The notes beneath the pieces were generated by a model. The model saw only the letters and a program-made list of their open reading frames with translations, was not told the origin of the DNA and did no database searches. From NCBI GenBank assembly GCA_001897305.1, contig MKSO01000001.1, forward strand, positions 360,001 through 392,000: a stretch of 32,000 bases of DNA, given 5' to 3'. Positions 1 to 32,000 of the stretch are shown here, one piece after another. Position numbers and translations under genes: made by a program. The stretch is from Candidatus Saccharimonadota bacterium (GTDB lineage Bacteria; Patescibacteriota; Saccharimonadia; Saccharimonadales; Saccharimonadaceae). Positions within the stretch are counted from its first letter, which is position 1, and each line of letters starts with the position of its first letter.

Positions 1-1549
1 CTAGCCACCACCAATCGTTAAAGCCGAAATTATGATAATTGTCGGCAGGCGTTGCGCCAGACCATGGTCGGCTGTGGAACCAGGTGTCGTTTACCCATGT
101 ACCACCTGGGCAGTACGTGCCGTACCACATATAGTGACCCCAAGTATTTTGCCGCCACGACTTCGATAGACCGCTTGGCCAGGTTGGAGTAGCTGGCGTA
201 TTAATACCACAAACACTTGATGACGTACCACTTGTAAGCTCGGTACTATACGAACTGGCGTAGGTACAGGCTGCCTTTGCTTGGAAAGTGTGCTGGTAGC
301 CTTCGTAAGCAGTAACTGCATATGACCGGTTAGAACTACTCCAACTTGTCCAACTCGTCCAGTTATCGCCATCGCCACTGTTCGACTTGTGGGTTTCACG
401 TAAGCTATACACAGGCGTACCACCCTGGCTACATGTAACTGTGCCACTTATGCCCGTGGCGGTTGCGCCACTTACAGCGGAGCTGATGCTAGGAGCGGAG
501 TCTGGTTGCGGTACATATGAAGTGTACGTAACGGTATTGGACCAAGCCCCATTATAGGTAGTGCTGCCATTTGAGATAGTGGCCCGGACGCGGTAATAGC
601 GCGCATTGCCAATAGGCGTGTCGCTGTAGGTTTTACTATTGGCGGACACACTATCGGTTTGGGCACTTGTAAAGCTGGTATTGTCGGCCCGTTGAATAGT
701 ATACGTTGTTACGCCGCTGGTGCTGCCCCAGCTCTCGGTAACAGTAACCGGGTTAACTTGGGCGTTGGCAAGTGTTGGTGTTGGGAGTGTATTTGTTGCC
801 TTATTGGCAATATTCGACCACAACGAACTATTATTTACAGTCGCATTTGCTTGCACGCGGTAGTAATACGTAGTGTTGGGGGCTAAGTCGGTAAATTGGT
901 ACGAAGACACCGCCGGCCCTACACTCACCTGCTTTAAGTTGCCCGTACTGAAGGTATTTGAGGTATCACGTTGAATTGTATAGCCGGTGGCATTCTGCAG
1001 CTGATTCCAGCTAATCGAACCCGAGGTATAAGTAACGCTGCCGGCTGTAACGGTAACTGTTCCAGAGGTGTTAATGTCTACCGTGCGCTTGCTGCTGATG
1101 GTTTTAACAGTACCATCGCTTTCATCGATATACTTGATGGTAAATTGCAAACACGAGACAGTATTACATGAGTCACTACCGTCGCCAACATAGGCGAAGT
1201 AATCGCCGCTAGTAGCCGAGGCCAAGTCGGCGCAGCTAATAGAGTTAGTCGTGCTACTCCCCGCTTTCGGAGCAATCAGGGCGTCGCTATCAATACCCGC
1301 TAAAGCACCACTTTGGCTGCGAACAGTTGAAGCTGGCGCGGTAAGCTGGGCACAGCTGGGATATTCGCTGTTGTGGTCGTAGTACTTCTCAAGACTATCC
1401 GCAATAGTCGTCGCGTCCACAGTACGCTGAGCATCACGGCCATCGGCTTGGAACTTATTAATACCGAAAGCCGCAATTGTTACCAATATAACAATCACCA
1501 CAATGACAACAATCACCTCAACCAGTGTGAACCCTTTTTCCCAACCCAT
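1..1549 (-). CDS. Type IV pilin-like protein (prepilin N-terminus, two fibronectin-III-like repeats, Trp/Cys-rich C-terminal region). The 3' end runs off the left edge of the window. It is absent from the ORF track because no stop codon is reached.
   Basis: I reverse-complemented and translated every 60-nt line from the ATG at 1549-1547. This gives MGWEKG/FTLVEVIVVIVVIVILVTIAAFG..., i.e. a G-F prepilin cleavage/methylation motif, Glu at +5 and a hydrophobic helix. 516 codons are open down to position 2 with no stop. Repeat signatures are SWNQLQNATGYTIQR...TTYYYRVQA and SWGSTSGVTTYTIQR...ARYYRVRA. Confidence 0.8.
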   Translation of the reverse strand, partial: MGWEKGFTLVEVIVVIVVIVILVTIAAFGINKFQADGRDAQRTVDATTIADSLEKYYDHNSEYPSCAQLTAPASTVRSQSGALAGIDSDALIAPKAGSSTTNSISCADLASATSGDYFAYVGDGSDSCNTVSCLQFTIKYIDESDGTVKTISSKRTVDINTSGTVTVTAGSVTYTSGSISWNQLQNATGYTIQRDTSNTFSTGNLKQVSVGPAVSSYQFTDLAPNTTYYYRVQANATVNNSSLWSNIANKATNTLPTPTLANAQVNPVTVTESWGSTSGVTTYTIQRADNTSFTSAQTDSVSANSKTYSDTPIGNARYYRVRATISNGSTTYNGAWSNTVTYTSYVPQPDSAPSISSAVSGATATGISGTVTCSQGGTPVYSLRETHKSNSGDGDNWTSWTSWSSSNRSYAVTAYEGYQHTFQAKAACTYASSYSTELTSGTSSSVCGINTPATPTWPSGLSKSWRQNTWGHYMWYGTYCPGGTWVNDTWFHSRPWSGATPADNYHNFGFNDWWWL

Positions 1550-1691
1550 TGTGCTTATAATTGTAGTGCTGGCATAAGCGCAAAGCAATATACCATTTGT
1601 GATAATTATCACCTTATTACTGTATAAACAGCCCGGCAGTTGAATTTACACCCGTGAATGCTATAATGGCATCTGTTACACACCACAGTAT

Positions 1692-1765
1692 TGGGGATTG
1701 GCCAAGTGGTAAGGCACCGGGTTCTGGTCCCGTGATCGGGGGTTCGAATCCCTCATCCCCAGCCA
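1692..1765 (+). tRNA. tRNA-Gln (anticodon CTG), with encoded CCA
   Basis: Acceptor arms tggggat/atcccca, D-arm gcc-aagtggtaa-ggc, anticodon loop ttCTGgt (CTG at 1724-1726), T-arm ggggg-ttcgaat-ccctc, discriminator g plus cca. It closely resembles the canonical bacterial tRNA-Gln layout. There is one C:T mismatch at the top of the anticodon stem. Confidence 0.9.
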
Positions 1766-1802
1766 CGAAAAAAGCAGGATTTTATTCCTGCTTTTTTCGT
1801 GG
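1763..1802. terminator. Long perfect hairpin directly after the tRNA; likely a bidirectional intrinsic terminator
   Basis: ccacgaaaaaagcagga (1763-1779) and tcctgcttttttcgtgg (1786-1802) form a 17-bp perfect inverted repeat with loop ttttat. The A-run/T-run arrangement works on both strands. Confidence 0.6.
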
Positions 1803-1936
1803 CTAAGCGTGCTGGGTTTGCACATACCGTCACGGGCCCGTGATTGGGCGAAAACTGCCAGTGGCAGTTTGAGAGCGAGTGCCGGCAAAGCTTGAGCTTT
1901 GACCGCGAACGACGCCGGGCGAATCCCTCATCCCAA
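1803..1936 (+). pseudogene. Degenerate, interrupted second copy of the tRNA-Gln gene (tRNA remnant)
   Basis: The exact 15-mer cgaatccctcatccc occurs at 1745-1759 (T-arm/acceptor of the real tRNA) and again at 1920-1934. cccgtgatcggg (1729-1740) is matched by cccgtgattggg (1837-1848). In the copy the two blocks are about 70 nt apart instead of 4 nt. No cloverleaf can be folded. Confidence 0.35.
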
Positions 1937-1976
1937 ACAGATGCGATAGTTTAAAATGAGGCCCGTATGGGTCTCA

Positions 1977-2789
1977 TTATTTTTTAATACTGAGCTTTCC
2001 CGCTTCCCAAGCTTCTCGTAAGGTAACCGCAAGGTCAAGTTTTTTGATCTCATCAAGCTCTTCAGTATTTGAGGCACTTTTCGCCCATCGCTCGAGATTA
2101 TCTTCGAGTTCAAGGGTGGCTATCTTGCTATGCTCAATAATCATTGGAAGGATTTTTTCTGCTGACTGCTCGCCTGGTAATACATAGTACAGTATATTCT
2201 TTCGTATGATTAAGTCGGCCTTCCCCGGTGCATCTTTTAATACATCGAGAAGTTCAGGGGACATAATCTGGAGAGCTTGAAGGTGCTTTCCTCGCTCGGC
2301 ATAAAGGTTTTGCTTATCGTCAAAGTTTAATTCACTTGGAATGAACTGCTTATTGTGTACCTGCCGCTGATGATATCGCGATAGCAAGGAGTTATTCTGC
2401 TGGTTCCTAATAATAAACGTTGGCGAATAGTGCTGTAGTTTGGTGGCATACAGGCTTAGGATGGCGGCATTGCGCTCTTCGGATAGCGTAATTGTAGGTA
2501 TGTTTCTATATGTGGGCTGAATAAATATCCAAGAATCGTTAACGATAATTTCGCGAAAACGCTGTATTGTTTGGTGAAGACCACCTTGAATAATTGCTTC
2601 TATGTCTTGTGGAATCGGGAAAGATCTGAAGATCTTGATATCCTCACCCAATAATGATCGAAGTAGTTTGTCCCGTTTTTGTATTGTAGCCTCGGATTTT
2701 CTTACCAACCAAAAGATGCCAAGTAGGGGTACGCCTATCAAGAAAAATAACATGACCACTACTGCAATAATTTGACCTACTATATCCAT
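1977..2789 (-). CDS. Hypothetical protein with an N-terminal transmembrane anchor
   Basis: 270-aa ORF. The N-terminus IIAVVVMLFFLIGVPLLGIFWLV is a TM helix. I recognise no motif. TGcTAAAAT lies 8 nt upstream of the ATG. Confidence 0.6.
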   Translation of the reverse strand: MDIVGQIIAVVVMLFFLIGVPLLGIFWLVRKSEATIQKRDKLLRSLLGEDIKIFRSFPIPQDIEAIIQGGLHQTIQRFREIIVNDSWIFIQPTYRNIPTITLSEERNAAILSLYATKLQHYSPTFIIRNQQNNSLLSRYHQRQVHNKQFIPSELNFDDKQNLYAERGKHLQALQIMSPELLDVLKDAPGKADLIIRKNILYYVLPGEQSAEKILPMIIEHSKIATLELEDNLERWAKSASNTEELDEIKKLDLAVTLREAWEAGKLSIKK

Positions 2790-2797
2790 TGTTCATC

Positions 2798-2806
2798 ATT
2801 TTAGCA
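2798..2806 (-). promoter_or_regulatory. Extended -10 element (TGcTAAAAT) 8 nt upstream of the ATG at 2789
   Basis: The reverse complement of 2790-2806 reads tgctaaaat-gatgaaca and is followed by ATG. Confidence 0.4.
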
Positions 2807-2950
2807 GTTTGAAATCCGGAAAGTAACTTTTATCTACAAATGGGATTCCTCGCTAAAGAGGAGGATGTTGCCGTGACTATTACCGAAGTACATACGCTAC
2901 CCCACCCAAGAAGCTTATATTCAAAGCAGACTCATCGTAAAGTCTGTTTT

Positions 2951-2959
2951 TGATATGAT
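2951..2959 (+). promoter_or_regulatory. Extended -10 (TGaTATGAT) exactly 6 nt before the ATG at 2966
   Basis: tgatatgat-aagtct-ATG, read directly from the sequence. Confidence 0.45.
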
Positions 2960-2965
2960 AAGTCT

Positions 2966-3349
2966 ATGGTTCTCGCAGACATAATTTGGCCGGCACTTTT
3001 TGTTCTAACAATTAGTCTTTTTGGTGTCGTCAAATTGTGGCCAGACGGTGGCTTTTCAAAGACCTTTAGCCAGCATGTCGCTGACAGGCGATCGAGTGTT
3101 TTATATTACATCTTAGTCTTTACGGTTTTTTTGCCTATGCTGGCGATATTTTTCTACGGGTGGTTTATTCCGTACTATCAACTGCCTTTTATATATTCGC
3201 TCACTCTTGCTATTTCTCTTGTGGCGCAGTATCTATGTACATTCTTTCCAGAATCAGGTCGAAGGGTTTTGGTGCATCAGGGTCTTGCCTTGATTTCAGC
3301 AGCTGCATTACTTGTGTCGCAGTTGATTCTTGTGTTTGTGGGGGCTTAG
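2966..3349 (+). CDS. Multi-pass membrane protein of unknown family, possibly truncated (see finding on 2966-3509)
   Basis: 127-aa ORF with 3-4 hydrophobic helices. A further 52-codon hydrophobic ORF in another frame continues to 3509. Confidence 0.55.
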   Translation: MVLADIIWPALFVLTISLFGVVKLWPDGGFSKTFSQHVADRRSSVLYYILVFTVFLPMLAIFFYGWFIPYYQLPFIYSLTLAISLVAQYLCTFFPESGRRVLVHQGLALISAAALLVSQLILVFVGA

Positions 3350-3580
3350 CGAGATAGATAGGCTCGCGGTAATTGTACCCTCGTTAATAATGGTAGTGTT
3401 ACTAACAATATTAGTTACGACTAAGGCTCGGCATCCGAAAATCTTGCTTGTTCAAGTCGGTTATTTTGCTGCATACTTTGTTAGTATACTTGCTGTGATT
3501 TATATCTAGATTCTCTTGAAACACTTTCACTATCTCAGCCAAGTCTATTGCTCTAGAGCTTCTTAGAAACTTCTTTTGTT

Positions 3581-3589
3581 TGCTATACT
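3581..3589 (+). promoter_or_regulatory. Extended -10 (TGcTATACT) exactly 6 nt before the ATG at 3596
   Basis: tgctatact-ttcatt-ATG. Confidence 0.45.
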
Positions 3590-3595
3590 TTCATT

Positions 3596-3982
3596 ATGAA
3601 CAGTACATTTTTACTACCTCCCTTTTTAATAAGCCTTCTTCTCTTATTAATCCGTAGTATCGTTGGGGTTTCATTTTTCTTTTCGGCTCTAAATAAGGCT
3701 AAAAACCCAAGAAAATCAGCAAAGCGCAACGGCATTCCATTGCCCCTACTGCTTTTTGTTATGTGCGCTGAATTCGCCGGCGCCCTTGGCCTTGTCTCGG
3801 GAATTCTAGGGCAATTTGCAGCTCTTGGCTTAATGCTTTTGATGTTGGCTACTATGACGCTCCATGTATTTGTTTGGAAAAGCAAATACTGGGCGGGCGA
3901 AGGTGGCTGGGAATATGATTTAATGCTTTTCACTCTTTGTGCGGTTATTGCGGCATTTGGAGTTGGGAGTATAGCAATGTAG
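3596..3982 (+). CDS. DoxX family membrane protein
   Basis: 128 aa with four hydrophobic helices. The ...AEFAGALGLVSGILGQFAALGLMLLM... and ...GGWEYDLMLF... patterns are typical of DoxX. Confidence 0.75.
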   Translation: MNSTFLLPPFLISLLLLLIRSIVGVSFFFSALNKAKNPRKSAKRNGIPLPLLLFVMCAEFAGALGLVSGILGQFAALGLMLLMLATMTLHVFVWKSKYWAGEGGWEYDLMLFTLCAVIAAFGVGSIAM

Positions 3983-4054
3983 CGTTTCCATGGGACGCAT
4001 CCACTAACCCAGCCAAACATAAGAGCTTCAGAACTATTTCTGCGGCTCTTTTCT

Positions 4055-4063
4055 TGATACGAT
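4055..4063 (+). promoter_or_regulatory. Extended -10 (TGaTACGAT) exactly 6 nt before the ATG at 4070
   Basis: tgatacgat-gaatgc-ATG. Confidence 0.4.
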
Positions 4064-4069
4064 GAATGC

Positions 4070-4585
4070 ATGGATAATCCTTATGCAATTCTTGTGGTGA
4101 TTTTGGTAGCCGTTGTAGTTGTGGTAGCCATTAAAATCTCAAGTGGCAGCGAAAGACGAAAAGTACTTAAGAATAACAAGTACTCGTACTACGCAAAAGA
4201 TTCAATTATGACACGGGCTGAAACCGAATTCTTTAAGACGCTCTATTCGGCGGTTAATGAGCGCTACTTAGTTTTCCCTCAAGTCCACTTATCGGCTTTG
4301 CTTGACCATAGAATAAAGGGACAAGATTGGAGAATTGCCTTTCGTCATATCAATGGAAAGTCCGTCGACTTTGTGCTTTGTGATAAATTAACTTTGCGCC
4401 CAACCTATGCGCTTGAACTTGATGATTTTACGCATAACCAGCGCGACCGTGTTGAGCGTGATATTGAAGTGGAGAGAATTTTCAAGGAGGCTCGCTTGCC
4501 TTTAATTCGATTCAAGAATGCCGATGCTACAAGTGATGAAATTATTCAGGCGCTGATAAGTGCGAAGAAAATGACTGACGCGTAG
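4070..4585 (+). CDS. DUF2726 (restriction-endonuclease-like fold) domain protein with an N-terminal TM anchor
   Basis: The pattern TRAETEFFKTL...YLVFPQVHLSALL...GKSVDFVLCD...PTYALELDDFTHNQRDRVERDIEVERIFKEARLPLIRF matches the DUF2726 signature (E..F, DFvl, ELDD.sH, R..rD, lpl.RF). Confidence 0.7.
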   Translation: MDNPYAILVVILVAVVVVVAIKISSGSERRKVLKNNKYSYYAKDSIMTRAETEFFKTLYSAVNERYLVFPQVHLSALLDHRIKGQDWRIAFRHINGKSVDFVLCDKLTLRPTYALELDDFTHNQRDRVERDIEVERIFKEARLPLIRFKNADATSDEIIQALISAKKMTDA

Positions 4586-4669
4586 TTCATTTCATTTGTT
4601 GTATCGTATAAATAACTAGATTAAAAGTCCGCAATTAGTGGTCTGCTCTGCCTCAAAAACTGGGTACTA

Positions 4670-4675
4670 TATAAT
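4670..4675 (+). promoter_or_regulatory. Consensus -10 (TATAAT) exactly 6 nt before the ATG at 4682
   Basis: tataat-agatat-ATG. Confidence 0.45.
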
Positions 4676-4681
4676 AGATAT

Positions 4682-6067
4682 ATGGATCAACGCTCGTTCG
4701 TGTTTGTGGACATAGAGACTGACGGAGGGACTGGTAATCGGGGCCGGATTACTGAAGTTGCCGCTATTAAGGTGGTTAATGGTGAAATTGTTGACGAATT
4801 TCAATCTCTCGTTAACCCTGGCCACCCCATTCCCTTTTGGATTACGAAACTGACGGGCATTACGAATAACGATTTAGTGCATGCCCCATTTTTCGAAGAT
4901 ATTGCGAGCCAGCTTTTTGAATTTATGAGCGGAAGCATCTTCGTAGCGCATAATGTACTCTTTGACTTCTCTTTTTTGAAACGTGAGTTTAAAGAATACG
5001 GGGTAAACTTTGCACCAAAACTTTTTTGTACAGTTAAAATGTCACGGGCGCTCTTCCCGGAGCATAAAGGGCATAGCCTGCAAAAAATTATTGAAAGGCA
5101 TAACCTGTCACCCTCTGCTCGTCACCGCGCCTTTGAAGATGCGCGTATGTTAGTTGAATACGTAAAACTGACAATTGCCCAAAAAGGCACTGATGCCTTT
5201 GAGGCTAATGTAGCGCTTCAAACCAAAACAAAAAACTTGCCGCCAAATGTCGATGAGCAAACAATCCTTCAATTGCCCGAGTCGGCTGGTGTATATATTT
5301 TTCACAGCGACGAAGGGCTACCGCTGTATGTAGGAAAGAGCGTTAATATTAGATCTCGTGTTCGCTCTCATTTTCAAAATGCAACAACCGTAGCGAAAGA
5401 AATGAAGATGTCGCTTTCAACGCATAATGTTACCTATATTTCCACTGAAACTGAAATTGAGGCACTCTTGCTGGAATCTGCCAAGGTAAAAGAATTGCAG
5501 CCATTATATAACCGACTTTTGCGTCGGAAAACGTCGCAGCATATTCTTGTGAAATCTGTTAACCAGGATGGTTATATAGCCTTCACAATTGAAAGCCATG
5601 ATTTATCGAACTACGATAATTTGGAGGGTGTCTACGGAGTATTTACTACCAAACAGCAAGCGAAATTGAAAATTGAGGAGATTGCCCGCGCTTATCAACT
5701 GTGCCCTAAGCTTTTAGGCCTCGAAAAATCACAGGGCGCCTGTTTTCGCTATCAATTAGGGTTATGTAAAGGCGCCTGTATTCACAAAGAGCAGCCAAGC
5801 CAGTACAATGCTCGCGTTGAATTTGCACTTGAGCACACAAAAATAGAAACCTGGCCATTTAAATCTAAAATTTCCATAGCCATAAGTGCAGTTCGTTCAC
5901 TAGTTATTGATCAGTGGATCCCGCAAGCAATCTTTGATAGCGAGACCGAGACGTTTACAAGCCTTGAAGGAAGTTTCGATATTGATACTTACAAAATTGT
6001 TCGCTCCTATGTAAGAGCGCATCGTTCTTCCGTTGTACTATTCAGCAGAAGTATTGAACAAATTTAA
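4682..6067 (+). CDS. DnaQ/epsilon-like 3'-5' exonuclease fused to a GIY-YIG (UvrC/Cho-like) nuclease domain
   Basis: Exo I is FVFVDIETDG, Exo II is AHNVLFDFSFL, and Exo III-epsilon is HRAFEDA. These are followed by GIY-YIG GVYIFHS...PLYVGKSVNIRSRVRSH and E in ALLLESAKVKELQPLYN. Confidence 0.85.
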   Translation: MDQRSFVFVDIETDGGTGNRGRITEVAAIKVVNGEIVDEFQSLVNPGHPIPFWITKLTGITNNDLVHAPFFEDIASQLFEFMSGSIFVAHNVLFDFSFLKREFKEYGVNFAPKLFCTVKMSRALFPEHKGHSLQKIIERHNLSPSARHRAFEDARMLVEYVKLTIAQKGTDAFEANVALQTKTKNLPPNVDEQTILQLPESAGVYIFHSDEGLPLYVGKSVNIRSRVRSHFQNATTVAKEMKMSLSTHNVTYISTETEIEALLLESAKVKELQPLYNRLLRRKTSQHILVKSVNQDGYIAFTIESHDLSNYDNLEGVYGVFTTKQQAKLKIEEIARAYQLCPKLLGLEKSQGACFRYQLGLCKGACIHKEQPSQYNARVEFALEHTKIETWPFKSKISIAISAVRSLVIDQWIPQAIFDSETETFTSLEGSFDIDTYKIVRSYVRAHRSSVVLFSRSIEQI

Positions 6068-6097
6068 GCAATCTATGCTCTAGACACTATCTCTTTT

Positions 6098-6106
6098 TGG
6101 TATACT
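6098..6106 (+). promoter_or_regulatory. Extended -10 (TGgTATACT) about 30 nt upstream of the ABC operon start
   Basis: tggtatact at 6098-6106, ATG at 6137. This one would give a leadered transcript. Confidence 0.35.
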
Positions 6107-6136
6107 AACCATAAGAATATTAAGTGTAGAGCAAAC

Positions 6137-6949
6137 ATGCCTCAAGTTTCTAGCGAACGAATTAAAGATTTTGTGACATTATTCGGTGGTGATATAACCG
6201 CGGCCCATGCTGCATTGGATCAGTATCAAAAAGAAACGCTCGCCCCTTCTCTCGTCTCTCATGCTTCCCCGCCACCAGGAGAAACTATAATCTCTGTTCA
6301 AAATATCTCTAAAAAATATAAGCTTGGCAAGCAGACAGTTACTGCTCTGCATGACGTTACGTTCTCAATTGGCAAGGGTGAGTTTGTGGCTATTACTGGC
6401 GCGAGCGGCAGTGGAAAAAGTACGTTACTTCAAATTGTAGGCTGCCTCGACAAACCGACGACAGGAAAAGTAATTGTAGAATCAAAGGAGACGACAAACC
6501 TTAGCGACAATGCTCTAAGCGAGTTGCGCCAAAAGGCAATCGGCTTTATATTTCAATCATTTTACCTACAGCCGTTCCTTCGTCTCGATGATAATCTTGC
6601 TGTGCCCGCTATGTTTACTACTGAAAAGAAAAAGGTAACCGACGCAAAGGTTGAGCAACTCTTGCAACGAGTTGGGTTATTAGAACGCGCTCGGCACTTT
6701 CCAAATGAACTTTCTGGTGGCCAGATTCAGAGGGCTGCGATTGCTCGTGCACTTATAAATAATCCGCGTATTATTCTGGCCGATGAGCCAACGGGAAATC
6801 TCGATTCGACAAATAGTCAATCAATTATTGATTTGTTTCGCGCTATTCGCGATACGCTAGGAACGACTATTATCGTCGTGACGCACGATGCAGCTATTGC
6901 GCGACAGGCCGACCGTGTTATTGAGCTTAGAGACGGGGCTGTGGTATGA
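6137..6949 (+). CDS. ABC transporter ATP-binding protein (MacB/LolD/FtsE-like), with an N-terminal extension of about 50 aa
   Basis: Walker A GASGSGKST, Q-loop, signature LSGGQIQR, Walker B ILADEPTGNLD, H-loop VTHD. The stop overlaps the next gene's start (ATGA at 6946-6949). Confidence 0.9.
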   Translation: MPQVSSERIKDFVTLFGGDITAAHAALDQYQKETLAPSLVSHASPPPGETIISVQNISKKYKLGKQTVTALHDVTFSIGKGEFVAITGASGSGKSTLLQIVGCLDKPTTGKVIVESKETTNLSDNALSELRQKAIGFIFQSFYLQPFLRLDDNLAVPAMFTTEKKKVTDAKVEQLLQRVGLLERARHFPNELSGGQIQRAAIARALINNPRIILADEPTGNLDSTNSQSIIDLFRAIRDTLGTTIIVVTHDAAIARQADRVIELRDGAVV

Positions 6950-8910
6950 TTCGCCCTTCGTATGCGTTAAAGCTTGCTCGTACAAAGCTGCGTTCAAAAC
7001 GAGGCGTACTCATTGCTTCTATTATTGTTGCGAGTCTTTTATTTGCGGTACTTATTGCAATGATTATTGTCTTTACTGGGGCTGAAAAAAGTGCGACTCG
7101 TTTTATTAAGAAGGCCGGCAATGATCATTACCTTGTCATGACATCGCCAAATATACCCTTTAACCAAGTGGATTTTCAATTTCCGCTATCGCTTGAGCAG
7201 GTGCGGAGTATTAAGGCCTACGAGAAAACCTATTATGAAAACTTGCGAAATAAATATACGTCTCTTGGCCTCGACTATAATGCATCCACTGAAGTATCCG
7301 CCCTCACGCCAGCGGCTTGGGTTTCGTCAACGCTTCCAGAAGAGCAACGAGTAACTATTAACTGGTCGTCACCCGTCATTGAAGAAATGCGAAATAAAAA
7401 GTTCGAAGCATATGCTAAAACGGCCCAAAATAAACTGAGTGACCTAAAACAACTCGGCGAAAGCTACGGCGCGAAGGGCTATTATATTGTCGATAAGTCT
7501 ACTGTTATACCGTCATTTCCAAACCTGCGATACATTCAAGATGGTAAAGAGGATTTTAGCAGCATCGATCAGCGTCAAGGTGGGCCAACCCAACAAGACA
7601 CGTTTACGCATGCAATACGTAACAGTACCTATTCGTTAGTTGACCAAGAGTTATTGAGCCGCTATTTATTAACAACTCAGACCGATAGTTTGAAAGGCAT
7701 TCCAGTTGTTGTCTCGGCGCAAGAAGCGGCAGTGTTATTTGGCGGCAAACTTGGTATAGGCAAAGAGCCAGATAGTCCTACCGACAAGCGAATGTGGCTG
7801 CAAGCTATACAGGAAAAAGTAAACGGGCAAACCTATCAGGCATGTTATCGCAATTCAGCCGAGCAAGCCTTGTTGGTAAAAATCCAACAGGATTATGCCA
7901 ACATGAAAGCAAATGAGAGCACCAAAGGCTATGTGAAGCCCAGCCTCCTCTACGATTATCCAAAAGATGTATGTGGCGCTATTCCAGTGAAGGAAGATAC
8001 GCGCACGACAATCGAAAAGAATGCCGACCTAAAAGCCGAAGAAAACCAGAAGAAGCTCGGTACGTATGTGGCGCCAAGTCATCAACTTTTAACCTTCCAG
8101 ATTGTTGGTATAAAATATGCCGAACCATACCTCGACTACACCAAAAGCATTGATGAATATGTAAAGAGTTTACTTGTGGGACAGGACACTGCATCAACAA
8201 TAGCGGTACCGTTGCAAATGTACGAGACGCTTCCTGATGGATGGAAAGTCGACACTTCTCAAGAAGCAGACACGAGGGTTACCCGATACGCCACCCAGAA
8301 TGATGAGTTTAGCGCCCGTGTGCTTGAATTTAGTAGTGTAGAAAAAGCTCGCACTTTTCTTGATGAACAAACCTGCCCATCGTCGGATAGTAATTGTACT
8401 AAGAAATTTTATGGTAGTCCGTACGGCTCAAACTATCTGATTCTTGATGAAATCGGCAAGCTATTTAATAAAATAGCCGCCGTCGCCTTCCCTGCCGTAC
8501 TCGGCTTAGCAGCGATTATTATCTGGTTTACTATTTCTCGTATTATGGCAGAAAACCGCAAAGAAACGGCGGTGTATCGCGCAATGGGTGCCAAGCGGCG
8601 TGACGTGACGGGTATTTATGTTGTCTATGTGCTTCTTGTTGCCTTACAGATTGCAATTGTCTCATTTGTACTAGGTATTACGGCTGCCTTTGCTGTCGAT
8701 TATTTCTATGGAAAAACACTGACCGATACTGCCGTGACTGCATTTGGAATCATTAACGACGCTCCAGAGTTTAGTTTATTTAGTCTTGAATCGCCGCTAC
8801 TGCTTGCGGTCGTATGTTCCATATTTGGCATTAGTATTATTGCGAGCATCCAGCCCCTTGTTCGCAATGTGATGCGCAGTCCGATCCGGGATATGCGTGA
8901 CGATTCATAG
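6946..8910 (+). CDS. FtsX/MacB-type ABC permease with a very large extracytoplasmic domain
   Basis: TM1 lies at about aa 20-45, followed by roughly 460 hydrophilic residues. The C-terminal FtsX module has three TM helices (AVYRAMGAKRRDV...). It is translationally coupled to the ATPase. Confidence 0.85.
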   Translation: MIRPSYALKLARTKLRSKRGVLIASIIVASLLFAVLIAMIIVFTGAEKSATRFIKKAGNDHYLVMTSPNIPFNQVDFQFPLSLEQVRSIKAYEKTYYENLRNKYTSLGLDYNASTEVSALTPAAWVSSTLPEEQRVTINWSSPVIEEMRNKKFEAYAKTAQNKLSDLKQLGESYGAKGYYIVDKSTVIPSFPNLRYIQDGKEDFSSIDQRQGGPTQQDTFTHAIRNSTYSLVDQELLSRYLLTTQTDSLKGIPVVVSAQEAAVLFGGKLGIGKEPDSPTDKRMWLQAIQEKVNGQTYQACYRNSAEQALLVKIQQDYANMKANESTKGYVKPSLLYDYPKDVCGAIPVKEDTRTTIEKNADLKAEENQKKLGTYVAPSHQLLTFQIVGIKYAEPYLDYTKSIDEYVKSLLVGQDTASTIAVPLQMYETLPDGWKVDTSQEADTRVTRYATQNDEFSARVLEFSSVEKARTFLDEQTCPSSDSNCTKKFYGSPYGSNYLILDEIGKLFNKIAAVAFPAVLGLAAIIIWFTISRIMAENRKETAVYRAMGAKRRDVTGIYVVYVLLVALQIAIVSFVLGITAAFAVDYFYGKTLTDTAVTAFGIINDAPEFSLFSLESPLLLAVVCSIFGISIIASIQPLVRNVMRSPIRDMRDDS

Positions 8911-8994
8911 CTACCATGCCGTTGTTTGCATGATGGGGTAATGCGTAAGATTTGATTTTTTATTTTTTATGTATTTCTGATAAGCTAAGCCTAT

Positions 8995-9669
8995 ATGAAA
9001 AAACAAACAATACAAAAGAAAACTTCCTCGACGAAATCCATTAATGGTAAAAAAAGAAATCTAAAAATAGCAGCTCTAAGCGTGCTGGGTATATTTATAA
9101 TAGCTCAAGTAGCGTTTGATGTGTCAGTGCTGTGGCGGCACTTCACTTCCCTGCCTCAATCAGAGCCAGCTGTGGCAACGACGATTTTTAAATCAATTGA
9201 CGGCATGTACTCACCCTTACCGGTTGAAGCTAAAACAGGCACTTTGTATGCTTCGGCTGCTCGTCTTACTCTACCGGCGGATAATAGTAAGGATATTCTG
9301 TATTATTACAGTCCTGCCGATGGTACTGATTTGGCGGTTATTACTTTCACTACACGACAAATGATCGATACCGGAGAAAGCTCAGCGGTGAATGCGTATT
9401 TTACGACCTATGCAAAAAACTCCTTTACTTTTGATCGTGAAGGAAAAGCACTTCTCGCTTTTTTTGAGGAACTGCCGAGTTTGCAAGCCTGCGCGAGGGG
9501 TGTTCAGGTATATGAAGCGGCCCAGCCAGACGAAGACGGTTTTATTGCTCAAGGCACGAAACGTTTACAAGATGGCCGCACGCTCTATTTTTACACCGAA
9601 AAACAATGTAAGCAGCAGGCTCAGCTAAGTAGCCTTCTTGACGTTGTGAAGCGAGTGGAAAGCTTCTAA
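8995..9669 (+). CDS. Hypothetical membrane-anchored/secreted protein
   Basis: 224-aa ORF with a Lys-rich N-terminus, then the TM helix IAALSVLGIFIIAQVAF. No recognised motif. Confidence 0.55.
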   Translation: MKKQTIQKKTSSTKSINGKKRNLKIAALSVLGIFIIAQVAFDVSVLWRHFTSLPQSEPAVATTIFKSIDGMYSPLPVEAKTGTLYASAARLTLPADNSKDILYYYSPADGTDLAVITFTTRQMIDTGESSAVNAYFTTYAKNSFTFDREGKALLAFFEELPSLQACARGVQVYEAAQPDEDGFIAQGTKRLQDGRTLYFYTEKQCKQQAQLSSLLDVVKRVESF

Positions 9670-9677
9670 ACAAGCGC

Positions 9678-10285
9678 ATGACTGAGCACGTGTACGAGGC
9701 GGTTCTTATACTAGGCGGAGGTATTAATCTTGACGGCTCCCTGTCAGATGCCGCAAAGCAACAAGTGCAAAAAAGTGTCGAGGCGTATAACACTTTTTCT
9801 GTAAGGGTTTTTATTACTAGTGGTTTGTACGGCTATAAAGGGGTTGAAAAACCAATTACAAGCGAAGCAAAGGCGTATGCTCGCTACGCAGAAAGTATCG
9901 GATACCTTCAGCCGTAATATATACAGAAGAACATTCTCAAGAAACACTTGGTAATATTCTTTTTACAAAAATGGAAATCCTAATCCCGCTCGGCTTGACT
10001 CGCCTTATTGTCGTGCCGCAGGTTAATCACCTTACGGAACGTGTTGAGTATTTGTTGCAGAAAGTCCTGGGTCCTGGTTATGAGTGGAAGATTATTAGAC
10101 CAGCTGAAAACCTCGATGAACGAAACGTACTACGAGAAAAGAAATCGCTGGAAATGACCAGGCGCATTAATGATGCATTTCAAGATGGTGACCACCGGGC
10201 TATTTACAAAGGTCTTATGAAAAGCCACCCGGCGTACGGGGGCACGCTTTGGACGACGGAAGAGTTGCGGAAATTGCTGGGATAG
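9678..10285 (+). pseudogene. YdcF/ElyC-like DUF218 family gene split by a single-nucleotide frameshift near 9900-9902
   Basis: ORF 9678-9917 gives VLILGGGIN...VFITSG...SEAKAYARYAESIG and then stops. The frame of ORF 9971-10285, read upstream from 9902, gives IPSAVIYTEEHSQETLGNILFTK...LIVVPQVNHLTERV. Together these reconstitute the DUF218 pattern (GGG, sG, sEA, G-IP, E..S.nT..N, lVt..H..R). Confidence 0.7.
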
Positions 10286-10439
10286 GGTTGAATGGGTACA
10301 TAAAATAGAACTGATCCCCTGCCTACGTACGTATAGTGCACTATTAAGTTAAACTGAAACCATAATCCCCTTGACTCTATCGTCGCGACGCGACATACTT
10401 CTTAATCGCTCAACAAAGTAAAATCGCTAGTAAGTAAGA

Positions 10440-11171
10440 ATGTTTCATGAGATCTTAATACAGACATACATTTGGATAGGTTTCTTTGTGTTGATCGTCT
10501 TGCTTGTTATCAAATGGCAAGCAAATAAAAAGACGCCCGAGGATTCTAGTGTCTCTCCTCCAGAAAAAGTGAACACTATTCCGTCACAGGCTGATAAGGC
10601 CGAATTGGCTGTCGATGCAGCACTAAGAGGGCTCCAAGAAAACCGCTATTTCGTGTTTAGGGATTTAATAATACCATCATCATCTAAGAAAGTTGAACTT
10701 ACGCAAATTGATCACGTTCTAGTATGTAGGTTAGGGATATTTTGTATAGAGACAAAATCAAATCATGGATATATTTATGGCTTTACCCAAAGACAAGATT
10801 GGAAACAGTATTTGGGCTACAATGCAAAGCCATATACCTTTCATAGTCCTTATCGTCAAAATAAGCATCATGTCTCTTCGCTAGAGTTGTTGCTGGTCGA
10901 TAACCTAAAGGCGCCGATCCACTCTTATCTTGCCTTTCCTAATGCTAAGAAGGTTGTTATTAATGGTCGAATTGAAGACATGTCACCGGAAGGTGTTGTA
11001 TCTAAGATCAACAAGCACATGAATAGTATTTATGAACCTGCGGATATAGAGAGAATTGCAAAAATACTAGCCCATGCTGGAACGTTTCGTGAACAACTTC
11101 GCAACAAGCACGTGGATGATGTGAAAGCATTTATTGATGCTAAGGTAGCTGAGACATTAAAGCTTTCTTAG
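10440..11171 (+). CDS. NERD (nuclease-related domain) protein with an N-terminal TM helix
   Basis: YFVFRDLIIP...LTQIDHVLVCRLGIFCIETKSNHGYIYG...W.QYLG...SPYRQNKHHVSSLE matches the NERD core. TAGTAA lies 6 nt before the ATG. Confidence 0.75.
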   Translation: MFHEILIQTYIWIGFFVLIVLLVIKWQANKKTPEDSSVSPPEKVNTIPSQADKAELAVDAALRGLQENRYFVFRDLIIPSSSKKVELTQIDHVLVCRLGIFCIETKSNHGYIYGFTQRQDWKQYLGYNAKPYTFHSPYRQNKHHVSSLELLLVDNLKAPIHSYLAFPNAKKVVINGRIEDMSPEGVVSKINKHMNSIYEPADIERIAKILAHAGTFREQLRNKHVDDVKAFIDAKVAETLKLS

Positions 11172-11220
11172 TGATATTTAAGACGAACTGATCATATCAG
11201 CCCATCCTCAGCGTATCTTG

Positions 11221-11226
11221 TATACT
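11221..11226 (+). promoter_or_regulatory. -10 box (TATACT) exactly 6 nt before the ATG at 11233
   Basis: cttgtatact-agatag-ATG. Confidence 0.4.
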
Positions 11227-11232
11227 AGATAG

Positions 11233-11868
11233 ATGACTCGTTCAAAAAACCAACTGCTTGTAGCAACTGTACTAAGCGCCGTGGCTTTTCTTAGCCTTGC
11301 AACGGCGGTTGCGTTTAGGCTTACGCAGCCTTTTGATACGACTGCTTTGTTAAGAATTCACAGTGGCGCTACCCCGTATTGGGACTCATTTTTTATAACT
11401 ATTACGCAATTTGGTGGCAGTATTATAGTAACTATTGCCAGTATTCTTATTCTTGGAGTACTTTTGCTTTTAAAAAAGCGTCGCAAGGCCGTCTTTTTCA
11501 GCCTAGTTATGGTGGGTATGCTGCTATTGAATATTTTATTTAAAGACCTCATTGGCCGGCATCGCCCTGATGCAGCCGGATGGCTCATACCAGAAACGGG
11601 CATGTCGTTCCCTAGTGGCCATGCAACAGCGGTCATGGCTCTGGGGCTTGCGCTGTGTATTTTGCTATGGAATACATCATGGCGCTGGGCTGCTGTAGGG
11701 TGCGCAACTGCTTACATTGCAGTGGTGAGCTTTTCGCGTTTGTATCTGGGTGTGCATTACCCTTCTGATATTGTTGGCGGTTGGTTGTTGTCTATTGCAT
11801 GGGTGAGCGCGGTCGTACTGATAGTTCGTTTGCCATACCGGCACGTCGCCAAGGTTAATGAACCGTGA
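11233..11868 (+). CDS. PAP2 superfamily lipid phosphatase (undecaprenyl-diphosphate/phosphatidate phosphatase-like)
   Basis: All three PAP2 motifs are present: KDLIGRHRP, PSGH and SRLYLGVHYPSD. It is a multi-pass membrane protein. Confidence 0.85.
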   Translation: MTRSKNQLLVATVLSAVAFLSLATAVAFRLTQPFDTTALLRIHSGATPYWDSFFITITQFGGSIIVTIASILILGVLLLLKKRRKAVFFSLVMVGMLLLNILFKDLIGRHRPDAAGWLIPETGMSFPSGHATAVMALGLALCILLWNTSWRWAAVGCATAYIAVVSFSRLYLGVHYPSDIVGGWLLSIAWVSAVVLIVRLPYRHVAKVNEP

Positions 11869-12728
11869 AAACGATAATTCTATACAATCCAAACAGCACC
11901 GGCCCTAGTAAGGCAAACGCGCTTGCACTGGCAAAGCAGTTACGTGCTGCAGATATAACGGTTCAGGTAAAAGAAACAACTCACGCTGGCCATGCCGGTG
12001 AACTAGCGCAGGGGTATGCGAAGTCAAAAGAAGAGATAGCGCTCCTCTCGTCTAGCGGTGATGGCGGCTACCATGAATTAATTAATGGTGCGCTGAGCGT
12101 GCCGAATAGTAAGCTCATTGTTGGTGTTATTCCTTCTGGGAATGCTAACGATCATTACACGGCACTTGGCAGTGATGACCTAGCTGAAGCAATTATCGCC
12201 CGGCGAGTTAGTCGCATCGACACGATAAAACTTACGGGTACTCAGAAAGGACGGCCTTTTGTAAAGTACGCCCACTCTTATATTGGCATAGGCGTAACTG
12301 CTATTGCCGCTCGTCGTCTTACCGAAGAACGGCCAAGTGTTATGACCGAAAAATGGATTGTTCTTCATTCTCTCGTATCGTTTCGCTCTGTAAAGATTAA
12401 GGAAAACGGCAAGAACCACCGTTACAGCAGCTTGATATTTAGCACTATTCCTTTTATGTCAAAAGTTATTAAACTTGCGCAACAATCGTCCGTTACTGAT
12501 GGAAAGTTTGAAGTTACTCCAATTCGTTTTCGGTCAAAGCTCCGCCTTCTTCTCTATCTAGTTACAGCTGCAACGGTAGGTTTACACCATGGCATTTCTC
12601 GTAAGTTATATCGCTTTCGTACTATCCGCCCGCTCGATGTGCAGATTGATGGAGAGGTCTATAAACTCGACGGTAACTCGGTTGTCAGTATTGAAGCGCA
12701 AAAACAGAATTTACTTTGTATTTTGTAG
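11865..12728 (+). CDS. Diacylglycerol kinase catalytic-domain lipid kinase (YegS/BmrU-like)
   Basis: IILYNPNS...SSGDGGYHELINGAL...GVIPSGNANDH. The GTG start overlaps the PAP2 TGA stop (GTGA at 11865-11868). Confidence 0.8.
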   Translation: MKTIILYNPNSTGPSKANALALAKQLRAADITVQVKETTHAGHAGELAQGYAKSKEEIALLSSSGDGGYHELINGALSVPNSKLIVGVIPSGNANDHYTALGSDDLAEAIIARRVSRIDTIKLTGTQKGRPFVKYAHSYIGIGVTAIAARRLTEERPSVMTEKWIVLHSLVSFRSVKIKENGKNHRYSSLIFSTIPFMSKVIKLAQQSSVTDGKFEVTPIRFRSKLRLLLYLVTAATVGLHHGISRKLYRFRTIRPLDVQIDGEVYKLDGNSVVSIEAQKQNLLCIL

Positions 12729-12756
12729 ACACCGCTAGTATAGCGGTGTCTTTGTA
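12727..12756 (+). terminator. Intrinsic terminator after the lipid kinase gene
   Basis: agacaccgcta-gta-tagcggtgtct is a perfect 11-bp stem followed by a T-rich tract (tttgt). Confidence 0.6.
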
Positions 12757-12826
12757 AGCTACCCATCTTTATTAAGCAAAGGTGTGGTATTAATGTTGTA
12801 AAGTAGTCCTTTTTACGAAAAACTGC

Positions 12827-12855
12827 TTGTAATAAATAACAGCTCGCTCTACTAT
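12827..12855 (+). promoter_or_regulatory. Canonical sigma70-type promoter (TTGTAA, 17-nt spacer, TACTAT) for the gene at 12879
   Basis: -35 at 12827-12832, 17-nt spacer, -10 at 12850-12855. The Shine-Dalgarno sequence aggaaaag lies at about 12868-12875. Confidence 0.45.
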
Positions 12856-12878
12856 TAACGCAGAAATAGGAAAAGTGT

Positions 12879-13412
12879 ATGGGTGAACTTATAGAGCTTG
12901 GTGTATATCGTCGCAAAGAAGCCACAAAAACAGTCCAGCGATTAAATGCAATTTCTGAGATTCAACAAGTCAGTAATGGCGTGTATGTAAGCAGCGCCGC
13001 GTTCCCAAGCTACGACGTTCTTTCGAGCGGCGACTATTTAAGTGCCGCACAATTTGCGAACGCCGGTAACAGGCTTCGCCGTGATCACGAGTACGGTTAT
13101 GGAGTAATGAGCAGTATTGCTTTAAAGATGGTGCAGGCGTCCGCTGAATTCGGCCCATCGTCCGGAGAGACCGGTGTATTCCCTGTGAACTCTTATGATG
13201 ACGTCTATGCCTGGATACAGAAATTCACACAAGACCCAGCTTATATTCAAGGAGGTAGCCGCGGTCGCGTACTGCTCGATCGACATCTTGTGCATAGCGC
13301 CTTGTTAGAATCCGAAGGCGTCACCCCTATTAAGCCCGTTCCAGTTCCCGTGCTTAATGAGGGTGAACGCCAAGTCGTACGGCAACTATTCCGCCAAGAA
13401 TCTCATCTGTAA
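12879..13412 (+). CDS. Hypothetical protein (soluble, no recognised motif)
   Basis: 177-aa ORF with its own promoter-like and SD-like sequences. It is convergent with the MFS gene. Confidence 0.5.
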   Translation: MGELIELGVYRRKEATKTVQRLNAISEIQQVSNGVYVSSAAFPSYDVLSSGDYLSAAQFANAGNRLRRDHEYGYGVMSSIALKMVQASAEFGPSSGETGVFPVNSYDDVYAWIQKFTQDPAYIQGGSRGRVLLDRHLVHSALLESEGVTPIKPVPVPVLNEGERQVVRQLFRQESHL

Positions 13413-13426
13413 GTATGCCTACTGGC

Positions 13427-14860
13427 CTAGTGGCCGGCTGGCGCTCCGGCAGTGTCCTTGGCTTTCTTCACGAAGAAGACTACCAGAATTGCCAGTGATG
13501 CCGTGACGGCACTCCATAGAAATGCCACGTGTATACCTTGCGCGTAAGCGGCTGGCTGCGAAGCACCCTTGCCTAGTGCGTCGATAACAACACTGGACAT
13601 AATTGCCACGAACAAAGCAGTCCCGGCTGCAGCGGCTACTTGCTGCATGGTTGATACGGTTGCTGAACCAAACGAATATAAGTGTTTTGGCAATGAGCCT
13701 AAGCTACTCGTAAACAGTGGCGTGAATATAAAGGCCAATCCCGTACTAAACACTACGTGACCAATAAGCAGTACTGCCCAAGTGCTATGTTCGTTGAGGC
13801 TAAAGGCCAGGCCCCACAGTGATAAGGCGGTGAGGATTGTGCCCACGAGTAGTAATGGACGCGGTCCAATTTTGTCATACATGCGTCCGACAAACGGCGC
13901 TAACAACCCCATTATTAACCCACCAGGAAGCAGCAGTAACCCGCTACTAAGAACCGATAGATCGAGTACGTTTTGCATGAAAAGCGGCAGCAAAATAAAG
14001 GCTCCGAACATCCCCATCATACATACAACAAACATAATAACCGAGGCGGTAAAAGTAGGTGTTCGGAATGTATTAAGGTTAAGCAATGCTTTGTCGCTAC
14101 GTTGTAGGATAATTTGGCGCCAGATAAATACCGCCAATGCCACAACCCCAATAATAATGGGAGCGAAAACCATAGCTGTGTTTCCCCCGGCGGCTGATTC
14201 GCCAAGGCTACTGAGCCCAAACACTACACCGCCAAACCCGAGGGCAGAAAGAATAACCGAAAGAACATCAAGCGGTGCGCGGCTGGTTTTACCAACATTA
14301 TGCATACGACGAGCACCGATAATGAGCATCGTGATGGCAATCGGCAGCACAAAAATAAACAAGAATCGCCAACTAAGTTGACTTAAAATTAAGCCAGAAA
14401 TAGTTGGACCAATAGCAGGTGCAACGGCAATAACAATTGATATATTCCCCATGCGGCGGCCCAATGTTTCGTGGGCTTCGAGGCTCATTACGGTTGTCAT
14501 GAGGAGCGGCAGCATAATAGCCGTACCACTCGCCTGCACGATTCGTCCCATCAGCAATACTTCAAAGCCAGGTGCAATTGCTGCAATTGCCGTACCGGCC
14601 GTAAAGAGACCCATGGCAATAATATAAAGTTTGCGGGTTGAAATACGCTGAATAAGAAAGCCAGTCGTAGGAATAACCACGGCCATAGTAAGAAGAAAAC
14701 CAGTTGTCAGCCACTGGGCGGCGAGTGCTGAAATTTTAAGGTCACCCATGAGGTGTGGGATCGCAACACCCATGACCGTTTCGTTAAGGATCACAACAAA
14801 AGCCGAAATAATCAGCAAGTTAATAATAAGGCGATTTCGTTTTTCGGTTGTTTCAGACAT
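13427..14860 (-). CDS. MFS transporter, DHA2 (EmrB/QacA-like, about 14 TMS) drug:H+ antiporter family
   Basis: Many TM helices. The N-terminal pattern LIISAFVVILNETVMGVAIPHLMGDL...AQWLTTGFLLT is typical of DHA2. I place the start at the internal ATG at 14860 (MSETTEKRNR...), because the longer track ORF to 14977 overlaps the divergent yaaA promoter and start. Confidence 0.8.
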   Translation of the reverse strand: MSETTEKRNRLIINLLIISAFVVILNETVMGVAIPHLMGDLKISALAAQWLTTGFLLTMAVVIPTTGFLIQRISTRKLYIIAMGLFTAGTAIAAIAPGFEVLLMGRIVQASGTAIMLPLLMTTVMSLEAHETLGRRMGNISIVIAVAPAIGPTISGLILSQLSWRFLFIFVLPIAITMLIIGARRMHNVGKTSRAPLDVLSVILSALGFGGVVFGLSSLGESAAGGNTAMVFAPIIIGVVALAVFIWRQIILQRSDKALLNLNTFRTPTFTASVIMFVVCMMGMFGAFILLPLFMQNVLDLSVLSSGLLLLPGGLIMGLLAPFVGRMYDKIGPRPLLLVGTILTALSLWGLAFSLNEHSTWAVLLIGHVVFSTGLAFIFTPLFTSSLGSLPKHLYSFGSATVSTMQQVAAAAGTALFVAIMSSVVIDALGKGASQPAAYAQGIHVAFLWSAVTASLAILVVFFVKKAKDTAGAPAGH

Positions 14861-14944
14861 AATGTAATTTTTAGGCAACCTTACCAGTGTAATGGCTTTG
14901 GCGCTATTATGTAAAGGTTTTGCGACTAGTAAGTGAGGGCGGCG

Positions 14945-14953
14945 TGCTACGAT
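14945..14953 (+). promoter_or_regulatory. Extended -10 (TGcTACGAT) exactly 6 nt before the ATG at 14960
   Basis: tgctacgat-ataaaa-ATG. Confidence 0.4.
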
Positions 14954-14959
14954 ATAAAA

Positions 14960-15739
14960 ATGTATATTCTGTTGCATTCATCTAAGACTATGCGTAACGC
15001 ACAATCTGGCCATGTGCCACTCAGCAAACCTTTATTTAGTGCGCAAGCCGCAAAACTAGTGGAACTTTTTAAGGGCACCGACGCCACTACTATTCAGACA
15101 CTCATGCGTATCTCTTCTTCAAAAGTAAAGGCTGTCAAGGAATTATATGATCACTGGTCGGACGGGCCGGGTTCACAAATACCGGCAATCGATGGTTTCA
15201 CGGGAGATATTTATAGTGGCTTGCAGGTTCGTACCTGGAGTGATGACGATCGTCGCTATGCACAGAAACATTTGGTGATATTGTCTGGTTTGTATGGCGG
15301 GCTGCGGCCATGCGATGGTATTATGCCATACCGTCTAGAGATGGGGTATCGCCTACCTGATGGTCGCAGTATGTATGATTTTTGGGGAGGTTCAATCGCC
15401 TCGCTTTTGTCTGAAAAGCATCCTATCCTGAATCTCTCGGCTGTTGAGTACACGAAGGCGGTTCTTCCCTATGTTAGCGCTCAGGTTATTACTCCTAAAT
15501 TCCTAACAATTAGTCCAAAGACGGGCCAACCCACTTTTGTAGCGGTGCACGCAAAAATTGCGCGTGGTGCATTCGCGCGTTGGGTTATACAACACCAGAT
15601 TAAAGATACGGTGGAGTTAATAAAATTTAAAGAATTAGGCTACACCTATAACAAGGTAATGAGCACGAATGAGCAGCCGGTATTTGTATGCAAAGAGTTT
15701 AGCGGGCTTGGTTTGAGTGTACGGTCAACATTGATATAA
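14960..15739 (+). CDS. yaaA: YaaA/UPF0246 (DUF328) peroxide-stress family protein
   Basis: MYILLHSSKTM... (family N-terminus is M.ILLSPAKTM) and ILSGLYGGLRPCDGIMPYRLEM. The start is moved from the track's GTG at 14933 to the ATG at 14960. Confidence 0.8.
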   Translation: MYILLHSSKTMRNAQSGHVPLSKPLFSAQAAKLVELFKGTDATTIQTLMRISSSKVKAVKELYDHWSDGPGSQIPAIDGFTGDIYSGLQVRTWSDDDRRYAQKHLVILSGLYGGLRPCDGIMPYRLEMGYRLPDGRSMYDFWGGSIASLLSEKHPILNLSAVEYTKAVLPYVSAQVITPKFLTISPKTGQPTFVAVHAKIARGAFARWVIQHQIKDTVELIKFKELGYTYNKVMSTNEQPVFVCKEFSGLGLSVRSTLI

Positions 15740-15740
15740 T
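15732..15740 (+). promoter_or_regulatory. Extended -10 (TGaTATAAT) exactly 6 nt before the ATG at 15747; it overlaps the yaaA stop codon
   Basis: tgatataat-acgtac-ATG. Confidence 0.45.
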
Positions 15741-15746
15741 ACGTAC

Positions 15747-16268
15747 ATGAATCAAGAAATAGCACCGGATGGTAAATCTCCACGTTTCAAACCCCTTATT
15801 ATGCGTTCACCGCTACTAGCTGTAGGAATTATACTAGCCGTCGTGGCCGTATTTGCTGCTTTGGCTGCAACGACTTATAAAGATCATAATTGGGCGCTTG
15901 GACTGGCTCCACAACGTAACGCCAAAGAAATTGAATCGGTTAAACAAGCAGTTCGAAGTGCCGCGCCAGCTGATACGTTAGACATATACGTTGCCAACAG
16001 TAATACGAGCGGTACGCCATTCGGTCATGCTATGACTGTGAATGTACTTTTAAGCTCCGTTAATGCCGAAAAGTATAATATAGAGGAAATTGGTAGCCAC
16101 ATAATGACTGCTCTATTTTCAAACAAACTGAAAGACACGTATGCTATTACGATTGGTTATGATGTACCAGGTGGAATCGAATCTAGTGAGGGTGTCGACA
16201 CCCGGCCTATCACCAGCGCAAAAGATATCTTTGATCCTATCTTTGAGCAGAAAATGACGGTAAAATAA
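15747..16268 (+). CDS. Hypothetical membrane-anchored protein
   Basis: 173-aa ORF with one TM helix (LLAVGIILAVVAVFAALAA). No recognised motif. Confidence 0.55.
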   Translation: MNQEIAPDGKSPRFKPLIMRSPLLAVGIILAVVAVFAALAATTYKDHNWALGLAPQRNAKEIESVKQAVRSAAPADTLDIYVANSNTSGTPFGHAMTVNVLLSSVNAEKYNIEEIGSHIMTALFSNKLKDTYAITIGYDVPGGIESSEGVDTRPITSAKDIFDPIFEQKMTVK

Positions 16269-16272
16269 ACTG

Positions 16273-17082
16273 ATGGAATCCTTCCTCCACTGGCTACACC
16301 ACGAAGGCCTACAGGCTCTGTTTATTATTGCTGGCGCAATTATCGCTATGTACGTCGGTACGTTTATATTGAATATTGTCGTTGGGCAATTTGTGCGTGG
16401 CAAGCTCCGAAAAGCCTCAAAGCTAGATATCGAGAAGCGTCAAAAAACCCTTGGTTCACTCGTAAAAACTGTTTGGCGTATTTTAGTCATTGCTGTTGCG
16501 GCCGCCTCACTCCTTAAACTCATTCTTCCAACAATAGACTTTACTCCCCTGTTTGCCAGCGCTGGTATTATTGGAATCGCTATTGCTTTTGGTGCTCAAA
16601 CACTTGTAAAAGACTTTTTAACCGGCGTATTTATTATTAGCGAAAATCAATACCGCGTGGGCGACATTGTGAGTATTAATGATGCCGATGGGCGTGTTGA
16701 ACATATTGGTGCGCGTTCGACGGTGATCCGCGACGAGAACGGCAATGTTCACTATTTGCCAAACGGGTCAATTGGGCATGTAGTGAATAAGACCATGGGC
16801 TACAGCCGTGTATACTTTACGTTGTTACTGCAAGCTTCTACTGACCTTGATGCGGCAGTGAGTGTTATAAACCAGGTGGGCGACCGGCTGGCTGAAAGTG
16901 ACAAATGGAAAGATCGCGTGTTAAGTGCTCCGCAGTTTCATTCGATTGGTGCGGTTACGGGAAGTTCTATTGAAGTATCTATTAGCGGTAAAGTGAATGC
17001 TTCCGAACAATGGGCGGTTACCACTGAAATGCGCCGCCGCCTATTAAAGGCTTTTGATAAGCACGATATTAAGCTGGCGTAG
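16273..17082 (+). CDS. Small-conductance mechanosensitive channel (MscS family)
   Basis: Three N-terminal TM helices, then FGAQTLVKDFLTGVFIISENQYRVGDIV...GRVEHIGARSTVIRDENGNVHYLPN, the MscS beta-domain signature. TAAAAT lies 6 nt before the ATG. Confidence 0.85.
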   Translation: MESFLHWLHHEGLQALFIIAGAIIAMYVGTFILNIVVGQFVRGKLRKASKLDIEKRQKTLGSLVKTVWRILVIAVAAASLLKLILPTIDFTPLFASAGIIGIAIAFGAQTLVKDFLTGVFIISENQYRVGDIVSINDADGRVEHIGARSTVIRDENGNVHYLPNGSIGHVVNKTMGYSRVYFTLLLQASTDLDAAVSVINQVGDRLAESDKWKDRVLSAPQFHSIGAVTGSSIEVSISGKVNASEQWAVTTEMRRRLLKAFDKHDIKLA

Positions 17083-17128
17083 TTTTCACCGCTCCAGTGG
17101 CCCTTTTCCATTTTTAAGCAAATCAGCG

Positions 17129-17751
17129 TTAGGCTTTGCCGCCTTGGTTAAGTACCTGCTTATTACCAACCGAACCGTCTTCGTTGATCTCATACATTAC
17201 TACTTCGCCAGTACCAATTTCGAGCTCATGTACGTGGTCGTCATCAACTTCGTCGAGGTCTTTCATAAGAGCCCGCAACGTATTGCCGTGGGCGGCGACG
17301 ATAACATTCTTACCTTCTTTTAAATCTTCAAGGATTGTTTCTTGGTAGTAGGGCAACACACGGGCATGGACATCTTTAAGTGTTTCGCCATTTGGTACTG
17401 GGTGGTCCCAAGTACGGCGGAGTTTAGTGAACTCTTCTTCGCCAATGGTATCTTTAATTTCCCATTTGTTTTTTGCCTGGTAATCACCGTAGTGACGCTC
17501 GTTCAAAGCATCGTGGTGGGTTGTTTCAAGCTCGGTGTGCGATAATGCACTTTTAATTTCTTCCAACGTTTGTTGTGCGCGGCTTAAGCCGGAGGCATAG
17601 GCCTTGTGAAGCGTGATGTCGCGTAGATGCTCGGCGGCAGCCCGGGCTTCGGCCCTTCCCTGTTCAGTTAAGGCGACGTCTTCTTGGCCGGTCCATAGCC
17701 CAAGTGCGTTCCATTCAGACTGTCCATGGCGAACCAGAACGAGGTAGGCCA

Positions 17752-17752
<1 letters not shown>
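17129..17752 (-). CDS. gpmA: 2,3-bisphosphoglycerate-dependent phosphoglycerate mutase (histidine phosphatase family)
   Basis: LVRHGQSEWN catalytic-His motif, GLSRAQQT, AAHGNTLRAL. The start overlaps the eno stop (TAATG at 17750-17754). Confidence 0.85.
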
Positions 17753-19062
<1,310 letters not shown>

Positions 19063-19135
19063 TTAAACAACCTTCTTAGTATACGCCTAATTTGTTTTGT
19101 GATTAAGATCCTTATGTATTTTTCTGTCGCAGAAG

Positions 19136-19144
19136 TGCTATAGT
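19136..19144 (+). promoter_or_regulatory. Extended -10 (TGcTATAGT) exactly 6 nt before the ATG at 19151
   Basis: tgctatagt-ataagc-ATG. Confidence 0.45.
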
Positions 19145-19150
19145 ATAAGC

Positions 19151-21502
19151 ATGAAAAACGGTGGGTACGAAGAAGCTGCACGACTCATTGCCGATCTTAC
19201 GATCGAGCAGAAAGTCGCGTTACTTTCGGGCAAGGATTTTTGGACAACAAAAGCGATTGGCGATATTCCGTCTATCACTATGACGGATGGTCCCCATGGG
19301 GTGAGGTTATCGCAAACTGGTCTTGAGGGCGAGCCGGCAACCTGCTTCCCTACTGCTAGTGCTTTGGCGGCAACCTGGAACCCTGAATTGGCCCACAAGG
19401 TTGGCGAAGCGATTGGTATTGAAGCGCAGTCGCTTAATGTGCACGTGGTACTGGGGCCGGGTGTTAATATGAAACGCTCGCCACTTGGTGGGCGCAACTT
19501 CGAGTATTTAAGCGAAGACCCGTACCTTACGGCTGAAATGGCCATCGCATATATTAAAGGTATGCAAAGCCAGGGTGTAGGCACTAGCTTAAAGCATTTT
19601 GCGGCTAACAACCAGGAATACGAGCGGATGCGTAGCAGCTCGGATGTTGACGAGCGTACCTTGCATGAAATATACCTACGCGCCTTTGAGCTAACAGTAA
19701 AAGAAGCGCAGCCATGGTCTTTGATGGCCTCATATAACCTTATTAATGGCACGCGCGCTACGGAATCTGGCTGGTTGTTGCAAGATTTACTTCGTGACCA
19801 GTGGGGTCATGAAGGCATTGTTGTATCTGACTGGATGGCGGCGGCTATTGGTAGGCCGGCGGCGGTCAAGGCTGGCACGCACCTGGAAATGCCAGGTGGC
19901 AGTCCTGAAACAACCAAGGATATTATGGCCGCGCTTGAAGACGGTTCTTTGTCTGTTGAAGATATCGACACTCGCGCTATTCAGTTGGTCGCTAATATTA
20001 TAAAAGTAGCTCGTTTGGCTCGGCCTGGTGTTACTTATGATGTTGATGAGCACCATGCTTTGGCTAAAACGGTGGTGACTGAGGCTATTACTTTACTTAA
20101 AAATGATGCCCTCCTGCCTATTGAACCTGGAACAATTAAAAAGCTAGCTGTTGTTGGTTACTTTGCAAAACACCCTCGCTTTCAAGGTGGTGGCAGTTCG
20201 CAAATTACACCTACAAAAGTCGACACACTCTTGGCTGCCTTGCAGAACATATATGGCCAAGATGTGGAGATGTACTATGCTGAAGGTTTTCGCGCCGACG
20301 GGAGCACTTCTGCACATTTGCTTGATGACGCATTAAGAGCCGCTAAGGCAGCTGACGTAACTATTGTCGCAGCCGGCTTGCCATCCGAGTGGGAATTCGA
20401 AGGTGTGGATCGTCCAACCCTCGAACTGCCAGCAGGTATTAATAAAGTGATTGATACGATTGCTTCATCTGGTGCCGAAACAGTAGTGACGCTGACAAAT
20501 GGTTCGGCTGTAGCGCTACCGTGGCTCGATAAAGCCTCGGCCGTTATTGAGGGCTGGTTGACCGGCCAAGCGGGCGCGTCAGCAATGGCCGAAGTAATAG
20601 CCGGTGTCGTAACCCCATCGGGTCGCTTATCGGAAACCTTCCCTCTGCGCATTGAGGATACGCCACCCTATCCCGACTTCCCAAACAAAACGGGTCACGC
20701 CTGCTATGGCGAAGGTGTATTTATTGGGTACCGATGGTATAGCACCAGGAATATTGCGCCGCAATTTGCTTTTGGCTACGGGCTAAGCTACACCACGTTC
20801 GAATACAGCAATCTAAAGGTCTCCAGTGAAACGCCATTTGACGACGAGGTAATGACCGTTAGGTGCACAGTTACAAATACTGGTAAACGAAATGGCAAAG
20901 AAGTTGTACAGCTATATATTGCGAACCATGATCAATCCGAGGTGCATCCAGAGCGTGAATTAAAGAAGTTTGCCAAGGTTGCGCTAGACCCCGGCGAATC
21001 CAAAGAGGTAGTGTTTGAACTTTCTGCAAAGGATTTTGCGTTTTACAGCCTGCCGCGCCATGCCTGGGCGACTGTTGCCGGTAGCTATAGCATTATTGTG
21101 GCTCGCTCGGCACAGGATGCCGACCTTGAAACGACTATTACCATGCAGGCGCGTCACCCTGAAGTTGCGGCTATTACCCACCAATCGTTATTAAAAGAGC
21201 TGGCAGCTCACCCACGGGGTCGTAAAATCTACGAACTCATGGCCTCGCAAATGGCACGGGCGTTTGGCGGCGATGATGCGAAAAAGTATGCCGAAAATAC
21301 CGATACTTTACTGACACTGGTTGGCGATTTGCCAATTGGCCGTTTGCCAGCAATTTCTGGCGGCTTAATGCCCCGTTCATTCATTGATGGAATTATTACG
21401 TACTGTCGGCATGATAAGGGCTTCCACCCGCTCGAAAGCTTTGCCTATTATAAAGAAGTTGCCGCTCTAATTGTTAGGGCTGTTACGCAGCGAAAGCCTT
21501 AG
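19151..21502 (+). CDS. Glycoside hydrolase family 3 beta-glucosidase-like enzyme (BglX-type, with a C-terminal Fn3-like domain and a tail)
   Basis: GPHGVR, KHFAANNQE, the nucleophile region GIVVSDW, the GH3 C-terminal domain (VVGYFA...GGGSS) and the Fn3-like segment GKEVVQLYI...ELKKFAKV.L.PGESKEV.F. Confidence 0.9.
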   Translation: MKNGGYEEAARLIADLTIEQKVALLSGKDFWTTKAIGDIPSITMTDGPHGVRLSQTGLEGEPATCFPTASALAATWNPELAHKVGEAIGIEAQSLNVHVVLGPGVNMKRSPLGGRNFEYLSEDPYLTAEMAIAYIKGMQSQGVGTSLKHFAANNQEYERMRSSSDVDERTLHEIYLRAFELTVKEAQPWSLMASYNLINGTRATESGWLLQDLLRDQWGHEGIVVSDWMAAAIGRPAAVKAGTHLEMPGGSPETTKDIMAALEDGSLSVEDIDTRAIQLVANIIKVARLARPGVTYDVDEHHALAKTVVTEAITLLKNDALLPIEPGTIKKLAVVGYFAKHPRFQGGGSSQITPTKVDTLLAALQNIYGQDVEMYYAEGFRADGSTSAHLLDDALRAAKAADVTIVAAGLPSEWEFEGVDRPTLELPAGINKVIDTIASSGAETVVTLTNGSAVALPWLDKASAVIEGWLTGQAGASAMAEVIAGVVTPSGRLSETFPLRIEDTPPYPDFPNKTGHACYGEGVFIGYRWYSTRNIAPQFAFGYGLSYTTFEYSNLKVSSETPFDDEVMTVRCTVTNTGKRNGKEVVQLYIANHDQSEVHPERELKKFAKVALDPGESKEVVFELSAKDFAFYSLPRHAWATVAGSYSIIVARSAQDADLETTITMQARHPEVAAITHQSLLKELAAHPRGRKIYELMASQMARAFGGDDAKKYAENTDTLLTLVGDLPIGRLPAISGGLMPRSFIDGIITYCRHDKGFHPLESFAYYKEVAALIVRAVTQRKP

Positions 21503-21516
21503 GAGGGGCTCGCACC

Positions 21517-22767
21517 ATGGTACAAAAAAGAACTAAAACGAATACACCGACGCCAGTTAAGAAATCGTTTATTTTTCGTTACACAGCCGCAACCGCTGGT
21601 TTATATGCAGCGCTTTTAACACCGGTAATTGTAGGACTGTCGCTCAAGCTTATTTCGATTGATGCGCAGAATGCCACTACAAATTTAGCTTTGGTTGCAG
21701 GCGTGGGCGCATTTTTGGCTGTTATTGCCAACCCCTTATTTGGACGACTATCTGACCGCACGACTTCACGGCTTGGCATGCGTCGTCCATGGCTATTAGG
21801 TGGCTCGGTAACGGGTGTGTTGGGCCTTCTTGTTATTGCGCTTAGCAATACTGTTCCTGGCATCTTAATTGGCTGGTGTATCGCTCAGGTGGCGTTTAAC
21901 GCAACCTTAGCAGCTTTAACGGCAGTTATTGCCGATCAAGTTCCTTCTAAGCAACGTGGTACGGTATCGGGGTTTGTGGGTATCGCTCAAGGTGTCGGTA
22001 TATTAGCCGGTGTCGCCATCGCCCAGATTTTTACCGGTCAGTTGTTTTGGATATTCTTTGCCCCTGGTCTTGTCGGTTTGCTTGCAGTATTCATATTTGC
22101 CTTTACTCTACGTGATCGACGCCTACCAAAGGGCCACCAGCCTCCGTACGACTTTAAAGCTTTCATTATGAGCTTCTGGACCAACCCATTTACTCACCCC
22201 GACTTTGGCTGGGCCTGGATAAGCCGGTTCTCTATTTTGCTAGCACTGTCATTCCTTACAACCTATCAGACGTTTTACCTCATTCGTCATTTGGGGATAT
22301 CTGAAAAGGACGTAACGACCTATGTGTTTCTCGGGACTATTACGACTATTGGTATTTTGATTGTTGGAAGTATCGTCGGTGGGTTACTATCTGATAAGTT
22401 CCATCGACGTAAGCGTTTTGTGTGGTTGTCTGCCTTGTTGTGTGGTGTGGGGTTGTACCTACTGGCGACCGGTGACTCAATTGGTATGTATTTGCTAGCA
22501 GCCGGAACCATGGGGTTGGCGCAGGGTGCCTATATGGCAGTTGACCTCGCGCTTGTAACGGAGGTTTTGCCAAGTAAAAAAGATACAGCTAAAGACTTGG
22601 GCGTTATTAATATCGCCAATGCCCTGCCGCAGTCAGTCGCTCCTGCTATTGCACCCTTCTTTTTGGCTATTGGCGGGCCTGACAACTTTACTTCTTTGTT
22701 CCTAGCGGCAGGTATCTTTGCGGCCCTAGCGGCAGTTGCCATCTTCCCTATTCGCGGTGTTCGATAG
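21517..22767 (+). CDS. MFS transporter (probable glycoside/sugar:cation symporter partner of the GH3 enzyme)
   Basis: 416 aa, about 12 TM helices, G.LSDR....G.RRPW motif (FGRLSDRTTSRLGMRRPW). A strong SD (aggagg) lies 8 nt upstream and the gene starts 14 nt after the GH3 stop. Confidence 0.8.
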   Translation: MVQKRTKTNTPTPVKKSFIFRYTAATAGLYAALLTPVIVGLSLKLISIDAQNATTNLALVAGVGAFLAVIANPLFGRLSDRTTSRLGMRRPWLLGGSVTGVLGLLVIALSNTVPGILIGWCIAQVAFNATLAALTAVIADQVPSKQRGTVSGFVGIAQGVGILAGVAIAQIFTGQLFWIFFAPGLVGLLAVFIFAFTLRDRRLPKGHQPPYDFKAFIMSFWTNPFTHPDFGWAWISRFSILLALSFLTTYQTFYLIRHLGISEKDVTTYVFLGTITTIGILIVGSIVGGLLSDKFHRRKRFVWLSALLCGVGLYLLATGDSIGMYLLAAGTMGLAQGAYMAVDLALVTEVLPSKKDTAKDLGVINIANALPQSVAPAIAPFFLAIGGPDNFTSLFLAAGIFAALAAVAIFPIRGVR

Positions 22768-22773
22768 TACTAT
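22768..22773 (+). promoter_or_regulatory. -10 box (TACTAT) exactly 6 nt before the ATG at 22780
   Basis: tactat-aggtac-ATG. Confidence 0.35.
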
Positions 22774-22779
22774 AGGTAC

Positions 22780-23322
22780 ATGACATCACTTGCTGAGTAT
22801 TTAAAAACACCCGGTGCGGTTGCCGTTATTCCAACTGATACCGTGTATGGAGTAGTTGCGCGCGCCGCCGACCCTGAGGCTGTCGCAAAGCTTTATGCTC
22901 TTAAAAACCGCCATGCCAAACCCGGCACGCTCATTGCAGCCAGTATTGATCAGCTGGTTGCGCTGGGTTTTAAGCGCCGCTATGTAACTGCAGTTGAACA
23001 GTTTTGGCCCGGTGCCGTGAGTGTTATTATCCCCTGTGCTCACTTAGAGTATTTACATCAAGGTGTAGGTAGTTTAGCGGTGCGTATCCCAGATGATCCA
23101 TGGCTTATTGAACTTCTGTCTCAAACCGGTCCCCTGCAAACGAGTAGCGCTAACCAACCTGGCGAGCCGCCAGCAACTACAGTTCAAGAAGCGAAAGACT
23201 ATTTCGGTGATGAAGTTGCTTGGTACGAGGATGGTGGTGTGGTAGATCGTCCGTCATCTACGGTTATTCAAGTTATTGACGATGCCATCGAAGTAGTGCG
23301 CCAAGGCGCTGTTAAACTGTAA
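22780..23322 (+). CDS. tsaC: L-threonylcarbamoyladenylate synthase, YrdC/TsaC domain
   Basis: VIPTDTVYGVVARA...K.R...KP..LI..S......PG.VS.I......LAVRIP......LL...GPL.TSSAN..GEP matches the YrdC fold signature. Confidence 0.8.
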   Translation: MTSLAEYLKTPGAVAVIPTDTVYGVVARAADPEAVAKLYALKNRHAKPGTLIAASIDQLVALGFKRRYVTAVEQFWPGAVSVIIPCAHLEYLHQGVGSLAVRIPDDPWLIELLSQTGPLQTSSANQPGEPPATTVQEAKDYFGDEVAWYEDGGVVDRPSSTVIQVIDDAIEVVRQGAVKL

Positions 23323-23324
23323 AT

Positions 23325-24053
23325 CTATGCGCCTAACCGCGTAATAATAAAAATACAGACAACCCCCGTGATGGTGAGCCCGATAGTGGCATAGGCGGAC
23401 ACTTTACTGTGGGCCTGAGGCAGTATGTTACTTGCCGCAATATACAAAAGTACGCCAGCGAAGAAACCTAGGTATAGTGCCAGGGCAGCTTCGGATAGCG
23501 GAAGGATAAGACTAACTAGACCACCAGCAATTGGGGCGATAACCACAAGGCTAATAAGGTGGATAATTTGCTTTTTGCTATTTTTGTTAAGCAACATAAA
23601 ATTGGCCGTATCGAAGCCGTCGGCAAAACGGTGGCCGAGTACAGCCAGCGTAACAGCAATACCTACCGAAGTATTAATTTGAAAGGCAACGCCAATACTG
23701 AGGCCGTCAAAAAAACTATGGCCCGCAAGTGCGACAGCACGAGCGATACCCATTTTGGGGTGGCGATGGGTTTTGTAGTCCTCTTCACTCCCCTCGTGGA
23801 CCAAAATAAATTTTTCAATAGCATGAAATAATAAAAATCCACCAACAAATAACGCCATTGGCCATGCTATATCCAAGCCGCTACGTTCACTGCCTTCAAA
23901 TACTTCTGGAAGAAGGTCGAAGCCAACCAGCCCAAGAATAAGGCCCGATGTAAGTGCGATGGCGAGGGGTAGATGTTTGCGGGTTTTTATGGCAGTATAT
24001 CCGCCAGCAAGAGCGGCTAAAGCAGCAGCGATAGTAAGAAGTATTATGAGCAT
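23325..24053 (-). CDS. ZIP family divalent-metal transporter (ZupT-like)
   Basis: 8 TM helices with HSFFDGLSIG and GHRFADGF (the HxxxDG motifs of ZIP permeases). TATACT (24060-24065 on the minus strand) lies exactly 6 nt before the ATG. Confidence 0.85.
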   Translation of the reverse strand: MLIILLTIAAALAALAGGYTAIKTRKHLPLAIALTSGLILGLVGFDLLPEVFEGSERSGLDIAWPMALFVGGFLLFHAIEKFILVHEGSEEDYKTHRHPKMGIARAVALAGHSFFDGLSIGVAFQINTSVGIAVTLAVLGHRFADGFDTANFMLLNKNSKKQIIHLISLVVIAPIAGGLVSLILPLSEAALALYLGFFAGVLLYIAASNILPQAHSKVSAYATIGLTITGVVCIFIITRLGA

Positions 24054-24059
24054 ATATGA

Positions 24060-24065
24060 AGTATA
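24060..24065 (-). promoter_or_regulatory. -10 box (TATACT) exactly 6 nt before the ATG at 24053
   Basis: The reverse complement reads tatact-tcatat-ATG. Confidence 0.4.
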
Positions 24066-24077
24066 GAATGTAATATG

Positions 24078-24698
24078 TTAATTCCCAAGCTCTTTGAGTT
24101 TGGTGGCTGATGTAACCAGTCCAAACCCTTGCTGACCAGGTTCTAATATCCGACCGTGAGATAAAGAGCCAAGGATGACCGGTTCAAACCCTAGGTCCGA
24201 CACGATAGCTGCGACATTTGTGGTGGCCTGGTTGCTATCGGAAGCTAGGGCTAATGCTTTTCGTTCATCCGAACCCGCGGGTCGGGCCCAATCTCGTAAT
24301 TCATGATAGCCCATATGGCTAAAAGCTTTAACTACCCTACTCTCTGGCAGGAATTGCTGAATAGCTTCGCTTGAAGACAGTGTTTCGGGGATAATTTCCT
24401 CGCGTGGTCCGTCAACTTCTGGCCAGTGGTTTGTTGCATCAATAACAATTTTACCTTTGAGTGATTCGACTGGTAGCTGGCGGAATTTACCCAAAGGAAT
24501 AGCCAGGATAATCACCTCTGCCCACTGCGCAACATCCTTGGTCGTCATGGCAATAGCCCCAGGGGTAAGTACCTTCACCGATAGGGCTATTTTTTGAGTG
24601 TCGCCAGAGCCAGATACGGCTACTTCATAGCCTGCTTTTAGGGCAAGTTGCGCTAAGGTAATACCTAGTTTACCAGCCCCTATGATGCCGAGTTTCAT
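24078..24698 (-). CDS. NADP oxidoreductase, coenzyme-F420-dependent family (NpdG/F420_oxidored-like Rossmann protein)
   Basis: MKLGIIGAGKLGITLA dinucleotide-binding loop, about 200 aa, with the overall pattern of the PF03807-type family. The start overlaps the upstream LLM stop (ATGA-type overlap at 24695-24698). Confidence 0.7.
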   Translation of the reverse strand: MKLGIIGAGKLGITLAQLALKAGYEVAVSGSGDTQKIALSVKVLTPGAIAMTTKDVAQWAEVIILAIPLGKFRQLPVESLKGKIVIDATNHWPEVDGPREEIIPETLSSSEAIQQFLPESRVVKAFSHMGYHELRDWARPAGSDERKALALASDSNQATTNVAAIVSDLGFEPVILGSLSHGRILEPGQQGFGLVTSATKLKELGN

Positions 24699-25750
24699 TG
24701 GCTTAGAAGTTCCTTTACCATGGGAATAACTTTCGTGCCGTACAGCTCAACCATTTTCAAGCGCGCTTCAGCACTAACAGGGCCACCGCCATACACCATA
24801 TCGAAGGTGCGGGCATCAAGCGCTTTCATGGCTTTGGCTATCTTTTTAGCAACCGTTTCCGGAGAGCCGACATATAGTGAACCGTGTTCAATTTCGTATA
24901 AGAATTGCTCGCGGGTGTAAGGTGGCCATCCGCGGGTCTTGCCGATGCGGTCCCAGCTGGTTTTGAAGGCTGGCCAAGCTAGCTTACGGGCTTCTTCGTC
25001 GGTTTCGGCAATAAAGCCTGGTGAGTGCATGCCGACCGGATGAGCGGTGGTGCCAAGGTCTTCGGCGGCTTGTCGGTACAGCTCAACATACGGCGCAAAA
25101 CGGTCTGGGGCGCCGCCAATGATCGCTAGAATAAGCGGAAAGTTATAACGAGCAGCCCGAATAACAGATTCCGGTGACCCGCCGACGCCAATCGCGACAC
25201 CGAGCCCTTTTTCGGTTTTAGGGTAGACGTCGGCATTCTTCAATGCAGCACGTGTTTTACCCTCCCAAGTCACTGGCTCTTCTGGAAGTAGTTTTGAAAA
25301 AAGTTCAACTTTCTCTTCAAAAAGTTCGTTGTAGTCACGCAAATCGTAGCCAAATAATGGAAAAGATTCAGTAAATGAACCGCGGCCCAAAATAACCTGG
25401 GCGCGGCCATTAGAAAGTGCATCAACTGTAGCGAAGCGTTCGAATACGCGTACCGGGTCATCCGAACTTAGTACTGTGACGGCCGATGAGAGGGTGATGT
25501 TTTTGGTGCGTGTTGCAATACCCGCGAGGACGGTTTCTGGGCTTGAAATAGAATAATCTGGGCGATGGTGTTCACCAAGCCCGATGCGGTTAATGCCCAG
25601 CTTGTCGGCCAGAATAGCTTCCTCTACTACTTGTCGAATCGCCTCGGGGTGTGACATGAGCGTACCATCGGCTTTTGTAGGCAGATCACCAAAGCTGTCG
25701 AGCCCAAATAAGTACGTATCTGAAGTGGCTTTTTTTGATTGTTTTGTCAT
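24695..25750 (-). CDS. LLM-class (luciferase-like) flavin-dependent oxidoreductase
   Basis: LGINRIGLGEHH...SSPETVLAGIA..T..I.L.SAVTVLS..DPVRV.E.FATVD.LS.GR. The start is placed at the ATG at 25750 (MTKQSKK), which has the SD gaggga about 5 nt upstream. The track ORF starts 4 codons earlier. Confidence 0.8.
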   Translation of the reverse strand: MTKQSKKATSDTYLFGLDSFGDLPTKADGTLMSHPEAIRQVVEEAILADKLGINRIGLGEHHRPDYSISSPETVLAGIATRTKNITLSSAVTVLSSDDPVRVFERFATVDALSNGRAQVILGRGSFTESFPLFGYDLRDYNELFEEKVELFSKLLPEEPVTWEGKTRAALKNADVYPKTEKGLGVAIGVGGSPESVIRAARYNFPLILAIIGGAPDRFAPYVELYRQAAEDLGTTAHPVGMHSPGFIAETDEEARKLAWPAFKTSWDRIGKTRGWPPYTREQFLYEIEHGSLYVGSPETVAKKIAKAMKALDARTFDMVYGGGPVSAEARLKMVELYGTKVIPMVKELLSQ

Positions 25751-25941
25751 AGCTTCCCTCATTGTATCATTTCAATAATTACTATACTTTATATAGTATA
25801 CACGAAAGCGCAGATAGTTGTATACTATAAATGATATAAATCCGCATATCAGTCTGGCCTCGTAGCTCAAGGCACTTACAGATCGACGGTATCAATCGAA
25901 CCTTACACGAGCTGGTCGAATAACATAGTAAGGAGATCACT

Positions 25942-26149
25942 ATGGTTGATCGTGAATCAAAGCGTCTCGAAAAAGAAAAGCGCAACCGCGAAGAGTAAGA
26001 ACGCTGGCAGGAAATGTCAAAGGCTCACTGGAGCCATTGGCGCACCTGGGGTTCTTGGTTTAGCTGGGGCTCACCTATTGGCTTAGGCCTTTGGTTTGTG
26101 CTCATGGCTGCCGCAACTGCTATTCTTATAGTTGCTATTAAGCTCTAGG
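25942..26149 (+). other. Small ORF pair in one frame: an 18-codon ORF with the strongest SD in the window, an in-frame TAA, then a 44-50 codon ORF encoding a Trp-rich single-TM peptide
   Basis: aaggag, 7 nt, then ATG at 25942: MVDRESKRLEKEKRNREE-TAA(25996-25998)-ERWQEMSKAHWSHWRTWGSWFSWGSPIGLGLWFVLMAAATAILIVAIKL, with the stop at 26147-26149. A terminator follows. Confidence 0.3.
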
Positions 26150-26160
26150 GCCCATACGTA

Positions 26161-26197
26161 AAAAATACCGTCGTTTATACAAAGGCGGTATTTTTTA
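26161..26197 (+). terminator. Intrinsic terminator
   Basis: The ataccgtc/ggcggtat stem (26165-26172 pairing with 26184-26191, one G:U pair) is flanked by an A-run and a T-run. Confidence 0.6.
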
Positions 26198-26309
26198 TAT
26201 TTATGTAAAAATCTCGGGTATTATCAGTAGAGAATGGGTAATAGTTAAGAATGTTTTAATAATTTTGCTGTACGCTGAAGGTAACGGTAAGCGGCATTAA
26301 GGAAAGGTA

Positions 26310-26984
26310 ATGAAACTCCTGGTTGTTGATGACAATAAAAGGTTGGCTGATCGGGTCAAGCAACAGCTAGTGAAAAACTATCTCGTCGATGTTGCGCATA
26401 CCGGTGAGCAAGCACTCGAGTATGTGCTGCATACAGACTATGCGGTTATCACTCTCGACTTAGGGTTGCCAGATATGTCCGGTGAGGACGTATGTAGGCG
26501 ATTACGTGCTATGGGCATTCAAGCACCTGTGCTTATTCTTAGTGGCGAAAGTGCTATGGATACACGTGTTCGCCTCCTTGAATCGGGTGCGGACGATTAT
26601 GTCATCAAGCCGTTTCATGTCGACGAGTTAAAGGCGCGCATTACAGCCCTTGCCCGACGACCACCACTTCGTAAGGGCAAAAGAGTCTTGATGCATCGAG
26701 GGTTGCTGATAGATATAGACGAACGAAAAGTATACCGCAATGGTCAAGAGATTGATCTGCGCCGTAAAGAGTTCGATATCTTAGAGTACCTAGTGGCAAA
26801 TAGCGGACGGACGGTCACTCGTGAAATGATACTTAACCACGCCTGGAGTACAGATAAGGTCAGTTGGGATAGTACGGTTGACGTTCATATCAAGCGATTA
26901 CGCGATAAGTTGGATAGTGCGTCGCAGCCATCGCTTATTAAAACGGTTTACGGTCTCGGGTATAAGGTCGAAGCATCCGAATAG
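26310..26984 (+). CDS. OmpR/PhoB-family response regulator
   Basis: Receiver domain (LVVDD, phospho-acceptor in ITLDLGLPDMSG, VIKPF) plus a winged-helix output domain (LRRKEFDILEYL..., VDVHIKRLRDKL, YGLGYKV). The SD is aaggaaagg. Confidence 0.9.
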   Translation: MKLLVVDDNKRLADRVKQQLVKNYLVDVAHTGEQALEYVLHTDYAVITLDLGLPDMSGEDVCRRLRAMGIQAPVLILSGESAMDTRVRLLESGADDYVIKPFHVDELKARITALARRPPLRKGKRVLMHRGLLIDIDERKVYRNGQEIDLRRKEFDILEYLVANSGRTVTREMILNHAWSTDKVSWDSTVDVHIKRLRDKLDSASQPSLIKTVYGLGYKVEASE

Positions 26985-27010
26985 GTAATAAAAAGAAAGG
27001 AACAAGTGCC

Positions 27011-27127
27011 ATGATTGATATTCTCCATACCATTCTGACCGACGCTACTGTGCGTGATAGCAAAGCTGTTGAAGCTCGGCTTTCAGCTGACAGTGCAGCC
27101 GGAACACCTTGGTTTGATGCTGCGTAG
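27011..27127 (+). CDS. Unannotated 38-codon ORF between the response regulator and the kinase; candidate signalling-peptide precursor
   Basis: ATG at 27011 is preceded by a purine-rich gaaagga. The peptide is MIDILHTILTDATVRDSKAVEARLSADSAAGTPWFDAA, with a single Trp (27110-27112) five residues from the C-terminus. It ends at a TAG 3 nt before the kinase ATG. It is below the ORF-track length cutoff. Confidence 0.35.
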   Translation: MIDILHTILTDATVRDSKAVEARLSADSAAGTPWFDAA

Positions 27128-27130
27128 TTT

Positions 27131-28537
27131 ATGAGTAAAAAGCGAACGACAGAAGCGCCCTCACGACTTGCCCGCTGGATTGTGGGGCGGCTTTCTGTTG
27201 TTTCGCTGTCAGACGGTTCGCCTCTTATTACGAAGATTCTATTAAATGCCACACTGATTGCTATTGTCTTGCTCTTTCTGTTGTTATGCGTAAGCTACTT
27301 TCTGCTTGGTAATGAAAATGTAGCGCCGCGGCTTGTTCTGGTGATTGGTGCTGTGATGTATCTTTGTGGTGTCGAATGGCTATACCGCACTGGAAATGTG
27401 CGCCGTGCGGCAAAGTTCCTAATTGCATTTTATTTATTTCTGTCAACGATGGTACTTGCTGGCTGGGGTATTAATGCACCCATTGGTATTCTGACCCTAG
27501 GGTTTGTCATCTTGTTGACGGGTATTATGCTCGGTGCTCGCTCTATTATACCTTCTACTATCATCACTATCGCTGTACTACTGGCAATTCAGGTGAGTGG
27601 AACGATTGGTATATTGAAGCCCGATCTTTCTTCGCTTTCAAAACCTTCTTCTTACTTCGATGTAGTGAGTTATACGGTTGTATTTAGCGTATTTGCGCTG
27701 GTATCGTGGCTGTCTGGTCGGCAAATGGAGGAAGCTTTGCAGCGGGCGTTAGAGGCAGAGGCGGCGTTGCAGAAGGAAAAGGATTTACTAGCCGATCGGC
27801 TCAAGGAGCAAACGATCAAACTTAGAGAATCCCAACTTGCAGAAATGAACCAGTTGTACCGCTTTGCCGAACTTGGTCAGCTTAGTACGGTAACCATGCA
27901 TGATCTCGCAAACCACTTAAATGTGCTTGCACTTGATCTTGATGATATCCAGCAGCGATCACATAGCTCCGAGGCTCTTGAACGTGCAAAAGAAAGTTTA
28001 TCGTATTTGGATGCAATGGTAGCCGAGGTACGGCAGCAAATATATGAGGACGCTTCTCCTCGTGAATTTGACGCCGTTGCGCTCATAAAAGACATGGCAC
28101 CGCTGTTTAGTAAACTGACACAACGTAAGAGCGTTCGGTTAGATTATACGGTCTCGCCTCGGAAGGCGACGGTGAAAATAATGGGCGATCCACTCCGTTT
28201 GGCTCAGGTTGTAAAGGTGTTGGTGACAAATGCTATTGAAGCCTACGACCATTCAAGCCTACCTGATAAACGAGTGGCCATTACAATAACGAAACAATCC
28301 TCAAAAGCGAGAATAAGCGTCTGTGACTGGGGCGTCGGTATCACAAAACGGCAACGGACGCGCATTTTTCATGCTTTTGAAAGCACCAAACCCAACGGTA
28401 TGGGCATAGGGCTTTTTATCGCCAAAAAAATGGTAGAAACACATTTTAATGGCACCTTGAAATTGGCTCGAGCGGCGGACTGCACCGAATTCATTATTGA
28501 ATTACCCCTTCAATTACAAAGGAAAACACACTCATGA
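27131..28537 (+). CDS. Membrane sensor histidine kinase (six TM helices with short loops, coiled-coil linker, HisKA + HATPase_c)
   Basis: Six hydrophobic helices lie within aa 35-200. The linker is EEALQRALEAEAALQKEKDLL. The H-box is ELGQLSTVTMHDLANHLNVL, the N-box VTNAIEAY, G1 DWGVGI and G2 GMGIGLFIAKKMVE. The TGA stop overlaps the next ATG (ATGA at 28534-28537). Confidence 0.85.
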   Translation: MSKKRTTEAPSRLARWIVGRLSVVSLSDGSPLITKILLNATLIAIVLLFLLLCVSYFLLGNENVAPRLVLVIGAVMYLCGVEWLYRTGNVRRAAKFLIAFYLFLSTMVLAGWGINAPIGILTLGFVILLTGIMLGARSIIPSTIITIAVLLAIQVSGTIGILKPDLSSLSKPSSYFDVVSYTVVFSVFALVSWLSGRQMEEALQRALEAEAALQKEKDLLADRLKEQTIKLRESQLAEMNQLYRFAELGQLSTVTMHDLANHLNVLALDLDDIQQRSHSSEALERAKESLSYLDAMVAEVRQQIYEDASPREFDAVALIKDMAPLFSKLTQRKSVRLDYTVSPRKATVKIMGDPLRLAQVVKVLVTNAIEAYDHSSLPDKRVAITITKQSSKARISVCDWGVGITKRQRTRIFHAFESTKPNGMGIGLFIAKKMVETHFNGTLKLARAADCTEFIIELPLQLQRKTHS

Positions 28538-30111
28538 TGACCCTTCAAGCAACCCTTCGCTCTTTGGGCAAAAAGGCCTATGGACCCGATATTTCTACAG
28601 AAGATAAAATACGACTCCTTTTACTTTTTAACGAACTTCCCGAGTATCACGAGCAGGCGGTCTGGTTGTTCGATCATCTTTCTTCTGGTGAGTGGACATG
28701 GCTTAGTAGCGATGATATTTACTTGGTTTGCCTACGACTTTTGGCTCTCTATCGCCACAATGCAGAAAGTATTGACGGTGAACACTTAGCGCTTCTTGCA
28801 AAGCGCCTTATAGAAGCAGAAAAAACGGTCGGCGGCCCATATAAACATAAGGCGCACTCTGCCCTGCAGACAAATGCAGTGATAGCGCAGCTAATGCGCG
28901 CGCTCGGCTCTTCCCTGCCGAATGTCGAGCAATTCGTCCAGCAAGAAGCCGAAGAGCATCGGCTTGTGGTGGCAACACCGGAAAACGGCTGGCTTTTAGC
29001 TTGGCCGGAACGAATTGTTACCGTTGCGGTGACTCGTCAACTACAAACCGTGGATACCGATTCGTTGCATCAAATAGTCGCAAAGCTATGTCTTCGCTTA
29101 CGACCGAGTTTGTCAAAGAAGCAAGGCGCTGTACGTGACTCTATAGATGATGCTAGCTCGGTCTCAGACCAGGTGGTTCAAGAAAGCCTGACCTACCCTG
29201 AGCAACTAAGGAGTGGTTTTGATGAAATAGTTCAAAAAATTATTAACGCTGACCATTCCGGTGAAATCCGGTTGTTATCTTCCTTTTTTGTCGAGTCGCT
29301 TAGTAAAGAGATGCAGGCATTCTGGCACGATGAAGACATACAGGCTCTTAATAAAGCTACCCTTCATACCTGGGTAGCCTACACAATATATGATGATTTT
29401 ATTGACGAAGAGGGCTCACCTCGGTTACTTCCAGTAGCTAATACGAGCCACCGTAAAGCGCTCGCGCAGTACTATGCTCAGGCCTATGATAATGATGATG
29501 CTCATGTGCTTATCGAAGAAACCTTTGACCGTATGGATGCTGCTAACGCATGGGAGCTGCAGTATTGTCGCTTTCCGGTAGATGTGCGCACTATAATAAT
29601 CGGTACCCTCCCTGATTACAAAGACAATACTGTTCTAGCGGAACGCGCTGGCGCGCACATTCTTGGTCCGTTGCTTATTGCTCTGCGCGACACCACGATA
29701 TCTCGGCAGCAGTACTCTCATCTTCGTCGTGGCCTAGAGCAGTACCTTATTGCGCGTCAGCTTAACGATGACATTCATGACTGGGTGAAGGATCTGCGAG
29801 CTGGCCAATGTAGCCCCGTGGTACGTTTTTTACTTCAAGAAGCGAACATAGAAGCTGGTTCTTATGCTAGTGACGAATTAATTGAATCACTGCAAAACAC
29901 CTTTTGGCAGTCGGGACTTGAGAAGTTCAGCTTAGAGATTCTCGAGCATACAAAAGCTGCTGAAGGATATCTGCGTAAGAGCAATGTGATAAAAGATGAT
30001 AGTATTTTTATTCACAAAACACTCTTGCCTATTGAGCAATCTGCGCGAAAGGCAATGACTAAGCATCGAAAAGAAAAAAGTTTTCTCGCATCGTATGTAA
30101 GCGAGGCTTAA
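28534..30111 (+). CDS. Two-domain protein: an uncharacterised N-terminal helical domain (about 270 aa) plus a C-terminal trans-isoprenyl-diphosphate-synthase-like (class I isoprenoid synthase fold) domain
   Basis: First Asp-rich motif AYTIYDDFIDEEGSPRLLPVAN (DDFID at 29392-29406). Second is IARQLNDDIHDWVKDLRAGQCSPVV (DDIHD at 29767-29781), 125 residues later. Both resemble polyprenyl synthase FARM/SARM contexts (hDDviDe...P..N; fQ..DDi.D...Dl..Gk.t.P). Confidence 0.6.
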   Translation: MMTLQATLRSLGKKAYGPDISTEDKIRLLLLFNELPEYHEQAVWLFDHLSSGEWTWLSSDDIYLVCLRLLALYRHNAESIDGEHLALLAKRLIEAEKTVGGPYKHKAHSALQTNAVIAQLMRALGSSLPNVEQFVQQEAEEHRLVVATPENGWLLAWPERIVTVAVTRQLQTVDTDSLHQIVAKLCLRLRPSLSKKQGAVRDSIDDASSVSDQVVQESLTYPEQLRSGFDEIVQKIINADHSGEIRLLSSFFVESLSKEMQAFWHDEDIQALNKATLHTWVAYTIYDDFIDEEGSPRLLPVANTSHRKALAQYYAQAYDNDDAHVLIEETFDRMDAANAWELQYCRFPVDVRTIIIGTLPDYKDNTVLAERAGAHILGPLLIALRDTTISRQQYSHLRRGLEQYLIARQLNDDIHDWVKDLRAGQCSPVVRFLLQEANIEAGSYASDELIESLQNTFWQSGLEKFSLEILEHTKAAEGYLRKSNVIKDDSIFIHKTLLPIEQSARKAMTKHRKEKSFLASYVSEA

Positions 30112-30115
30112 AGAG

Positions 30116-31618
30116 CTAATAGCCTGCAAAATAATCGGTCGTAACGCGCTGAATACCACGTGTCCGTAGCTGATAGGCGGCGCTTTGTACGAATGGCGTC
30201 GGCCCGGAAATATAGGCATCGCGCTGGCTATGGTCCGGGATGAGCTGTAAGAGTTGATCAAAGTCAATGCGACTACCTTTGAGGAATTGCCACGAGTTAG
30301 GAGCGCGCACTGGACGGTCCAGGCTAATCACTACCCCTCGGCAACTTGCAAGAATTTCCTGGTATGCAAATTCCTGCCCACTACTTACTGCGTACACGAT
30401 CACAATATCACGATCTTTATGTGACGCTTGCAAAGAACGGAGCTGAGAAATGAACGGCGTAATGCCGATGCCCCCTGCAATAAAAAGGAGTGGCCGTTTG
30501 GTGTCTTTGGGAAGAATGAAATCCCCAGAACAGTGCGTTACCTGAAGCGAGACTTCTTTATTCAGGTTTGCGAGAGCTTTCTTAAAGGTGCTTGAAGGTT
30601 GGTAAAAACGTATTCCGAGAGAAATTTCTTGGCTACCAGGAGCGGAAGTAATACTAAAACTCCTACGCTCGCCACGCAAATCGGCACGAGCATGTGGTAG
30701 GCTGAGTTCAATGTACTGACCTGCTTCATAGGTCATAGCCCGTGACGGCTTAAAGAAATATTCAAAGCTCGTTGGTGTTAATTGTTCTTTGCGCAAGAAC
30801 GTCAGTTGGGTAGCCGCGCGCCTTGCTAGGATTGCGGCTACAAGGTTGCCAACCAGCAGGGCGATGGCCGGCGTGGTTTGGATTGGGCCAATAGTAATAG
30901 GCACTGCAACCAATACGGCAACCACTACAGTAACGACATAAATCTGCCATTTACGGGGCGGCAGCGTGAGTGGTTCTACCAGCATGACGCCAACAATAAA
31001 GAGTAGCGGCCACGATAAAAGCAATCCAAGGCTCTGCGCGAAACTTGCCCCGTAGCTAATGAGTTGAATAAGGACGAGCGGAATGGTTATAGCCAGGAAA
31101 ATACCCGCCACTGCGAACCGTTTAGTTTGATAAAGCGCCATTGCTCCAACGAGCGCAACGATGGGCGCGAGTACTGGGGTGGCTACCCACCAACTCGCTC
31201 CCCCAAGTCCGGCAATGCTAATAACAACGACTGCCAGTGCTGCGGGGTTAAAAATATGCCGCCCCTTCCATACAACAACATACTTTGATGCCCCGGCAAT
31301 AAGCCCGGCGAAGAAAAGAATTGCTAGGCCCGAGAGGTTTGTCGTAGGCGTAATAATGAGCGTAAGAATTACGCTAGTAATAAGCGACGAGTCTATTTGG
31401 CTATGTACACCAAATAGAAGACTCGTTAGCCAGCTTCCTAGCCATGTGGCACTACAAGCAACCAGTAGGCTTATACATAGTTCAAGAGGGGTGACGCTTA
31501 ATAATCCAAAGCAGGCAAGCACAACGGCGGCTAACCAAATACCAAATAGGCCAAACAAGATACCCTTATACATCGAGATTGGTCGTAGTATGGCGTTGAT
31601 ACGTTCCAAAATGTTCAT
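30116..31618 (-). CDS. Fusion protein: RnfD/NqrB-like polytopic membrane domain plus a C-terminal ferredoxin-NADP reductase-type FAD/NAD(P)-binding domain
   Basis: The N-terminal half has about 8 TM helices with HIFNPAALAVVV and VMLVEPLTLPP (compare RnfD/NqrB FNPA and ..TDPVT.P). The C-terminal half has RRSFSITSAP (RxYS-type FAD motif) and LLFIAGGIGITPFISQL (NAD(P) motif). The start overlaps the ApbE stop (TAATG). Confidence 0.7.
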   Translation of the reverse strand: MNILERINAILRPISMYKGILFGLFGIWLAAVVLACFGLLSVTPLELCISLLVACSATWLGSWLTSLLFGVHSQIDSSLITSVILTLIITPTTNLSGLAILFFAGLIAGASKYVVVWKGRHIFNPAALAVVVISIAGLGGASWWVATPVLAPIVALVGAMALYQTKRFAVAGIFLAITIPLVLIQLISYGASFAQSLGLLLSWPLLFIVGVMLVEPLTLPPRKWQIYVVTVVVAVLVAVPITIGPIQTTPAIALLVGNLVAAILARRAATQLTFLRKEQLTPTSFEYFFKPSRAMTYEAGQYIELSLPHARADLRGERRSFSITSAPGSQEISLGIRFYQPSSTFKKALANLNKEVSLQVTHCSGDFILPKDTKRPLLFIAGGIGITPFISQLRSLQASHKDRDIVIVYAVSSGQEFAYQEILASCRGVVISLDRPVRAPNSWQFLKGSRIDFDQLLQLIPDHSQRDAYISGPTPFVQSAAYQLRTRGIQRVTTDYFAGY

Positions 31619-32000
31619 TATGAAAACACTCCTTCTCTAAAATAGTCAGAACAGTCGTAACTACCATCTTTAAATATACGTAGATATTCATAAGTATAGC
31701 GTGTTGGTATTGTTTCTGGTGGTACAAAAAACAGAGCCGTTGCTATCCCGTCGGCAATCATGGTACTGTCCGCTACAACCCAGGTGGCAATAATATCTTG
31801 GGCTGGTTTCGCAGTCCGCGCGTTAATAACGTGGTGCCATCCACCCCATGCTCTGCCTGTTGTTGCGGAGGCACAAAGCGCTTTATTGCGTAACTCAATG
31901 ACCCCAATTACTTTTGTTTTGTCGGTCGGATCTTGCAGGCCGATTGTTTCAAACGTCGTTGGGTCTGAGCTGGCCTGACGCACGTCACCGCTACCATCAA
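31618..32000 (-). CDS. apbE: ApbE-family FAD:protein FMN transferase, C-terminal part only (the N-terminus lies beyond the right edge)
   Basis: ...GRAWGGWHHVINARTAKPAQ...VVADSTMIADGIATALF is the ApbE C-terminal signature (G..hHiidP.tG.P; A.aDalaTA.f). The frame stays open upstream of the track's GTG through position 32000. Confidence 0.8.
   Translation of the reverse strand, partial: DGSGDVRQASSDPTTFETIGLQDPTDKTKVIGVIELRNKALCASATTGRAWGGWHHVINARTAKPAQDIIATWVVADSTMIADGIATALFFVPPETIPTRYTYEYLRIFKDGSYDCSDYFREGVFS

Follow-up and report, generated by a model that had tools for sequence, protein, structure and literature searches.

Does a four-gene cassette in a saccharibacterial genome encode a circuit in which a small peptide is prenylated on tryptophan and then sensed by a membrane kinase? 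The question is raised by four co-directional reading frames on the forward strand of the window, the 32,000-nucleotide stretch of DNA that was analysed. The ORF listing of the window gives an OmpR-family response regulator of 224 aa (26310-26984), a 38-codon small ORF for a precursor-like peptide (27011-27127), a histidine kinase of 468 aa (27131-28537) and an enzyme of 525 aa (28534-30111). An ATGA at 28534-28537, read directly in the sequence, overlaps the start codon of the enzyme with the stop codon of the kinase. A preliminary description had reported this layout and the overlap with every coordinate correct, and its proposal of a ComQXPA-like prenylated-Trp circuit made from unrelated parts is supported by our analysis, from which we infer prenylation and a signalling role. 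Nothing but TAG-TTT separates the small ORF from the kinase, which in the window is read in the same frame; the related loci L001 and L003, with spacings of 2 or 4 nt, show this to be incidental.

Relatives of the enzyme are encoded in 273 species-representative genomes, and across the 80 genome loci fetched from these the order regulator, peptide, kinase, enzyme is kept. The family is confined to a subset of the Patescibacteria, and this provenance bears out the host that had been surmised from the sequence. In the loci with enough upstream flank the peptide is present, and the gene order with it fixed, in 67 of 67; the regulator lies upstream of the peptide in 63 and the kinase right beside it in 64 by tblastn (57 of the same 67 under a stricter ORF-proximity filter). 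The linkage of peptide and enzyme is strict: L005, L009, L010 and L030 lack kinase and regulator, yet the peptide gene immediately precedes that of the enzyme. Neighbourhood clustering across the loci returned the cassette genes as the only conserved clusters, with no conserved exporter, leader protease, immunity or further tailoring gene. In relatives of the source organism a haem-copper oxidase operon lies nearby.

The small ORF is a real gene. Its product, MIDILHTILTDATVRDSKAVEARLSADSAAGTPWFDAA, ends in AAGTPWFDAA and has its sole Trp at codon 34 (27110-27112). A peptide HMM, run against 26,655 stop-to-stop segments from both strands of 84 loci, matched 72 of these loci at E<0.01, always on the cassette strand and at the same expected position, a placement far beyond chance. 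Conservation marks out an N-terminal helix region, ILTD...R...VE, and, towards the C-terminus, a core of AG-x-PW. M1, L9, R15 and W34 are essentially invariant among the 74 unique homologues, with Trp34 present in all 74 and P33 in 67. The Trp is always internal, followed by at least one residue and usually by two to six, and in most of these peptides its distance from the C-terminus is 1-7 residues. With a dN/dS of 0.11-0.13, the peptide shows the purifying selection, presence in syntenic loci and retained Trp to which the preliminary description had looked. An ATG start is found in 71 of 72 copies. A Shine-Dalgarno-like GAAAGGAA (26995-27002, forward strand) stands 8 nt upstream of the ATG, and such a motif occurs within -4 to -18 in 63 of 72 copies compared to 10% at random positions. 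Profile searches against Pfam and NCBIfam, including ComX family PF05952, gave no match for the peptide, and it has no signal sequence. Peptides of a distant clade show strong hydrophobicity (MK.LIKK.LT.K..RN....SAFV.TV.G...PW). Among the closest relatives the peptide is 82-89% identical, without the pherotype-like hypervariability of ComX, which counts against a signal.

The 525-aa protein likewise has no Pfam or NCBIfam match, and neither sequence nor profile comparison links it significantly to PF00348 enzymes. The family searches that had been proposed place neither protein in PF00348 or PF05952. In the model (pLDDT 92) residues ~200-525 (29131-30111) adopt a predicted trans-IPPS-like all-alpha prenyltransferase fold, and all 50 best Foldseek PDB matches listed are trans-IPPS or the indole prenyltransferase Ord1, the latter at ranks 22 and 48. 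Both Asp-rich motifs claimed earlier are present and invariant, the FARM D287-D288-x-x-D291 (DDFID, 287-291; 29392-29406) and the SARM D412-D413-x-x-D416 (DDIHD, 412-416; 29767-29781). Q409, upstream of the SARM, is invariant in the family, and D420 is conserved as well. The catalytic motifs fit a transferase. Compared with real IPPS sequences, the IPP-binding RRG after the FARM and the GK/KK motifs are absent. An ordinary chain-elongating synthase is unlikely, because PF00348 similarity and these motifs are lacking, because the enzyme strictly adjoins the peptide even without the two-component system, and because a genuine PF00348 synthase (E=5e-52) is co-encoded within the cassette in 12 loci. 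In 10 of these loci translational coupling joins this synthase to the enzyme, and in the other 2 it lies between regulator and peptide. In some loci a prenyl donor is made locally. Since the second motif is a full DDxxD and not a pseudo-SARM, the active site is nearer to a three-metal class I/IPPS site, and a non-peptide acceptor could be accommodated.

The N-terminal domain (residues 1-195; 28534-29118) is a truncated alpha/alpha-toroid, shorter than the ~270 aa first estimated, with the IPPS-like fold starting near residue 200. In the window enzyme the catalytic DxDD is replaced by D60-D61-I62-Y63, so that the catalytic Asp is lost, and the repeat element E96...G100-G101-P102-Y103...N114 is kept. 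[quoted passage not shown] The N-terminus of the enzyme carries a class II terpene cyclase domain in a decayed, vestigial state, and the long forms are therefore cyclase-prenyltransferase fusions. This ancestry was beyond what a first reading of the sequence could see.

The kinase had been described as a six-TM protein with short loops, and we find six hydropathy peaks (36, 64, 96, 118, 144, 176) with loops of 3-13 aa. The six TM helices (residues ~36-194) are followed by a coiled-coil/DHp region with H257 in the H-box HDLANHL and by HATPase_c, which was matched in profile searches that gave no HisKA_3. Partner kinases elsewhere share the H(D/E)LANHL box, and 53 of 62 have 5-6 predicted TM helices. 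Matches to Response_reg (E=9e-24) and Trans_reg_C (E=5e-26) make the regulator OmpR-type, and it is 81-84% identical in close relatives. Upstream of its ATG by 65 nt lies a candidate operator, the direct repeat TTAAGAAT-gtt-TTAATAAT (26245-26263, forward strand; 11-bp spacing), which is identical in L001, L002, L003, L032 and L036; repeats of related sequence precede the regulator by 47-70 nt in numerous distant loci. This may be an OmpR-type autoregulatory box, but it is suggestive only, because the sequence is AT-rich.

We consider it fairly probable that the peptide Trp is prenylated and the product then sensed by the kinase. The cassette would form a peptide-modification and sensing unit specific to Saccharibacteria and other Patescibacteria. 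The 38-aa peptide would be translated from its own ribosome-binding site, with the conserved N-terminal segment as the probable recognition (leader) region. With its two DDxxD motifs and Mg2+ the IPPS-like domain probably takes up a C10-C20 prenyl diphosphate, and would then ionise the diphosphate and alkylate the indole of Trp34, a step modelled on ComQ, StheQ, PalQ and the P-domain of ChrPC acting on their own peptides. The characterised trans-IDS-like peptide prenyltransferases all target Trp, and wherever a characterised IPPS-like enzyme has a small Trp peptide as its partner, it prenylates the Trp of that peptide (PMC13290415); in PalPXQ such an enzyme is paired with a kinase (PMC10853753). 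In the long forms the intact class II domain (DxDDT, drimenyl-diphosphate-synthase type) may also cyclise the isoprenoid, before or after transfer; since this domain has decayed in the lineage of the window, a linear prenyl group would be expected here. The six-TM kinase might then sense the lipidated peptide, possibly trimmed to an xPW(F/W/L)(D/N) end, inside or at the membrane. It would phosphorylate the regulator, which in turn would control the operon, perhaps through the repeat, and further targets. Secretion is unsupported, because a signal sequence is lacking and the loci conserve no exporter, leader protease or immunity gene. To our knowledge, the export of ComX is likewise unexplained.

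By analogy, the best reading is a ComQXPA- or PalPXQ-like working, yet no part belongs to those families. With Bacillus ComQXPA (Dogsa et al. 2014, PMC4008528) the cassette shares its make-up of four neighbouring genes read in one direction. Both comprise an enzyme with the IPPS fold, a short precursor whose internal Trp stands a few residues before the C-terminal end, a response regulator and a histidine kinase that spans the membrane several times, and neither locus includes a dedicated exporter. The cassette was rightly called no orthologue: its genes run RR-X-HK-Q where ComQXPA has Q-X-P-A, its kinase falls outside the HisKA_3 type, an OmpR-type regulator takes the place of a LuxR/NarL-type one, and the host belongs to the Patescibacteria and not the Firmicutes. 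Signatures of PF00348 or ComQ are missing from the enzyme, which, unlike ComQ, carries the extra cyclase-derived domain and has a full SARM where ComQ and StheQ have a pseudo-SARM (NDxxx). The peptide, at 38 aa, is shorter than ComX (52-73 aa), does not match PF05952 and has a strongly conserved N-terminal region. The PalP-PalX-PalQ cluster of Paenibacillus alvei (Miyata et al. 2023, PMC10853753) also joins a kinase, a Trp precursor and a trans-IDS-like prenyltransferase, which like our enzyme forms its own cluster remote from known isoprenoid-synthase subfamilies. However, PalX is an NHLP-type precursor of ~80 aa with an unrelated leader, PalQ needs a C-terminal Trp, and the cluster has no reported regulator gene and PalQ no cyclase-like domain.

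In StheQ/StheX of Sphaerobacter thermophilus (Matsui et al. 2026, bioRxiv 10.64898/2026.08.29.745113), a system likewise outside the Firmicutes, an IPPS-fold peptide prenyltransferase adjoins a small peptide that is farnesylated on a Trp near, and indeed second from, the C-terminus. StheQ shares the Gln three residues upstream of the second motif, but it is a recognisable ComQ homologue (19% identity), its pseudo-SARM N215-D216-x-x-D219 binds no metal, and no cyclase domain is described for it. The ChrPC/NctPC RiPP fusions (Hubrich et al. 2024, via PMC13290415), compared by description only, resemble our long forms in joining trans-IDS-like prenyltransferase and class II cyclase domains beside a Trp peptide; ChrPC is described as prenylating an internal Trp before its C domain cyclises the prenyl group. 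The domain order here differs from that description (cyclase, then transferase), the cyclase is of the drimenyl-diphosphate-synthase/AstC type (E=8e-18) and not MstE (E ~0.7), the window enzyme lacks the cyclase catalytic Asp, and the genes here stand within a two-component system. Over its full length the long-form N-domain can be aligned to the class II cyclase beta-domain of AsDMS, D-L-D-D-T falling on D321-L-D323-T-T with D323 as general acid (PMC12232559, PMC9128629). The fusion partner in AsDMS is a HAD phosphatase instead of an IPPS-like transferase, and in the window short form the general acid is gone, as are ~135 residues of the toroid. Ord1, an all-alpha-helical indole prenyltransferase of Streptomyces (PMC12510300), has an IPPS fold serving indole prenylation and a conserved Gln upstream of the second motif; its substrate is free tryptophan or indole without a peptide partner, and no sequence similarity to our family is detectable.

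Could the enzyme instead release a free terpenoid? As a small-molecule terpene synthase, its long form would be class II and class I-like bifunctional and its short form class I-like, the 38-aa protein would be a non-substrate partner (a regulatory or chaperone subunit, or a kinase modulator), and the kinase would sense the terpenoid or the membrane state. A full DDxxD/DDxxD pair with a DxDDT cyclase domain is the classic bifunctional terpene synthase architecture, 12 loci have a dedicated IPPS inside the operon, six-TM kinases are capable of lipid sensing, and a few family members give sub-threshold Terpene_syn_C_2 or Terpene_synth_C matches. We nevertheless regard this as rather unlikely: the Foldseek matches listed include no terpene cyclases, the peptide stays with the enzyme where the two-component system is absent, the invariant Trp-Pro motif of a strictly co-inherited peptide would be left unexplained, and the precedents for enzymes paired with Trp peptides (PMC13290415) all prenylate the peptide. 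Far more improbable is a housekeeping role, with the enzyme a diverged polyprenyl diphosphate synthase that serves a lipid carrier or the side chain of a quinone and adjoins the two-component system by chance, next to an unrelated conserved small protein. The IPPS fold with both Asp-rich motifs would suit it and the nearby oxidase operon might call for a quinone, but the RRG, GK and KK motifs that bind IPP and diphosphate are missing, real IPPS sequences give no significant match in the profile comparison, and 12 loci encode a true PF00348 enzyme besides. The cyclase fusion, the gene order with the peptide fixed in 67 of 67 loci and the restriction to a subset of Patescibacteria also speak against housekeeping.

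Saccharibacteria live attached to host cells, and this lifestyle lends itself to another reading, in which the peptide is prenylated but acts mainly as an effector (a lipopeptide that acts on membranes, or a factor that lets the episymbiont adhere or interact with its host), while the two-component system only regulates or auto-induces production, as NisRK does for nisin. All of the peptide-enzyme evidence is shared with prenylated-peptide signalling, the distant-clade peptides are hydrophobic, and the four loci without kinase and regulator imply a role of the product independent of this kinase. Set against this, the peptides are short and without obvious antimicrobial features, immunity, export and further tailoring genes are not conserved nearby, and the kinase adjoins the peptide in 64 of the 67 loci (57 under the stricter filter), which argues that sensing is integral to the system. 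We judge the effector reading unlikely and prefer that of a prenylated-Trp signal. Our literature search found no earlier description of such a system for Patescibacteria, and the cyclase origin of the enzyme N-terminal domain is new here. The cassette looks like an undescribed lipid-modified peptide signalling system of the Saccharibacteria, tiny symbiotic bacteria.

Patescibacteria, the Saccharibacteria among them, are ultra-small episymbionts that for the most part are uncultured and have a minimal regulatory repertoire. We show here that a four-gene operon, which a preliminary description had put forward as a candidate prenylated-peptide signalling locus in a single stretch of DNA, is a conserved CPR-wide cassette. 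Its enzyme represents a previously unrecognised cyclase-prenyltransferase family, the cyclase half of which has decayed in the lineage of the window. Re-reading the window recovered the four open reading frames at exactly the claimed positions on the plus strand: a response regulator (26310-26984), a 38-codon peptide ORF (27011-27127), a histidine kinase (27131-28537) and a 525-aa enzyme (28534-30111). The TGA of the kinase gene overlaps the ATG of the enzyme gene (ATGA at 28534-28537), as had been noticed. The regulator carries Response_reg and Trans_reg_C domains (PF00486, E=5e-26) and is therefore of the OmpR type. The kinase contains HATPase_c and the H-box HDLANHL at residue 257, and PF07730 does not match, in line with the claim that its H-box is not of the HisKA_3 type; the nearest NCBIfam models are PrsK, ZraS and AtoS. 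The proposed six transmembrane (TM) helices with short loops are borne out by hydropathy peaks at residues 36, 64, 96, 118, 144 and 176, separated by loops of 3-13 residues. The N-terminus of the kinase is positively charged, and the predicted segments indicate an N-in/C-in topology. A direct repeat, TTAAGAAT-N3-TTAATAAT, is located at 26245-26263, 65 nt upstream of the regulator gene, and recurs 47-70 nt upstream of the regulator in many loci. It would fit autoregulation, an assignment to which we give little weight in this AT-rich DNA. A promoter and terminator consensus scan was uninformative, its counts lying near the shuffled expectation.

The reality of the small peptide gene is central to any interpretation of the locus. 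The preliminary description had made its reading depend on the ORF being present, in frame and with its Trp kept in syntenic loci, and this is what we observe. Among the related loci compared, L001/L002 and L003 encode enzymes 60-63% identical to that of the window (BLASTP: 61-64%), and L084 (JGI 3300079877) is a contig with 97% DNA identity. In all of these a 38-aa gene was called at the same place, the peptides of the close relatives are 82-89% identical, many of the differences are synonymous and the Shine-Dalgarno (SD) sequence is kept. The resulting dN/dS is 0.11-0.13 (Nei-Gojobori, close relatives). Synonymous differences within the peptide gene (pS 0.45-0.53, window 27011-27124 versus L001/L003) are lower than in three flanking genes, where they are saturated (0.69-0.84), which hints either that RNA structure, translational coupling or the like constrains the nucleotide sequence as well, or at small-sample noise.

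Beyond the close relatives, a scan of one genome per GTDB species found relatives of the enzyme encoded in 273 genomes, nearly all of Saccharibacteria, with a few from Paceibacterota, Doudnabacteria and the 'Patescibacteria group'. Complete genomes also carry the cassette (CP025011, CP023991 and OY969928). An HMM built from 28 peptides and searched against 26,655 stop-to-stop segments from both strands of the fetched loci matched 72 loci at E<0.01. Every match is on the cassette strand and in a single position, just ahead of either the kinase gene or the enzyme gene. Of the loci whose upstream flank measures 2.4 kb or more, 67 of 67 contain the peptide. The start codon is ATG in 71 of 72 copies, and an SD-like motif precedes 63 of 72, compared with 10% of random positions. 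The 74 unique peptides are 29-51 aa long (median 38) and contain no Cys. M1, L9, R15 and W34 are essentially invariant, with the Trp in 74 of 74; 67 of 74 have P33, and conservation is also strong at T10, D11, V20, E21, L24 and A30. No peptide ends in the Trp, which is usually positioned 2-6 residues from the end (overall, 1-7 residues follow it in most peptides). The N-terminal 24 residues are the most conserved part, and the C-terminal part is variable save for A30, P33 and W34. Neither a protease, an RRE domain nor a cleavage site was identified for the peptide as a candidate RiPP precursor. In a distant clade (L059, L064, L067, L068, L070, L071, L074 and L042) a hydrophobic segment replaces the amphipathic middle (MK.LIKK.LT.K..RN....SAFV.TV.G...PW...). 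As sequences, these peptides look like signal peptides or membrane anchors ending just before P-W, and their topology and processing may differ from those of the window type. L011 and L039 both come from one MAG (CBFGXJ01, SRR32277390_binner123_Refined_3) and encode peptides ending in ...LSAGTPWFDRA and ...FTAGAPWFDKAVVVDPAPSAAASQ; thus, a single genome can hold two complete cassettes with different peptides.

In the window the peptide ORF and the kinase share a frame and are separated by TAG-TTT followed by ATG (27125-27133); in L084 the junction reads TAG-TAT-ATG. The peptide stop lies 2 or 4 nt from the kinase ATG in L001 and L003, and therefore the frame relation is not conserved. We reject the reading of the ORF as an in-frame 5' remnant of the kinase gene, because spacing and frame are not the same in L001, L003 and L084 while the peptide is kept with synonymous changes. 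A structured RNA or attenuator was likewise rejected, the region being conserved at the amino-acid level and without an Rfam match; the only Rfam match in the window is a tRNA gene at 1692-1762 (58 bits). The kinase ATG has no obvious SD sequence of its own, and the arrangement of the two genes suggests that kinase translation may be coupled to that of the peptide by termination-reinitiation.

All-against-all clustering of the flanking ORFs identified only the enzyme (81 loci), the kinase (75) and the regulator (71) as conserved neighbours. Of the other clusters, the larger consist of antisense shadow ORFs and the smaller represent an isoprenyl diphosphate synthase (IPPS, 12 loci), a Crp-like regulator (10 loci) and an ABC-F ATPase (7 loci); no conserved exporter, protease, immunity or tailoring gene was found in this clustering. 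Four loci (L005, L009, L010 and L030) have no kinase or regulator gene in their flanks, and there the enzyme gene directly follows that of the peptide. The peptide is therefore tied to the enzyme rather than to the two-component system. The same four loci share a divergently transcribed gene for a PAP2 lipid-phosphate phosphatase, found by Pfam scan in three of them (PF01569, E down to 2e-16; L005:2040-2579, L009:5123-5626, L030:5-559, minus strand) and by sequence similarity to these in L010 (2887-3426). A membrane protein of 160-170 aa without a Pfam match adjoins PAP2 in L005, L009 and L010, and the L030 locus starts within the PAP2 gene. The association may point to prenyl-diphosphate or lipid-carrier metabolism, or it may reflect shared synteny alone. 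A Crp/Fnr-like regulator of about 222-246 aa, recognised by sequence reading, is encoded in 10 loci with long enzyme forms (for example L034:3-671); in L034 and L008 its gene lies upstream of the response regulator gene.

A gene for a small Trp-rich membrane protein (25942-26148, plus strand) lies upstream of the regulator gene in the window; it was found solely in the closest relatives and not across the cassette family. The protein is 68 aa long in L001, L003 and L084 (MVDRE.KRLEKEK..RE.YE.WQE.SKAHW.HWRAWGSWFSWGSPIGLGLWFVLMAAAAAILI.AIKL). In the window its codon 19 is TAA (25996-25998), a Tyr codon in the 97%-identical contig, which leaves a 44-aa ORF (26014-26148). The TAA must have arisen by recent nonsense mutation or else be an error of sequencing. 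The gene is followed by a hairpin with a T-run (26165-26197, plus strand; stem 26165-26172/26184-26191), kept in L001 and L003 with compensatory stem changes. It is likely an intrinsic terminator that separates the Trp-rich gene from the regulator operon, and its loop of 11 nt explains why it escaped the consensus scan. Downstream, convergent with the enzyme gene and with 4 nt between the stop codons, lies a gene (30116-31618, minus strand) whose 500-aa product combines a polytopic membrane part with an FNR-like FAD/NAD-binding reductase. In L001, L003 and L084 it is followed by a gene for an ApbE flavin transferase, one for a protein of 160 aa and then the haem-copper oxidase operon COX2-COX1-COX3. 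Reductase and oxidase genes form an aerobic respiratory module in a Saccharibacterium, and this synteny is common to the closest relatives only. The tRNA gene is located at the edge of a stretch of lower GC content (about 2000-17000; 0.41-0.46 versus 0.47-0.52 elsewhere) that encodes NERD, DUF2726 and RNase_T+GIY-YIG proteins, a MacB-type ABC pair and a protein with a weak crAss muzzle-like match. This stretch may be a tRNA-adjacent genomic island.

The 525-aa protein has no Pfam or NCBIfam match at E<=1, polyprenyl_synt included, and a sub-threshold PF00348 match was seen in just one of 61 family members (E=0.017). Both Asp-rich motifs that had been noted are present, DDFID (287-291) and DDIHD (412-416). 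The AlphaFold2 model, calculated from a 61-sequence alignment, is all-helical and of high quality (pLDDT 92, pTM 0.88), and all 50 matches listed in a Foldseek search of the PDB are either trans-IPPS, among them hexaprenyl-, octaprenyl-, solanesyl- and farnesyl-diphosphate synthases, or Ord1 (ranks 22 and 48), with a target-normalised TM score of up to 0.72. Ord1 is an all-alpha-helical indole prenyltransferase (PMC12510300). At the level of the fold, model and alignment reveal the hallmarks of trans-IPPS, an all-alpha IPPS fold with two Asp-rich motifs that face each other. D287, D291, Q409, D412, D413, D416 and D420 are invariant across the 61 sequences, and D288 is nearly so. Two features of Trp-peptide prenyltransferases are found, the adjacent Trp peptide (67/67 loci) and the Gln upstream of the second motif (Q409, three residues before D412), which also occurs in ordinary IPPS and alone does not discriminate. 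An exhaustive profile search of 1.84 billion representatives retrieved a discrete family of 1,856 clusters at E<=0.001, 1,307 of them at E<=1e-30, and a profile search of the PDB sequences found nothing at E<0.2. Where the source names these proteins, they are a 'hypothetical protein' or a 'prenyltransferase/squalene oxidase repeat-containing protein' of Saccharimonadales or Patescibacteria. The enzyme family, of about 1,850 clusters at 50% identity, is previously unrecognised and apparently restricted to the CPR.

A direct comparison with a chain-elongating enzyme is provided by the cassettes themselves. A genuine PF00348 polyprenyl synthase (E=5e-52) is encoded within the cassette in 12 loci, all of them with long enzyme forms (L053 and L025, for instance). 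In 10 of these the order is regulator, peptide, kinase, enzyme and IPPS, the IPPS gene overlapping the enzyme stop by 4 nt; in the other two, which are distant, the IPPS gene lies between those of regulator and peptide. The 12 co-encoded synthases show GGKLLR, DDxMDxDDxRRG, KTAxYT, FQIRDD and GKPVGxDIxEGKKT. Absent from the enzyme family are the basic motifs of chain elongation, namely GGKxxR, the RRG after the first Asp-rich motif and the GK and KK after the second. Aligning the enzyme family with the 12 real IPPS by hhalign was non-significant (probability about 1%); the lone local alignment, non-significant as it is, pairs R371/H375 with K-T/Y, Q409 with Q, D412-D413 with DD and DLxxGxxS with DIxEGKKT. 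So, judged by its motifs, the family retains the metal- and diphosphate-binding core without the basic IPP-binding residues. The missing IPP-binding residues, together with a dedicated IPPS next door, argue that the enzyme consumes a prenyl diphosphate and does not elongate it.

The N-terminal domain could be understood only through the larger relatives of the enzyme. Residues 1-195 of the window protein were modelled at a pLDDT of 88; a fold search with this domain alone was non-significant (best E=0.07), its list being dominated by (alpha/alpha)6 toroids, among them MstE and squalene-hopene cyclase, each covered by about half. Sub-threshold Pfam matches of the N-domains across the family converge on SQHop_cyclase_C/N, TED_complement and Prenyltrans. 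Long forms of 620-680 aa are the commonest among the family proteins compared. Their N-domain contains a P-Y-P-D-D-L-D-D-T-F-C motif conserved at 90% or more and the QW-like repeats QxxxGxF, ExxxGGPYRTW and QxxDGSW. [quoted passage not shown] The D-L-D-D-T of the long forms aligns with D321-L-D323-T-T of drimenol synthase. The middle Asp, D323 in AsDMS, acts there as the general acid and protonates the terminal C=C of FPP (PMC12232559). Of the proteins of at least 620 aa, 83 of 88 carry D.DD[TS], compared with 0 of 75 shorter than 560 aa and 2 of the 32 in between. The window enzyme reads D60-D61-I62-Y63 at this position, with Ile in place of the general acid, and several toroid segments are deleted. 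The long forms have a class II cyclase beta-domain, and in the window protein the toroid is truncated to about 195 aa. The Ile at the general acid position and the deleted toroid segments therefore identify the window N-domain, as read from its sequence, as a vestigial cyclase domain. This assignment rests on the long-form profile and not on the fold search of the window domain itself. The domain is nevertheless under constraint, with 71-73% identity among close relatives versus 54-58% for the catalytic C-domain, and it may now have a structural or peptide-binding role.

Prenylation of Trp in peptides has been described before. ComQ prenylates an internal Trp of ComX. The cassette is functionally similar to ComQXPA and to PalPXQ and is a member of neither. 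Scored by the criteria of the ComQXPA census (PMC4008528), the peptide agrees with ComX in being a small precursor with Trp within the last 5-10 residues. The other components differ. The window enzyme has two domains and carries neither PF00348 nor a ComQ signature, unlike the single-domain ComQ; the kinase combines six TM helices with HATPase_c only, where ComP has a TM sensor, PF07730 and HATPase_c; and the regulator joins its receiver to a Trans_reg_C output domain, where ComA has a receiver and a LuxR-type HTH (PF00196). The window peptide is not matched by the ComX model PF05952. In line with the claim that the locus is not a ComQXPA orthologue, the PF00348 signature, PF05952, HisKA_3 and the LuxR-type HTH are all absent. 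The likeness lies in a Trp that is C-proximal but internal, a polytopic kinase and the shared direction of the four genes. ComQ family enzymes also combine a first DDxxD motif with a pseudo-second motif, NDxxx, without a bound metal (Matsui 2026), whereas the window enzyme has a full D412-D413-x-x-D416, invariant in 61 sequences. PalQ, whose gene cluster also encodes a histidine kinase, acts on the C-terminal Trp of PalX, which it prenylates (PMC10853753). According to a review (PMC13290415), ChrPC joins a trans-IDS-like transferase to a cyclase, the latter of which cyclises the Trp-bound prenyl group. The long forms resemble such fusions in joining transferase and cyclase, but the domain order differs and the cyclase is of the drimenyl-diphosphate-synthase type and not of the MstE type; the comparison with ChrPC and PalQ is based on published descriptions, for ChrPC that of the review. 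ComQXPA loci were found solely in Firmicutes in the census (PMC4008528), and a 2026 preprint extended ComQ-like enzymes to Chloroflexi (bioRxiv 10.64898/2026.08.29.745113). Our literature searches for such a system in Saccharibacteria or Patescibacteria returned nothing relevant, in agreement with the earlier view that it is undescribed in Patescibacteria, and we came across no published peptide signalling system in these bacteria.

Our interpretation of the locus as a prenylated-Trp circuit is well-founded and supported as a hypothesis. What the data themselves establish is that the genes are real and linked, along with the fold and motifs of the enzyme, the cyclase homology and the co-encoded IPPS. 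By analogy with the known systems, we consider the following scheme reasonably probable. The IPPS-like domain would alkylate W34 of the peptide with a prenyl group. The long forms would in addition yield a drimane-like cyclic terpenoid, with ring closure taking place in FPP ahead of transfer or in the chain once attached. After any proteolytic trimming and export, which we infer as well as the Trp chemistry, the lipidated peptide would serve as ligand of the adjacent six-TM kinase, and activation of the latter would relay the signal to the OmpR-type regulator.

Other readings have to be weighed against this scheme. That the enzyme is a housekeeping polyprenyl synthase is very improbable, since the IPP-binding motifs are missing, a true IPPS is co-encoded, the protein is fused to a cyclase and its distribution is restricted. 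The full DDxxD pair and the cyclase fusion are classic features of terpene synthases, and the enzyme might make a free terpenoid with the small protein as a partner that is not its substrate; the invariant P-W and the fixed adjacency of peptide and enzyme are left unexplained by this, and we regard it as unlikely. The four orphan loci with peptide and enzyme, as well as the hydrophobic peptides of the distant clade, would suit a modified peptide whose main role is that of an effector or adhesion lipopeptide, the two-component system doing no more than regulating it. Here, the near-universal linkage to the kinase and the absence of immunity and export genes speak against it, and it seems to us a shade more unlikely still. 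Going beyond the prenylated-Trp circuit itself, we tentatively raise the possibility that the cassette constitutes the first peptide-pheromone-type signalling of the CPR, for cell-cell or symbiont-host contact, arising from a CPR-restricted family of cyclase-IPPS-like fusions. The ancestral long form might attach a cyclised terpenoid to Trp and the short forms a linear prenyl group, the product being read by the six-TM kinase.

For enzymology, a large family without a Pfam model is now defined, and it would extend the prenylation of Trp peptides beyond Firmicutes and Chloroflexi. Coupling of Trp prenylation to a drimenyl-type class II cyclase in the long form could give a new route to terpenoid-peptide hybrids, and short and long forms together make up a natural series of the loss of cyclase function. 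If the proposed circuit is true, a cassette found in hundreds of species would offer a testable handle on how CPR cells sense each other or their hosts.

What the first reader, a model, noticed from the sequence alone, without database searches (positions are those of the whole stretch)
28534..30111. Divergent two-domain isoprenoid-synthase-fold protein lacking the usual RRG substrate-binding residues
The C-terminal half aligns by eye to polyprenyl synthase landmarks. AYTIYDDFIDEEGSPRLLPVAN corresponds to the usual h-DD-x-x-D-x(3-4)-RRG-x-P-x-x-N, and LNDDIHDWVKDLRAGQCSPVV corresponds to FQ-x-x-DD-x-x-D...D-l-x-x-G-K-x-T-x-P. However, the conserved RRG after the first motif is replaced by PRL, and the GK-x-T by GQ-C-S. 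Changes of this kind are expected for an enzyme that no longer condenses IPP, for example a prenyltransferase acting on a non-isoprenoid acceptor, or a terpene synthase. The N-terminal 270 residues (Trp-rich, predicted helical, e.g. SGEWTWLSSDDIYLVCLRLLALY, EKTVGGPYKHK) match nothing I can name. They could be a substrate-recognition domain. Isoprenoid metabolism beyond undecaprenyl phosphate is not expected in reduced-genome bacteria.
Basis: partly seen in the sequence, partly recalled or inferred. Interest (0 to 1): 0.7.

Follow-up and report, generated by a model that had tools for sequence, protein, structure and literature searches.

The report
Saccharibacterial tryptophan-peptide prenyltransferase signalling cassette
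The 525-residue protein is most likely an enzyme that attaches a lipid (prenyl) group to a tryptophan of the 38-residue peptide encoded two genes upstream; with the sensor kinase and regulator beside it, this looks like a previously undescribed ComX/PalX-like peptide-signalling system that is widespread in the ultrasmall Saccharibacteria.

Summary
The ORF (28534-30111, +, 525 aa) and all quoted motifs are real and conserved. AlphaFold2 (pLDDT 92) with Foldseek puts residues ~198-525 in the trans-isoprenyl diphosphate synthase fold. Pfam, NCBIfam and PDB sequence searches find nothing. A profile-profile comparison shows the domain is a homolog of PalQ, the characterised peptide tryptophan prenyltransferase of Paenibacillus (99% probability, E 9.6e-18, 273 columns, both Asp-rich motifs and the Trp-recognition Gln aligned). 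The N-terminal ~197 residues are a truncated remnant of a class II terpene cyclase domain. Long-form relatives keep the full domain with DDLDDT (E 6.6e-17 to drimenol synthase); here the catalytic Asp is Tyr63. The gene ends a tightly packed operon: OmpR-type regulator, 38-aa ORF, six-TM histidine kinase, enzyme. Kinase and regulator lie upstream in 66 of 70 relatives with enough flanking DNA. The small ORF (76 unique sequences) has an invariant Trp near the C-terminus, and it stays next to the enzyme in the three loci that lack the kinase and regulator. Best reading: a ComQXPA/PalPXQ-like prenyl-peptide signalling system in Saccharibacteria (272 GTDB species, about 1,300 clusters). I found no published description. 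Biochemistry is untested.

The parts
26310..26984 (+). Response regulator (OmpR type: receiver plus winged-helix Trans_reg_C), first gene of the cassette
   Evidence: Pfam Response_reg 8.9e-24 and Trans_reg_C 4.7e-26. Found upstream of the enzyme, with the kinase, on the same strand in 66 of 70 related loci that have at least 3.3 kb of upstream DNA.
27011..27127 (+). 'X': 38-aa precursor peptide MIDILHTILTDATVRDSKAVEARLSADSAAGTPWFDAA, with a conserved leader and a C-terminal core containing Trp34
   Evidence: An ORF of 34-52 aa lies between RR and HK in essentially all related loci. In 76 unique sequences W34 is 76/76, R15 75/76, L9 74/76, P33 68/76. It is retained directly upstream of the enzyme gene in L010, L014 and L015, which lack HK and RR. 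No Pfam or NCBIfam family matches.
27110..27112 (+). Codon of Trp34 of X, the predicted prenyl acceptor
   Evidence: Invariant in 76/76 unique peptides; coordinate checked. Its role as acceptor is inferred from PalX, ComX and StheX.
27131..28537 (+). Histidine kinase: about six TM helices in residues ~29-196 with very short loops, then a coiled coil, H-box MHDLANH (H257, 27899-27901) and HATPase_c
   Evidence: Pfam HATPase_c 2.9e-17; hydropathy analysis and H-box. The start lies 3 nt after the X stop, and the stop overlaps the enzyme's ATG (ATGA).
28534..30111 (+). 'Q': the 525-aa two-domain enzyme that is the subject of the finding
   Evidence: ORF. AF2 model pLDDT 92, pTM 0.86. Large family of unannotated homologs.
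28534..29124 (+). N-terminal domain (residues 1-197): truncated, degenerate class II terpene cyclase-like alpha/alpha-hairpin domain
   Evidence: AF2 of the domain alone: pLDDT 87. Foldseek hits are not significant, but the top ones are nearly all (alpha/alpha)6 toroids, including MstE, SHC and TED. It aligns to the middle of the ~320-aa N-domain of long-form relatives, whose profile hits the drimenol synthase cyclase domain at E 6.6e-17.
28711..28725 (+). D60-D61-I62-Y63-L64: remnant of the class II cyclase motif DDLDD. The general-acid Asp position is Tyr63.
   Evidence: Alignment A7. The motif aligns to FPDDLDTT of AsDMS, and the PDB D333N mutant marks that Asp. Coordinates checked.
28819..28875 (+). 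E96-x3-G100-G101-P102-Y103 ... N114: the only invariant motif of the N-domain, kept in both short and long forms
   Evidence: Invariant in A1, A2, A6 and A7. Absent from AsDMS in the aligned region. Function unknown.
29125..30108 (+). C-terminal domain (residues 198-525): trans-IPPS-fold, PalQ-like prenyltransferase domain
   Evidence: Foldseek against PDB: 3aqb_B E 1.4e-4, target TM 0.69, with all top 50 hits trans-IPPS-superfamily structures, including the indole prenyltransferase Ord1. hhalign against the PalQ family: probability 99.0, E 9.6e-18, 273 columns. Negative controls E 0.098 and 0.066.
29389..29406 (+). First Asp-rich motif (FARM) Y286-D287-D288-F-I-D291: predicted Mg2+/prenyl-diphosphate site
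   Evidence: D287 and D291 are invariant. They align with PalQ D89, D90 and D93.
29758..29805 (+). Second motif Q409-L-N-D412-D413-I-H-D416-W417-V-K-D420-L-R-A-G424: SARM with upstream Gln, the predicted indole-recognition site
   Evidence: Q409, D412, D416, D420 and G424 are invariant. The motif matches PalQ Q197-xx-D200-D201-xx-D204-W205-xx-D208-L-xx-G residue for residue. The Gln plus the first SARM Asp are described as the Trp-recognition determinant of trans-IDS-like prenyltransferases (PMC13290415).

Best explanation
The protein is a peptide tryptophan prenyltransferase ('Q') of the trans-IDS-like, PalQ-related kind. Its C-terminal domain would bind GPP, FPP or GGPP through Mg2+ at the YDDFID motif. 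Gln409 and Asp412 would position the indole of Trp34 of the 38-aa peptide X encoded two genes upstream, and the prenyl group would be transferred to that Trp. The leader of X (conserved ILTD..AR..VE..L) would then be removed, and the lipidated C-terminal fragment released. The released fragment would be sensed within the membrane by the six-TM histidine kinase of the same operon, which signals to the OmpR-type regulator. That makes the cassette a ComQXPA/PalPXQ-like autoinducer circuit. The N-terminal domain descends from a class II terpene cyclase domain. That domain is intact in most relatives, which would cyclise the attached prenyl chain as ChrPC and NctPC do. In this protein it is truncated and has Tyr at the catalytic Asp, so this enzyme probably prenylates only. 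Shown: fold, homology to PalQ, motif conservation, operon structure, X-Q co-occurrence. Inferred: the acceptor residue, the donor length, processing and export, and the signalling role.
For: Fold: AF2 pLDDT 92; Foldseek top 50 hits are all trans-IPPS-superfamily structures, probability 1.00. Homology: C-domain profile against 48 real PalQ-family proteins gives probability 99.0, E 9.6e-18, 273 columns, FARM to FARM and SARM to SARM, with clean negative controls. PalQ is shown experimentally to prenylate the Trp of PalX and sits beside a histidine kinase (PMC10853753). The Gln upstream of the SARM plus the first SARM Asp is the reported Trp determinant (PMC13290415), and both are invariant here. 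No RRG, GGKRxR or PF00348 signal. Context: RR-X-HK-Q lie on one strand with gaps of 26 nt, 3 nt and an ATGA overlap. HK and RR are upstream in 66/70 relatives, down to 24% identity and with unrelated flanks. X has an invariant Trp (76/76) and a variable tail. X-Q pairs persist without HK and RR. The HK has a polytopic, loop-poor sensor. Saccharimonadia are reported to retain C10-C20 prenyl diphosphate synthesis (PMC9166423).
Against: There is no biochemical evidence. Identity to PalQ is only ~14%, detectable only profile to profile. PalQ needs a strictly C-terminal Trp, whereas Trp34 of X is followed by four residues (0-7 in most relatives), so acceptor geometry must differ or trimming must come first. 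X has no NHLP leader, and no protease or exporter is conserved in the cassette. The SARM is fully intact, unlike ComQ and StheQ, so a second metal or diphosphate site cannot be excluded. The D412/D416/D420 spacing also resembles a terpene-synthase NSE/DTE triad. Saccharimonadia reportedly lack C5 precursor synthesis, so donor supply depends on scavenging. Faster divergence of Q and the HK sensor than of the RR fits pherotype evolution but is also typical of any two-component system.
Confidence: 0.7

Rival explanations
1. Same chemistry, different biology. Q prenylates X, but the product is not a self-sensed pheromone. It could be a RiPP lipopeptide acting on the host bacterium or on competitors (membrane-active or antimicrobial), or a membrane-anchored peptide. 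The HK and RR would then regulate production or immunity.
For: Three loci keep X-Q without HK and RR, so the pair can function without the sensor. Prenylated Trp peptides made with PalQ gain membrane activity (PMC13290415). The biological roles of PalX and StheX are themselves unknown. Cultivated Saccharibacteria live on host cells, as stated in paper abstracts listed.
Against: HK and RR are linked to X-Q in 66/70 loci, with translational coupling. The HK sensor is a polytopic, loop-poor membrane domain typical of peptide-pheromone receptors. No immunity or exporter genes are conserved.
Confidence: 0.17
2. Q is a terpene synthase or cyclase that makes a small-molecule terpenoid from free prenyl diphosphate, using a class I-like alpha domain plus, in long forms, a class II domain, as in bifunctional diterpene synthases. 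The small ORF would be unrelated, for example a regulatory or leader peptide.
For: DDxxD plus a D412-x3-D416-x3-D420 triad resembles DDxxD plus NSE/DTE. Weak Terpene_syn_C_2 hits occur in 3 members (best E 0.002) and a Terpene_synth_C hit in 1. Long forms carry an intact DxDD class II domain. PalQ relatives are annotated 'terpene synthase' in UniRef.
Against: All these Pfam hits are below threshold. The only significant relative, PalQ, carried the same annotation yet is experimentally a Trp prenyltransferase. This reading does not explain the invariant Trp peptide that follows Q even when HK and RR are lost. The window's class II domain lacks its catalytic Asp.
Confidence: 0.08
3. Q is a divergent chain-elongating prenyl diphosphate synthase, for example supplying a polyprenyl tail for a respiratory quinone, given the nearby reductase, ApbE and cytochrome oxidase genes.
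For: The closest solved folds are hexaprenyl, solanesyl, GGPP and FPP synthases. Both Asp-rich motifs are intact. Downstream genes in this genome and in L001/L092 encode an FNR-like reductase, ApbE and COX1-3.
Against: There is no PF00348 hit in the protein and only one sub-threshold hit among 69 members. RRG and the N-terminal basic IPP-binding motif are absent. The downstream genes are convergent and not conserved next to Q in other lineages. The significant homology is to PalQ, not to IspA.
Confidence: 0.03
4. Q is no longer catalytic. It would be a structural or regulatory partner of the kinase, for example a peptide-binding accessory protein.
For: The N-domain has clearly decayed. Translational coupling to the HK would also suit a stoichiometric partner.
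Against: All metal-binding and Trp-recognition residues of the C-domain are invariant across more than 1,000 clusters, which argues for retained catalysis.
Confidence: 0.02

Closest known systems
PalQ / PalX / PalP of Paenibacillus alvei (trans-IDS-like C-terminal Trp prenyltransferase, RiPP precursor, histidine kinase; Miyata et al. 2023, PMC10853753)
   Same: The catalytic domains are homologous (hhalign probability 99, E 9.6e-18). The invariant pattern is identical: DDxxD, and Q-xx-DD-xx-DW-xx-DL-xx-G. Neither family is detected by Pfam. Both sit next to a short precursor with a conserved Trp at or near the C-terminus and next to a histidine kinase.
   Different: About 14% identity. PalQ is single-domain (~312 aa), while this protein carries an extra N-terminal cyclase-derived domain. 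PalX is an 80-aa NHLP-type precursor with a terminal Trp (TIGR03793), whereas X is a 38-aa peptide of a new leader family with an internal Trp. PalP is a convergent 653-aa HisKA kinase with no adjacent RR, whereas here RR-X-HK-Q is co-directional. Phylum is Bacillota versus Saccharibacteria (CPR).
ComQXPA quorum-sensing locus of Bacillus subtilis and other Firmicutes; StheQ/StheX of Sphaerobacter (ComQ family, IPR033965)
   Same: Same logic: an IPPS-fold enzyme prenylates an internal Trp near the C-terminus of a short ribosomal peptide; a polytopic membrane histidine kinase and a response regulator are encoded in the same locus; the pheromone tail is variable.
   Different: ComQ and StheQ belong to the polyprenyl_synt lineage and have lost the SARM (pseudo-SARM NDxxx, single Mg2+). 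This family keeps the SARM intact and does not hit PF00348. Gene order is A-X-P-Q rather than Q-X-P-A. The OmpR-type regulator shown here also differs from ComA, which from my own knowledge is NarL/LuxR-type; I did not test that. This enzyme has an extra N-terminal domain.
ChrPC and NctPC: bifunctional prenyltransferase-cyclase enzymes of RiPPs with polycyclic isoprenoid moieties (Hubrich et al. 2024, known here only through the review PMC13290415)
   Same: [quoted passage not shown] Long-form relatives of this protein have exactly such a pair of domains with an intact DDLDDT.
   Different: The review places ChrPC and PalQ in separate sequence clusters. In this family the cyclase domain is N-terminal. 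In the window's protein it is truncated to ~197 aa with Tyr at the catalytic Asp, so cyclisation is probably lost. Linkage to a two-component system is not reported for ChrPC or NctPC in the text I could read.
Canonical trans-isoprenyl diphosphate synthases (FPPS, GGPPS, HexPPS; PF00348) and the indole prenyltransferase Ord1
   Same: Same all-alpha fold, and the closest solved structures. Two Asp-rich motifs lie on helices ~125 residues apart.
   Different: No significant sequence similarity. RRG and the IPP-binding basic residues are missing. The genomic context points to a peptide acceptor.

Membership tests
PalQ-type trans-IDS-like peptide Trp prenyltransferases | All-alpha trans-IPPS fold | tested here: met
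   AF2 pLDDT 92. Foldseek top 50 hits are all trans-IPPS-superfamily structures, probability 1.00, target TM up to 0.69.
PalQ-type trans-IDS-like peptide Trp prenyltransferases | Significant sequence homology to PalQ and its relatives | tested here: met
   hhalign A3 against A5: probability 99.0, E 9.6e-18, 273 columns. Controls E 0.098 and 0.066.
PalQ-type trans-IDS-like peptide Trp prenyltransferases | FARM DDxxD, and SARM preceded by a conserved Gln (Q-xx-DD-xx-D) | tested here: met
   D287, D288, D291; Q409, D412, D413, D416 (plus W417, D420, G424), invariant or nearly so and aligned to PalQ D89/D90/D93 and Q197/D200/D201/D204/W205/D208.
PalQ-type trans-IDS-like peptide Trp prenyltransferases | Adjacent precursor peptide with a conserved Trp at or near the C-terminus | tested here: met
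   X lies between RR and HK or directly upstream of Q. W34 is 76/76.
PalQ-type trans-IDS-like peptide Trp prenyltransferases | Acceptor Trp is the very last residue, and the precursor has an NHLP leader | tested here: not met
   The Trp is followed by 0-7 residues in most peptides (4 in the window). X matches no NHLP model, while the PalX control does (TIGR03793, 1.2e-17).
PalQ-type trans-IDS-like peptide Trp prenyltransferases | Demonstrated Trp prenylation activity | not testable with these tools
   Needs an enzyme assay or co-expression with MS.
ComQ family (IPR033965, within PF00348) | Membership of the polyprenyl_synt sequence family | tested here: not met
   No PF00348 hit for the protein. 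One of 69 members hits at E 0.017, below threshold.
ComQ family (IPR033965, within PF00348) | FARM present but SARM degenerated to pseudo-SARM (NDxxx) | tested here: not met
   The SARM is intact, NDDIHD, with invariant D412 and D416. The ComQ and StheQ definition comes from the bioRxiv paper 10.64898/2026.08.29.745113.
ComQXPA-type locus | Enzyme, Trp peptide, membrane histidine kinase and response regulator encoded together | tested here: met
   RR-X-HK-Q in the window. HK and RR are upstream of Q in 66/70 relatives. The order and the regulator type differ from comQXPA.
Chain-elongating trans-IPPS | IPP-binding residues: RRG after FARM, N-terminal GGKRxR, KT, GK | tested here: not met
   The family consensus after FARM is EGxPxxLPxAN. 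There is no conserved basic cluster N-terminal to FARM, and the site reads GxxS rather than GKxT.
Class II terpene cyclase (monodomain, AsDMS/MstE/SHC-like), i.e. the C domain of P-C fusions | Complete (alpha/alpha)6 toroid homologous to known cyclases | tested here: not met
   Long forms meet it: profile against the AsDMS cyclase domain gives E 6.6e-17. The window's N-domain covers only the middle ~60% of the toroid, and its Foldseek hits are non-significant (best E 0.2).
Class II terpene cyclase (monodomain, AsDMS/MstE/SHC-like), i.e. the C domain of P-C fusions | DxDD general-acid motif | tested here: not met
   The window has D61-I62-Y63-L64 where long forms have D-L-D-D (DDLDDT). At least 31/85 loci and 14/128 database proteins keep the motif, all with long N-domains.
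Class I terpene synthases | Match to Terpene_synth_C or Terpene_syn_C_2, and DDxxD plus an NSE/DTE triad | tested here: inconclusive
   Only sub-threshold Pfam hits in 3+1 of 69 members. D412/D416/D420 have NSE/DTE-like spacing, but the same residues are the PalQ SARM pattern.

The most novel reading that the evidence does not exclude
Saccharibacteria, and some other Patescibacteria, possess a dedicated and widespread cell-cell signalling system based on prenylated Trp peptides. In the majority long-form lineages the prenyl group would also be terpene-cyclised. The peptides would be made by a cyclase-prenyltransferase fusion enzyme from a new leader-peptide family and sensed by a co-encoded polytopic histidine kinase. 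This would be the first peptide pheromone circuit described in the candidate phyla radiation, and a new, very large clade (about 1,300 clusters at 50% identity) of RiPP terpenoid-peptide biosynthetic enzymes.
Probability: 0.5. Interest if true: 0.88.

Novelty: new variant of a known kind. Interest (0 to 1): 0.8.

Why it matters
Patescibacteria (CPR) are described in the papers listed as a very large, mostly uncultivated part of bacterial diversity. [quoted passage not shown] How they sense each other or their hosts is largely unknown, and I found no paper linking ComQ-, PalQ- or StheQ-type enzymes or ComX-like peptides to them. A conserved four-gene cassette that makes and senses a lipidated peptide, kept in reduced genomes across at least 272 GTDB species, would give a concrete, testable handle on density or host-contact signalling in these organisms. 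For natural-product enzymology it extends peptide Trp prenyltransferases to a new phylum. It defines a new leader-peptide family and a new domain order (class II cyclase followed by a PalQ-like prenyltransferase), and it shows a natural series from intact to decayed cyclase domains. It also explains an annotation blind spot. The enzyme has no Pfam, NCBIfam or PDB sequence hit, and gene callers sometimes miss the 38-aa ORF altogether.

Tried and rejected
- **Direct sequence searches:** Pfam, NCBIfam and PDB phmmer on the protein gave nothing relevant. The only PDB hits were spurious armadillo-repeat matches to the low-confidence linker at residues 198-257. The full-length family profile against PDB sequences also found nothing.
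- **hhalign against a single E. coli IspA sequence:** E 0.057, with the query's first motif paired to IspA's SARM, so it could not be used for residue mapping.
- **Iterative profile search with the C-domain:** it returned only unannotated family members in the 120 rows listed, so the link to PalQ had to be made another way. I rebuilt a noisy query from an OCR'd supplementary figure. The hits used afterwards are real database proteins, not the OCR text.
- **N-domain on its own:** no significant Foldseek hit. Its identity came only from the long-form relatives.
- **Primary ChrPC/NctPC paper (PMC11484575):** not held, so homology to ChrPC is untested.
- **Conserved exporter:** rejected. Only about three distinct loci have a full-length ABC exporter nearby.
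- **Functional link to the downstream reductase, ApbE and cytochrome oxidase genes:** rejected. They are convergent and absent from the cassette's neighbourhood in other lineages.
- **Promoter and terminator scans:** not above shuffled expectation.
- **Differential divergence of RR, HK and Q:** judged too unspecific to count as evidence for pherotypes.
- **Not done:** I could not inspect model coordinates or model an X-Q complex, and I did not verify that this genome encodes an FPP/GGPP synthase.

Full report
**Observation**

Direct searches find nothing useful. There is no Pfam or NCBIfam family, and PDB sequence hits are limited to spurious armadillo-repeat matches in a low-confidence linker.

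The protein has many homologs, all annotated 'hypothetical' and nearly all from Candidatus Saccharibacteria/Saccharimonadia or other Patescibacteria:
- 76 in the first search.
- 376 with a C-domain profile.
- 272 among GTDB species representatives.
- 1,326 clusters at 50% identity with E <= 1e-30 in a 1.84-billion-protein library.

Across 69 aligned members the invariant residues are E96, G100, G101, P102, Y103 and N114 in the N-terminal part. In the C-terminal part they are W280, D287, D291, E341, P360, I406, Q409, D412, D416, D420 and G424. The two Asp-rich motifs are therefore real and under strong selection. RRG and GKxT are indeed absent.

**C-terminal domain (residues ~198-525)**

AlphaFold2 with the family alignment gives a confident model (pLDDT 92, pTM 0.86). 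Foldseek against the PDB returns only trans-isoprenyl diphosphate synthase-superfamily structures in the top 50. These include hexaprenyl, solanesyl, GGPP and FPP synthases, the indole prenyltransferase Ord1 and the prenyltransferase core of variediene synthase. All have probability 1.00, the best E is 1.4e-4, and target TM-scores reach 0.69 over ~350 columns.

Sequence-level similarity to canonical synthases is absent. The literature describes a small set of 'trans-IDS-like' enzymes that prenylate tryptophan in ribosomal peptides: ComQ, StheQ, PalQ and the P domain of ChrPC (PMC10853753; bioRxiv 10.64898/2026.08.29.745113; PMC13290415).

I retrieved real PalQ-family proteins and aligned 48 of them. 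I then compared that profile with a 50-member profile of this family's C-domain. The result was probability 99.0%, E 9.6e-18, over 273 columns spanning nearly the whole domain:
- YTIYDDFlD aligns with FFIQDDlMD.
- ARQLNDDxHDWxxDLxxG aligns with TLQMxDDWaDWeeDLxxGS.

Every invariant residue of the PalQ motifs (D89, D90, D93, Q197, D200, D201, D204, W205, D208) has its counterpart here (D287, D288, D291, Q409, D412, D413, D416, W417, D420). Negative controls were clean: this C-domain against an unrelated all-alpha profile gave E 0.098, and PalQ against IspA gave E 0.066.

The review identifies the Gln just upstream of the SARM, together with the first SARM Asp, as the determinant of indole recognition. 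Both are invariant in this family. PalQ itself has no Pfam hit, which explains why this family looks like dark matter.

**Genomic context**

The enzyme gene is the last of four co-directional genes:
- An OmpR-type response regulator (26310-26984).
- A 38-codon ORF (27011-27127).
- A histidine kinase (27131-28537).
- The enzyme.

The gaps are 26 nt and 3 nt, followed by an ATGA stop/start overlap. The same arrangement appears in relatives at 61%, 39%, ~35% and even 24% identity whose flanking genes are completely different. Of 70 related loci with at least 3.3 kb of upstream DNA, 66 have both kinase and regulator upstream on the same strand.

The small ORF is present in essentially all of them. 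In 76 unique sequences of 34-52 residues, Trp34 is invariant (76/76). Arg15 (75/76), Leu9 (74/76), Pro33 (68/76) and Thr10 (63/76) are highly conserved, and the residues after the Trp vary in sequence and number.

The three loci that lack kinase and regulator (L010, L014, L015) still carry the peptide ORF immediately upstream of the enzyme gene. The peptide-enzyme pair is thus the tightest association, as it is for StheX/StheQ and PalX/PalQ. The peptide belongs to no known leader family, whereas the PalX control is recognised as NHLP.

The kinase has about six closely spaced transmembrane helices in its first ~200 residues with almost no extracytoplasmic loops. A coiled coil, the H-box MHDLANH and HATPase_c follow. 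It resembles PalP only in the generic kinase core.

**N-terminal domain**

Its length varies from ~100 to ~330 residues across the family, while the C-domain stays at 320-330. In long-form members (~640-660 aa, the majority of the best library hits) it carries a nearly invariant PYPDDLDDTFCAL and QW-like Q..DG(S/G)(F/W) repeats.

A profile of these domains matches the class II terpene cyclase domain of drimenol synthase AsDMS at E 6.6e-17 over almost its full length. DDLDDT aligns to FPDDLDTT, and a PDB entry is the D333N mutant of that Asp. The profile also matches squalene-hopene cyclases at 4e-6 and 5.6e-5, and MstE weakly (AsDMS mutant description). Weak Pfam hits to SQHop_cyclase, TED and Prenyltrans fall in the same region.

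Most of the family is therefore a fusion of a class II terpene cyclase with a PalQ-like prenyltransferase. By function this corresponds to the ChrPC and NctPC 'P-C' enzymes, which prenylate a peptide Trp and then cyclise the prenyl chain (PMC13290415).

The window's protein is a reduced version. Its 197-residue N-domain (AF2 pLDDT 87) aligns to the middle of the toroid and lacks the first hairpin and the last ~100 residues. It reads D61-I62-Y63-L64 where the long forms have D-L-D-D, so the general-acid Asp is Tyr63. On its own it has only non-significant Foldseek matches, although these are almost all (alpha/alpha)6 toroids, including MstE and SHC.

At least 31 of 85 loci, and 14 of 128 database proteins from the first two searches, keep the cyclase motif, always with a long N-domain. 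The only N-domain residues invariant in both long and short forms are E96, GGPY (100-103) and N114, which are not part of the AsDMS alignment. Their retention after loss of the catalytic motif suggests a second role, such as leader-peptide docking or an interdomain contact. That is inference only.

**Mechanism proposed**

Shown:
- The fold.
- Homology to an experimentally characterised Trp prenyltransferase.
- Conservation of the donor-binding and indole-recognition residues.
- Loss of the IPP-binding residues.
- Operon structure.
- Obligate pairing with a Trp peptide.
- Association with a membrane-embedded sensor kinase and a regulator.

Inferred:
- Q transfers a C10-C20 prenyl group to Trp34 of X.
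- The conserved leader directs recognition and is then removed.
- The lipidated C-terminal fragment is released and sensed by the kinase.
- The regulator controls target genes, probably including the operon itself.

Donor supply is plausible. Saccharimonadia are reported to encode C10-C20 isoprenoid synthesis but not C5 synthesis (PMC9166423). FPP is in any case an intermediate on the way to undecaprenyl phosphate (my own knowledge). No isoprenoid genes lie in the window.

**Caveats**

- PalQ requires a strictly terminal Trp, whereas Trp34 of X is internal, as in ComX, StheX and ChrPC substrates.
- No protease or exporter is conserved.
- The SARM is intact, unlike in ComQ and StheQ.
- Similarity to PalQ is remote.
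- The signalling role, as opposed to an antimicrobial or host-directed lipopeptide, rests on context alone.
- The faster divergence of Q and the kinase sensor relative to the regulator fits pherotype evolution but does not discriminate.

**Comparison with known systems and novelty**

The enzyme works like PalQ and ComQ, and its C-domain is a distant member of the PalQ lineage. It is not a member of the ComQ/PF00348 family or of the chain-elongating synthases. The locus works like ComQXPA but differs in gene order, regulator type and peptide family. The long-form architecture parallels ChrPC and NctPC, but with the cyclase at the N-terminus.

I found no paper connecting any of these systems with Saccharibacteria or Patescibacteria. 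I therefore rate it a new variant of a known kind. It has a new phylum, a new leader family, a new domain order, a decayed-cyclase subtype, and integration with an OmpR-type two-component system.

**Source organism**

The exact protein occurs on many metagenomic contigs, including ones of 0.9 Mb and over 1 Mb from JGI samples 3300003403 and 3300009070. The organism has been sampled repeatedly, and material for follow-up should be identifiable.

**Verdict**

Confidence that Q is a peptide Trp prenyltransferase acting on X is about 0.7. Confidence that the cassette is a self-sensing pheromone circuit is about 0.5. Interest is 0.8.

Noticed in passing
window 26014-26148 (+); L001 3418-3624: A small ORF just upstream of the response regulator encodes a strikingly Trp-rich peptide followed by a hydrophobic helix (MSKAHWSHWRTWGSWFSWGSPIGLGLWFVLMAAATAILIVAIKL). 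It is conserved almost exactly in the 61%-identity relative, where it has a longer N-terminus. It is absent upstream of the cassette in more distant loci. Function unknown; a possible second Trp-bearing substrate or membrane partner.
   Followed up: partly
window 30116-31618 (-), 31618-31983 (-); L001 7579-13578; L092/L093: Convergent with the enzyme gene is a 500-aa protein with a polytopic membrane N-terminus fused to an FNR-like FAD/NAD-binding reductase, followed by ApbE (flavin transferase). In the relatives, cytochrome oxidase subunits COX2, COX1 and COX3 come next. This is aerobic-respiration-type machinery in a Saccharibacterium. It is not conserved next to the cassette in other lineages.
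   Followed up: partly
window 24078-25762 (-): A luciferase-like (F420/flavin-dependent) monooxygenase lies adjacent to an F420_oxidored-type NADP oxidoreductase. This is an unusual redox pair for a reduced genome.
   Followed up: no
window ~2000-13000: This stretch has lower G+C (0.41-0.45 against 0.47-0.52 elsewhere). It carries DUF2726, an RNase_T exonuclease fused to GIY-YIG, a NERD nuclease-related protein, an ABC/FtsX pair, several ORFs with no family, and one weak crAss 'muzzle' hit. It may be a horizontally acquired defence or mobile island.
   Followed up: no
window 11233-12728 (+): A PAP2-family phosphatase is directly followed by a DAGK_cat lipid kinase. These are candidates for polyprenyl- or lipid-phosphate recycling, which bears on how this organism handles isoprenoid lipids.
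   Followed up: no
L092 1451-1598 versus L093 1478-1594: In two assemblies of the same organism the 38-aa X ORF was called as a gene in one (L093) and missed in the other (L092). Public annotations will under-report this peptide family.
   Followed up: yes
L005 7556-9322 (= L023), L032, L051: A full-length ABC_membrane+ABC_tran exporter lies next to the enzyme gene in a few lineages only. It may be a lineage-specific exporter for the modified peptide.
   Followed up: partly
L043 3584-3742; L019; L030: Some X peptides have much longer tails after the Trp (up to ~18 residues, e.g. ...APWFDKAVVVDPAPSAAASQ). This suggests C-terminal trimming or a different mature form in those lineages.
   Followed up: no
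Family-wide: loci L027, L037, L044, L059 and others versus the window, L001, L002, L009: Peptide sequence class tracks enzyme class. Loci whose enzyme keeps the cyclase motif mostly have ...QQA(A/V/I)A(x)PW(A/S)... or hydrophobic ...SAFV.T(V/L)... cores, while short-form loci mostly have ...(S/T)AG(x)PW(F/Y/W)(D/N).... This fits co-evolution of substrate and enzyme.
   Followed up: partly
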